Of a stretch of DNA of 50,330 nucleotides, positions 1 to 50,330 are shown one piece after another. The notes under the pieces are model-generated. The model was not told where the DNA came from. It did not search any database and was given only the letters and a program-made list of their open reading frames with translations. The stretch spans positions 1-50,330 of the forward strand of contig CAUZCF010000001.1 in the NCBI GenBank assembly GCA_963578425.1, read 5' to 3'. Every line of letters starts with the position of its first letter. Position 1 is the stretch's first letter. The stretch comes from Gammaproteobacteria bacterium (GTDB lineage Bacteria; Pseudomonadota; Gammaproteobacteria; Steroidobacterales; UBA11654). A program made the position numbers and the translations under genes.

Positions 1-20
1 ACAATGGTCAGGACACTTCA

Positions 21-851
21 TTGAAGATTCGAGAACTGAATAACTTACCACTTAATAGCATTGAAGAAATGAATCAGGGTATTTTTGATATTTCATGGTG
101 TGAACAATACGATGAGGATGGGTTGCTAGATCAAATTCTAGATCAAGAACTAAATTGCCCAACAGGTTATTCAAGAATCACTTTGATGGAGACCTTTGAT
201 GAGGTGAAAGAAGAATTCAATATTGGTTATGCTCAACGGATTAGGGGAGGAATTGAACAGTTTGGAGTGCTACCAGATTTAGGCATTGAAGTAATGGCAA
301 GTGGTGATATCACCTATAAGGGCGGAGGTTTAGTTGAAATAACAAGTGGTGAGCTTAAAGGAACCAAACTTATTGTCCGGCCAGACTTTCACCCGAACAA
401 ACCAGAATCTTTCTCCTATCAAGACAGTTACAGGCATGAAAACTCAAGTGACCCTTACACAGATGCTAATGCTATCAGACCATTTAATGAGTTTATTAAC
501 TACAATAGCCATCTAATTAGTGCTTGGTTTGATTTTACTGCTCTCATTGGCAGACAAGCTAAAATTAATTCTAATACTCCTTTACCAATAATGAAAAATG
601 CCATTTCTGAAGCTATATATTTTGGACCCTATCGAACAATTGTGAACTCACCTGCTTCAGTATCAATCCCTATTGATGTCTCTAAAATTGAAAATAAAGA
701 TAAAATCAGAGCTTATATATTTAATGATCTTTCTAGAGAATATGATCCAGTTTTTGAGGTACCAGGCGGACAAAGCATTCGAGTCGATTGGGACAAAGGA
801 ATTGTTTCATTCGATACTCAAGTTCTTGGTATTTTTGTTATCGGAAACTAA
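21..851 (+). CDS. hypothetical protein, possibly 5'-truncated by the window edge
   Basis: 276-codon ORF. The frame stays open back to nt 3, so the true start may lie upstream of the window. TTG at 21 and ATG at 69 are candidate internal starts. No recognisable motif. Confidence 0.5.
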   Translation: MKIRELNNLPLNSIEEMNQGIFDISWCEQYDEDGLLDQILDQELNCPTGYSRITLMETFDEVKEEFNIGYAQRIRGGIEQFGVLPDLGIEVMASGDITYKGGGLVEITSGELKGTKLIVRPDFHPNKPESFSYQDSYRHENSSDPYTDANAIRPFNEFINYNSHLISAWFDFTALIGRQAKINSNTPLPIMKNAISEAIYFGPYRTIVNSPASVSIPIDVSKIENKDKIRAYIFNDLSREYDPVFEVPGGQSIRVDWDKGIVSFDTQVLGIFVIGN

Positions 852-871
852 AAAAAATACTTTATTGACAA

Positions 872-2821
872 ATGAACCACTCAAGAAAACTTATTTGGCT
901 TCCCAGAGACAGTGAATCTAGCCTATTAATTGATTACATGAACTTTTTAAATATTGAGCATAATCAAACGTTCAAAAATTATGAACAACTGTACCGATGG
1001 TCGGTAGAATACCCCGAGAATTTTTGGTCATCTTTTACTCAGTTTGCAGGCATTAATTTCAAAAAATCTTCATCTAAGATTCTTGAAATAGGTGACCAAA
1101 TGATTGATTCAAAATGGTTTGTTGGCTCTAAACTTAATTTTGCAGAACATCTTATATCTAGGAAGGACAGTCATCCTGCAATTATCTATAGAGATGAAAA
1201 GGGCCGTAGAAAAGAATTATCTTATAAAGAGCTTTTTGATCAAGTGCGTTCATTTGCTAAAGCTCTAGTTGATCAAGGAGTCAAAGAAGGTGACGTTGTT
1301 GGCGCCATCATGACTAATTGCCCTGAAACCATAATTGCAATGCTTGCCAGCAGCGCAATAGGTGCTGTTTGGACTTCTTGTTCACCAGATTTTGGTGTTG
1401 ATGCAATTTTAGACAGAATTGGACAAGTTAAACCCAAGGTATTAATTGCTATCGACCAATATGAATACAACGGGAAAAAATTTAATTTAATGGAAAAAAT
1501 AACAGCAATTTCAAAAAAGTTGGAAGGCTTATCTAAAGTCTTTGTGGTTCAACATTTAGATACAAAAATTGATTATAAAAGCATAGAAAATGCTGTTCCA
1601 TTTAGTGATCATTTGAATCAAGATGAAGCACTACAATTTAATGCCTTACCCTTTGACCACCCATTGTTCATAATGTATTCATCTGGAACCACCGGTAAAC
1701 CAAAGTGCATTATCCACTCTGCTGGGGGAACACTAATTCAACATATGAAAGAACACCAACTGCATTTGAACTTGAAACCAGATAATAGACTATTCTTTTT
1801 TACTACATGTGGTTGGATGATGTGGAATTGGCTTGTCAGCGCATTGGCAAGCAAAGCTACGATTATTCTTTATGAAGGGTCACCATTTTATCCACATAAT
1901 GAGTTTTTATGGGCTATTGCTGAGGATGAAAAGATCAGTCACTTTGGTATCAGTCCTCGTTATATCACCACGATGATGAAAGAAAACATAAAGCCATTAG
2001 AAAAGTACAATCTGAAATCACTACAAACTATTCTTTCAACTGGCTCACCATTACTCTCAGATCATTTCCAGTATATACAGGATGCTATCAAGAGTGATGT
2101 TCAAATATCTTCCATTTCAGGAGGGACGGACATCATTTCATGCTTTGCCCTGGGTAATCCAATAGTTCCTGTGTTTGATGGAGAAATTCAGTCCATTGGC
2201 TTAGGGATGGCTGTTAAAGTTTTTAATGACGCGGGACAAGAAGCGGCGAAAGAAGAGAAAGGTGAACTGGTCTGTACACAGCCCTTTCCTTCTATGCCTA
2301 TTGGGTTCTTTAATGATCCGGATAAAAAAAAGTATAAACAGAGTTATTTTAATAAATTTGAGAACACATGGGCACACGGTGATTTTGCAACAATTACTGA
2401 AAATAATGGTGTAATCATTTTTGGTCGATCAGATACCACTTTAAACTCAGGAGGGGTAAGAATTGGGACTGCTGAAATCTACCGTCAAACTGAAAAATTG
2501 CCTCAAATACTAGATGCTGTGGTAGTTGAAACAACTAAAAACTCTGAGCCAATTGTAACTTTATTTGTGGTATTAAAAAAAGAGGAAAAACTCACTAATG
2601 ATTTAGTAAAAAAGATTAAATATGAGCTTAAAACCAATGCCAGCCCAAGACATATTCCGAAACATATAATTCAAGTTGATGATATACCCAGAACCAGAAG
2701 TGGCAAAATTTCTGAATTATCAGTCAAAGCAGCAATTGAAGGAGAGGAGATAAGAAATATTGATGCCCTAGAAAATCCTGATTCACTATCTATTTATAGA
2801 GAGTTTGCAAAGGAAAACTGA
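872..2821 (+). CDS. acetoacetyl-CoA synthetase (acetoacetate-CoA ligase, AMP-forming)
   Basis: 649 aa. AMP-binding motif YSSGTTGKPKCIIHSAGG, plus WTSCSPDFG and the N-terminal YRWSVEYPENFW. These are typical of acetoacetyl-CoA synthetases rather than acetyl-CoA synthetase. Confidence 0.85.
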   Translation: MNHSRKLIWLPRDSESSLLIDYMNFLNIEHNQTFKNYEQLYRWSVEYPENFWSSFTQFAGINFKKSSSKILEIGDQMIDSKWFVGSKLNFAEHLISRKDSHPAIIYRDEKGRRKELSYKELFDQVRSFAKALVDQGVKEGDVVGAIMTNCPETIIAMLASSAIGAVWTSCSPDFGVDAILDRIGQVKPKVLIAIDQYEYNGKKFNLMEKITAISKKLEGLSKVFVVQHLDTKIDYKSIENAVPFSDHLNQDEALQFNALPFDHPLFIMYSSGTTGKPKCIIHSAGGTLIQHMKEHQLHLNLKPDNRLFFFTTCGWMMWNWLVSALASKATIILYEGSPFYPHNEFLWAIAEDEKISHFGISPRYITTMMKENIKPLEKYNLKSLQTILSTGSPLLSDHFQYIQDAIKSDVQISSISGGTDIISCFALGNPIVPVFDGEIQSIGLGMAVKVFNDAGQEAAKEEKGELVCTQPFPSMPIGFFNDPDKKKYKQSYFNKFENTWAHGDFATITENNGVIIFGRSDTTLNSGGVRIGTAEIYRQTEKLPQILDAVVVETTKNSEPIVTLFVVLKKEEKLTNDLVKKIKYELKTNASPRHIPKHIIQVDDIPRTRSGKISELSVKAAIEGEEIRNIDALENPDSLSIYREFAKEN

Positions 2822-2868
2822 CCTCATAATGAAATGCAATTAACATAAAAGAAATAAACAATTATTGA

Positions 2869-3864
2869 TTACTTCACTGGAGCCGGAGTTTGCTCTATCG
2901 CATAAAGCTCAAGACTTGAAAGACTTGGTGTTTTTGGATCATAGGTCTCAGGAGCAGTAAAATACTTTGGATAATTTTTTTCTACATAATCCAGTACCTG
3001 TCGACTATGAATTTCTTCTAGATCTTCACCAGAACCCATAAAGGCTGAGTATATCATGTGTCCTGGGGTATCACCCATATACATCCACGGAAGCCATGGA
3101 GCAACTCGATTCCAAGTGCCACTAAAGGGTAAGGTGGTATAACTTGGATCCTGCATCTTTTGAACATCAACATGATAAGCAAAAGCCTCACTCACTTGCA
3201 CCATAGGTCCTGAAGATTCGCGTTTCCATTTATTTGGATTAAGAGCATTTGGATAAAAAAGATTGATATGTATCTCCATGTCTAATCGATCACCCCGTTG
3301 TTGCCACGGTAAAATAAATGGAATCTTTGGTGGTTCCTCTTGGTTTAAATCACCAAATTTTGGTGGCGAAGGGAAATAATCCTCAATCACATAATTAAAA
3401 GGATCATTGGTTATAGGAACAACCCTAACCACCTCATTGGTCATTGGATTTTTATACTCCTCTAAGACTTCGCCAGATCTCAGATCAGTATAAAGAGCAA
3501 CCTCTCTAAGAATTTTAGCAAAAGACCCATCAGTTTGCTGTTCTAGTCTAGACACCCCAAACCCTGCTACACCAAGAACATCAAGTATGGGTTTATGGGG
3601 CCTAATAGCCATAACATAACCTTTAAACCAACCGATTTTTTGTTTTGATTCGTCTAAATCACCATTCAGCCTAGAATAGGCTAATTTATTACCTACGCCT
3701 GTACTAAGATCTAAATAAGGTCCATTTAAGGCATCACCTCTCGCACCCCCATAGGCAGAGGGTAAATCAGCATTAGCCTGCTGTGAAAATACACTTAGAG
3801 CTGCAGCACCTGCACTCAAAGCTCCTAAATTACCGATGTTCTTAAAAAATTCTCTTCGTTCCAT
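2869..3864 (-). CDS. Tat-signal exported protein of unknown function (possibly DUF1838-like)
   Basis: N-terminus MERREFFKNIGNLGALSAGAAALSVFSQQANA has a twin-arginine motif (RREFFK), an h-region and an AxA-like cleavage site. The DUF1838 resemblance is from memory only. The gene lies 13 nt downstream of the MFS gene on the same strand. Confidence 0.6.
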   Translation of the reverse strand: MERREFFKNIGNLGALSAGAAALSVFSQQANADLPSAYGGARGDALNGPYLDLSTGVGNKLAYSRLNGDLDESKQKIGWFKGYVMAIRPHKPILDVLGVAGFGVSRLEQQTDGSFAKILREVALYTDLRSGEVLEEYKNPMTNEVVRVVPITNDPFNYVIEDYFPSPPKFGDLNQEEPPKIPFILPWQQRGDRLDMEIHINLFYPNALNPNKWKRESSGPMVQVSEAFAYHVDVQKMQDPSYTTLPFSGTWNRVAPWLPWMYMGDTPGHMIYSAFMGSGEDLEEIHSRQVLDYVEKNYPKYFTAPETYDPKTPSLSSLELYAIEQTPAPVK

Positions 3865-3877
3865 ATTTAAACCTCAA

Positions 3878-5206
3878 TCAATTTGAATTATTTTTTCTAC
3901 GCTCAAAGAATAACAATAACAGCGCTAAAGTTAAAAGGGCAACATTGGCAAACCCTACCATGGTAAACGGTGCTGTTGGGCCAACGTTATCAAATAAATA
4001 GCCACCAATACTGGCAACTAATAGAATACCAATTGCCCCGAAAAAACTAAAGCCACCAATGACAGCGCCCCGACCTTTTGCTGGCGCAGCACTGCCAATC
4101 AATGATATCGCAGAAATATTAGCAAAAATTTCACCCAGCCCTAAAAGCGCTGCTCCAAAATACATTTGCTTACTAAAAATATCATCAATAAAGCCAAGGT
4201 ATAGATATCCACAGGCTGCAATAAACATAGAAATTGCTAAGGCCATAACACGATCAACTTTATCTATAAAAAAATTGATCAAAACTGCTCCGGGAATAGC
4301 AAAAGCTTGAACCATCACATAAAAACCTGTCGATAATTTAAATGCTTCAGTTCGACTCATCTCCATGGTGATAGCCTCGTTAAATAGCCATAATGAGAAA
4401 AACGTGCTCACCACTGATAAATCTCCTCTTGATACAACCCCAGCAGTATAGGCGAGAGCAACTCTTGGGTTTCTAGCTTCTTTAAATGCTATTGCTAATG
4501 TAGAAAAATAAGACCCTTTTTTAGTGACCTGAACAGGCGCACCTTTTTTTAAACCAGTAAAAAGGACAGTAGAGACAATTAAAACCATTACAGCAGCACA
4601 CCAAATTGTATATTGGCCAGATATCGCACTATCAAAACCCTGATTAACAAAATACTCCGGAAGTTTTCTAAAGCTTCCTATGATGAGAACCAGGCCTAAA
4701 CCGTTCAAAATCGATGTGGTTGCAATCAGTTTTCCACGAGTGCTCTCATGAACGTAATCATTAGCGGTTGTGGGTAGCATCACTGTATTACAAGCACAGC
4801 CTAGGGCAATAAAGATACGAAAAATGATGAGCTCAGTGCTATCTCCAGCAAGCGGATAAAGAAAATAGCCTATGCCGAGAAGAACAAATCCTATGGAATA
4901 TACAATTCTTCTTCCAACTCTATCTGAAAATGCACCAGCTAATCCGATCACACAGACCACAACTATTTCTTGCATTGCGGTGAGTTTACCTGCTAGGGCT
5001 CCCGTTTCATTTTGAGGAATCTCAAGTATATCGAACACCAATGGACCAAAGACATTTACTAATGCCATACTGGCAATACCGAAGAATGCACCAAAAAATA
5101 ACGTGAAAAGATGACGCTTTTCAATATCTGGCATGAGAGTTATAGGGCCAAACTTTATCCCCATTTCTTCAATATTATTCTTTGACGATTCAACTGGTTG
5201 ATTCAT
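3878..5206 (-). CDS. MFS family transporter
   Basis: About 12 hydrophobic segments and an MFS-type loop motif (FSDRVGRR). The start is taken at ATG 5206 (MNQPVESS...); the track ORF extends to 5257. Confidence 0.75.
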   Translation of the reverse strand: MNQPVESSKNNIEEMGIKFGPITLMPDIEKRHLFTLFFGAFFGIASMALVNVFGPLVFDILEIPQNETGALAGKLTAMQEIVVVCVIGLAGAFSDRVGRRIVYSIGFVLLGIGYFLYPLAGDSTELIIFRIFIALGCACNTVMLPTTANDYVHESTRGKLIATTSILNGLGLVLIIGSFRKLPEYFVNQGFDSAISGQYTIWCAAVMVLIVSTVLFTGLKKGAPVQVTKKGSYFSTLAIAFKEARNPRVALAYTAGVVSRGDLSVVSTFFSLWLFNEAITMEMSRTEAFKLSTGFYVMVQAFAIPGAVLINFFIDKVDRVMALAISMFIAACGYLYLGFIDDIFSKQMYFGAALLGLGEIFANISAISLIGSAAPAKGRGAVIGGFSFFGAIGILLVASIGGYLFDNVGPTAPFTMVGFANVALLTLALLLLFFERRKNNSN

Positions 5207-5259
5207 AATCACTTGATAAAATAAATATGTGCACAAAGCATAACAATAAAGGCCCATCT

Positions 5260-6333
5260 ATGATAAAGAAAATATTAAAAATAATTGGCTGGATTATTCT
5301 TTTTATTCTTCTATTTAGTCTATGGATGTTACAACGGATGGATACCTTTAAGACGATCACTAACAATACTCCAGAGATTTGTGAAAGTTTTAAAATGAAT
5401 GGAAGCGCTGAGGATATCGAGATCGATTACACAAGAGGCATAGCTTATCTTTCTATCCAAGACAGAGAAGCCTTGATTAAAGGAGAAAATACTCAGGGGT
5501 TCATAGGAAAAATTGATCTGAATAAAAAACCCTATACTTTAGTCTCTGCCTTATCAAAACAACCTGAACACCTCAGACCGCATGGCTTGAGCTTATATAT
5601 AGACAACAGAGGCAAGCGCCATCTTGCCATCATTAATCATCCAAAAAATAGAGGCGAAGAACCCGAAGTGATTGATCTCTTTTCTGAGACAAACAATGGT
5701 GTGTTTGATTTTGTGAGAAGCGTCTCTGATCCATTGTTTCAAAGTCCAAATGATGTCCTTCTTGTCGATAAAGAAAAATTCTATGTGGGCAATGATAAGG
5801 GTGGGGTCAGCACTTTAGATAAAATTCAAGAGCAACTGGGTAGACCTATGTCGACGGTGGTCTATTTTGACGGTAAGTCAGCTAAAATTGCTATGGATAA
5901 TTTGTCCTCTGTCTCAGGAATTAATCTATCACCAGATCAACTAACGGTTTATGCCTCAGAAACAAATGCAAAGAGAATGGCAGTCTTAAAACGCAATTTG
6001 AAAGACGGATCCTTAGTAAAAATAAACACAATAAAATTATCAGGATCGCCCGATAATATTAATGTTCTAAGAGACGGGAGTTTAGTGGTGGCGAATATTC
6101 CTAAAGTATGGGCATTAATACAACATTTCATTGCCCTCCAGAACAATGAATATAAGCCTGCCCCGTCACAGGTCATTAAAATTGATTTTGATGATAGGGG
6201 AAACCATACTGTCAAAGAGCTCTTTATGAGTGAAGGTAATGATATGTCAACCACGAGTGTTGGGGTAATCTGGTCTGATAAATTATTTATGGGCTCAATT
6301 GATGATAAGCAAATGTATATTTGTGAGTTATAG
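5260..6333 (+). CDS. paraoxonase/arylesterase (PON) family six-bladed propeller lactonase homolog, N-terminally membrane anchored
   Basis: By-eye alignment to human PON1 as I recall it: GSAEDIEI/GSEDLEI, RPHGLS/NPHGIS, IINHPK/VVNHPD, SPNDVLLVDKEKFYVGND/LNDIVAVGPEHFYGTND, SGINLSPD/NGINISPD, PDNINV/VDNISV. The C-terminus MYICEL matches LYCEL. N-terminal hydrophobic anchor IIGWIILFILLFSLWML. The alternative start at 5227 is less likely. Confidence 0.8.
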   Translation: MIKKILKIIGWIILFILLFSLWMLQRMDTFKTITNNTPEICESFKMNGSAEDIEIDYTRGIAYLSIQDREALIKGENTQGFIGKIDLNKKPYTLVSALSKQPEHLRPHGLSLYIDNRGKRHLAIINHPKNRGEEPEVIDLFSETNNGVFDFVRSVSDPLFQSPNDVLLVDKEKFYVGNDKGGVSTLDKIQEQLGRPMSTVVYFDGKSAKIAMDNLSSVSGINLSPDQLTVYASETNAKRMAVLKRNLKDGSLVKINTIKLSGSPDNINVLRDGSLVVANIPKVWALIQHFIALQNNEYKPAPSQVIKIDFDDRGNHTVKELFMSEGNDMSTTSVGVIWSDKLFMGSIDDKQMYICEL

Positions 6334-6341
6334 TTAAATAC

Positions 6342-6938
6342 ATGAGTGCACCAACTTTAAATGATTTTGAATCGCATGTCTCAAATGAGAGAACTCACTT
6401 ATCGCAAGTGAGAAGAGCCTTTACAAAAAGCTTAGAGATTAAAAATGTTGACCCTGGTTTAGTACACTTTTATGTCGCTTGCTCAAATTATTTTGATTTC
6501 TCTCTGAAACGCTTAATAAAACAAGACTACATCCTCCATGATTTACTCTTACCTCATGTGGAAGCTGATAATACAGAATATAAAAATAAACTTGAAAGCC
6601 TATCAAATGGCCTAGGCGCTATGGAAGAATCAATGATTCAACTTAATAATGCTAAAGATAAATTAATCAAATCTGGTCTATATGAGATAGATTTATTTAA
6701 AAAAGAAGCAGCTCACTTTCTTGATGTTTTTTTAAATATGCTGGCAACAAATCGTCATTCTACCTATGATTTAGAAAAACAAGTTTTCAAACCTGAAGAT
6801 TGGAAACAAATTGCAGGGGTGACTGCAGACAGTATTAATAGTGAAAAAACTCTCTATAACGATGTAAAATTATCGGCACCACAGGGTTGTGAGCCTCAAA
6901 GTTTTCCTCCAATAGGACATCATGAAAAACCAAAATAA
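6342..6938 (+). CDS. hypothetical helical protein
   Basis: 198-aa ORF starting 8 nt after the PON-like gene and overlapping the SDR gene by 17 nt, so probably in the same operon. No signal peptide and no motif I can name with confidence. Confidence 0.55.
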   Translation: MSAPTLNDFESHVSNERTHLSQVRRAFTKSLEIKNVDPGLVHFYVACSNYFDFSLKRLIKQDYILHDLLLPHVEADNTEYKNKLESLSNGLGAMEESMIQLNNAKDKLIKSGLYEIDLFKKEAAHFLDVFLNMLATNRHSTYDLEKQVFKPEDWKQIAGVTADSINSEKTLYNDVKLSAPQGCEPQSFPPIGHHEKPK

Positions 6939-7728
6939 ATTAACGTCTTCAATACTCCTTATTCTAATTATTTGTAGTTGGTTGCCTAATAATAATTTGT
7001 ATGCTTTCGAGAATGATGAGCCAACAGTCCTTATTACCGGATCAAATAGGAATCTAGGACTTGAATTTGTTAAGCAGTTTTCAAAAAAGAAGTGGAACGT
7101 CATCGCCACTGCAAGAAACCCAAAAGAAGCTGATGAATTACAAGAATATGCAGCTAACAATAATAATATTGTCATTGAGCTACTTGACATAACCAACAAT
7201 GATCACATTGAGAATTTATCTTCCAAATATAAAAATCAAACAATTGATATTCTGCTTAATAATGCAGGATTAACTCCTAGACATTTCTCAGCATTTAGAA
7301 AACTATCTGGTGTTGACGAAGACATCACTAGAAAAAGTTTTGAGATTAATGCTTTAGGCACCATGAAGGTAATCCAAGCATTTATAAAAAATGTTGAACA
7401 ATCAGAAAACGGGAAAATTATAGCCTTATCAAGTAAGGTAAGTTCATTCGGTGAAAGGCTTAAGATTCCTATGATGTACAGCTATGCAATGAGTAAGGCT
7501 GCCCTAAATAGCATGATTTATAGCCTTTCGTTTGAAACCAAGAAAAAAAATGTAGTCGTGATATCTCTCTCACCCGGCATGGTTAATACGACTCCAGGGA
7601 CTGCGATCCCGTCAGCAATAGAAATTGATGAAAGTGTGACAAAGATGATGGCAGTAATAGAAAATCTAACTATGGATCAAAATGGTTTATTTATTGACTA
7701 TGAGGATGGGAGAACCATTCCTTGGTAG
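6922..7728 (+). CDS. short-chain dehydrogenase/reductase (CsgA/sniffer-like SDR) with N-terminal signal or anchor
   Basis: Cofactor-binding motif TGSNRNLGLEFVKQF, NNAG motif and catalytic YSYAMSKAAL (YxxxK). The N-terminus MKNQNKLTSSILLILIICSWLP is hydrophobic. Confidence 0.8.
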   Translation: MKNQNKLTSSILLILIICSWLPNNNLYAFENDEPTVLITGSNRNLGLEFVKQFSKKKWNVIATARNPKEADELQEYAANNNNIVIELLDITNNDHIENLSSKYKNQTIDILLNNAGLTPRHFSAFRKLSGVDEDITRKSFEINALGTMKVIQAFIKNVEQSENGKIIALSSKVSSFGERLKIPMMYSYAMSKAALNSMIYSLSFETKKKNVVVISLSPGMVNTTPGTAIPSAIEIDESVTKMMAVIENLTMDQNGLFIDYEDGRTIPW

Positions 7729-7760
7729 AAGGCAACTGGGTTCTCGGAGAAAGAGTCGGT

Positions 7761-8162
7761 CTAATCGCTACCGCTTTCGATCACATTATAAAGCACGCTT
7801 GATGTACAGCTAGCCAAAGCATCATACTCGGCGTCCAGCGCCGCGCCCTCAGCCGCATAGTAAGCAGCAATATCGGCGGCATAGGTAACCAGGTCGGGGT
7901 AGGAATCGGTAAGCAGTACCACGCTAAATTCATCACCCACGAATGGAGTAGCGACATGACCTCGAATATCCCCTCCATAGTCTTGCTTATTCGCCCACGC
8001 AAGCCACTTGCCATGAATAGCACTGAATTCCTCCAATGTCTTGCCATCATTTAGCGTACACGTCCAGACCTGTTCCAGTCGTGTATCAGCATTGACTGAA
8101 AAACTGGCCATTAGCATTATTACAGCGCCTGCTAGACGCCAATTTAAACTAGGTAACTTCAT
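7761..8162 (-). CDS. small secreted protein of unknown function, compositionally foreign
   Basis: The start is taken at ATG 8162 (MKLPSLNWRLAGAVIMLMASFSVNA|DT, a Sec signal peptide). The mature part is about 108 aa with two Cys. G+C is about 49% by hand count with GC-ending codons, unlike the neighbouring genes. The track ORF extension to 8396 is rejected. Confidence 0.65.
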   Translation of the reverse strand: MKLPSLNWRLAGAVIMLMASFSVNADTRLEQVWTCTLNDGKTLEEFSAIHGKWLAWANKQDYGGDIRGHVATPFVGDEFSVVLLTDSYPDLVTYAADIAAYYAAEGAALDAEYDALASCTSSVLYNVIESGSD

Positions 8163-8223
8163 TTCATATTCCTCTGCATTATTATTATTTAGACTTTTAT
8201 AAAATTTATCACATAAAGTTGAA

Positions 8224-9690
8224 CTATAACCCCATAATCTCAAAAGCCACCCTTTCTCCTGATTCCATTGCACCCTCCATGCCTCTATTTGAAACAGCTG
8301 TGTGCTCACCACAAAAATGAATCTGGCCATGTTGATTTCCAACAGAAGACCCAAATTTTGATATTTGGCCGGGACTCCAATAAGCCCAATCACCAATTGA
8401 GAATGGACTAAGAAACCAAGAATGATATGCGAGCGGCTCTAATACATTTTTTGTGCTTGGTCTTATTTCTTCAATTGATTTAATCACTGACAGTCTCGCT
8501 TCTCGCTGATTCATTCTGTCCAATTTCTCTGCAATAGGTCCCCTTAACCAAATAGTGAAACTATCCACTTGATCAGGTGTATTAACATGGCGATTTGCAA
8601 TCATCATTCCTGATAGTCCATTGGTGTATAGATTTGGGCTCATTCCATCATTTTCCCAAAATGGAGCTTTAGGAACAACATGTAACATATTAATCTTTTG
8701 CGAACGTAGATTATTTATTGCTTCTGCCTGAGGACCTTGAACAGAAGGGCTAATATCAATGTTTTTTAAAACTGAAAAAGGCAGTGAACAAATAACATGA
8801 TCTGCTTCATAGACTGATCCATCTGCACAACTAACTTTGGCTTTATTTGAGTAAGTTTCAATTGCATTGACACTTTTATTGAACAGCACTTGTTGCTCTA
8901 GACTATTGGCCATAGCTTCTGGAATAACCACATTCCCGCCTTCAGCAGATAAACTGGTCCTAAAACCTAAACGACTTTGTGAGCTAGCAAAAGCATTGAC
9001 AAACATTAACATTAAGATAGAAACATCTTTGGCGTTATAGCCATGGGTGATATTCATGTTATAAACTAAATCAATGAAATCCTGCTTATAACCCTGTTGA
9101 ATCAGCCAATCATGAACTGAAATATCATGTATAAAGTGTTTAAGGTTTATCCACTCCCCTGGTGTTTTAACAGGATTATTGTTGCCTAATAATTGATGAA
9201 ACAAAGCATTTGGAGGCATGGCTTTCATTGCTTCTGGTAAAACATTTTTTGGATGATTAGCCCACTCACTCATTTGAATCAATTCACCATCAAGAGCTAG
9301 CTCTTGTTTTCTAAAATAAGGCAGGATTGGGCTTAAATCATTCAACTTAATATTAAAACGATTGGAAATATCAATAATTCTTGCATAGCCTGAACCAAAA
9401 GCAGTGCCGCCCGTCTCAGGGTTACCAGGAATATTTTTTTGAGAAAAAACTCTCCCGCCAACTCGATTATCTGCTTCTAATACAGTGACTTTATATCCCT
9501 CATCCTGAAGAATAGTGGCACTATACAAACCTGATAATCCAGCTCCAATAACAATGACATCAGCATGATTGCGAGCTTTAACATAGGAAGGCAGAAATGA
9601 AGCAATAGAAGCTGCAGCAAATGTTTTTAGGGTTTTTCGCCTATCCATTGATAGAATTTCAGAGACTTCTGAATGCAGCAGTTTACTCAT
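8224..9690 (-). CDS. FAD-dependent amine oxidase (flavin monoamine oxidase family) with Tat-type signal
   Basis: Dinucleotide-binding motif DVIVIGAGLSGLYSATILQDEGYKVTVLEADNRVGGR. N-terminal MDRRKTLKTFAAASIASFLPSYVKA. The start is ATG 9690 (ATGA overlap with the upstream gene's stop) or ATG 9648. Confidence 0.8.
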   Translation of the reverse strand: MSKLLHSEVSEILSMDRRKTLKTFAAASIASFLPSYVKARNHADVIVIGAGLSGLYSATILQDEGYKVTVLEADNRVGGRVFSQKNIPGNPETGGTAFGSGYARIIDISNRFNIKLNDLSPILPYFRKQELALDGELIQMSEWANHPKNVLPEAMKAMPPNALFHQLLGNNNPVKTPGEWINLKHFIHDISVHDWLIQQGYKQDFIDLVYNMNITHGYNAKDVSILMLMFVNAFASSQSRLGFRTSLSAEGGNVVIPEAMANSLEQQVLFNKSVNAIETYSNKAKVSCADGSVYEADHVICSLPFSVLKNIDISPSVQGPQAEAINNLRSQKINMLHVVPKAPFWENDGMSPNLYTNGLSGMMIANRHVNTPDQVDSFTIWLRGPIAEKLDRMNQREARLSVIKSIEEIRPSTKNVLEPLAYHSWFLSPFSIGDWAYWSPGQISKFGSSVGNQHGQIHFCGEHTAVSNRGMEGAMESGERVAFEIMGL

Positions 9691-11336
9691 TCCTTTAGAG
9701 TCAATATCTGATTAATCTCCTGATTATTAAATTCACTAATTTTCCCGGAAGGCCATTGAATTTCTATTAAGTCTATAGAGGTGTTATCAGCAAGACCAAA
9801 ATGTACTCTATAATCATTAGCTGAATTATAGCCATGGGCACTTGTATGTTCCCGATGCTGAGTCAATGAGCCTGAGACTAGCTTAATCTTAGCTCCATAG
9901 CCATTTCTATTGCTTTCATCTCCTATTAAATGAAGTTTTATCCAATTATTGTTATTGCCTTGATTTCGCAGCAAGAAATTACGGTCTGATGGAGTGATTT
10001 GTTTGCCTGAGGAATAAAAAGTTCTGTTAGTAAAAAATAAATCTAGGAATCCATCATCATCAATATCAGCAGTTCCCACACCACTTCCAATGCCTAACCC
10101 TGTGGTTTTAGATCTAGTAGTCAGGTCAGAAAAAGTCAGGTCACCATTGTTCATGAATAATTTATTGTAATCAGGTTCGATGGCTATATAAAACTGAACA
10201 AAGATGGGTAAATCGATTAGATCATTAATCAGTGTGTCTTGTAATCCTCCGTTATTAACGTAAATATCCAATAAGCCGTCATTATCAAAATCACCCATTG
10301 CACAGCCCCGTGCACCTGATTTGTGACTTATTCCAGAAGTTAAAGTAATGTCTTTATACTGAAGTGAGCCAGTGTCTTTATACATACTGATATACAAACG
10401 ATTTGATTGATCAGCGGTAGGTAAAAAGATATCCATGTCACCATCATTATCAATATCTCCGATGCATGCACCATTGGCATTACCCGGGTTTAGAAAAACC
10501 GTAGCTGAAGGCGGCCTAAAGGAGGTTGTTATGTTCTTAAAGGTGCTATCACCCTGGTTTAATAGCATGATTTTTCGATCACCCTCATTGGTCACCAGAA
10601 GATCAATTAATCCGTCTTGATTAACATCAGTCCAATTGGGAGAACCCTGTGAATTGGCTTCAGTCACCATGTCCAAGATACCGGTTCCAGATTCTTCAGT
10701 AATGTCAGTGAATGTGCCATCACCGTTGTTTCTAAAAAGAGCATTATCAATATCATATTCTGCACACTTCCAATACAGATCGAGATCGCCGTCATTATCA
10801 AAGTCTGCCCAAGCCACCCCTGCTCCAGTGTTACCAATACCGCCTATTTCTTGATCATTAGGAACATTTTTTCTAAATAAGTTTGCCTCTTTTGAAGCAT
10901 TTTCAAAATTTGGACTACCCGTCTCAATTAAAAGGTTTTTATACAATGTTGTTGGCACATGGGTTGACCTATCTGCGGGGGGCATATTAGAGATCACGAC
11001 ATCCATATCACCATCATTATCATAATCGCCCCAAGAAGCGCCTCGCCCTAAACCTCCTTTATTATCGATCCCTCTCTCAACGGCAACATTGATGAATTCG
11101 CCATTACCATTGTTCTCAAACAATCGATTACCCTGGTTATCTCCGTGGTATTCGGTGGAAACATAAATATCAATATCACCATCATTGTCGTAATCAACAA
11201 AACTGGGTCCAGAACTATTAACTCCTTCATCAGCAACACCACGTAAATAACTCTCATCATCAAATTGAATCGGCGTTTGTATCGAACAGGCTGAGAGACT
11301 TAAAGCCAAGAGAGCTGTCGGAAGATGTGTTTTCAT
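9687..11336 (-). CDS. FG-GAP repeat / ASPIC-UnbV (CRTAC1-family) lipoprotein
   Basis: Lipobox LSLSAC. Seven Ca-binding-type repeats (DYDNDGDIDIYV, DYDNDGDMDVVI, DFDNDGDLDLYW, DVNQDGLIDLLV, DIDNDGDMDIFL, DFDNDGLLDIYV, DIDDDGFLDLFF). C-terminal UnbV/ASPIC-like segment (GYGAKIKL...HFGL). Confidence 0.8.
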   Translation of the reverse strand: MKTHLPTALLALSLSACSIQTPIQFDDESYLRGVADEGVNSSGPSFVDYDNDGDIDIYVSTEYHGDNQGNRLFENNGNGEFINVAVERGIDNKGGLGRGASWGDYDNDGDMDVVISNMPPADRSTHVPTTLYKNLLIETGSPNFENASKEANLFRKNVPNDQEIGGIGNTGAGVAWADFDNDGDLDLYWKCAEYDIDNALFRNNGDGTFTDITEESGTGILDMVTEANSQGSPNWTDVNQDGLIDLLVTNEGDRKIMLLNQGDSTFKNITTSFRPPSATVFLNPGNANGACIGDIDNDGDMDIFLPTADQSNRLYISMYKDTGSLQYKDITLTSGISHKSGARGCAMGDFDNDGLLDIYVNNGGLQDTLINDLIDLPIFVQFYIAIEPDYNKLFMNNGDLTFSDLTTRSKTTGLGIGSGVGTADIDDDGFLDLFFTNRTFYSSGKQITPSDRNFLLRNQGNNNNWIKLHLIGDESNRNGYGAKIKLVSGSLTQHREHTSAHGYNSANDYRVHFGLADNTSIDLIEIQWPSGKISEFNNQEINQILTLKE

Positions 11337-11356
11337 AGAATCGTTATAAATATTTG

Positions 11357-12238
11357 TTAAGCAAATATCATAGCATCAAACATGGTGCCTAATAACAGTA
11401 GACCTAAATGTATTATTGAGGCAAAAAAAGTTTTTTTAGCCCAACTCTTATCTTGCTTTCTAAGTAATTGAGCGCTGCTGTAGAGAAAATATAACCCTCC
11501 AGTTGAAGCAAATATTAGATACACCCAGTGCATTCCATAAAACATAAGAGTGAATGAGAGTAAGACCAACAATAAAGTGTGCCAAAAAATGGCATGACTT
11601 GTAATCGAAATGCTTTTTACGACAGGTAGCATTGGCACTGAAGCTTTTTCATAATCGTCTTTAAAACAAATAGCCAGAGCCCAAAAATGTGGTGGGGTCC
11701 ACAAAAAAAGGATAATCGATAAAATAAGGGGCGCTGTTGAAAAAGTGTTACCTGTGGCAGCTGAACCAACGAGAACTGCAAAGCTGCCTGCAAGTCCTCC
11801 AATCACTATATTCATCCATGTTTTCCGTTTCAACCATACAGTGTAGATAATTCCATATGTAAAAATCCCTGCAAATAAATAGATGCTGGCCTCTAAATTA
11901 GCAACACGATAAGTAAAAAAAAGTGCAATACCACTGATAATAATCAGCCAAACATTCAATAAATTGCTTGGTTGAAGCTCTTGGGTTACAAAAGGTCTGT
12001 TTTTCGTTCTATCCATAATAGAATCTATGTCTCTTTCAAACCATTGGTTAAATGCACCTGAAGTTGATGAAGCAACTAGAACACAAACTGCCAATAATAG
12101 AATTTCAAGAGGTGTTAATGTTGAGGAAGGTGAAACAGCTATACCGGCAAGAGTACAAGCCATAATTAAAAATCCTAAACGAACCTTAGCAGCAATATAA
12201 ATAAGATTTATTGTTTTACCTAGGGAGTTTTTTGACAT
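11357..12238 (-). CDS. cyoE: protoheme IX farnesyltransferase (heme O synthase)
   Basis: UbiA-type polytopic membrane protein with NQWFERDIDSIMDRTKNRP and the second Asp-rich region (KDDYEKASVPMLP). 293 aa. Confidence 0.85.
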   Translation of the reverse strand: MSKNSLGKTINLIYIAAKVRLGFLIMACTLAGIAVSPSSTLTPLEILLLAVCVLVASSTSGAFNQWFERDIDSIMDRTKNRPFVTQELQPSNLLNVWLIIISGIALFFTYRVANLEASIYLFAGIFTYGIIYTVWLKRKTWMNIVIGGLAGSFAVLVGSAATGNTFSTAPLILSIILFLWTPPHFWALAICFKDDYEKASVPMLPVVKSISITSHAIFWHTLLLVLLSFTLMFYGMHWVYLIFASTGGLYFLYSSAQLLRKQDKSWAKKTFFASIIHLGLLLLGTMFDAMIFA

Positions 12239-12253
12239 CTTGTTTGGTGCTCA

Positions 12254-12293
12254 TCCTTAAAAATAGAAGGCTATTATCAATGATCTTTAAGGA
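12254..12293. repeat. 8-bp inverted repeat (TCCTTAAA / TTTAAGGA) with 24-nt spacer, in the aspS-cyoE intergenic region
   Basis: Read directly from the sequence: arms at 12254-12261 and 12286-12293. No following T-run, so it is not a classical terminator. Confidence 0.4.
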
Positions 12294-12320
12294 AAATTAA
12301 AAGAAAATATTTATGTTTAT

Positions 12321-14111
12321 TTAAGAATCAGATTTTTCCTTAACTGAGATGCCTAATTCTTTTAATTGAGCTTTTCCAGCTTGGCTTGGTGCCTCTGTTA
12401 ATAGGCAACTTGCAGTCTGAGTTTTGGGGAACGCTATAACATCTCTAATGCTAGTAGATTCAGTCATAAGCATTACTATTCGATCTATACCAAAAGCTAT
12501 CCCGCCATGTGGTGGGCAACCATATTTCAAAGCCTCAAGAAAAAAACCAAATTTCTCTTGTGCCTCTTCAGCATTAATTCCGAGAATTTCAAAAACAGTC
12601 GATTGCATCTTTTGAGAATGAATTCTTATTGAGCCTCCGCCAATTTCGTTCCCATTCAGCACCATATCGTATCCTAAAGACACAGCTGTTTTTGGATCAG
12701 AAATAAGGTCCTTAGGATGATCAGTCACAGGAGAAGTAAACGGATGATGTTCTGACATCCATCTTTTCTCCTTAGGATCCCAATGAAACATAGGAAAATC
12801 AGTAACCCAAACTGGAAACCAGCCAGATTGCACTAAATTAAAATCTTTTGCTAATTCTTCTCTGAGTGCTCCAAGAGATGAATTAACAATATCTGATTTA
12901 TCAGCACCAAAGAACACCGTGTCTCCATTCTCTAATTTTAAACGGCCTGCTAAAGCATCAACACATTCTTTGCTTAAGAATTTTAATATTGGAGATTTCA
13001 TTCCTTCTATCCCCTTCTTATGGTCATGAACTTTAATATAAGCAAGTCCCTTGGCGCCATAATTAGCAACAAAATCTGTGTAATCATCAATTTGTTTTCT
13101 GCTGATATCTGGTTGATTCTTTAACACCAAACAAGCCACTCTAGACTCTTTATTTTTAGCAGGTTCAGCAAAGACTTTAAACTCAACATCTTTCATTAAA
13201 TCACTGACTTCAATCAATTCCATATCAATTCCTAAATGGGGTCGATCACTACCAAATCGATTCATTGAGTCTGCATAGGTTATCTGAGTAAACGGTTGAT
13301 CAAATTTGTAATTTAGCACCGTTTCAAAGAGATGTCTGATCATCTTCTCCATGGCTTCTTTGACCTGTTCTTTATTAACAAAAGACATTTCAATGTCTAA
13401 CTGTGTGAACTCAGGTTGGCGATCAGCTCTTAAATCTTCATCCCTGAAACAACGTGCCACCTGATAGTACTTGTCAAATCCAGACATCATCAATAATTGT
13501 TTAAACAATTGGGGTGATTGAGGAAGTGCAAAAAAATCACCTTGTTGTGTTCTACTTGGAACCAGATAATCTCTAGCACCTTCGGGAGTAGCTTTAGTCA
13601 ATATAGGCGTTTCTATCTCAATAAAAGAATCTGCATCAAGAAAATTTCTTAGTGTCTTAATAATCTGATGTCTTAATCTAAGATTTTCTGACATTTTTTG
13701 ACGTCTAAGATCTAGGTATCTATATTTCAATCTAATGTCTTCATTTGCTGATTCATCGTGATGAAAAGGAGGTGTTAATGAAGTATTCAATACACTACCT
13801 GATTCAACTAATAATTCTATTTCTCCCGTTATCATGTTTGAATTAACAGTCCCCTCAGGTCTGTGCCTAATATTACCTGATACTGAGAGTACGTATTCAC
13901 TTCGAATCTTTTCTGCTTCGGCAAATAATTCTTTGTTTGATGGATCAAAAACTAATTGAAGGATTCCTGAGGCATCTCTTAAATCGATAAAAATAACCCC
14001 TCCATGATCTCTGCGTCTATGAACCCAACCAGAAACGGTGATGCTCTCACCAATATGCTCTGTATTTAATTGTTCACAGTGATGGCTTCTAAGTGCTCTT
14101 TCTTTGCTCAT
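12321..14111 (-). CDS. aspS: aspartate--tRNA ligase
   Basis: 596 aa. Class II motifs (FRDEDLRADRQPEFTQLD, GGGSIRIH, PPHGGIAFGIDR) and an N-terminal OB-fold anticodon-binding domain. Confidence 0.95.
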   Translation of the reverse strand: MSKERALRSHHCEQLNTEHIGESITVSGWVHRRRDHGGVIFIDLRDASGILQLVFDPSNKELFAEAEKIRSEYVLSVSGNIRHRPEGTVNSNMITGEIELLVESGSVLNTSLTPPFHHDESANEDIRLKYRYLDLRRQKMSENLRLRHQIIKTLRNFLDADSFIEIETPILTKATPEGARDYLVPSRTQQGDFFALPQSPQLFKQLLMMSGFDKYYQVARCFRDEDLRADRQPEFTQLDIEMSFVNKEQVKEAMEKMIRHLFETVLNYKFDQPFTQITYADSMNRFGSDRPHLGIDMELIEVSDLMKDVEFKVFAEPAKNKESRVACLVLKNQPDISRKQIDDYTDFVANYGAKGLAYIKVHDHKKGIEGMKSPILKFLSKECVDALAGRLKLENGDTVFFGADKSDIVNSSLGALREELAKDFNLVQSGWFPVWVTDFPMFHWDPKEKRWMSEHHPFTSPVTDHPKDLISDPKTAVSLGYDMVLNGNEIGGGSIRIHSQKMQSTVFEILGINAEEAQEKFGFFLEALKYGCPPHGGIAFGIDRIVMLMTESTSIRDVIAFPKTQTASCLLTEAPSQAGKAQLKELGISVKEKSDS

Positions 14112-14120
14112 ATTTATTTT

Positions 14121-14741
14121 TTAGGTTGCAGTTAGGTCAATGTCAGATGAAGGAACAACAACGCCAAGAGATATAATCATTTTTAAGGCGTCCTCAACAC
14201 TCATATCCAACTCAATAACTTCATCCTTTGGAATCAAAATGATATACCCTGAAGTTGGGTTAGGTGTGGTTGGAATAAACACACAAACAACATCCTCTCC
14301 ACTTTTTTCTTGGATTTCTCCAACGTCTTTTGATGTCTGAAAACACAAACTATATAACCCTTTCCTAGGGTATTGAATCAAGAGAACTTTAGAGAAAGAT
14401 TGGGTCTGATCTGATAAAATTAGCTCAGCAAACTTTTTAAGAGGGGTATAGATACTCCTAACCAGTGGAATTTTATCTAAGAATTTTTCCCAGGTCTCAA
14501 CTAATGTTTTACCTAGATAATTAGCTGCGACCAATCCGGTACTAAATAAAATGATGATAGCCATGATGATTTCAAAACCAGGAATAGTCACGCCAAACAA
14601 GTTTTCAGGACGTAATCCTTCAGGAATAAGCAGATAAGTTTGACTCAATAAATCAAGCAAAATCTTTATAATGAAAATTGTAATTCCCAAAGGCAACCAA
14701 ACCAATAAACCCGCTATAAGTATTCTTCTTAATTTTTTCAT
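14121..14741 (-). CDS. DUF502-family membrane protein
   Basis: 206 aa with two N-terminal TM segments (LIAGLLVWLPLGITIFIIKILLDLL). The conserved position between the fmdB-like gene and aspS matches other gammaproteobacteria, from memory. Confidence 0.6.
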   Translation of the reverse strand: MKKLRRILIAGLLVWLPLGITIFIIKILLDLLSQTYLLIPEGLRPENLFGVTIPGFEIIMAIIILFSTGLVAANYLGKTLVETWEKFLDKIPLVRSIYTPLKKFAELILSDQTQSFSKVLLIQYPRKGLYSLCFQTSKDVGEIQEKSGEDVVCVFIPTTPNPTSGYIILIPKDEVIELDMSVEDALKMIISLGVVVPSSDIDLTAT

Positions 14742-14759
14742 GTTATTTTAATTATGACA

Positions 14760-15089
14760 TTACACGCTATCTTTAGGTGTTTTATCTTTAACTTTTCCAT
14801 TCTTCTCAGGTGTTTTTTTAGTTTTATTTTCCTTAGTTTTATCTTCTTTAGTTTCGTCTTTCTTGACAGATGAATCATCTTTATTCTCAACTAAATTCTT
14901 TCGATTGCCTGTTTTGAAATCAGTTTCATACCAACCCTTACCCTTTAGGCGAAAGTTTGGCGCAGAGATGAGTCGTTTTAAAGATGTTTTATTGCAAGCT
15001 GGGCAATCTGACAACCTCGGCTCATTGATCCCCTGCAGAGCATCAAGTTGATGACCACATTGTGTGCATTCATATTCGTATATTGGCAT
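14760..15089 (-). CDS. FmdB-family zinc-ribbon protein with Lys/Glu-rich C-terminal tail
   Basis: N-terminus MPIYEYECTQCGH...CPACN has two CxxC pairs. The C-terminal ~45 aa are a low-complexity K/E/T/D run. Confidence 0.8.
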   Translation of the reverse strand: MPIYEYECTQCGHQLDALQGINEPRLSDCPACNKTSLKRLISAPNFRLKGKGWYETDFKTGNRKNLVENKDDSSVKKDETKEDKTKENKTKKTPEKNGKVKDKTPKDSV

Positions 15090-15153
15090 TATCTTTAACT
15101 CTAATAATTAACTTAATAAAACCGAGTATATTACGATAGAGGCAGGATAATTT

Positions 15154-16146
15154 CTAAGTTTTAATATCCGGAAACTGTAAATTATTCATTGTATCTGCGT
15201 CCAATGCATTGCCTGATAGTTCTTTGATGATAGATTCCATGTCTTTTGGTAACTTTGATGAGAAAGAGATTAGCTCTTCTGTAGAGGGGTGTTGAAATGT
15301 GAGTTGACAAGCATGAAGAGCCTGCCTTTTAAAGGAGCGCAATGTCTTTTTTAAGCTTTCACTAGAGCCTTTAGGAATCATCAGCCTTTGCCCATAGAGA
15401 GGATCACCTAATATAGCATGACGAATATGAGACATATGGATTCGAAGTTGGTGTGTTCTTCCTGTTTCCAATCTCAATCCTATAAAACTATGACCTTGAA
15501 ACTTTTTTAGAACACGGTAATGCGTGATCGAAGATTTACCAAATTTTGATACTTTATATTTTATTCGATTATTAGGGTCTCTAGATAAATTAACATCAAT
15601 GGTTCCGCCACTGGTCATCTCTCCAATACAAATTGCCCGGTACTCTCTTTTTATTAGTCTTGACTGTAAAGCAGTATTCAGTGAGTTATAAGAGTTAGAG
15701 TTCTTTGCCACCATTAATAAGCCACTTGTGTCTTTGTCTAATCTGTGGACCAAGCCTGCTCTAGGTAATAACTTCAGATCAGGATGATGGTATAAAAGAC
15801 CATTTTGCAAAGTTGAATCATGGTGACCATGGCCAGGATGAACAACTAATCCATGTGGTTTATCCACTATGATGAGGTCATTATCTTCAAAAATAATCTG
15901 GAGATTCATCTTTTGGGGATTGACCTCAGTGCGTTCCTTTAACACTGGATGAACTATAATGTGCTGCCCTTCTTGAACCTTAGTTTTAGCTTTAACTATA
16001 TGATTATCAACAAGAATATTTCCTGTTTCTATCCAATCTTTGATGATGACGCGTGAATACTCCTTTAGGTATGAGCTCACCACCTTATCAACCCTTTGAT
16101 TGTGTTCTTCAGTTAGAACTAGAAATTCTATTGCATCTTCTTTCAT
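15154..16146 (-). CDS. rluD: 23S rRNA pseudouridine synthase D (RluA family)
   Basis: S4 domain followed by the catalytic HRLDKDTSGLL motif. Divergent from bamD, as in other gammaproteobacteria. Confidence 0.9.
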   Translation of the reverse strand: MKEDAIEFLVLTEEHNQRVDKVVSSYLKEYSRVIIKDWIETGNILVDNHIVKAKTKVQEGQHIIVHPVLKERTEVNPQKMNLQIIFEDNDLIIVDKPHGLVVHPGHGHHDSTLQNGLLYHHPDLKLLPRAGLVHRLDKDTSGLLMVAKNSNSYNSLNTALQSRLIKREYRAICIGEMTSGGTIDVNLSRDPNNRIKYKVSKFGKSSITHYRVLKKFQGHSFIGLRLETGRTHQLRIHMSHIRHAILGDPLYGQRLMIPKGSSESLKKTLRSFKRQALHACQLTFQHPSTEELISFSSKLPKDMESIIKELSGNALDADTMNNLQFPDIKT

Positions 16147-16263
16147 CTAATCTATTATGCCTAAATCTATGCGATTTATTTTAGGCTATAATTCAATAAT
16201 AAAACTATCTAGGAAACAAAAGGGGCTGTAATTTTTAAAAATACACAAAAAATATTTTTTCTG

Positions 16264-17019
16264 ATGGGTCTTATCCTTATCACTGCTTGCAGTAAAGATG
16301 AAGTAACAGACCTAAGATCGTCTTCTGAAGTTATTTATGAAAAAGCAAAATATGCGCTTGATAATAATAACTATAGAAACGCTACTCGATACCTAGAAGT
16401 ACTCACTACTTCATTCCCTTTTAGCAATCAGGCCAAGCAAGCTCAGTTAGATTTAATTTATGCCCATTATCGAAGTTCTTCCTTTGAAGAGGCTATCGAT
16501 GAAGCTAAGCAATTTGAAAAAGAAAACCCAACACACCCAAGAGTTGACTACGCTCTTTATATGAGGGGTTTATCTTCATTTGAAGGTCAACATGAATGGT
16601 ATCATGAGATATTCGATGTGGATCTTACAAAAAGACCGCCAACAAAAACCGAAGAAGCCTTTTCTGTGTTTTCACAATTAATCAGACGATACCCTGATAG
16701 TATTTATGTCAGTGATGCTAAACAGAGAATGGTTTTTCTCAGAAACAGACTAGCAAAGTATGAAAATCATGTGGCCCAACATTACATGGAAAGAGGTGCC
16801 TATGTCGCTGCTATTAATAGAGCCAAATATGCCTTAGAACAATACAGCGGATCCCCATCCACAATTCAGTCCTTAGAAATTATTGCAAAGGCTTACGATA
16901 AACTTGGGATGACAGATCTTGCTGAACAAGCAGAAAGTATTTACATGGCTAATCAATTAAAGGATCCGAATCTTTCAGTTGAGATTGAAGACAGTGATCC
17001 TTGGTATAAAATCTGGTAA
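16264..17019 (+). CDS. bamD: outer membrane protein assembly factor BamD (start possibly upstream at ATT 16231)
   Basis: TPR-like lipoprotein with lipobox LITAC. Conserved divergent pairing with rluD. With ATG 16264 only 8 residues precede the lipobox Cys. Confidence 0.85.
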   Translation: MGLILITACSKDEVTDLRSSSEVIYEKAKYALDNNNYRNATRYLEVLTTSFPFSNQAKQAQLDLIYAHYRSSSFEEAIDEAKQFEKENPTHPRVDYALYMRGLSSFEGQHEWYHEIFDVDLTKRPPTKTEEAFSVFSQLIRRYPDSIYVSDAKQRMVFLRNRLAKYENHVAQHYMERGAYVAAINRAKYALEQYSGSPSTIQSLEIIAKAYDKLGMTDLAEQAESIYMANQLKDPNLSVEIEDSDPWYKIW

Positions 17020-17023
17020 AGAA

Positions 17024-17893
17024 TCAACTCAGAACTGACTTCATTTTTTCACCAATGAGTGCGGGGGATTCAACAGTATGAACGCCAGCTTCTTGTAATG
17101 CCTCGTATTTACTGTCTGCAGTTCCTTCTTTTCCCGTAACAATGGCTCCAGCATGTCCCATCCTTTTTCCAGGAGGTGCTGAAACACCAGCAATATAGGC
17201 AACCACAGGCTTGGTTACATGCTCTTTTATATATTCAGCTGCTTTCTCTTCATCAGAACCACCTATTTCTCCAACTAAAACAATGCCTTTTGTTTCAGTA
17301 TCAGATTCAAATAATTCCAAACAATCAATAAAGTTTAAACCTTTTATCGGGTCACCACCAATCCCTATACATGTGCTTTGACCTAAGCCATGTTTAGTCG
17401 TTTGGTGCACGGCCTCATAGGTCAAGGTTCCTGATCTAGAAATAATTCCAATAGAACCTTTCTGATGAATGAAACCAGGCATAATGCCTATTTTAGATTC
17501 ATCAGGTGTAATAATGCCTGGGCAATTTGGTCCCAACAGAACTGATAATGAATTCTTTAAAGAAGCTTTAATCTTGATCATGTCTTGCACAGGTATACCC
17601 TCTGTAATACAAACGATTAATTCCACCTCAGCCTCAATAGCTGCCATTATTGCATCTGCTGCAAATTTGGGTGGAACAAAGATCATACTAACCGCAAACT
17701 CTATGTTCTCTTTTGCCTCTATGACTGAATTAAAAACAGGAACTCCTAAATGCTCTTGGCCACCACGGCCTGGGGTAACTCCACCGACTATTTGTGTGCC
17801 ATATTCAATACACTGCTCTGTGTGGAAAGTGCCTTGAGAGCCAGTAATTCCCTGACATATTATTTTTGAAGAGGCATTAACTAGGACACTCAT
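17024..17893 (-). CDS. sucD: succinate--CoA ligase subunit alpha
   Basis: 289 aa. CoA-binding [13 protein letters not shown] and the phosphohistidine region GHAGAIV. Confidence 0.95.
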
Positions 17894-19059
17894 TATGATC
17901 CTTTTACTGAGGTAACAATTTTTATCGCGGCATCGGTGAGGTCATCCGCCGGTATGATTTGCGCCCCTGCTTCTGCCAACATGTCTTTAGCTAAATCTAC
18001 ATTAGTGCCTTCCAATCTAACAACAATCGGAAAATCAATTTTAGATTCCTTTAAAGCTTCTGTAATGCCACTTGCAATAACATCACATCTAACGATACCT
18101 CCAAAAATATTAATAAGGATGCCCTTAACATTAGGGTTTTCCATGATAATTTCAAATGCAACTTTTACTCTTTCTGTGGTTGCACCACCCCCCACATCAA
18201 GAAAATTAGCAGGCTCGCCACCATGTAATTTAATTAAATCCATTGTTGCCATTGCTAAACCTGCCCCATTGACCATACAAGCAATATCTCCATCCAATGA
18301 AACATAGCTTAAATCATTCTCTGTGGCTTTAACTTCAAGTGCATGTTCCTGGTTAGGGTCTTTGTAATGCATCAATACTTCTTGTCTAAAAAGAGCATTA
18401 CTATCAATAGTTATTTTTGAGTCTAGGGCAATAAGATGATTGGTTGTATCAATAATAAGAGGGTTAATTTCAATTAAATTAGCATCAGTCTTTTTAGCCA
18501 ATAAAAAAAGTTTAGTCGTGATATCAATAAATTCTATGGTGGTCTCATTGATAAAACCAAGTTCTGTGGCCATATGAGATAATTCAGCTTCACTCAAGCC
18601 GTCAATAGGGTTTACAGTGTATTTGAGAATTTTATTTGGTGATTCATCTGCAACAACCTCAATATCCATTCCTCCTTCAGAGGAAGCAATAAAGGTCCAA
18701 GATTCTTTGGCTCGATCTATAAGTAGGCTTAAATAGAATTCAGATTTTATCTCTGTTCCACATTCAACATAGACGTAGTCAATTGGTAATCCGTTCTGAT
18801 CAGTTTGCTTTGTAATAAGGCGAGAACCCAACATGGAAGATGCAATACTCTCAACTTCATCAATATTATTCGTTATTTTAACTCCACCTGCTTTGCCTCT
18901 GCCTCCTGCATGAACCTGTGCTTTAATAACCCAAGTGTCACCACCTAGTTGCTCAGCAATAGACTTAGCCTTAACTGGAGATGAAGCCACAGCTCCTTTA
19001 AGAATAGGTATACCTGCATTCAAAAATAGTTCTTTTGACTGAAATTCGTGTAAATTCAT
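17893..19059 (-). CDS. sucC: succinate--CoA ligase subunit beta
   Basis: 388 aa with an ATP-grasp N-terminus [12 protein letters not shown]. The stop overlaps the sucD start by 1 nt. Confidence 0.95.
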
Positions 19060-19151
19060 CAGATGAGAAAATTTAAATAATTATTACTCAGTTATAACAA
19101 GAGGCTATTTTCATCTAAACTAGTAATGAATTAAACCTTTTTATTATTTTT

Positions 19152-19775
19152 ATGAAAGATACTTTAAAAATTGGATTAACAGGGGGCATTGCTTCAGGCA
19201 AATCAACTGTTTGTGACTTTTTCTCACAATTATCTGTTGAAATCATCGATGCAGATAAAATATCACATGATATAACGAAAAAGGATGGGCTCGCCTTTCA
19301 AGAAATTTTAGATCACTTTGGTAATAAGATACTGGGTTTAGATGGCGAATTAGATAGACAGAAATTAAGATCACTAATATTTAATGATGCAGCTGAAAAA
19401 AGAACCTTGGAAAAGATAATCCATCCAAAAGTACTTAATGAAATTAATAAAAATATCTCTGATTCAACCGCATCTTATTTAATAATAGCTGTCCCTCTCA
19501 TGATTGAAACAGGCATGAATAAATTAATGGATAGAGTTTTACTTATAGATTGCTCAATTGAAACTCAAGTCAGACGATTGATTGAAAGAGACAAATGCAC
19601 TAAACAACAAGCTCAGAGTATTATTGAAAACCAAGCAAGTTTAGAGAGCAAAAGAGCAATTTGTGATGATGTTATTGTTAATGAAGAAGGTACAAGTCTT
19701 GATCATCTCAAAACTGAAGTAATAAGACTAAACAGTTTTTACAGCAATCTAGAAATAAAAAGGTTACATAAATAA
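19152..19775 (+). CDS. coaE: dephospho-CoA kinase
   Basis: P-loop GLTGGIASGKST, ~200 aa, followed by zapD as in other gammaproteobacteria. Confidence 0.9.
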   Translation: MKDTLKIGLTGGIASGKSTVCDFFSQLSVEIIDADKISHDITKKDGLAFQEILDHFGNKILGLDGELDRQKLRSLIFNDAAEKRTLEKIIHPKVLNEINKNISDSTASYLIIAVPLMIETGMNKLMDRVLLIDCSIETQVRRLIERDKCTKQQAQSIIENQASLESKRAICDDVIVNEEGTSLDHLKTEVIRLNSFYSNLEIKRLHK

Positions 19776-19818
19776 CCCCAAGTGCTATTTTATAATTCTC
19801 TAACAATTGGTTTTATGT

Positions 19819-20577
19819 ATGGAACAAGGGGTATATGAACTTCCATTAAATGAAAGATTAAGGACATTCATGAGAATTGAATTCCTTTATGCTCGCCTAA
19901 AATACTTCTCATCCGATTTAAAAGACAGTTGGGAAACTCGGACAGTAATTCATAGTATCTTGGAAATATATTCAATTTTATCTAGAACTGATGTGCGCAG
20001 AGAAGTTTTAGCTGATTTGGATAGGTACATAATGCAAATGCAACGATTTCAGTCAGTTCCTGATGCTGATTCTGATATGGTTACAAATACCCTTGAAGAT
20101 CTAGAATTAATTAAAGAAGAAGTAGTCAATATAGGAACTGATTATCTCAAACCATTAAGGACAGATGGATTTATTGCATCTTTGTTACATCGGCATACTT
20201 TGCCAGGTGGTAAAGCTGAATTTGATTTACCTAAATACAAATTCTTTCTTGAAGGGGATAAGAAATTTGTTAGTAAAAAAATCACCACATGGGTTGATAT
20301 TGTCCGACCACTGAGTGAAGGCATTGATAAATTGATGTGGATCATAAGGGAAAGCAGTGAACCGATTGCAACGATAGCTGTCGGTGGTCAATACAATCAT
20401 CAAATAGAAAGGCGAACTCAAATTTCACTTGTGAGAATTTTTCTAAAAAATAAAAAAATATTCCCTGAAATTAGTGGTGGTAGGCACTTGATTGCCGTTC
20501 GGTTTTTTGAAAACATTGGGGATGATAATTATCAGCAATATCAAAAGAATGTTGATTTCAAAATTTCTCTTTGTTGA
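19819..20577 (+). CDS. zapD: cell division protein ZapD
   Basis: N-terminus MEQGVYELPLNERLRTFMRIEFLY resembles E. coli ZapD ([20 protein letters not shown]). Located downstream of coaE. The start is taken at ATG 19819 rather than TTG 19807. Confidence 0.8.
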   Translation: MEQGVYELPLNERLRTFMRIEFLYARLKYFSSDLKDSWETRTVIHSILEIYSILSRTDVRREVLADLDRYIMQMQRFQSVPDADSDMVTNTLEDLELIKEEVVNIGTDYLKPLRTDGFIASLLHRHTLPGGKAEFDLPKYKFFLEGDKKFVSKKITTWVDIVRPLSEGIDKLMWIIRESSEPIATIAVGGQYNHQIERRTQISLVRIFLKNKKIFPEISGGRHLIAVRFFENIGDDNYQQYQKNVDFKISLC

Positions 20578-20578
20578 T

Positions 20579-20977
20579 CTAGCTTAATAAATCATCAATA
20601 ACCACTATACTTCCAGGCAAGATTTTTTTTTCCTTAAGGCGCTCCTTGCTCACCCATATAATAGCCTCTTCTTCATTAGCAATGGGCTTACCTGAATAAC
20701 TGTTAACCCTATAAGGATGAAGTTCAATATTGAGGTTATCAAATTGACAAACAATAGAATCCATTGCATAGAATTCCTCAGCATTGATTGTGATCTCTTC
20801 TCTAAGCTCCCTGATTAGGGCATCCTCATTTGTTTCAGGAGGTTTAACCTTACCCCCAGGGAATTCTAGATAATCATCGTAGATAGGCTTAGTGCGCCTA
20901 GTTGATAAAAGGAACTCACCCTTTGAATTACCGATAATGCCGATTACTACCTGCAAAAGCTTTTTATTAATATTCAC
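20579..20977 (-). CDS. mutT: NUDIX hydrolase, MutT-like 8-oxo-dGTP diphosphatase
   Basis: Nudix box GGKVKPPETNEDALIRELREEI. 132 aa. Immediately downstream of secA, as in E. coli. Confidence 0.7.
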   Translation of the reverse strand: MNINKKLLQVVIGIIGNSKGEFLLSTRRTKPIYDDYLEFPGGKVKPPETNEDALIRELREEITINAEEFYAMDSIVCQFDNLNIELHPYRVNSYSGKPIANEEEAIIWVSKERLKEKKILPGSIVVIDDLLS

Positions 20978-20983
20978 AAAAAC

Positions 20984-23692
20984 CTATTGCTCTATAACCC
21001 CATGACATTTTTTATATTTTTTACCTGAACCACAAGGACATGGCTCATTCCTTCCTATTTTCTTCTGATCTCTTATAAAAGGTTTGGTTAATGTTTTTTC
21101 AGGTTCTGCTTTAGTGTCACCAGATTTAAATATAGAAGCATCTTTATGTTGAAGCTGAACTTCTTCAACATTTGGCATCTGCTTATTAACAGTCTCTGCA
21201 TCTTCTTCGCCTTTGAATCGTGCCCTAGAAAGAATACTAATTACATTAAATTTAAGCTGATCCATCATAAAAGAGAACATTTCAAAAGATTCTCTTTTGT
21301 ATTCCTGTTTTGGATTCTTTTGTGCGTAACCCCTTAAGTGAATCCCTTGCCTTAAATGATCCATTGCTGCAAGGTGTTCACGCCATTGCATATCCAGTTG
21401 CTGAAGCATTACAGCCTTTTCAATCTCTCTCATAGGTCTTTCGCCTATTGAGTTTTCTTTAGTGCTATAGTTTCGTGTGAATTCTTCATAAATAACCTTC
21501 CAAATATTGTCAGCATTTAATGAATCATCTTGATTTACAATTGATTCAAGATCTAAAGAAATCATAAAATCGTTATAAATAGACTGGCTCAAACCATCAA
21601 GATCCCACGTGTCTTCCATAGAATCCGGGTCGATGTATTGACTAGTCAATTCTTCAATAGCTTCTTCGCTTATCCCTTCAAGCATGTCATTGATACTTTC
21701 TGAAGTTAGAATGTCATTCCTTAATTGATAAATTACAGCTCTTTGATCATTAGCAACATCATCATATTCAAGAAGGTTTTTTCTCATATCATAATTATGT
21801 GATTCAACTTTTCTTTGAGCTCTTTCTATTTGACGAGTAAGTAAATTACTCTCAATAGCCTCACCCTCCTCCATACCAACTCGAGATAACATGCTCTGCG
21901 TTTTTTCAGGATCACCAAATATTCTTAATAAATCATCATCTAGAGATAAATAGAACCTACTTGAACCAGGATCTCCTTGTCGACCAGCTCGTCCTCTAAG
22001 CTGATTATCTATTCTTCTTGATTCATGACGTTCAGTGCCGATGATATGCAATCCCCCTGCCTCAATAACCATGTCATGTTTTGCCTGCCAATCCTCTTTG
22101 AGAAGTATAATTTTCTCATCGCTAAGCTCATCACCAGATAACTTTAATTGTGCTTCAAAATTACCCCCCAGAACAATGTCAGTTCCTCTACCTGCCATAT
22201 TAGTAGCAATGGTTACTGCCCCTGGTTGTCCTGCTTGAGCAATTATTGTTGATTCTCTTTTATGTTGCTTGGCATTCAATACTTCATGCTTGATACCTTC
22301 TTTGTTTAAAAGACTTGAGATGTATTCTGAATTTTCTATTGAGGCAGTTCCAACTAAAATTGGCTGATTATTTTCTTGCCTATTCTTAATATCTTTAATG
22401 ATATTGTTAAATTTACCGTCTCTATTTAAATACACTAAATCAGCTTGATCATCTCTAATCATTGGTTCATCAGTAGGTATAACAACCACTTCTAAACCAT
22501 AAATTTGCTGAAATTCAAAAGCCTCTGTGTCAGCAGTACCAGTCATTCCAGAAAGTTTGTCATAGAGTCTAAAATAGTTCTGAAAAGTAATTGATGCTAT
22601 GGTTTGATTCTCTTCTTTAATCCTCAAGCTTTCTTTTGCTTCAACCGCTTGGTGAAGTCCATCAGACCAGCGTCTTCCTGCCATAGTTCGTCCAGTGAAT
22701 TCATCAACAATGATCACTTCTCCATCTTGGACAATATAATCAACATCCTTATTAAAGAGTTTATGCGCCCTAATTGCAGCGTTAATATGATGCATATATC
22801 TTATATTTTTTGGGTCATACAAACTTTCACCTTCCTCCAATAAATTCATCTTCATTAAAATTGTTTCTACGTTTGCATGCCCTTTTTCAGTGAGGTAGAT
22901 TTGTTTGGTTTTTTCATCAATCGTATAATCATTTGTCTCTGATTCATTGATGGCAGGATTTAATTGGTTAACGATTGAATTTATTTTTTGATATAACTCA
23001 GTACTTTGATCTGCTTGACCAGAAATAATTAAAGGCGTTCTCGCTTCATCAATAAGAATCGAATCAACCTCATCAACAATAGCAAAAGCAAGTTTGCCTT
23101 GAGATTGAGAATCACTTTCATAAGATAAATTGTCTCTTAAATAATCAAAACCAAACTCATTGTTTGTGCCATAAGTAATATTACATTGATAGGCCGCCTT
23201 CTTTTCTGCTGCATTCTGATTTGATCTAATACAACCCACTGTTAAACCTAAAAATTCATAAATAGGCTTCATCCATTCAGCATCTCTCTCTGCCAAGTAT
23301 TCATTAACAGTAACAATATGCACACTACTAGATAGTGAGTTTAAATAAGCAGGCAATGTTGAAACTAAAGTTTTACCTTCTCCTGTTTTCATTTCAGAAA
23401 TTTTTCCATGATGTAAAGTGATGCCTCCAATCAATTGAACATCATAATGTCTAAGTCCAAGAGTTCTTATTGAAGCTTCTCTAACCACTGCAAAAGCCAA
23501 TGGTAAAAGGCTGTCTAGGTCTTTATTTGACTCATAAAGAGATTTCAGTTCATCAGTTTTTGCTGATAAATCACTATCATTTAAGGCAGTGATTTCATCC
23601 TCTAAGGCATTAATCTTATGAACAATCTTGGAATACTGATTCAATAATCTTTGATTGCTGCTACCAAAAATTCTTTTAAATAATTCTTTCAA
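20984..23692 (-). CDS. secA: preprotein translocase ATPase SecA
   Basis: 902 aa with a DEAD-like motor ([29 protein letters not shown]) and a C-terminal zinc-binding [14 protein letters not shown]. Confidence 0.97.
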
Positions 23693-23820
23693 AAGTTGCC
23701 TCAGATATTAATTAGATCAGAAGTAAATATAAGTATTTAAGTTTATTAGGTTTTATGAACTGCTATTATAACCTGAAGGTAAAAAATATTATCATTGATA
23801 AATAGATAGATGGAAATGCA

Positions 23821-24111
23821 ATGAAACACATTTCAGAAGTGCTAAAGAATAACTTAAGTAATTTTAAGAAAATCTCAGAATCCTTAGATCAAAAAACTAT
23901 TATTTTAAAGAGTTTAAAGAAAAATATGGGTGAACTAGGTCAGCATATAACTGCTGCATATCTTGAAAAAAATAATACATTAATTATTGAATCAATTAAT
24001 TCTGAAGCTTCATCAAGAATACGGTTTGAAGAACTAAGAATAAAAAAAATTTGTGCACAATTAGGAGTTGTTCCTAAGAAAATAAAGTGTTTGGTCAAAC
24101 AAGGTTACTAA
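23821..24111 (+). CDS. small DUF721/DciA-like protein (tentative)
   Basis: 96 aa. The pattern ...[51 protein letters not shown] resembles the DUF721 consensus as I recall it. Lies between secA and lpxC. Assignment by eye only. Confidence 0.45.
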
Positions 24112-25022
24112 GCTTTACCTAAAGCTGCAGTCCAATAAGAGATAGGTATGTCTGTAATTTCTGACTCCTCGACCTCTTCCCAGGCAGATTCATCCGCGTA
24201 AAGTTTTCTTATCAGCTTATTATTTAGCTCATGACCAGATTTATAACCATTAAACTCTCCAACCAAAATATGGCCCATGAGATATAAATCACCAATGGCA
24301 TCCAAAATTTTATGTCTAACTAATTCATCCTCAAATCTTAATCCATCTTGATTTAAGATACGATAGTCATCAAGGACGATAGCATTATCTAAGCTACCAC
24401 CTAGGGCTAAATTATTTGCTCTCAATGTTTCAATTTCTTTTAGAAAGCCAAAAGTCCTAGCTCTTGATATCTCATTGAGGAAGGTTAGAGTAGAAAAATC
24501 AAAGCTAAACTCTGTTAATTTATGCTGAATCATAGGGTGCTCGAATTCAATTTTAAAACTTAGTCGATAGCCATTAAAAGGTTTAAATTCAGCAAATTTG
24601 TCATCTTCTTCAACTTTGACATTTTTTTTAATTCTCAGAAATTTCTTTGGTGCACTTTGTTCTATGATGCCCGCTAACTCAACTAATAAGATAAATGATG
24701 CAGCACTCCCATCCATTATAGGTACCTCAGGTCCATGAATATCAATACAAGCATTATCAATTCCTAAACCTGCAAAAGCAGCTAAAAGATGCTCAACAGT
24801 CATCACTGAGACATTATTTTGGGAGATAGTGGTTCCTAATCGAGTATCAGTTACATTGTTAGCATGAGCCTTGATTTCTTGTGTGGGGTCACAGTCGACT
24901 CTTCTAAAACGAATTCCTGAATTTTCAGATGCAGGCCTTAAGGTTATTTCAACCTTTTCACCACTGTGCAATCCTACACCTGCTGCAGATATAGTTTTAC
25001 CTAAGGTTCGTTGATGAAGCAT
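24108..25022 (-). CDS. lpxC: UDP-3-O-acyl-N-acetylglucosamine deacetylase
   Basis: 304 aa. N-terminus [24 protein letters not shown], plus TVEHLLAA and HK..D motifs. Confidence 0.95.
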
Positions 25023-25117
25023 TATCTTAAACCCCCTTTTTTTCTTAGAAACCTCTAAAACAGCTAAAGACTATCACAAATAAAGATTATTACTCAAGTC
25101 TTTGTTTTTATTGGGAA

Positions 25118-26350
25118 TTAAAGATTTGAGTTAAACCAAGCTTTCATTTTTTCAATCAATGAGGCAGAAGACTTTTGCTTTATTAATTCTTCAGGGTTTG
25201 ATTTAAACTTTTTAAGCGCATATAACAGTAACCCTGCTCCTGTTGCATTTTCTGGGCTATTAATGGTTTCAAAAGCCCCACTCATTGGTCGGGGATAACC
25301 AAGTCTAACATCAGAAGAGAACACTTCCTCTGCTAATTGAACAGCCCCACTAAGCAGTGAAGTGCCTCCCGTAAGCACAATACCGGCTCTAAGATTTTTA
25401 GTGTTCATCTTGCCAATTTCATCTAATACAACTTCAAATAATTCTTGATAACGTTGCTCTACAACTGTTGAGAGAACTTTTATTTCAGTTTGTCTGGGAG
25501 CACGATCACCGACACTGGGTACTTCAATCATGTCATTAGATCCGTTCAATTGAGATAGTGTACAGGCGTGTTTTATTTTTATTTCTTCAGCACTATCAAT
25601 TGGGGTTTTTAACTCATGAGCAATATCTATGGTTACATGATCTCCACCAATAGGTATAACTTTTGTCGTAAGAATTTGGCCATCTTTAAAAATAGCAATA
25701 TCAGTTGTGCCACCTCCAATATCAATGAGGCAGACTCCTAGATCTTTCTCATCTTTGGTTAATACAGACATACTAGATGCAAGAGGCTCTAATACAATTT
25801 CCTGCACCTCCAGATTACAACGTTCAAGTGATTTAACAATATTCTCCTCAGCACTTCTTGAGATAGTGACAATGTGAACATCTGCCTCTAAACGGATACC
25901 AGACATTCCTATAGGATCTCTAATTCCATCCTGACCGTCTATGACATAATCTTTTGGTAACACGTGCAATATTCTCTCTTCAGAGGGTATTTTCATGGCT
26001 TTAGAAGCATCAATAGCCCCAGCTATATCATGAAGGTTAACCTCCCCGCTACTGATTCTGACAAAACCATGCCCATCATAGCTCCTTACATGACTTCCAG
26101 CTATTCCTGCAAAGACTGTATTAATCTCACACTCTGCTATCTTTTCTGCTTGCTCTATGGCCTTAGCAATGGAATCAATAGTGGCTTCTATATTGACAAC
26201 CACTCCTTTTTTTAGGCCTGTGGATCTACTGAAACCTGCTCCGATAATTTTTAGCTCAGCATCATCATTAATCTCTGCTATAAGAGCAACTATTTTAGAT
26301 GTACCAATGTCAATGGCAGCTATGATTTCAGTGGAGTTATTTCTGGACAT
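25118..26350 (-). CDS. ftsA: cell division protein FtsA
   Basis: 410 aa actin-like ATPase (AIDIGTSKIVALI, DIGGGTTDIAIF). Confidence 0.95.
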   Translation of the reverse strand: MSRNNSTEIIAAIDIGTSKIVALIAEINDDAELKIIGAGFSRSTGLKKGVVVNIEATIDSIAKAIEQAEKIAECEINTVFAGIAGSHVRSYDGHGFVRISSGEVNLHDIAGAIDASKAMKIPSEERILHVLPKDYVIDGQDGIRDPIGMSGIRLEADVHIVTISRSAEENIVKSLERCNLEVQEIVLEPLASSMSVLTKDEKDLGVCLIDIGGGTTDIAIFKDGQILTTKVIPIGGDHVTIDIAHELKTPIDSAEEIKIKHACTLSQLNGSNDMIEVPSVGDRAPRQTEIKVLSTVVEQRYQELFEVVLDEIGKMNTKNLRAGIVLTGGTSLLSGAVQLAEEVFSSDVRLGYPRPMSGAFETINSPENATGAGLLLYALKKFKSNPEELIKQKSSASLIEKMKAWFNSNL

Positions 26351-26362
26351 TATATTTTCAAC

Positions 26363-27157
26363 CTAATTCTTCCGTTTTATGACAAAACCTTCTGCATACC
26401 TAAGATCAATATAAGAAATTAATTCAAAATTTTCTAATAGAGATTTATCCCAAATCATTAAAAATCTATTAAATCTTTCATCTGTGTTCTGCTCCCCTAA
26501 TTTGATCTCTATACCTGGTCTCACTGTTAGACTCCAAGAGCCTCTTAAATCAAGGCCTATTTTTTCTATTAGAATACCTCTAGCAATCAATTCATTATTA
26601 TACAGTTTGAATTGCTTATAGACTTCATCAACTAAATCTTCGGGGCCGAAAAACTGTATTAACTCACCTGGAATAACTCTTTTATCCAAAGCATATAAAC
26701 TGCCAGATGAATTCAACAAGAGTTCATTATTCCATATTCCGACTACATCATCTTCAATTACATTGATGTTAACAGTGTCAGGCCACTCTTTAGATATCTG
26801 AACTAACTTCACCCAATCAAAAGATTCCAATTTCTTTCTAAATAAGGATTGTCTAAGACCCAAAAACCCCTTATTTTTCATTTCTGAGGTAATAGATTGG
26901 ATCGTTTTTAATGACACCCGTTTAAAATCACCTTCTATATTGATCACACGAATGGGTTGATTTAAAGACACATAAATAAACGACAGTATTAGAGTAAATA
27001 TTACAACAAGTAAGAGCGGCTTATAGGAACGTTTATTTTTGTTCCTTCGACGAAATTTACTAAAGAAATTAAAACGGGTTTGTTTCTTTTTATTCTTCTT
27101 AGTTTTTTTTAGGAAACTCAATTTAATCAAGACTGGTTTTTTAAAATTTCTAAACAA
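26363..27157 (-). CDS. ftsQ: cell division protein FtsQ (start uncertain: TTG 27157 or TTG 27130)
   Basis: A single TM segment (LLLVVIFTLILSFIYV) followed by POTRA/FtsQ-type domains, positioned between ddl and ftsA. Both candidate starts are TTG. The N-terminus is very basic. Confidence 0.8.
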   Translation of the reverse strand: MFRNFKKPVLIKLSFLKKTKKNKKKQTRFNFFSKFRRRNKNKRSYKPLLLVVIFTLILSFIYVSLNQPIRVINIEGDFKRVSLKTIQSITSEMKNKGFLGLRQSLFRKKLESFDWVKLVQISKEWPDTVNINVIEDDVVGIWNNELLLNSSGSLYALDKRVIPGELIQFFGPEDLVDEVYKQFKLYNNELIARGILIEKIGLDLRGSWSLTVRPGIEIKLGEQNTDERFNRFLMIWDKSLLENFELISYIDLRYAEGFVIKRKN

Positions 27158-28047
27158 AGGGTGTTGAAATCTATTCCTTGTTCTTTAGCTGCCATTGGCA
27201 CTAAGCTATGGGTTGTCATACCAGGAACAGTATTTATTTCAAGAATCACTGGTCGATGGTCATCGTTTAAAAAAAAGTCTACTCTTCCCCACCCTCTTAT
27301 ATTAAAAAGTTCAAAAATAAATAAACACTCTTTCTTGATACTCTCTTCAACTTCTTTATCAAGCTCACTTGGGCAAATATATTTTGTTTCATCGCTAAGA
27401 TACTTAGCTTCATAGTTATAAAACTCTTCATTACTGGCATCAATTTTTACCAAGGGCAGCACCTTATCTGCTAAGAATCCTGCGGTGTATTCAGGTCCAT
27501 CAAAATATTCTTCAGCAATTAACCAATCATTTAATTGGTGAATTTCTAAATATTTCTCATTATATTGATCCTCATCTTTGATAATAAAAATACCCAAACT
27601 AGATCCTTGAGAACACGGCTTAATAATGAATGGAGATCCTAAAGTATCTGAGATTTCTAAGAAAGTTGTTGTGTCATCCAGTATCAAAAAATCTGGTGTT
27701 TGGTGATTATTAGCAATAAGGACTTTTTTCGTAAATAACTTATTCATGGTCAAAGAACAACTCAAGGTACGACTACCCGTAAACGGTATATCTGATAATT
27801 CCAACAAACTTTGAATTTTCCCATCCTCCCCGTCTGCTCCATGGAGAGCTATCCAAACATTATTGAATTTTTCATCTAATAATCGCTTTATAAAAGGTTC
27901 TTTGGTATCGATTAGATGAGCATCGACTCCTTTTATTTTTAAAGCGTTATAAACAGCTTCACCAGAAATTAGAGAAATTTCCCGTTCTGATGAATTACCG
28001 CCGTACAAAACAGCAACTTTCCCAAAACCATTATTTGTTTTTGACAC
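27127..28047 (-). CDS. ddl: D-alanine--D-alanine ligase
   Basis: 306 aa ATP-grasp enzyme (VAVLYGGNSSEREISLISG, GRVDFFL, EINTVPGMT). Confidence 0.95.
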   Translation of the reverse strand: MSKTNNGFGKVAVLYGGNSSEREISLISGEAVYNALKIKGVDAHLIDTKEPFIKRLLDEKFNNVWIALHGADGEDGKIQSLLELSDIPFTGSRTLSCSLTMNKLFTKKVLIANNHQTPDFLILDDTTTFLEISDTLGSPFIIKPCSQGSSLGIFIIKDEDQYNEKYLEIHQLNDWLIAEEYFDGPEYTAGFLADKVLPLVKIDASNEEFYNYEAKYLSDETKYICPSELDKEVEESIKKECLFIFELFNIRGWGRVDFFLNDDHRPVILEINTVPGMTTHSLVPMAAKEQGIDFNTLCLEILKNQS

Positions 28048-28930
28048 TTAATTTCTCGCCTATGATTCTAACTTCAGTCTCTAATTCTACATCAAACTGG
28101 CTACTGACAATTTCTTGAACATATTCAATCAGGTCCTCAATATTTTCTGATGTAGCATTACCCTCATTGACAATAAAATTTGCATGCTTAGTCGATATAG
28201 AAGATCCACCAATTCTATAACCCTTCAAACCTGCTCTCTCAATAAAATCTCCAGCATGTCCTTTCTCTGGATTCTTGAAAACTGACCCGCAAGTATCCTC
28301 GCTCAGTGGTTGCGTTTTAATTCTCTGATCTCTCAATTCTTTTAGCTCAGATTTAGTTGTAATCTCAGAATTAGGAAATTTCATTCGACAAGATAAAAAC
28401 CAAAGAGGAAATGGGAAATGTACTGTCCTGTAAGACAATGAGAAGTCATTAGGGTTCAAATGATGAATCATTCCTTTTTTATCAATCACCTCCACAGATT
28501 CCACAAAATCCCATGTTTCATAGCCAAAAGAACCCGCATTCATTACTAGAGCCCCTCCGATAGATCCTGGGATTCCAGAGAAAAATGCTGCTGGGCCTAT
28601 TTTATTTTTTTCAGCAAACAATGCTAAATCCATACATGAAGCTCCTGCCTCCACTCTACAAGTATTATCTGCTTCTTTCTTAATCTCATTCAGAGATTTT
28701 TTTGTTGAAATAACGACACCCCTAATACCGCCATCCCTAACTAAGACATTGGTACCATTCCCCAGCCATGTGATGGGCTTATTATGGTTTAATTTTAAAA
28801 ATTGAGACAAATCATCACGATTCTCAGGTGTAAAGAAAGTATCTGCCGGTCCTCCTACTTTCCAAGAAGTATGTTTAGATAGTAACTCATTCGAAAGACA
28901 TTGATCTTTGGGTTTTTTAAACACCGTCAA
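28031..28930 (-). CDS. murB: UDP-N-acetylenolpyruvoylglucosamine reductase
   Basis: 299 aa with an FAD-binding PCMH domain (GNGTNVLVRD, GIPGSIGGALVMNAGS) and C-terminal GGSSISTKHANFIVN. Confidence 0.92.
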   Translation of the reverse strand: MTVFKKPKDQCLSNELLSKHTSWKVGGPADTFFTPENRDDLSQFLKLNHNKPITWLGNGTNVLVRDGGIRGVVISTKKSLNEIKKEADNTCRVEAGASCMDLALFAEKNKIGPAAFFSGIPGSIGGALVMNAGSFGYETWDFVESVEVIDKKGMIHHLNPNDFSLSYRTVHFPFPLWFLSCRMKFPNSEITTKSELKELRDQRIKTQPLSEDTCGSVFKNPEKGHAGDFIERAGLKGYRIGGSSISTKHANFIVNEGNATSENIEDLIEYVQEIVSSQFDVELETEVRIIGEKLSVKNK

Positions 28931-30087
28931 CTCCCGTCAAAGAAAGGAACTTGAAGTGGAGGCTTCTCTATCATCTTGTAGCAAAATTGCGTGATGTTCT
29001 CAGTTGCATCAACGAAAGTCTCATCAAAAGCAGACTTTGACATATCACTAAGCTTATTTTCTTCTTGGAAAATTCTCTTGATAGTATGAGCTAGGATATC
29101 TGGCTTTAGATCTTTATCTAGAATAACCTCAGCTCCTCCTTTTTCTGCTAAAAATTGGGCATTAAACCATTGATGATTATCCATAGCATGTGGAAATGGT
29201 ATTAGAATTGAAGGAAGACCTATAGCACTAACCTCAGAAACAGTCATAGCACCTGCTCGACCAATCAATAAATCTGCCCAAGCATATGCTTCATCTATAT
29301 TGGGATTAAAATTTGTAATTTTGGCATCTATCCCTAACTCTAAGTATTGATTTTTTACAGTCTCAAAGTCTTGTTCTCCAGAATCATGCATTACCTCTAC
29401 TGGATGATCTGCCATCAACAAACTTATAGCTTTAGGAGCAGTCATGTTTATAGATCTAGCACCTTGGCTCCCACCCATTATGAAAATCCTAGGTTTTTTT
29501 GATTTATCAGGAAATGGTTTCACTGTTTTATCGATATTCAAAATCTCATCCCTGACTGGATTACCCAGAAAGACATGGTCCTCAGTTGCAGCTGAAAGAC
29601 TAAAAAAAGTAGTCTTCCAGCCAAAGCCACCTGGTAGTCCCTCAATAATGCCTTTGGCTTGGGTTGCTGCAATGTATCTGTTTGCTCTTCCTGCCTTAGC
29701 ATTTTGTTCATGGATGACTACATAGGGCATGGTAATATTTCCTGGCTCAGAAGCTGTTTTACAAAGATCGAATGAAGCATAGCCGCCCATTCCTAAAATC
29801 AATTGTGGAGATAGCTCAGCTACATATCTTCTCAATTCCCGATCTGGTCTAGTCAAGGCAGCTAAATATTTTTTAAGTCTAGAGGTGTCCTTGAATCTAT
29901 TCTTAAAAAAAACAGTCTCAATGTCATATTGAGCAAATATTTTCTTTTCCAGAGCATTGCCGGTACCAACAATTACAACTTTATGCCCGTCAGATTTAAA
30001 TTTTTTTGCCAACGCTATAGCTGGGAAAATGTGCCCGCCTGTACCGCCGGCACCAATGAGGATAGTGTATTTTTTTTCTTCAGTCAC
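28927..30087 (-). CDS. murG: UDP-N-acetylglucosamine--N-acetylmuramyl-(pentapeptide) pyrophosphoryl-undecaprenol GlcNAc transferase
   Basis: 386 aa. N-terminal GAGGTGGHIFPAIALA. Positioned after ftsW. Confidence 0.93.
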   Translation of the reverse strand: MTEEKKYTILIGAGGTGGHIFPAIALAKKFKSDGHKVVIVGTGNALEKKIFAQYDIETVFFKNRFKDTSRLKKYLAALTRPDRELRRYVAELSPQLILGMGGYASFDLCKTASEPGNITMPYVVIHEQNAKAGRANRYIAATQAKGIIEGLPGGFGWKTTFFSLSAATEDHVFLGNPVRDEILNIDKTVKPFPDKSKKPRIFIMGGSQGARSINMTAPKAISLLMADHPVEVMHDSGEQDFETVKNQYLELGIDAKITNFNPNIDEAYAWADLLIGRAGAMTVSEVSAIGLPSILIPFPHAMDNHQWFNAQFLAEKGGAEVILDKDLKPDILAHTIKRIFQEENKLSDMSKSAFDETFVDATENITQFCYKMIEKPPLQVPFFDGS

Positions 30088-31237
30088 CGGTTCTTACATT
30101 TTTCTTTGGTTGAGGATTCTCACAACCTATTCTCAATACCATGGCTAAAGTAATAAGTGTAATTGCTATACTACTGCTGCCATAGCTAATCAAAGGCAGT
30201 GTCAGTCCTTTGGTTGGAAGAAGACCCATATTAACCCCAAGATTAATAATCACTTGGAGTGATAACCATATCCCTATTGAGATACACAAATAACCTTGAA
30301 ACATAAGCTCAGATCTAATGGCTTTAAACCCAATGACAAAGATTCGAGAGATTAGAAGGCCATATAAAGACAGAATCAATACCGTTCCCATTAAACCTAA
30401 TTCTTCAGCAATGATGGCAAAAATAAAATCCGTATGAGCCTCAGGTAAATAGAATAATTTTTGAATGCTCTCACCTAAGCCAACACCAAATATTCCCCCA
30501 CTGCCTATAGCAATTAATGAATTGGTTAATTGATAGCCAGCGCCGAGTGAATCTTTCCATGGTTCAAGAAAACCTGCAAGGCGGCTCATCCTGTATGGCT
30601 CAATATATATTAGAAATGCAAAGGTAAGCCCTAAAATGATGATGAGTGCTAAGAAGTATCTTATTTTAAACCCAGCAATAAAGAATAAGCCGGCAGTGAC
30701 TGAAAGTATGATAACTGTTGAGCCAAAATCGGGTTGTCCTAAAAGCAGAAGGCAAGCCGGAATAATAAATATCATCGGTTTTACGAAACTCATAAAATCA
30801 CTGGTTAAGGCTTCTTGCTGTCTATAGCAATAACCAGAAATATAAATTAACAGCAGTAACCTAGCTGGATCTACTACTTGTATATTTGGTAAGGGACCTA
30901 TCTTAATCCAGCGTGTTGCTCCGTTTGCTGTCACCCCTATATCAGGAATGAACACTATAGTTAGGAGTCCAATGGCTAATATTGGCAGAAGAATTCCAAA
31001 CTTTTCCCACACACGACTTGGAATTAGGAAGGCAATGAAACCGGCTGACAGACCTAATCCAATTGAGAAGAGTTGTTTGTATACATAACCGTAGGGATCT
31101 CCGAGGTTCTTAACTGCGATCGGCATTGAAGCTGAAGCTAACATCACTAATCCACCTATTAATAACACAACTGTAACTATGACAAATAAATGGTCTATGC
31201 CATGAAAAAGATTAGTGTGTCGTCTATCTGAAACCAA
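30080..31237 (-). CDS. ftsW: SEDS-family peptidoglycan polymerase / lipid II flippase FtsW
   Basis: 385 aa polytopic SEDS protein (PEAHTDFIFAIIAEELG), between mraY and murG. Confidence 0.92.
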   Translation of the reverse strand: MVSDRRHTNLFHGIDHLFVIVTVVLLIGGLVMLASASMPIAVKNLGDPYGYVYKQLFSIGLGLSAGFIAFLIPSRVWEKFGILLPILAIGLLTIVFIPDIGVTANGATRWIKIGPLPNIQVVDPARLLLLIYISGYCYRQQEALTSDFMSFVKPMIFIIPACLLLLGQPDFGSTVIILSVTAGLFFIAGFKIRYFLALIIILGLTFAFLIYIEPYRMSRLAGFLEPWKDSLGAGYQLTNSLIAIGSGGIFGVGLGESIQKLFYLPEAHTDFIFAIIAEELGLMGTVLILSLYGLLISRIFVIGFKAIRSELMFQGYLCISIGIWLSLQVIINLGVNMGLLPTKGLTLPLISYGSSSIAITLITLAMVLRIGCENPQPKKNVRTGD

Positions 31238-31269
31238 AACTTATCCTAAGAGCATAGCTTGTCTTCTTT

Positions 31270-32349
31270 TCATCGAATCTTAAGGCTGGATAACCCTATT
31301 AATACCAAAAAAACAGTAATAATCCAGAAACGAACAATGACCTTAGGTTCTGCCCAGCCTTTTAATTCAAAATGATGGTGAATTGGTGCCATATTAAATA
31401 TTCTTTTACCTCTGATTTTGTAGGAACCAACTTGTAAAATTACTGAGAGCGTTTCCACAATGAAAACTCCACCCATGATTGCTAATACTAGTTCTTGCTT
31501 AACAATTACTGAAATTAAACCCAAAGTCCCCCCTAAAGAAATAGCACCAACATCACCCATAAAGACTTGAGCTGGATAAGTGTTAAACCATAAAAACCCT
31601 AAACCTGCTCCAGAAATAGCACAACATATTACAAAAACTTCACCCGCTTCTCTTAGGAATGGAAGATCCAAATAAGAAGAAAAATTTATATTGCCAGTGA
31701 CATAAGCAAAAATACCCAAAGCAATGGAAATCATTACTACTGGCATAATAGCAAGACCATCAAGGCCATCGGTAAGGTTAACAGCATTACTAGAACCAAC
31801 AATTACAAAGATAGCAAAAGGTAAAAATACCCACCCAAGATCCAATCTCACATTATTCGTAAAAGGTATAAGTAAGTCTGTGGCGATTGGCTCCACAGAA
31901 CCATAAAATAGATAGTTTATAGCCCCATAAGCAACACCTATTTGCATAAAAAACTTTATGGAGGCACTCAAACCATTTTTATTGCCTTTTAACTTTATAT
32001 AATCATCAATAAAACCAATAAGACCAAATAGCAGCATGCTAAAAAAAATGGTAATAATATAGCTATTGGTAAGATCGCTCCATATCAATGTACTCACTGA
32101 TACTGAAAGTAAAATCAGAATGCCTCCCATTGTTGGAGTACCTTTTTTCTTGGCATGTGATATTGGTCCATCTTCTCTTATGGATTCACCAATATCATTA
32201 CCTTCCAATAGGCTAATCAACCTAGGCCCAAAAAGAAATGAAATAACTAAAGCGGTCAAGGCACTCAAAATTCCTCGCGTGGTGATATATGTGAACGCAT
32301 TAAATGCAGAAAAGATTTCAATCAACTGATCTGAGAAAAATAAAAACAA
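31270..32349 (-). CDS. mraY: phospho-N-acetylmuramoyl-pentapeptide transferase
   Basis: 359 aa with KKGTPTMGG, NAVNLTDGLDGLA and MAPIHHHFE motifs. Confidence 0.96.
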   Translation of the reverse strand: MFLFFSDQLIEIFSAFNAFTYITTRGILSALTALVISFLFGPRLISLLEGNDIGESIREDGPISHAKKKGTPTMGGILILLSVSVSTLIWSDLTNSYIITIFFSMLLFGLIGFIDDYIKLKGNKNGLSASIKFFMQIGVAYGAINYLFYGSVEPIATDLLIPFTNNVRLDLGWVFLPFAIFVIVGSSNAVNLTDGLDGLAIMPVVMISIALGIFAYVTGNINFSSYLDLPFLREAGEVFVICCAISGAGLGFLWFNTYPAQVFMGDVGAISLGGTLGLISVIVKQELVLAIMGGVFIVETLSVILQVGSYKIRGKRIFNMAPIHHHFELKGWAEPKVIVRFWIITVFLVLIGLSSLKIR

Positions 32350-32416
32350 CTTCTGTTACCTCAATAGATTTAATTCATGGATTATCAAGAATCATTAATT
32401 GTACCAGAGATATTTA

Positions 32417-34090
32417 TTATATTTTATCTGGTGCAACCCCCAACAATCTAAGTGTTCTCGATGCGATTGAAGCAAATATTGGAGCTGCAACCTGACCTCC
32501 ATAATACTCCCTTCCTTGAGGCTCATTAACAATGACTGCAACAACTATTCTAGGGTCAGAGATAGGGACAATACCAACAAAAATAGCATTATGAGCATCT
32601 CGTGAATAATTAGCTGCAGCAATTTGTGCAGTGCCTGTTTTTCCACCCACCCTATAACCATTAATTTGTGCTCTAACAGCAGACCTTTCCACAACTTGCT
32701 CAAGCATCAATAAAAGTGTCTGAGATGTTTGCTCAGACAATACTCTATTGCCTACAGCTAGTTCATCAATTCGCTCTAGTGAGATATTATTCTTAACCCC
32801 TCGATTCGCTATTGTTGCATAAGCATTTGCCAATTGAATTAAATTAACATCAACGTTATAACCAAAAGCTAAAGAAGCACGCATGCCATCTCTCCAGCGT
32901 TGATATGAGCTGTCTAGAGTCCCTGAAGTTTCCCCAGGAAAACCTGAAGCAGTTGCTTGCCCAATACCTAATTTTGATAGAATTTCATAAAATAATTCTG
33001 GGTCAGTTAATAGTGAAATCTTTGATGCTCCAACATTACTGGATTTAATCAAAATCTCACCTAGGCTAAGTGGCCCATAATATCTTGGATCCTTAATTTC
33101 TCTTGAACCGATTGAATAAGGAAGGGTGTCAATCGTGTCTGTGGAATTAAAAATTTCATGCTCAAGAGCAGTCGCAACAATTAAGGGTTTAAATGTTGAT
33201 CCGGGTTCAAATTTATCCGTTAGGGCACGATTCTTATAAAACTTAGGTAATCTAAGTTTGAGATTACTCATATCTGCAGAAGGATTATTGACAATTGCTA
33301 GTACCTCACCAGTTTTAATGTCTAAAACAACTGCAGAAGCTTTCTTTGCCTGGGAGCTATTCACTCCTTCGTTAAGAGCAGCATGAGCTATATATTGAAT
33401 CCTAACATCTATGCTCGTATAAAAATCCTTCCCTTGTTTAGCTGGCTTAATGATTTCAACGTCTTCAATAGTATTTAAGCCAATATCAGTAATCGCTTTC
33501 TTTTTGCCATCTTGTCCTGACAAATAATTATTCAGAGCATACTCTAAACCCTCTTGACCTTGATCTTTATTATCGTTGAATCCTATGATCTGTGTTGTCA
33601 CCTCAGCATTAGGATTAAATCTTTTGTAAGCCTTCTCTAACCAAAAATAATTGCTTTTTTTTAGGCGATTAATTAAAGCTACTTGATCTTTTTCTAATTC
33701 TCTGGAGAGGATAAAATATCTTCTAGATGACCTTTTCTTTATCTCTTGATCAAGTCTCGAGTGATCAATTTTTAATACTGAAGCCAAAGACTTAGACAAC
33801 TCCTGATATCGTTTTGAAGATAAAAAGATCTTTGGATCCACCACCAAATTGCTAACTGGGATGCTAACAGCTAAAGGGTTAGAATTTCGATCATATATAG
33901 TGCCTCGACTTGATGGAATGATGAGAGTTTTTATATGTTTCTTATCTCCTTCGGCATTTAAAAAATCAGACTCAATGTATTGAAGATAAAATGATCTAGA
34001 TAGAAGAATAATGATTAGAGCAATCAGAATAATGCTCAGAAAAATAAATCGGTTCCTAATAAGCCTTAAATTATTACTGCTTATCTTCAT
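32417..34090 (-). CDS. ftsI: peptidoglycan D,D-transpeptidase FtsI (PBP3)
   Basis: 557 aa with an N-terminal TM segment and the transpeptidase motifs STFKP, SSN and KTGT. Confidence 0.93.
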   Translation of the reverse strand: MKISSNNLRLIRNRFIFLSIILIALIIILLSRSFYLQYIESDFLNAEGDKKHIKTLIIPSSRGTIYDRNSNPLAVSIPVSNLVVDPKIFLSSKRYQELSKSLASVLKIDHSRLDQEIKKRSSRRYFILSRELEKDQVALINRLKKSNYFWLEKAYKRFNPNAEVTTQIIGFNDNKDQGQEGLEYALNNYLSGQDGKKKAITDIGLNTIEDVEIIKPAKQGKDFYTSIDVRIQYIAHAALNEGVNSSQAKKASAVVLDIKTGEVLAIVNNPSADMSNLKLRLPKFYKNRALTDKFEPGSTFKPLIVATALEHEIFNSTDTIDTLPYSIGSREIKDPRYYGPLSLGEILIKSSNVGASKISLLTDPELFYEILSKLGIGQATASGFPGETSGTLDSSYQRWRDGMRASLAFGYNVDVNLIQLANAYATIANRGVKNNISLERIDELAVGNRVLSEQTSQTLLLMLEQVVERSAVRAQINGYRVGGKTGTAQIAAANYSRDAHNAIFVGIVPISDPRIVVAVIVNEPQGREYYGGQVAAPIFASIASRTLRLLGVAPDKI

Positions 34091-34367
34091 TAATTAATAA
34101 TACTTTTATTTTTGAAGAATCTGGTAATTGCATTGATGCCTTGTCATTAGCTTCCTTTTCTAAACTCATTCCAGATGAAAGTTCTGAGAGATCCAAACGA
34201 AGTTCCTTCCATTTAATTTCAAGCTGATCTTTTTGTTTGACTAATAATTGATATTGCTTAAATAGCTCTCTATTTTTGTAATGTAAATCTATTTCATAAG
34301 TTGCAGTCATAGCAACCATTAAAAACCAGAATAAAGGCCACTTGTACCAATTGAACTCTTCTTTCAT
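34074..34367 (-). CDS. ftsL: cell division protein FtsL
   Basis: 97 aa bitopic coiled-coil protein between rsmH and ftsI, with 4-nt and 17-nt overlaps to those neighbours. Confidence 0.8.
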   Translation of the reverse strand: MKEEFNWYKWPLFWFLMVAMTATYEIDLHYKNRELFKQYQLLVKQKDQLEIKWKELRLDLSELSSGMSLEKEANDKASMQLPDSSKIKVLLINEDKQ

Positions 34368-35293
34368 TTTATTTTTTCAGCGGCCCTCAATATCGCACTT
34401 CGTGCTCTTGGATTGATTTTAATCTCCTCATCTGAAGGTTTTATTTTCTTTAATATAACTTTTAATTTAGATGTGTCTTCAATGTTTGGCAACTTGGATA
34501 AATTTGGATCTATCCTAGAATTATCTCTAAAAAAGCGTTTAACAATTCTATCTTCAAGTGAATGAAAGCTAATAATAACGATTCTTCCACCTGGCTTTAG
34601 GCGTTCTAAACCAAAATCTAATAATGATCTTAACTCCTCAAGCTCATCATTAATATGTATTCTAATAGCTTGAAATGTTTTAGTGGCTGGGTGCTTCTTT
34701 TCTTTTTTTATAGAATATTTTTTTAATTGATAAACAAGATCAGCAAGCTCGAAGGTGCTACTAAATGGCTTAATACTTCTTTGTTCTATTATTGCTTTTG
34801 CAATTCTTCTTGAGTACGACTCTTCTCCATACTTCCAAATTACCCCTGAAATCTCATCTTCAGCTGCTGTATTGATCCAGTCTTTAGCTGAAATGCCAGT
34901 TGATTGATCCATTCTCATGTCCAACTCAGCATCTTTCTTAAAACTAAAACCTCTTTCTTTAGAGTCTAGTTGATGTGATGAAACACCCAAATCAGCTATG
35001 ATTCCATCAAATGAAAAAGAACGATCCGTTTGACTTATTTCTGTTCTTAAGCTTTTAAAATTACTTTTAAGAATAGTGAGTTGAGGATGAGAAAATTTAG
35101 ATTTAAGATAAGCAATTGAGTCTTGATCCCTGTCAGCAGCTATTAGATGCCCTTGATTATCCAAACTTTCTAAAATTAATTGCGTGTGGCCTCCAAATCC
35201 AGCTGTAGCGTCTAGATACAAACCCTTGGAAGCGGTCATCATTACCTTTGTGGATTCTTTAGCAAGGACAGGTATGTGTAATGCTTTGAACAT
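34364..35293 (-). CDS. rsmH: 16S rRNA (cytosine1402-N4)-methyltransferase
   Basis: 309 aa. HIPVLAKE, DATAGFGGHT, DLGVSSHQLD and SFHSLEDRIVK motifs. Confidence 0.95.
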   Translation of the reverse strand: MFKALHIPVLAKESTKVMMTASKGLYLDATAGFGGHTQLILESLDNQGHLIAADRDQDSIAYLKSKFSHPQLTILKSNFKSLRTEISQTDRSFSFDGIIADLGVSSHQLDSKERGFSFKKDAELDMRMDQSTGISAKDWINTAAEDEISGVIWKYGEESYSRRIAKAIIEQRSIKPFSSTFELADLVYQLKKYSIKKEKKHPATKTFQAIRIHINDELEELRSLLDFGLERLKPGGRIVIISFHSLEDRIVKRFFRDNSRIDPNLSKLPNIEDTSKLKVILKKIKPSDEEIKINPRARSAILRAAEKIK

Positions 35294-35335
35294 AACTAAA
35301 GAATTTAGATTTTATAAAATAGATAATGCCTAAAA

Positions 35336-36487
35336 TTAGGCATCCTGTCTTTTCAAAAATTGAGGAACATCAAGTATTTCTAATTCTTCATGTTTTCCAA
35401 TAATTGCTTCTTCCTTATTTTCAAATAGATCCTTAGTCTCTCTTAATGGATTTCTTTCAGTTATAGGTCTATCAAGATTACTAAAATTAGTTTTATCCTT
35501 TATCTTAATCTCAGATTGTCTCTCACCTAAACCAGTTGCAACGAGAGTTACTCTAATTGAATCATTCATATTCTTTGAGATAGCTGTACCAACTATAACC
35601 TTAGCCTTATCTGAAGCATAACTTTTGACGATCCCACCAATTTCATCAAATTCTGATATTTCAAGATCTTCATCTGCTGTAACATTGAGTAAAATTCCTT
35701 TAGCTCCTTCCAAATCAATATCCTCCAGCAAAGGGCTATTTACTGCTTCTTCAATTGCTCTTCGCCCCCGATCAGGTCCAGAAGCAACTGCAGAGCCCAT
35801 AATTCCTCTCCCCTTATCACTCATAACTTTTTTAACATCTGCAAAATCAAGATTCATTAGGCCTGGAACGGTAATCAGCTCAACAATACCTTGGACTGAA
35901 TTTAGTAAAACATCATTCGCAGCCTCAAAAGCATCTACTAGGGTAATTTTCTTGCCCAATGATTGTAATTTATCATTAGGTATTATGATGAGAGAATCGA
36001 CATGTTTCTCTAACTCCTTTATACCTTCTTCAGCATATTGAGCCCTTAAATCACCTTCCCAATTGAAAGGCTTAGTGACGACGGCAACGGTCAAAATACC
36101 TAATTCTTTTGCAATCTCAGCTATAACAGGACTTGCTCCAGTCCCTGTGCCACCACCAAAACCTGCTGTAATAAACAACATATCTGTTTCAGATATTGCA
36201 TTTGCTATTGCTTCCTTGCTTTCTTTTGCTGATGCACTCCCTATACCTGGATCCATACCAGCACCTAGACCTTTGGTAGTATCTATTCCTATTTGTATTT
36301 TTGTTGCGACATGGGATTGTGCTAAATCTTGAGCATCTGTATTAGCACATAGAAAATCGACACCCTCCATCCCCTTAGAGATCATATGACCAACTGCATT
36401 GCCCCCGCTTCCACCAACCCCAATGACCTTTATATTGGCTTTTTGATTAGCCGTATCATCTATTACAAAAGCAAAATCTACCATCAT
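35336..36487 (-). CDS. ftsZ: cell division GTPase FtsZ
   Basis: 383 aa. IKVIGVGGSGGNAV, the tubulin signature GGGTGTGASPVIA, T7 loop NLDFADV, and the C-terminal conserved peptide LDVPQFLKRQ. An AGGAG Shine-Dalgarno lies 2 nt before ATG 36487 and 5 nt before ATG 36484, so 36484 may be the true start. Confidence 0.95.
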   Translation of the reverse strand: MMVDFAFVIDDTANQKANIKVIGVGGSGGNAVGHMISKGMEGVDFLCANTDAQDLAQSHVATKIQIGIDTTKGLGAGMDPGIGSASAKESKEAIANAISETDMLFITAGFGGGTGTGASPVIAEIAKELGILTVAVVTKPFNWEGDLRAQYAEEGIKELEKHVDSLIIIPNDKLQSLGKKITLVDAFEAANDVLLNSVQGIVELITVPGLMNLDFADVKKVMSDKGRGIMGSAVASGPDRGRRAIEEAVNSPLLEDIDLEGAKGILLNVTADEDLEISEFDEIGGIVKSYASDKAKVIVGTAISKNMNDSIRVTLVATGLGERQSEIKIKDKTNFSNLDRPITERNPLRETKDLFENKEEAIIGKHEELEILDVPQFLKRQDA

Positions 36488-36499
36488 TTCTCCTAATTT

Positions 36500-36949
36500 C
36501 TATAATGACAACATCTCAAAATCTTTGGGTAAGGTAAGTGTTTCTTTCTCTAACCATTTCTCTCGAGACTTAGTCCATGTTAAATAATCCCAGATTTCAA
36601 AACGCTTACCCTGACCTATAAACATTGCTTCTTTATTAATTTTTGAAAATTCTCTTAGCTCTAAAGGAATTAAAATTCTTGCTGAAGAATCTATGTCTAT
36701 TTCAACTGCATGACCTACAAGCAATCTTTGTAATTTCCTACTGGAATTATCAAGGCTTGGTAGTTTCATTATTTTCTCTTCTATCTTTAACCAGTGGTTT
36801 AATGGATATAATAAAAGACAGTGATCTAGATCTATTGTGCAAATCAGCTTATTCTTAGAAATTTTAATTAGTTCATTTCTATATTTTGTAGGAATCGAAA
36901 CCCGACCCTTAGTATCAAGACTAATTTTATTTAAACCTCTAAACATCAT
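36500..36949 (-). CDS. mraZ: transcriptional regulator MraZ
   Basis: The MMFRGLNKISLDTKGRVSIP start is typical of MraZ (MFRG). Two SpoVT-AbrB-like halves. The track ORF extension to 36991 is rejected because it runs through the promoter/operator. Confidence 0.9.
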   Translation of the reverse strand: MMFRGLNKISLDTKGRVSIPTKYRNELIKISKNKLICTIDLDHCLLLYPLNHWLKIEEKIMKLPSLDNSSRKLQRLLVGHAVEIDIDSSARILIPLELREFSKINKEAMFIGQGKRFEIWDYLTWTKSREKWLEKETLTLPKDFEMLSL

Positions 36950-36976
36950 ATATAACAATAGGATCACAGTAAATAT

Positions 36977-36992
36977 CCCACTTTTTACCACT
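36977..36992 (-). promoter_or_regulatory. candidate MraZ operator: direct repeats AAGTGG / AAGTGGG with 10-nt periodicity
   Basis: The minus strand reads ttAAGTGGtaaaAAGTGGGatatttactGTGa, between the -10 box and the mraZ ATG. It matches the (A)AAGTG[G/T] MraZ box consensus as I recall it. The third repeat is degenerate and out of phase (14 nt). Confidence 0.5.
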
Positions 36993-36999
36993 TAAATAC

Positions 37000-37027
37000 A
37001 CTATAGTTTATTGGTCAATTATGTCAA
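37000..37027 (-). promoter_or_regulatory. sigma70-like promoter for mraZ-ftsZ-rsmH... (Pmra candidate)
   Basis: The minus strand reads TTGACA-16 nt-TATAGT. TTGACA is at 37027-37022 and TATAGT at 37005-37000, about 50 nt upstream of the mraZ ATG. Confidence 0.55.
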
Positions 37028-37065
37028 CAGAAAGATAATTAGAGAATAGTTCTAATTAGAGAAAA

Positions 37066-37397
37066 GGAGTTGATCTATAAGCCGGGTTCTGTCTTGGACA
37101 ATCATTCATCTGGGATGCTTGTCACCAAGCACCTCTAGCAACCTACCCTAGAGCGATTACGGGATATCATAGCTCTTCTATTTGGTTTTGCTCTCGATGG
37201 GGTTTGCAATGCCATAAATGTTGCCATTTATGCGGTGTGCTCTTACCACACCTTTTCACCCTTACTTTATCAAAGCGGTTTATTTTCTGTTGCACTTTCC
37301 AGAGGCTCACGCCTTCCAGGAATTACCTGGCATCGTTCCCGTTAGAGCCCGGACTTTCCTCCAAATTAATTTATTTGGCGATTGTCTGACCAACTCC
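37066..37397 (-). ncRNA. rnpB: RNase P RNA, bacterial type A
   Basis: The minus strand contains GGAGGAAAGTCCGGGCTC (37362-37345), GATGCCAGGTAA, AGTGCAACAGAAA, GTAAGGGTGAAAAGGTGTGGTAAGAGCACACC, AGATGAATGATTGTCCAAGACAGAACCCGGCTTA (ending near 37078), and terminal P1 pairing GGAGTTG (37397-37391) / CAACTCC (37072-37066). This closely parallels E. coli M1 RNA. The ends are accurate to within a few nt. Confidence 0.93.
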
Positions 37398-37403
37398 GAA
37401 GTG

Positions 37404-37433
37404 AATTATTCATCACCATCATAAAAAAAACAA
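37404..37433 (-). promoter_or_regulatory. candidate extended -10 promoter for rnpB
   Basis: The minus strand reads TTGTTT-18 nt-(TGa)ATAATT, with the hexamer ending 6 nt before the first G of the P1 helix. Weak -35 box. Inference only. Confidence 0.3.
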
Positions 37434-37436
37434 GAA

Positions 37437-38267
37437 CTAGTATTGTTTTTCTAACGCATAAGCATAAATAATTTTTTTAGAATAACCGGTAATTTTTGCA
37501 CAGATCTTGATGGAACTTTTTAATGACAGCTCAAGTGTTAGAAGGCTTAAAATAAAATCTATTTTTTCATAATCAATACTTGTATTTCTTTTACCTTGAA
37601 CAATGATAGTAAATTCACCTTTCAATCTATCAGGGTTGTTTGATAAATAATTAGAAATCTCTAATAAATTACTGCCTAAAAAACTTTCATAGAGTTTTGT
37701 TATCTCTTTGCAAAGGACTGCATTTCTATTTTCACCAAAAATCTCTTTCATTGACTCAATAGTATTAACTATTCTATGAACAGACTCATAAAATATTAAT
37801 GTTTCTGATCTGTTAGTAAGCTTTCTCAGTTCTTTAGCTCTTTTTACTTTGGTTTTTGGTAAAAACCCATAAAAGGTAAATTTATCTGAGGCAATACCTG
37901 AAGCAGTTAATGCAGCTATTGCTGCAGAACAACCTGGTACGGGTATAACTTGGATTGATTCCTCTCTAGCAGACCGAATTAGGAGATATCCTGGATCACT
38001 AATCAATGGTGTGCCTGCATCAGCAATTAATGCAATATTTTTCCCCTCCTTTAATTTTTTAATTAAAGTTTTCGTTTTCTGATTCTCATTAATCAGATTA
38101 AAGGATGTTATTTTATTCTCTATTGCATAGTGATTGAGTAGCTTTTGAGCAACTCTAGTATCTTCTGCAAGAATTAGATCGACACTTTTTAGAACCTCAA
38201 TTGCTCTAAAAGTTATATCTCGTAAGTTACCAATAGGAGTTGAAACAATATTTAATTGGCCGGGCAT
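37437..38267 (-). CDS. rsmI: 16S rRNA (cytidine1402-2'-O)-methyltransferase
   Basis: 276 aa tetrapyrrole-methylase fold. N-terminus LNIVSTPIGNLRDITFRAIEVLKSVDLILAEDTR. Confidence 0.9.
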   Translation of the reverse strand: MPGQLNIVSTPIGNLRDITFRAIEVLKSVDLILAEDTRVAQKLLNHYAIENKITSFNLINENQKTKTLIKKLKEGKNIALIADAGTPLISDPGYLLIRSAREESIQVIPVPGCSAAIAALTASGIASDKFTFYGFLPKTKVKRAKELRKLTNRSETLIFYESVHRIVNTIESMKEIFGENRNAVLCKEITKLYESFLGSNLLEISNYLSNNPDRLKGEFTIIVQGKRNTSIDYEKIDFILSLLTLELSLKSSIKICAKITGYSKKIIYAYALEKQY

Positions 38268-38296
38268 TGGATGATCTCCAATAATTCAAGATGACA

Positions 38297-38926
38297 CTAT
38301 AAGTGCATCTCGTCTTCGTCTTCTGTAAGGCTGTCATGGAATCCTTCCCTGTTGAACACCCTTTGCATATAACTTTTCATATTTTTATGGTCATTCGTTA
38401 AGTTGATTTTAAAATAATCTAACCTCCAAAGTATAGGGCCCAGAACACAGTCTATAATGGTAAAATCCTCACTAAGAAAGTACTTATTAACTGAAAATAA
38501 ATCAGCTGTTGCATTTAATGCTGATTTTAATTTCTTTCTATGGCTATTTTCAGTTCGAGTTCCTAGTGACTGATCAAGATCCACTGCAGATTGAACAATA
38601 TCAACTTCTAGAGAAGCTAAAGCTAATCTTATTTTAGCTCTATCAACTGGGTTAACTGGTAATAGAGGTGGATAAGGATACCTCTCATCTATATATTCCA
38701 TAATAACTCTTGAGTCATACAGAACTAATTCACGATCGACTAATGTCGGCATCGTAGCAAATGGGTTAAGAGCTATTAGATCTTCTGGTATTTTTTTACC
38801 ATCAAAGTTATTAATTTGGGTAACAATACCTTTTTCTGAGAGAACAAATCTAACTTGATGTGATCGGATACATATATTTCCTGAGTATAAACCCATCATA
38901 GATCTTCTGTTTGCAACACTTGTCAT
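38297..38926 (-). CDS. sspA: stringent starvation protein A (GST-like)
   Basis: Strong by-eye match to E. coli SspA (LYSG...SHQVRFVLSEKG...LNPFATMPTLVDRELVLYDSRVIMEYIDERYPYPPLLPV). Downstream of petABC, as in Pseudomonas-type genomes. Confidence 0.9.
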   Translation of the reverse strand: MTSVANRRSMMGLYSGNICIRSHQVRFVLSEKGIVTQINNFDGKKIPEDLIALNPFATMPTLVDRELVLYDSRVIMEYIDERYPYPPLLPVNPVDRAKIRLALASLEVDIVQSAVDLDQSLGTRTENSHRKKLKSALNATADLFSVNKYFLSEDFTIIDCVLGPILWRLDYFKINLTNDHKNMKSYMQRVFNREGFHDSLTEDEDEMHL

Positions 38927-38976
38927 ATTTGATTCCCCTAAACTATTTGAGTAAAACGATCAATTTGCTTATTAAG

Positions 38977-39648
38977 CTACTTAACTTCTCTCCATATGTC
39001 CTTATAAAGAGCATAACTAAAAACTAAAAGTAAGACCAAAAAACTGATAACCCAGACTCCAAGTGATTTTCTTTTTTGCTGTATGGGTTCACCCACATAT
39101 TCTAGAAAAGTCACTGTGTCTAGGATAAATCTATTATAATCCTCGGCAGTCATTTGCTCCTCAAGTAGCCATAAGATATGAGGCATACTGGTTCCATCTT
39201 GAGTCAAGTTATTAACGCCAGTTGGTGACGTATTATCAATGTAAAAAGACTTTAAGAATTGATAAACATAATCAGGATTTTTTCTTCTTGTTACCAGAGT
39301 TAAATCTGGAGGTGCTTTACCAAACCATCGATCTCCATCTTCTTTTAACATATTTGTTGTCACTAAATCCTGTGGCGTTTTATCAGTAAAAATTAAATTG
39401 TCTAATAATTGTTCTTCCGAAATATTGAGATCTTCAGCAATTTGTTCATATCGCATATACTGTAACGAGTGACATCCAGCACAATAATTGAAGAAATTTC
39501 TTGCGCCTCTTTGTAGTGATTTAACATCTGATAAGTTAATTGATATCGCTTCAATTCCTACCTCTGGCTCAGTAGAACTCGAAGTAAATCCGCTATTGCT
39601 AAAAAAGAGAATTGCTATAAGTGAGAAAATATACAGCTTCGTTTTCAT
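38977..39648 (-). CDS. petC: cytochrome c1 (ubiquinol-cytochrome c reductase)
   Basis: Signal peptide, heme-binding CAGCHS and a C-terminal TM anchor. The start overlaps the petB stop by 4 nt. Confidence 0.9.
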   Translation of the reverse strand: MKTKLYIFSLIAILFFSNSGFTSSSTEPEVGIEAISINLSDVKSLQRGARNFFNYCAGCHSLQYMRYEQIAEDLNISEEQLLDNLIFTDKTPQDLVTTNMLKEDGDRWFGKAPPDLTLVTRRKNPDYVYQFLKSFYIDNTSPTGVNNLTQDGTSMPHILWLLEEQMTAEDYNRFILDTVTFLEYVGEPIQQKRKSLGVWVISFLVLLLVFSYALYKDIWREVK

Positions 39649-40889
39649 TTTTTATAGACCACTCTATGAGGTACGGGTTTTGTTTTCTCAAGTTTTGTAT
39701 AAAACGGCATTAATAAGAAAAAGGCAAAGTAGATAACAGTAAATATCCGTGCCAAAAGAACATATATTCCAGTTGCAGGTTGCATCCCTAAGTAACCTAA
39801 CACAATAAATGAAACCACAAAGGAGAAGAGTGCAACCTTGTATTGCCATCCTCTGTATCTGATTGATCTGACAGAACACCTATCCAACCAAGGCAGAAAA
39901 ACAAATAGTAAAACAGCTGCTACCAAGAACACTGCTCCTAATGCTGCATTTGGTATCGCTCTAAGAATCGCGTAATAAGGCGTAAAATACCATGAAGGAA
40001 CAATATGCTCAGGAGTTTTCAATGGGTCAGCAGGTTCAAAATTATCAACCTCTAGAAACAGACCACCCATCTCGGGTGCATAAAAAACTGCTGCAAAATA
40101 CAATATTAAGAAGACAATGATAGCGACTAAATCTTTACTTGTATGAAAGGGGTGGAACGCTACCCCATCAATTGGCTTACCGCTTGCATCTTTATAATTC
40201 TTGATCTCAATACCATCCGGATTATTAGAACCCACATGATGCAATGCCAGAATATGGGCAACTACCAATCCTAGTATTGCTAGAGGAAGAAATATGACAT
40301 GGAAAGCAAAGAAGCGGTTAAGAGTTATATCAGACATAAAATAATCACCCCTGATCCACTCAGTTAGTGTCTCTCCGATAACTGGAATATAACTAAATAA
40401 ATTTACAATAACTTGTCCAGCCCAATAAGACATGTTGCCCCATGGAAGTAGATAGCCAAAGAAAGCTTCCGCCATTAAACAAAAGTAAAGCAGCATGCCG
40501 ATAATCCAAATGAGTTCTCTGGGTTTTTTATAGGAACCATAGAGCATGCCCCTAAGCATATGCAGATAAACAACTATAAAGAAAAATGATGAGCCAGTTG
40601 AGTGCATATAACGAATTAGCCATCCCCATTCAACAGATCGCATAATATATTCAACCGAATTAAAAGCATCTTCAGCGGAAGGTTTATAATTCATAGTAAG
40701 AAAAAAACCTGTCATCAGCATGATGACAAGAACGACCATTGACAACACCCCAAAGATATACCAAATATTAAAATTCTTAGAAGCATAATATTCAGTTGCA
40801 TGATCCTTAATTAACGAAGACAGAGGGAATCGATCATCAACCCATTTTAAAATTGGATTTGTAAAGAGACTTTCTTCTTGTTTAGACAT
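39645..40889 (-). CDS. petB: cytochrome b (ubiquinol-cytochrome c reductase)
   Basis: Polytopic protein with conserved heme-ligand His regions and PEWYF-like PSWYFTPYYAILR. The start is taken at ATG 40889 (MSKQEE...), overlapping the petA stop by 8 nt. The track ORF extends to 40931. Confidence 0.9.
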   Translation of the reverse strand: MSKQEESLFTNPILKWVDDRFPLSSLIKDHATEYYASKNFNIWYIFGVLSMVVLVIMLMTGFFLTMNYKPSAEDAFNSVEYIMRSVEWGWLIRYMHSTGSSFFFIVVYLHMLRGMLYGSYKKPRELIWIIGMLLYFCLMAEAFFGYLLPWGNMSYWAGQVIVNLFSYIPVIGETLTEWIRGDYFMSDITLNRFFAFHVIFLPLAILGLVVAHILALHHVGSNNPDGIEIKNYKDASGKPIDGVAFHPFHTSKDLVAIIVFLILYFAAVFYAPEMGGLFLEVDNFEPADPLKTPEHIVPSWYFTPYYAILRAIPNAALGAVFLVAAVLLFVFLPWLDRCSVRSIRYRGWQYKVALFSFVVSFIVLGYLGMQPATGIYVLLARIFTVIYFAFFLLMPFYTKLEKTKPVPHRVVYKK

Positions 40890-41475
40890 TGAGTTCCTCA
40901 GGGTTTTCACCGACCACCAATATGGATTCATTTTCGAATCTGTATGCAGGTATCCTTAGATTAGAGGGCGCCGGAACACCACTAAAGACTCTTCCGGACA
41001 AATCAAACTTTGATCCGTGACAAGGGCAATAAAACCCTCCCCTCCAATCGGGACCCATATCTGCAGGGGCTATTGAAAACTTTTCGATTGGTGCACATCC
41101 TAAGTGTGTACAAACACCTTCAACAACGAGGTATTTTGGTTTCATTGATCTCAACTCATTCTTTGCAAAATTTGGTTGTATGGATAATTCTGAATCTGGG
41201 TCTCTTAGATCACTATTGATGGTTTTTAGTTGCGTAATCATATCATCAGATCTATGAACAACATAAAATGGCGTTCCTCTATATAAGACTTTAATAATGG
41301 ATCCTGGTTCTAGATTAGAAAGATCGACTTTTATTGAGGCACCTAAAGCTTTAGCTTTTTTACTGGGTTGGAAAGATAAAATAAAAGGAGTGACAGCAAA
41401 AGCCCCTCCGATAACACTTGTTACGCTTGTGGCGATTGATAAAAACTTTCTTCTACCTACTTTACTCATTTTCAT
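40882..41475 (-). CDS. petA: Rieske iron-sulfur subunit (ubiquinol-cytochrome c reductase)
   Basis: Tat-like RRKFL N-terminus and the 2Fe-2S boxes CTHLGC and CPCHGS. Confidence 0.93.
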   Translation of the reverse strand: MKMSKVGRRKFLSIATSVTSVIGGAFAVTPFILSFQPSKKAKALGASIKVDLSNLEPGSIIKVLYRGTPFYVVHRSDDMITQLKTINSDLRDPDSELSIQPNFAKNELRSMKPKYLVVEGVCTHLGCAPIEKFSIAPADMGPDWRGGFYCPCHGSKFDLSGRVFSGVPAPSNLRIPAYRFENESILVVGENPEELNV

Positions 41476-41541
41476 CTAATAACTGTTTAAACTTAAGACT
41501 CCTCAAAATTCTCGTGCGATTATACACGAATAAACAATAAA

Positions 41542-42798
41542 TCATGACTCAATTCTTTCCACTTGTGCACCAATAAGAGAAAGCTTCTGGTCAATATTCT
41601 CATAGCCTCTATCAATATGATAAATACGATCAATTTCAGTTTCCCCATGAGCGACAAGAGCTGCCAATACTAAAGCTGCTGATGCTCTTAAATCAGTTGC
41701 CATCACTTGGGCACTTTGTAATTGGTTAACACCTTTAATTTTAGCAATATTGCTTTGCAACTCAATATTAGCTCCCATCCTTTGTAATTCAAGAACATGC
41801 ATAAACCTATTTTCAAAAATTGTCTCCTCTATACTTGACTCACCTTGTGCTAAAACGTTTAAGACCATTAATTGCGCTTGTATATCAGTTGGAATACCTG
41901 GATAAGGGCTGGTAGTGAAACTCACAGGAATAATTTCATTCAATGAAGTTACTTCTATAAATTCTTCTGCTATAGATATTGATGCTCCTGCCTCTTCAAG
42001 TAAGTTAATGGGTTCCCTTAAGTGTTCTGCCAAAGCCCCATTCAATTTTAGATTACTTTTAGTAATTAATGCTGCAATTAAAAAAGTCGCTGCTTCTATT
42101 CTGTCAGGAATTACCCGACAAGTTGTTGCTTCTAATTTATCAACTCCCTCTATTAGTATCTGGTCACTACCTAATCCGTTTAGGTTTGCACCCATTGAAA
42201 TTAGAAACTCTCCTAAGTTAACTATCTCTGGTTCTTTAGCGCAATTATTTAGAATAGTTGCACCTTCAGCTAAACAAGCTGCCATCATCAGATTAGCAGT
42301 TCCAGTAACTGAAACAGGATTAAATGAAAACTCACACCCCTTTAACCGTCTTGCTTTAGCATGAATATAACCGTTTTTTAAATCTATCTCTGCACCCATT
42401 GCTTTTAACCCCTCAATATGAAGATTGACAGGTCTAGCCCCTATTGCACAGCCCCCTGGTAATGAAACAATTGCTTCACCAAAGCGTGCTAAAAGTGGAC
42501 CTAATACCAAAATTGATGCCCTCATAGTTTTAACCAAATCGTAGGGTGCAAATTTCTCTTTGATACGATGAGCATTAATTTTTACTGTGTTATCTGAAGT
42601 TTTAGAAATTTTTACACCCATATATGTAATCAATCTGATCATTGTGTTGATGTCCCGAAGGGCTGGGATATTATCTAATACAACTTCTTCAGAGCATAAA
42701 AGACATGCAGCCATAATAGGTAATGCTGCATTTTTCGAACCAGAAATGTTCACCTCCCCATTTAGAGGATACCTCCCATTGATTCTTAGTTTTTGCAA
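41542..42798 (-). CDS. murA: UDP-N-acetylglucosamine 1-carboxyvinyltransferase
   Basis: 418 aa. N-terminus LRINGRYPLNGEVNISGSKNAALPI and the active-site loop PGGCAIGARPVNLH. Confidence 0.96.
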   Translation of the reverse strand: MQKLRINGRYPLNGEVNISGSKNAALPIMAACLLCSEEVVLDNIPALRDINTMIRLITYMGVKISKTSDNTVKINAHRIKEKFAPYDLVKTMRASILVLGPLLARFGEAIVSLPGGCAIGARPVNLHIEGLKAMGAEIDLKNGYIHAKARRLKGCEFSFNPVSVTGTANLMMAACLAEGATILNNCAKEPEIVNLGEFLISMGANLNGLGSDQILIEGVDKLEATTCRVIPDRIEAATFLIAALITKSNLKLNGALAEHLREPINLLEEAGASISIAEEFIEVTSLNEIIPVSFTTSPYPGIPTDIQAQLMVLNVLAQGESSIEETIFENRFMHVLELQRMGANIELQSNIAKIKGVNQLQSAQVMATDLRASAALVLAALVAHGETEIDRIYHIDRGYENIDQKLSLIGAQVERIES

Positions 42799-42810
42799 TT
42801 ATTTTCTCTG

Positions 42811-43053
42811 TTATTTAGAGCTAATTTCATGCTCATCTGGAGTAAGAGCATTAATAGTCAGCGCATGAATCTCATGACTCATTTTATCTCCCAATGATGC
42901 GTAAATCATTTTGTGCCTCTCTAGTAGAGACTTCCCATTGAATGAATCAGAAATTATAGTGGTTTCAAAATGGACATTGTCCTCACTGTTAACTTGAACC
43001 TCTGAGTTATCAATAGAGTTTAAAATTAAAGACTTTATTTCCTGCGGATTCAT
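42811..43053 (-). CDS. ibaG: BolA-family protein IbaG (YrbA)
   Basis: 80 aa immediately upstream of murA. Resembles E. coli IbaG (..EVQV..ED..HF...IISD.F.G.S...RH..IY..L........IHAL). Confidence 0.75.
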   Translation of the reverse strand: MNPQEIKSLILNSIDNSEVQVNSEDNVHFETTIISDSFNGKSLLERHKMIYASLGDKMSHEIHALTINALTPDEHEISSK

Positions 43054-43135
43054 TTTTTTTCCTTATTTTTATATTAGTATGTCTTGATATTAATGTATTA
43101 GATCAGAAGAGTTAACTTGATCTTAAGGGTTTCTA

Positions 43136-44116
43136 TTGAATAAGGAAAAAAATACTTTCGATTACATCGATGTTGCAAACAGAGTATTAGACATTGAATC
43201 TGCAGCTATTAAAAACCTTAAAGGCACTTTAAATAAAAGTTTCGTTGAGGCTTGTGAGGCATGTGAAAATTGTAAGGGTAAAATTATTGTAATGGGTCTT
43301 GGTAAATCTGGACACATAGCAGATAAAATAGCAGCAACATTTGCTAGCACTGGAACCCCAGCTTTCTTTATACACCCTAGTGAAGCTATTCATGGTGATC
43401 TAGGGATGATTGACAAAGAAGATGTTGTTCTTATTTTGTCAAATTCGGGGGAAACAGAGGAAATTGTTTCACTAATCCCCATGATAAAAAGAATGGGTAT
43501 AACAATCATTGCACTTACAGGCAATAAAAAATCAAAACTGTCTAATGAGGCAAGTGTCCATGTATATGTCGAAGTTAAAGAAGAAGCTTGCCCGATGAAC
43601 CTTGCCCCAACAGCAAGCACAACAGCAGCTTTAGCTATGGGTGATGCGATAGCTGTTGCGCTACTAGAAAAAAAAGGTTTTACCAAAGAAGATTTTGCTA
43701 AATCTCATCCTGGGGGTTCACTGGGTAAAAAACTCTTACTTTCTTTAGGCGACATTATGCATAAAGACGATGAAATTCCAATTGTTTATGAAACAGATAA
43801 GCTGGCTTCTGGTTTAATTGAAATGTCAGAAAAAGCCTTGGGTATGACAGCAGTTCTAAATGATAACAATGAACTAGTAGGTATTTTCACTGATGGCGAC
43901 CTAAGAAGAACCCTTGAAAATAAAATAGATATTCAAAGTACTTACATGAAAGAAGTAATGAAAAAAGACCCTTACATTATGAATGAAGACACCTTAGCCT
44001 ATAACGCAGTGGCAACACTTCAAGAAATGAAAATCACCTCACTTCTCATAGTCAAAGATAAAAGACTTATAGGGGCTCTTAATATTCATGATCTATTTAG
44101 AGCTGGAGTAATGTAA
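43136..44116 (+). CDS. kdsD: arabinose-5-phosphate isomerase (SIS + tandem CBS)
   Basis: SIS motif VMGLGKSGHIADKIAATFASTGTPAFF. GETEE. Two C-terminal CBS domains. TTG start with AAGGG about 7 nt upstream. Confidence 0.9.
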   Translation: MNKEKNTFDYIDVANRVLDIESAAIKNLKGTLNKSFVEACEACENCKGKIIVMGLGKSGHIADKIAATFASTGTPAFFIHPSEAIHGDLGMIDKEDVVLILSNSGETEEIVSLIPMIKRMGITIIALTGNKKSKLSNEASVHVYVEVKEEACPMNLAPTASTTAALAMGDAIAVALLEKKGFTKEDFAKSHPGGSLGKKLLLSLGDIMHKDDEIPIVYETDKLASGLIEMSEKALGMTAVLNDNNELVGIFTDGDLRRTLENKIDIQSTYMKEVMKKDPYIMNEDTLAYNAVATLQEMKITSLLIVKDKRLIGALNIHDLFRAGVM

Positions 44117-44133
44117 AAAGAAGCCCCCATTAA

Positions 44134-44688
44134 ATGAATAATTACTTTCTTAAATTAGGTTTTCTTGTTGTTTTAGCGATTCTCAGCAACTTAATCTATT
44201 TTTTTACCATAGACACGTCAAAAGAAATTGAAAATATAGCTGCTAGTGACAGAGAGTTTATTCTCAAAAATGCAGAAATTTTTGGCTCAAATAATGAAGG
44301 CAATTTTAGTTACAGCATTTTTTCAAAAAAAGCTAAGACGAATGATCTAAAAAAGCTAATTTATCTTGAGCAATTAGAAATAAAATATATTGCAGAACCA
44401 ACCATCGATTGGGTAATTAAGTCTGACAACGGGCAAATCATATCGAAAAGTAATGTCTTAGTTTTATCAGGCAATGTTCTTATTGAGAATAAATCAATCG
44501 ATAACCCTTCAATTATTTCAACAAACTATCTGGAGATCAATCCAAATACACTGACCATAGCTACCAATAGAGACGTCTTTATCACCATTAATAACAATAC
44601 GATTCAGGCACAAGGCTTGAACGCCCAACTTAGAGATAACAAACTGAACTTTAGCTCCAGCATGACCTCTAATATTTTTGCTCAATAA
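44134..44688 (+). CDS. lptC: LPS export protein LptC (tentative)
   Basis: 184 aa with an N-terminal TM anchor and a beta-rich OstA-like body. Sits between kdsD and lptB. The assignment rests mostly on position and architecture. Confidence 0.6.
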   Translation: MNNYFLKLGFLVVLAILSNLIYFFTIDTSKEIENIAASDREFILKNAEIFGSNNEGNFSYSIFSKKAKTNDLKKLIYLEQLEIKYIAEPTIDWVIKSDNGQIISKSNVLVLSGNVLIENKSIDNPSIISTNYLEINPNTLTIATNRDVFITINNNTIQAQGLNAQLRDNKLNFSSSMTSNIFAQ

Positions 44689-44699
44689 GGAAATAGAGT

Positions 44700-45425
44700 G
44701 TGAGTATATTAATAGCAGAATCACTGGAAAAAAAATATAAATCTCGAAAGGTTGTTAATAATCTTAGCTTTAATGTTAAAAGTGGTGAGATTATAGGGCT
44801 TCTAGGGCCAAATGGTGCTGGAAAAACAACAGCATTTTACATGGTGGTTGGGCTTGTAGCATGTAAAATTGGCAAAATCATGCTTGATGATTTAAATCTT
44901 ACTAACCTCCCTATTCATAAACGTGCACAAAAAGGTCTTGGATATTTACCTCAAGAAGCTTCGATTTTTAGAAAACTTACAGTAGCAAATAACATCATGG
45001 CTATTTTGGAGACTCGAAAAGAACTTAATTATTCGAATCGTGAAGAACTCTTAGAGAAGCTATTAGATCAGCTTAGTTTAAACACGTTAAGAAACACTCT
45101 GGGCATTAGTTTATCAGGCGGAGAACGAAGAAGAGTAGAAATTGCTAGAGTACTTGCAATAGAACCAAAATTCATACTCTTAGACGAACCATTCGCAGGC
45201 GTCGATCCTATTTCGGTCCTTGATATTCAAAGAATTATAAAAGATTTAGCTGGTGAAGGTATAGGCATACTAATTACAGATCACAATGTTAGAGAGACAT
45301 TAGAGATATGTACGCGTGGATATATCGTTAATGAAGGTGTATCAATTGCCTACGGTACTCCAGAACAACTTCTAGAAAATAGGGAAGTTAAAAAAGTTTA
45401 CCTAGGGGAAGGCTTTAGAATGTAA
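44700..45425 (+). CDS. lptB: LPS export ABC transporter ATP-binding protein LptB
   Basis: 241 aa with GTG start. Walker [10 protein letters not shown], signature LSGGERRR, Walker [10 protein letters not shown]-terminus resembles E. coli LptB. Confidence 0.92.
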
Positions 45426-45498
45426 ATTTATTGTTATATTTTGTTGATATTAATTACAATCTGAATAAATAAAATTAGGCCTATAAATATCTCAAAAC

Positions 45499-46842
45499 AT
45501 GCAACATTCAGAAAAAAAACTCACTGATCTCATAAAAGATATTGAAAAAGATAGGATAGCTAGTATCAAGAATACTCTCTCCTCACTTAGTCCTTATGAA
45601 ATTGCAAGACTGCTTGAATCAATAGAACCCAGGAACAGAGAAATTTTATGGGAGATGATGGATCAAGAAGATGAAGGTGAGGTTCTAAAAGAACTCATTG
45701 AAGATGTCAGGCAAAACCTTATTGATCAAATGGATACGCAAGAACTGATTGCAGCTACCCAAGACATGGAGTTGGATGATTTAGCTGATATTATTAATGA
45801 TCTGCCAAATCAAATTACAGACCAAGTAATTAAAGCTCTAGATAAACAAGACCAAATTAGACTGGAATCAGTCATGTCATATGAGGATGATTCTGCGGGT
45901 GGTTTAACCAACCCAAAAATTGTAACGATAAGAAGAGGTATATCTATTAATGGGTTGATTCGCTATTTAAGAACCTTTGAAAAACTGCCAATTAATACTA
46001 ACTTAATTTACGTTATCAATCGTCACAATCAATATTTGGGTTCTGTAAAATTGGTGGATCTCTTTACAGAAAACATAGAGATGCCTATTGAAGAAATCAT
46101 GGATGAATCTGTTAAAGCAATTGATGCCAATGCAAAAGCCAATGATGTAGCCATTGAATTTCAGAATTTGGATTTAATTTCAGCTCCCGTAGTCGATTCA
46201 AATAATCAATTATTAGGAGAAATTACTGTGGATGACGTCGTTGATGTGATTCAAGATCAGGCCAATAGTGAAATATTTAACATGGCAGGATTAGATGATG
46301 AAGATGATATCTTTGCTCCTGTGCTCTTGAGCTCTAAAAGAAGAGCTGTTTGGTTAGGCGCCAACATGATAACAGCCTTTATTGTTGCCACTGCTGTCAG
46401 CCTATTCCAAGAAACTCTTGATCAGATTGTCATTCTAGCTGTCTTAATGCCGATAGTAGCGAGCATGGGTGGGGTTGCAGGTAATCAAACCCTTATTCTT
46501 GTTATCCGAGGAATCGCTATGGGCAAAATCCAATCATCTAATGCGATGAACTTATTATCACGAGAATTCCTGGTTGCTCTAGTGAACGGAGTATTTTGGT
46601 CAATTATTGTTTCCTGCTTGGCGGTACTCTTATTTAAAACCAGTTGGGATATAGGCTTAATCGTTGGGGCGTCAATGTTACTGAATATGCTTGCCTCTTC
46701 TATAGCAGGGGTTTCTATCCCATTTTTACTGAGACGTATTGGTATTGATCCAGCGCTTGCAAGTGGGGTGCTCATGGTAACCTTGACCGATGTTCTGGGG
46801 TTTATAACTTTTCTAGGGTTAGCAACAGCTCTATTACTGTAA
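45499..46842 (+). CDS. mgtE: magnesium transporter MgtE
   Basis: 447 aa with an N-domain, tandem CBS domains and a C-terminal 5-TM MgtE domain (GNQTLILVIRG...). Confidence 0.9.
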   Translation: MQHSEKKLTDLIKDIEKDRIASIKNTLSSLSPYEIARLLESIEPRNREILWEMMDQEDEGEVLKELIEDVRQNLIDQMDTQELIAATQDMELDDLADIINDLPNQITDQVIKALDKQDQIRLESVMSYEDDSAGGLTNPKIVTIRRGISINGLIRYLRTFEKLPINTNLIYVINRHNQYLGSVKLVDLFTENIEMPIEEIMDESVKAIDANAKANDVAIEFQNLDLISAPVVDSNNQLLGEITVDDVVDVIQDQANSEIFNMAGLDDEDDIFAPVLLSSKRRAVWLGANMITAFIVATAVSLFQETLDQIVILAVLMPIVASMGGVAGNQTLILVIRGIAMGKIQSSNAMNLLSREFLVALVNGVFWSIIVSCLAVLLFKTSWDIGLIVGASMLLNMLASSIAGVSIPFLLRRIGIDPALASGVLMVTLTDVLGFITFLGLATALLL

Positions 46843-46854
46843 AAACATTATTAT

Positions 46855-47988
46855 TTATTGAAAAATACTCTTTATTTGCTCTTTTTGTTCTATTGCATCT
46901 TGAAAACCCAGTTCGATTAATTCCTGAGTGAACGAGGATTCAAACAATAAAAAACTTAACAACTCAGACTGACTTTTATTGTTTAAACCTAACCCTCTTA
47001 AAAGTAGCTTGATTGAATAAGGTAGTTCACTGAAATGTCCTTCAGCAATGAGGTTAATATCCTTTGAGGGTGAAATAATACAATAATCCAGATGTTTCAT
47101 TTGCTTTGATGCAGTATTGATTGGACCATTACCAGAATGTTTGATAATTTGGTTAATACGGTCCAGGCGTTCTAAATCTGATAAAAGCCCACTAGAGAAT
47201 AATGCATCGAGCATATAGCCTCCTATCTCTCCTATTGAAGGATGATCTCTTTCATCGGTATCAGGATTTTTCTTATTATTATCTGTGGTGATGATTAATA
47301 ATTTTTCAGCTCCTAGACGAATTGCTGGTGACAATGGCGTGGCATGACGCATGGCTCCATCACCGAAGAATTCATTATCAATTTTCACTGCTGGGAAAAT
47401 TAAAGGCAGCGCCACGCTGGCCATCAGATGATCAGTAGTGGCTCTCGATTCTATGCCCTTTCTTCTGAACTTCTCCCAATTAATATTTTTTTTATTGGAT
47501 TGGAAGAATGTTATTGATTTTCTGGAACTATAACCAGCTGCCGTTATAGCAAAAGCCTCCAGATTGCCCTCATCGATATTTGATCTTATATGATCAAGAT
47601 TGATGCTTTCAGATAAAAGGTTTCTTAACGGTGAATTATTGAGCAATGACTTTGGATTCTTGACTAAGGTTCCTCCGGAAACAATAGTAACTAGCCAGTG
47701 TAAACTGCTTTTAAACATTGTTAGGCTATCTGTTTTATATACTCTATTGGTTTTAAAGTTACTCCAAATATCATTCAGTAAATCAACCGCATCAATAAAA
47801 GAGTCTGCTTTTGATGCTATGACGCTTGCATTAATAGCCCCGACTGATGTGCCACTGATGGTACTAAAAGGATTTTTAACTCTATCTGGCAGAATTTCAT
47901 TAATCCCTTTTAATACGCCAATTTGATAAGCACCTCTTGCGCCTCCACCAGGGAGAACCAAACCCATTTTATTTTCGAATATGTTCAT
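46855..47988 (-). CDS. patatin-like phospholipase
   Basis: Oxyanion motif GGGARGAYQIGVL, nucleophile elbow GTSVGA (GxSxG) and a DGA-type catalytic Asp (FGDGAM). Confidence 0.85.
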   Translation of the reverse strand: MNIFENKMGLVLPGGGARGAYQIGVLKGINEILPDRVKNPFSTISGTSVGAINASVIASKADSFIDAVDLLNDIWSNFKTNRVYKTDSLTMFKSSLHWLVTIVSGGTLVKNPKSLLNNSPLRNLLSESINLDHIRSNIDEGNLEAFAITAAGYSSRKSITFFQSNKKNINWEKFRRKGIESRATTDHLMASVALPLIFPAVKIDNEFFGDGAMRHATPLSPAIRLGAEKLLIITTDNNKKNPDTDERDHPSIGEIGGYMLDALFSSGLLSDLERLDRINQIIKHSGNGPINTASKQMKHLDYCIISPSKDINLIAEGHFSELPYSIKLLLRGLGLNNKSQSELLSFLLFESSFTQELIELGFQDAIEQKEQIKSIFQ

Positions 47989-48046
47989 AAGTAGATATTA
48001 ACAATAATACCTATTGGTTAATGTAGAATAAGTTTAATTTTTAATT

Positions 48047-48601
48047 ATGGTGAAAATTATGAATAAGGCAATTACATCTTTTGTATTAGGACTGAGTTTG
48101 GTTTCATTGGTTGGCTACACAAGCGTTGTTTCAGGATCAGATCTCAATGCGGGCGATTTAGCTCCAAATTTCAATCTTCAAGATCAGAACGGTGAATGGC
48201 ATAGTTTGGAAGATTATAAAGGGCAGTATGTTGTTTTATTCTTCTACCCCAAAGACGGTACACCAGGATGTACGACTGAAGCGTGCAGCTTTAGAGACAA
48301 TATTTTTGAATTTAAATCACTGAACACCCAAATACTAGGGGTCAGCCTTGATGATGTTGAATCACATCAAGAATTCAGTGAAAAATATAGTCTCCCCTAT
48401 CCTATTCTCGCAGATGTTAATGAAAGCTGTGCTGACGATTACGGCGTGCTTGGGAAATTTATGATGATGACCATGGCTAAAAGACAATCTTTTATTATTG
48501 ATCCACAAGGCAAAATTTTAAAGCGTTACAGCAAGGTTGATCCCGATAGTCATACCAGCGAAGTTATTGAAGATCTAAAGAGCTTTAGAGAAAATATCTA
48601 G
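48047..48601 (+). CDS. bcp: peroxiredoxin, Bcp/PrxQ type, with N-terminal signal peptide
   Basis: FFYPKDGTPGCTTEAC peroxidatic Cys motif. N-terminus MNKAITSFVLGLSLVSLVGYTSVVSG. The start is ATG 48047 or ATG 48059. Confidence 0.8.
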   Translation: MVKIMNKAITSFVLGLSLVSLVGYTSVVSGSDLNAGDLAPNFNLQDQNGEWHSLEDYKGQYVVLFFYPKDGTPGCTTEACSFRDNIFEFKSLNTQILGVSLDDVESHQEFSEKYSLPYPILADVNESCADDYGVLGKFMMMTMAKRQSFIIDPQGKILKRYSKVDPDSHTSEVIEDLKSFRENI

Positions 48602-49794
48602 TCAAACACTGATGTAGCCTTAGACTCAATCATTTGCTTGATTGTTTCTTCATCAATCCCTGCCTCTGCTAAAATTTCTAAGCTGTGCTCGCCAAAATTT
48701 GGTGCGTGTTTGCGAATTGTGGCTGGAGTTTCTGAAAATTTTACTGGAAAACCTGGCATCTTTAATTTGCCTTCCGTGGGGTGATCAAAATCTTGCCAAA
48801 AACCAACCGCTTCTAGATGTGGATCAGTAAATAAATCATCAAGACTGTTCACAACAATGACAGGCACCTTGGTATCAGTAAAAATATCTAACCATTCCTG
48901 AGTTGTTTTTGTTGCCAGAATCTTTCCTGTCTCTGAATAGGTGTCATCAATGTTTTCAACTCTAGAAGAGAGGTTCTTAAATCGATCATCTTCAATCAAA
49001 TCTTGTCTTTCTGCTTTTTCACAAAAAGTCTTCCAATGATTATTCATATAAGGTAATACAGCAATATAGCCGTCTTTAGTTTTATACGGTTTTCGATGAT
49101 GAGACATTAGGCGAGTGTAACCAGCTTTACCCAATGGTGGTTCAAAAATCTCTCCCCATATGTGTTCAGCCATCACAAATGAGACCATGGTCTCAAACAT
49201 TGGTACTTCAATTTCTTGACCACTGCCTGCTCGTTCACGGTGAAACAGGGCTGCCAGTATTGAATAGACAACTGTTATTGCTGTGGTTTTATCAGCAACC
49301 ACGGTAGGTAAATATCTAGGTTCACCGAGCACCAATTCATTCAAAGCGGCAATGCCACTAGCAGCTTGTATAGAGTCATCGAGCGCACCCTTTTCTCCGT
49401 ATGGCCCATCCTTGCTGTAACCATAAGTACCGCAATAAATGATATTCTCATTGACTGATTTGATATCGTTATATTCTAGTTTAAGTTTGGTCATAACTTG
49501 AGGTCGATTATTATGCAGAAAAACATCACAGTCCTTAACGATAGCTAACAAAGCATCGCGTGCACTTGACTGCTTTAGATCAAGAACTAAACTTCTCTTG
49601 TTTCTATTGTTTGAGAGATAAAGAGCCGCCATATTTGGATTACGTGAAGCCCCCAGTTGTCGATTACTGTCACCAAACGGTGCCTCAACTTTAATAACTT
49701 CAGCACCCATATCTGCAAGGATTTGAGCAGCCCAAGGCCCCAATACAACACTGGTTAGCTCTATTATTTTAAGGCCTTTTAAGGGTCCTGACAT
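48598..49794 (-). CDS. family III CoA-transferase (CaiB/BaiF)
   Basis: 398 aa. N-terminus GPLKGLKIIELTSVVLGPWAAQILADMGAEVIKVE is typical of the family. Substrate unknown. Confidence 0.85.
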   Translation of the reverse strand: MSGPLKGLKIIELTSVVLGPWAAQILADMGAEVIKVEAPFGDSNRQLGASRNPNMAALYLSNNRNKRSLVLDLKQSSARDALLAIVKDCDVFLHNNRPQVMTKLKLEYNDIKSVNENIIYCGTYGYSKDGPYGEKGALDDSIQAASGIAALNELVLGEPRYLPTVVADKTTAITVVYSILAALFHRERAGSGQEIEVPMFETMVSFVMAEHIWGEIFEPPLGKAGYTRLMSHHRKPYKTKDGYIAVLPYMNNHWKTFCEKAERQDLIEDDRFKNLSSRVENIDDTYSETGKILATKTTQEWLDIFTDTKVPVIVVNSLDDLFTDPHLEAVGFWQDFDHPTEGKLKMPGFPVKFSETPATIRKHAPNFGEHSLEILAEAGIDEETIKQMIESKATSVFD

Positions 49795-49837
49795 AATGTA
49801 ATATTGGGTTATAAAATACCCAGAATATAATACCTAT

Positions 49838-50330
49838 TTAATCGTGATCATGGTCGTGATCATGATAATGAGGATACTCAAAATCAGTAAAGTGATTATG
49901 CCCATCAGGTGATTGAATCCATTTATACAAAGACGGTCTCAAACGTCTGAGTCTAGCTGCTGCCCTATCTGCATTCTCCTTAGGGTTTGACCAAGGGTTA
50001 TGATGAAAATAGTTATGAAGATGAGCATCGGTTCGCCCGATTGCAATAATGCCATTTTTGCTAGCAAAAGCACCATGGTTAATATAAGGCGGTCTCCAGA
50101 AATACCCTCCTGTTGGTAAATCACCAAATTGCATCATCCATGACGTCCCCCAAATATGATAGGACTCTTCACAACAGTCATGATATGAAATATTGTCTTG
50201 GTGGAACCCTGGTGTCATGCAATACAAGAAAGTATGTGCTTCTGTGTGTAAGTCATATTTTAAAAGTTTTAACATGCAACCGGATGCAACCGAGGGAACA
50301 ATTCTATTACCAGGCATCCAATGAATATCT
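49838..50330 (-). CDS. cupin-like protein with C-terminal His/Asp repeat tail, N-terminus beyond the window
   Basis: The frame is open to the window end; the track starts it at ATG 50317. His/Glu/Gly spacing (YHDCCEESYHIWG ... GGYFWRPPYINHG) is cupin-like. Ends ...PHYHDHDHDHD. The family call is weak. Confidence 0.45.
   Translation of the reverse strand, partial: DIHWMPGNRIVPSVASGCMLKLLKYDLHTEAHTFLYCMTPGFHQDNISYHDCCEESYHIWGTSWMMQFGDLPTGGYFWRPPYINHGAFASKNGIIAIGRTDAHLHNYFHHNPWSNPKENADRAAARLRRLRPSLYKWIQSPDGHNHFTDFEYPHYHDHDHDHD

Follow-up and report, generated by a model that had tools for sequence, protein, structure and literature searches.

To our knowledge, few gene orders in bacteria are as conserved as that of the dcw cluster, and the distal location of ftsZ beside ftsA comes close to a rule. 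In E. coli the order is mraZ-rsmH-ftsL-ftsI-murE-murF-mraY-murD-ftsW-murG-murC-ddlB-ftsQ-ftsA-ftsZ-lpxC, and a large share of ftsZ transcription originates from promoters located inside ddlB-ftsQ-ftsA. A reduced dcw operon with the order mraZ-mraW-ftsA-ftsZ, which is regulated by MraZ, was described in Mollicutes (PMC12957436). Members of the SUP05 clade (Ca. Thioglobus autotrophicus, Ruthia, Vesicomyosocius) were reported to lack ftsZ (PMC6509183, PMC4164004).

The dcw cluster considered here is located in a window of 50,330 nucleotides with a GC content of 36%, the window being the whole stretch of gammaproteobacterial DNA that was analysed (contig CAUZCF010000001.1). Its minus strand reads rsmI, rnpB, a Pmra promoter with three MraZ boxes, mraZ-ftsZ-rsmH-ftsL-ftsI-mraY-ftsW-murG-murB-ddl-ftsQ-ftsA, a gap of 95 nt, and lpxC-secA. 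The individual features are the following.

37062 to 37397, minus strand: rnpB, encoding a class A RNase P RNA (full-length match to Rfam RF00010, 325.7 bits), directly upstream of the dcw promoter
37000 to 37027, minus strand: Pmra-like sigma-70 promoter, TTGACA-16 nt-TATAGT, the best match (11/12) within 24000-37500
36978 to 37001, minus strand: putative MraZ operator, GTGTatttaaGTGGtaaaaaGTGG, with three GTG(G/T) boxes and 6-nt spacers
36500 to 36949, minus strand: mraZ, 149 aa from the ATG at 36949 (TIGR00242)
36488 to 36499, minus strand: mraZ-ftsZ junction, 12 nt, containing AGGAG
35336 to 36487, minus strand: canonical, full-length ftsZ, 383 aa, probably 382 aa from the ATG at 36484 (TIGR00065)
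35294 to 35335, minus strand: spacer of 42 nt between ftsZ and rsmH, with a weak hairpin (35325-35344) that includes the ftsZ stop codon
26363 to 35293, minus strand: rsmH-ftsL-ftsI-mraY-ftsW-murG-murB-ddl-ftsQ (NCBIfam), tightly packed, without murE, murF, murD and murC
25118 to 26350, minus strand: ftsA, with which the division genes of the cluster end (TIGR01174, 440.9 bits)
25023 to 25117, minus strand: the empty canonical ftsZ slot, i.e. the 95-nt ftsA-lpxC spacer, with no ftsZ or remnant
24108 to 25022, minus strand: lpxC (TIGR00325, 387.3 bits)

NCBIfam equivalog models identified FtsZ, MraZ, RsmH, FtsL, FtsI, MraY, FtsW, MurG, MurB, Ddl, FtsQ, FtsA and LpxC. From 36949 to 25118, 13 contiguous and co-oriented genes are found, with mraZ in first position and intergenic gaps of -31 to +67 nt. 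The mraZ stop codon ends at 36500, 12 nt before the ftsZ ATG at 36487; the ftsZ stop ends at 35336, 42 nt before the rsmH ATG at 35293; and ftsA ends at 25118, 95 nt before the start of lpxC at 25022. These coordinates and gaps had been given by the first-pass annotation, and all of them were reproduced. Its claim that ftsA is followed by lpxC with neither ftsZ nor a remnant was confirmed by a permissive tblastn search (E <= 100), which revealed no second ftsZ or ftsZ remnant anywhere in the 50-kb window. The slot of ftsZ lies between mraZ and rsmH, and the canonical order with ftsZ in last position is not found in this cluster. The flanks are typical for Gammaproteobacteria, with rsmI-rnpB upstream and lpxC-secA-mutT downstream. 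Both ZapD and FtsA are encoded in the window.

Like the canonical dcw cluster, the one in the window is encoded on a single strand and tightly packed, has mraZ as its first gene, preceded by a promoter that carries repeated MraZ boxes, and shares with it division and lipid II genes. It differs in that ftsZ is second and not last, that ftsA abuts lpxC, that murE, murF, murD and murC are missing, and that murB sits inside the cluster. With these four mur ligase genes gone, a change that the first-pass annotation had not mentioned, ftsI lies next to mraY, mraY next to ftsW and murG next to murB; the largest gaps (67 and 32 nt) are found at the usual sites of murE-murF and murD. No Mur ligase gene was found elsewhere in the 50-kb window.

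With the reduced operon of Mollicutes, the cluster shares a compact organization, a reduced genome and an ftsZ located shortly behind an MraZ-controlled promoter, this control being putative in the window, as well as GTG(G/T) boxes with 6-nt spacers and conserved DNA-contact residues in MraZ. In Mollicutes, however, the gene order is preserved and ftsZ came near the promoter only through deletion of the wall genes, whereas the cluster in the window has kept wall genes and it is ftsZ that moved, to a site in front of rsmH. The number of boxes also differs, with four in Mollicutes and three here (two in some lineages). The SUP05 clade consists likewise of marine, AT-rich, small-genome Gammaproteobacteria without ftsZ at the canonical position, but there the gene is reported to be missing altogether, while the window keeps a canonical ftsZ at a new site.

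FtsZ of the window scored 403.6 bits against the TIGR00065 equivalog model (cut-off 295.2), and its residues 16-381 were aligned to the solved FtsZ structure 9isk_A (383 aa) with an E-value of 1e-117. The aligned region takes in the GGGTGTG motif (the nucleotide-binding loop), NLDFADV (the T7 synergy loop) and LDVPQFLKRQ, the C-terminal peptide through which FtsZ binds FtsA, ZipA and ZapD. The model score and the alignment bear out the initial description of a full-length ftsZ with these three motifs. The AGGAG proposed as its ribosome-binding site is present, but lies only 2 nt from the start codon that had been assumed (36487) and 5 nt from a second ATG at 36484. The latter is the likelier start, because FtsZ was called at 382 aa in most of the close relatives listed.

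MraZ scored 135.9 bits against TIGR00242 (cut-off 98.35). The protein is composed of two SpoVT/AbrB-type halves with DxxxR and carries the motifs DTKGR (K13, R15) and DSSAR; K13, R15 and the arginine of the second half are the DNA-contact residues of MraZ, with which the residues of the window MraZ agree (PMC12957436). The start of mraZ is the ATG at 36949 or the one at 36946 (MMFRG or MFRG), gene callers giving 148-149 aa in relatives. The listed open reading frame had been opened at the GTG at 36991, which is an MraZ box and not a start codon.

The boxes in front of mraZ read GTGT-N6-GTGG-N6-GTGG, the first one overlapping the end of the -10 hexamer, and agree with the published MraZ box consensus of GTG(G/T) with 6-nt spacing (PMC12957436). 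The pattern matched once in the window, and none of 100 shuffled sequences gave any match.

Relatives were compared as pieces of about 20 kb. The order mraZ-ftsZ-rsmH, referred to as type A, belongs to uncultured, small-genome ocean bacteria and was detected in independent contigs with FtsZ identities of 97, 96, 75, 73, 66 and 64%. The exact FtsZ protein of the window was found on at least eight contigs from separate samples, four of which are shown with both junctions. The order was also present on a contig of 1,528,883 bp (ENA ERZ25070185 ctg137341) and in the NCBI MAG GCA_022451705.1. Direct ftsA-lpxC junctions of about 75-140 nt were detected in relatives with LpxC identities of 87, 79 and 77%. 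The identities of MraZ and FtsZ fall together across the relatives (75% vs 75%, 66% vs 66%). All other fetched loci holding the gene upstream of ftsZ showed ftsA-ftsZ, except the locus L005, which belongs to a second type (type B) described below; these comparison loci came from Pasteurellaceae, Oceanococcus, Oxydemutatoraceae, Formivibrio, Desulfobacterota and others, and three short ones show ftsZ alone or followed by lpxC only. The mraZ-ftsZ-rsmH order is universal in the clade, as seen on many independent contigs and MAGs. The relocation of ftsZ is genuine and inherited across the clade, which upholds the core of the first-pass annotation, namely a canonical ftsZ moved from the slot between ftsA and lpxC to the one between mraZ and rsmH, behind Pmra and the MraZ operator.

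The promoter and the boxes form conserved islands in a spacer that is otherwise variable. Across six type A lineages the -35 and -10 hexamers of Pmra are invariant while the flanks vary. Of the 17 type A loci holding the region upstream of mraZ, 13 have all three boxes, and the four from the 64-66% lineages (L085-L088) have only two. The three-box pattern also occurs in each of the three type B loci that include this region, and both type A relatives and type B have rnpB at the same position, ahead of the dcw promoter. In every type A lineage examined, mraZ and ftsZ are 11-24 nt apart, and no terminator-like site was found in the mraZ-ftsZ junction of the window. The hairpin at 35325-35344 downstream of ftsZ was considered as a conserved attenuator and rejected. 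It is weak (z = -0.96) and not kept beyond the closest relatives: the 75% and 73% lineages lack it, and the 64-66% lineages have a spacer to rsmH of just 14 nt.

Type B, which the first-pass annotation had not mentioned, represents a second abundant marine lineage (about 28% GC) with ftsZ in a third slot. Its order is mraZ-rsmH-ftsL-ftsI-ftsZ-murE-...-ftsA-lpxC, with both junctions on single contigs, and here too the old ftsZ slot is empty. Type B sequences include the MAG of locus L005 (JABGXU01) and a scaffold of 1,077,127 bp (ERZ23498582 scaffold_1). Type B keeps murE, murF, murD and murC in the cluster, while in type A relatives none of the four was found within 10 kb on either side of ftsZ. 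Both new slots lie in the promoter-proximal half of the cluster. In neighbour-joining trees built from eight markers for a sparse sample of 19 taxa, types A and B were mutual nearest relatives in 200/200 bootstraps, with 20-state as well as Dayhoff-6 coding. With four markers the grouping fell from 198/200 to 114/200 under Dayhoff recoding, and for this reason the four-marker result was not trusted. As the related type B carries ftsZ between ftsI and murE, a single departure of ftsZ from the 3' end is suggested, in a common ancestor, with a later shift to the promoter-proximal slot.

Taken together, the favoured explanation, to which a probability of roughly 0.75 is given, is that the canonical ftsZ was relocated to second place and is most likely cotranscribed with mraZ from Pmra under the control of MraZ, within a wider remodelling of the cluster in which murE, murF, murD and murC also left it. 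We infer cotranscription because Pmra is the strongest sigma-70-like site of the cluster and conserved, and neither a terminator nor a good promoter was found between mraZ and ftsZ. After its move from between ftsA and lpxC to a place 12-15 nt behind mraZ, ftsZ would be transcribed from this single strong promoter, at which the three GTG(G/T)-N6 boxes are the predicted binding site of MraZ. Located ahead of ddl-ftsQ-ftsA, ftsZ can no longer be served by internal promoters of the E. coli type, and the supply of FtsZ would be tied directly to the autoregulation of MraZ and not to promoters inside ddl-ftsQ-ftsA. A low level of MraZ and a high output of FtsZ may then be set at translation, as in the window a Shine-Dalgarno sequence is missing in front of mraZ, while AGGAG precedes ftsZ. 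Such a translational step is not general, because the Shine-Dalgarno sequence of ftsZ is poor in the 64-66% lineages.

The same relocation could also be neutral with regard to regulation, ftsZ having kept a promoter of its own (within mraZ, or not of the sigma-70 consensus) and the rearrangement having been fixed by drift in a shrinking genome. The cluster has been reshuffled in other ways, with four mur ligase genes gone and a different ftsZ slot in type B, as non-adaptive rearrangement predicts, and neither a conserved attenuator nor another new regulatory element accompanies the move. The consensus scan for a dedicated ftsZ promoter, of a kind blind to weak promoters, found only 9/12 matches within mraZ, with -10 elements overlapping the start codons of mraZ or ftsZ, and promoter-like sites were fewer overall than in shuffled sequences (28 vs 46 +/- 6). 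These poor matches, the short mraZ-ftsZ gap in every lineage, and an order that was kept down to 64% FtsZ identity with both new slots in the promoter-proximal half make neutrality a rather unlikely explanation, though the most serious of the alternatives.

Far less probable is that the ftsZ beside mraZ is an extra or foreign copy, gained by duplication or horizontal acquisition, while the working division gene is located elsewhere or has been replaced. The search on which its uniqueness is based covered 50 kb here and pieces of about 20 kb in relatives, which leaves some room for this idea. The protein, however, reaches an equivalog-level score and retains every canonical motif including the tail binding FtsA, ZipA and ZapD; its old slot between ftsA and lpxC is vacant throughout the clade, which together with the canonical sequence contradicts the divergent paralog considered in the first-pass annotation; and FtsZ identity declines in step with neighbours such as MraZ. 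Paralogs of essential genes are moreover unlikely in view of a related genome of only about 1.5 Mb. An assembly or binning artefact can practically be dismissed: chimeric contigs do occur in metagenome assemblies of uncultured organisms such as this one, but identical junctions were found in independently assembled JGI, ENA and NCBI contigs as well as on the 1.53-Mb contig, and lineages diverged to 64% FtsZ identity show co-diverged junction sequences.

Relocation with cotranscription from Pmra, as favoured above, can be extended into an evolutionary scenario, which is speculative and unlikely to be correct as a whole. In two abundant, streamlined ocean lineages, a single departure of ftsZ may have been followed by a stepwise migration in the direction of the promoter (in type B to the place behind ftsI, in type A to that behind mraZ), selected since internal promoters of the ftsQAZ type had been lost in streamlining. 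Transcription for the supply of the Z-ring would in that case be controlled by MraZ and Pmra alone, and the detachment of ftsZ from ftsA might represent a kind of intermediate before the complete loss of ftsZ in other small-genome marine Gammaproteobacteria such as SUP05. Here we infer both the order of the evolutionary events and any selective advantage.

The mraZ-ftsZ-rsmH arrangement is a new gene-order variant of the known dcw cluster. The first-pass annotation knew of no description of it, and a full-text literature search, the coverage of which did not extend to Megrian et al. (2022), the key comparison of how the dcw cluster evolved, or to Eraso et al. (2014), likewise found none for either mraZ-ftsZ-rsmH or ftsI-ftsZ-murE; the strings 'mraZ-ftsZ' encountered there denote the span of the E. 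coli operon. Of the possibility raised in the first-pass annotation that the order is already common and documented in the clade, only the first half applies, the order being universal there and no account of it having been found in that literature.

For fragmented MAGs and single-cell genomes of these lineages, looking for ftsZ beside ftsA or lpxC would falsely suggest an organism without FtsZ, and synteny-based annotation or binning checks could mark such contigs as chimeric. Types A and B represent two conserved natural exceptions in which every other division gene is retained, and they allow a direct test of ideas on how gene order relates to the assembly of the divisome and to the ratio of FtsZ to FtsA. 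In addition, they offer a natural case in which MraZ, a little-understood regulator, is predicted to control ftsZ directly.

The genes of the window were identified using curated NCBIfam models and Rfam, together with the ORF list and reading of the sequence. The first-pass annotation had reported ftsZ displaced between mraZ and rsmH, with no ftsZ at the ftsA-lpxC junction. This observation was confirmed; the coordinates matched the ORF list and the sequence, and the gaps of 12, 42 and 95 nt were exact. The features concerned are the following.

46855-47988, minus strand: 377-aa protein, weak match to a CBASS cGAMP-activated phospholipase model (49.6 bits, cut-off 200)
37437-38267, minus strand: rsmI (curated model)
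37062-37397, minus strand: rnpB RNA (Rfam)
36978-37001, minus strand: putative MraZ operator GTGTatttaaGTGGtaaaaaGTGG, three GTG(G/T) boxes with 6-nt spacers, beginning at the end of the -10 hexamer
36500-36949, minus strand: mraZ (NCBIfam)
35336-36487, minus strand: ftsZ (NCBIfam)
Between ftsZ and ftsA, minus strand: rsmH, ftsL, ftsI, mraY, ftsW, murG, murB, ddl and ftsQ (NCBIfam)
25118-26350, minus strand: ftsA (NCBIfam)
Between ftsA and lpxC, minus strand: spacer of 95 nt
24108-25022, minus strand: lpxC (NCBIfam)
23821-24111, plus strand: 96-aa ORF, antisense between lpxC and secA
Beyond lpxC: secA and mutT, preceded by this small antisense ORF

The canonical ftsZ was transposed within the operon. 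The resulting order mraZ-ftsZ-rsmH, with a direct ftsA-lpxC junction, is referred to as type A. The cluster corresponds to a dcw cluster in content, co-orientation and promoter/operator. It lacks two order-defining features of such a cluster, ftsZ in last place and interleaved mur ligases.

The best sigma-70-like site in the region 24000-37500 is TTGACA-16-TATAGT at 37027-37000; over the whole region, promoter-like matches were fewer than in shuffled sequence. In types A and B (the latter being a second, AT-rich lineage described below), rnpB lies upstream on the same strand, with its end only about 35 nt from the -35 hexamer of this dcw promoter. MraZ operators have been reported as GTG(G/T) boxes with 6-nt spacing, typically three in number (PMC12957436). 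The three-box pattern is found only once in the window, and 100 shuffles gave no match at all. Of the 17 type A loci holding the region, 13 have three boxes at the matching position, as do all three such type B loci; the other four type A loci, with FtsZ 64-66% identical (L085-L088), keep two boxes. Aligning six type A lineages showed the boxes and both promoter hexamers (-35 and -10) as invariant islands amid a variable spacer. Window MraZ is intact, with the motifs DTKGR (K13, R15) and DSSAR. The earlier interpretation that ftsZ lies directly behind the mraZ promoter Pmra and a putative MraZ operator is supported. The start of mraZ is ATG 36949 or 36946; the GTG 36991 of the ORF list is the middle MraZ box. 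Gene callers taking the longest ORF would bury the operator inside the coding sequence. Calls for mraZ in relatives vary (148, 149, 155 or 163 aa).

In all lineages mraZ and ftsZ stand 11-24 nt apart, with no terminator-like site in the gap. Both genes would be co-transcribed from Pmra, which would place ftsZ under MraZ autoregulation. In E. coli, promoters are located inside ddlB-ftsQ-ftsA; promoters of this type would no longer be able to contribute to ftsZ. In the window, mraZ lacks a Shine-Dalgarno sequence and ftsZ is preceded by AGGAG, which would allow a single mRNA to give little MraZ and much FtsZ. In the 64-66% lineages ftsZ has a weak ribosome-binding site, so this translational scheme is not general. 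One may speculate that, given natural polarity along the 12-kb operon, the promoter-proximal slot favours expression of ftsZ over ftsA. The main rival explanation is that the move was neutral and that an unrecognised internal promoter serves ftsZ. A weak 8-bp hairpin followed by a T-rich tract (GATGCCTAATTTTAGGCATT, 35325-35344, minus strand) overlaps the ftsZ stop codon. It was found only in the window and its nearest relatives (L001, L002), degraded in locus L003 and absent from more distant type A loci, and was therefore rejected as a conserved attenuator.

The identification of a full-length canonical ftsZ was borne out. The protein scored 403.6 bits on the equivalog TIGR00065 (cut-off 295.2), and its residues 16-381 aligned with a solved FtsZ of 383 aa, the GGGTGTG loop, the NLDFADV T7 loop and the C-terminal LDVPQFLKRQ peptide all falling inside the alignment. 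Permissive tblastn revealed no other FtsZ-like sequence in the window, leaving the ftsA-lpxC slot empty of any remnant as had been proposed. A second ftsZ elsewhere in the genome, or a foreign origin of this one, is unlikely. The AGGAG site attributed to ftsZ is present, with one correction: its distance to the first ATG is 2 nt and to the second 5 nt, which makes the second, ATG 36484, the likelier start codon. Among the close relatives listed, FtsZ was mostly called at 382 aa.

The exact window FtsZ was found on at least eight contigs; the four examined, from four separate JGI samples, all hold both junctions. FtsZ of the same 90%-identity cluster is encoded in the same gene order on a 1,528,883-bp ENA contig and in the NCBI MAG GCA_022451705.1. 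Contigs with FtsZ 75, 73, 66 and 64% identical all display mraZ-ftsZ-rsmH-ftsL-ftsI-mraY-ftsW-murG-murB-ddl-ftsQ-ftsA and share the upstream synteny mgtE-lptB-lptC-kdsD / bolA-murA-petABC-sspA-rsmI. The direct ftsA-lpxC junction is kept in relatives with LpxC 87, 79 and 77% identical (spacers of about 75-140 nt). This recurrence across separate samples, a long contig, a MAG and diverged relatives excludes an assembly artefact. The type A order is clade-wide and stably inherited.

Some irregularities were observed in individual loci. In L003 (14139-16230), mraY is split between two tblastn pieces, and MurG shares only 61% identity with its window equivalent, against about 90% for its neighbours; in L097 (1852-2407), murB is called as a 165-aa fragment behind a 550-nt gap. 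Frameshifts or errors in the assembly of these contigs may account for the irregularities. At the position of the 96-aa antisense ORF, an antisense ORF of 94-95 aa is also called in the relatives L093 and L095. The window ORF gives a sub-threshold (18.1 bits, cut-off 24) and full-length (profile 2-87 of 89) match to Pfam DciA (PF05258), and it may encode the replicative-helicase loader. No other CBASS component was found among the window ORFs scanned, so the 377-aa protein probably has a housekeeping role as a lipase and no part in defence. In L083, a 379-aa patatin-family gene lies beside lptB at the matching position.

The first-pass annotation had missed that the cluster, in the interval 26363-34090, lacks murE, murF, murD and murC, none of which occurs elsewhere in the 50 kb either; murB is inside the cluster. 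The junctions are ftsI/mraY at 32350-32416, mraY/ftsW at 31238-31269 and murG/murB at 28927-28930. The two widest internal spacers, of 67 and 32 nt, fall exactly at the usual places of murE-murF and murD.

The tblastn map comprised 88 loci, 76 of them outside types A and B (Pasteurellaceae, Oceanococcus, Oxydemutatoraceae, Ectothiorhodospiraceae, Formivibrio, Desulfobacterota, Christensenella and others). The order ftsA-ftsZ was present in 72 of these 76, followed by lpxC in Gammaproteobacteria and Formivibrio-type loci; the other four were three short loci with ftsZ alone and one starting inside ftsZ.

A second displaced slot was observed in type B, an abundant marine lineage of about 28% GC represented by L005, a 590-kb Saanich Inlet MAG contig of 27.6% GC. 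Its order (6485-20447) is mraZ-rsmH-ftsL-ftsI-ftsZ-murE-murF-mraY-murD-ftsW-murG-murC-murB, with an 11-nt ftsI/ftsZ overlap. Unlike type A, it retains the mur ligases. Ocean metagenomes contain numerous relatives with FtsZ about 66% identical to that of L005, and both relatives looked up, one on a 1.08-Mb scaffold, had the same order. When type B MurC was used as the anchor of a metagenome scan, 36 loci (L103-L138) were obtained; seven of them (L103, L105, L109, L112, L113, L124, L132) have ftsI-ftsZ-murE and the direct ftsA-lpxC junction together on the same contig. Type B therefore also combines a new ftsZ slot with an empty old one. A 40-43-aa ORF was called between its ftsZ and murE (L101, 11313-11444; L102, 11336-11458); that of L101 had no Pfam match.

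Neighbour-joining trees (200 bootstraps, 20-state versus Dayhoff-6 coding) were computed on sparse sampling. With four markers, A and B grouped in 198/200 bootstraps and in 114/200 after recoding, making compositional attraction of AT-rich lineages a real concern. With eight markers (FtsZ, MraY, FtsW, MurG, Ddl, FtsA, LpxC, SecA; 2,712 columns, 19 taxa), they grouped in 200/200 under both codings. What can safely be stated is that, of the available taxa, none is closer to A than B or to B than A. That ftsZ left the 3' end once, in a common ancestor, and later shifted further is the more parsimonious scenario, though not proven.

The nearest functional analogue is the four-gene Mollicutes operon mraZ-mraW-ftsA-ftsZ, in which ftsZ lies shortly behind an MraZ-controlled promoter (PMC12957436). 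Promoter proximity arose there by deletion, and in type A by transposition. The SUP05 clade and its clam symbionts were reported to lack ftsZ altogether (PMC6509183, PMC4164004). Full-text searches yielded no description of mraZ-ftsZ-rsmH or ftsI-ftsZ-murE; the supplementary data of Megrian et al. (2022), the main comparative study of dcw evolution, may mention them. The organisms concerned are, as far as could be established, uncultured. In type A a well-known cluster takes a new gene order; it is no new kind of system. The initial observation is extended by three findings: the cluster has lost its mur ligases, the order is conserved across the clade, and a related lineage has a second displaced slot. 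The arrangement would surprise specialists of dcw organisation, and it offers a testable natural experiment, with consequences that are inferred.
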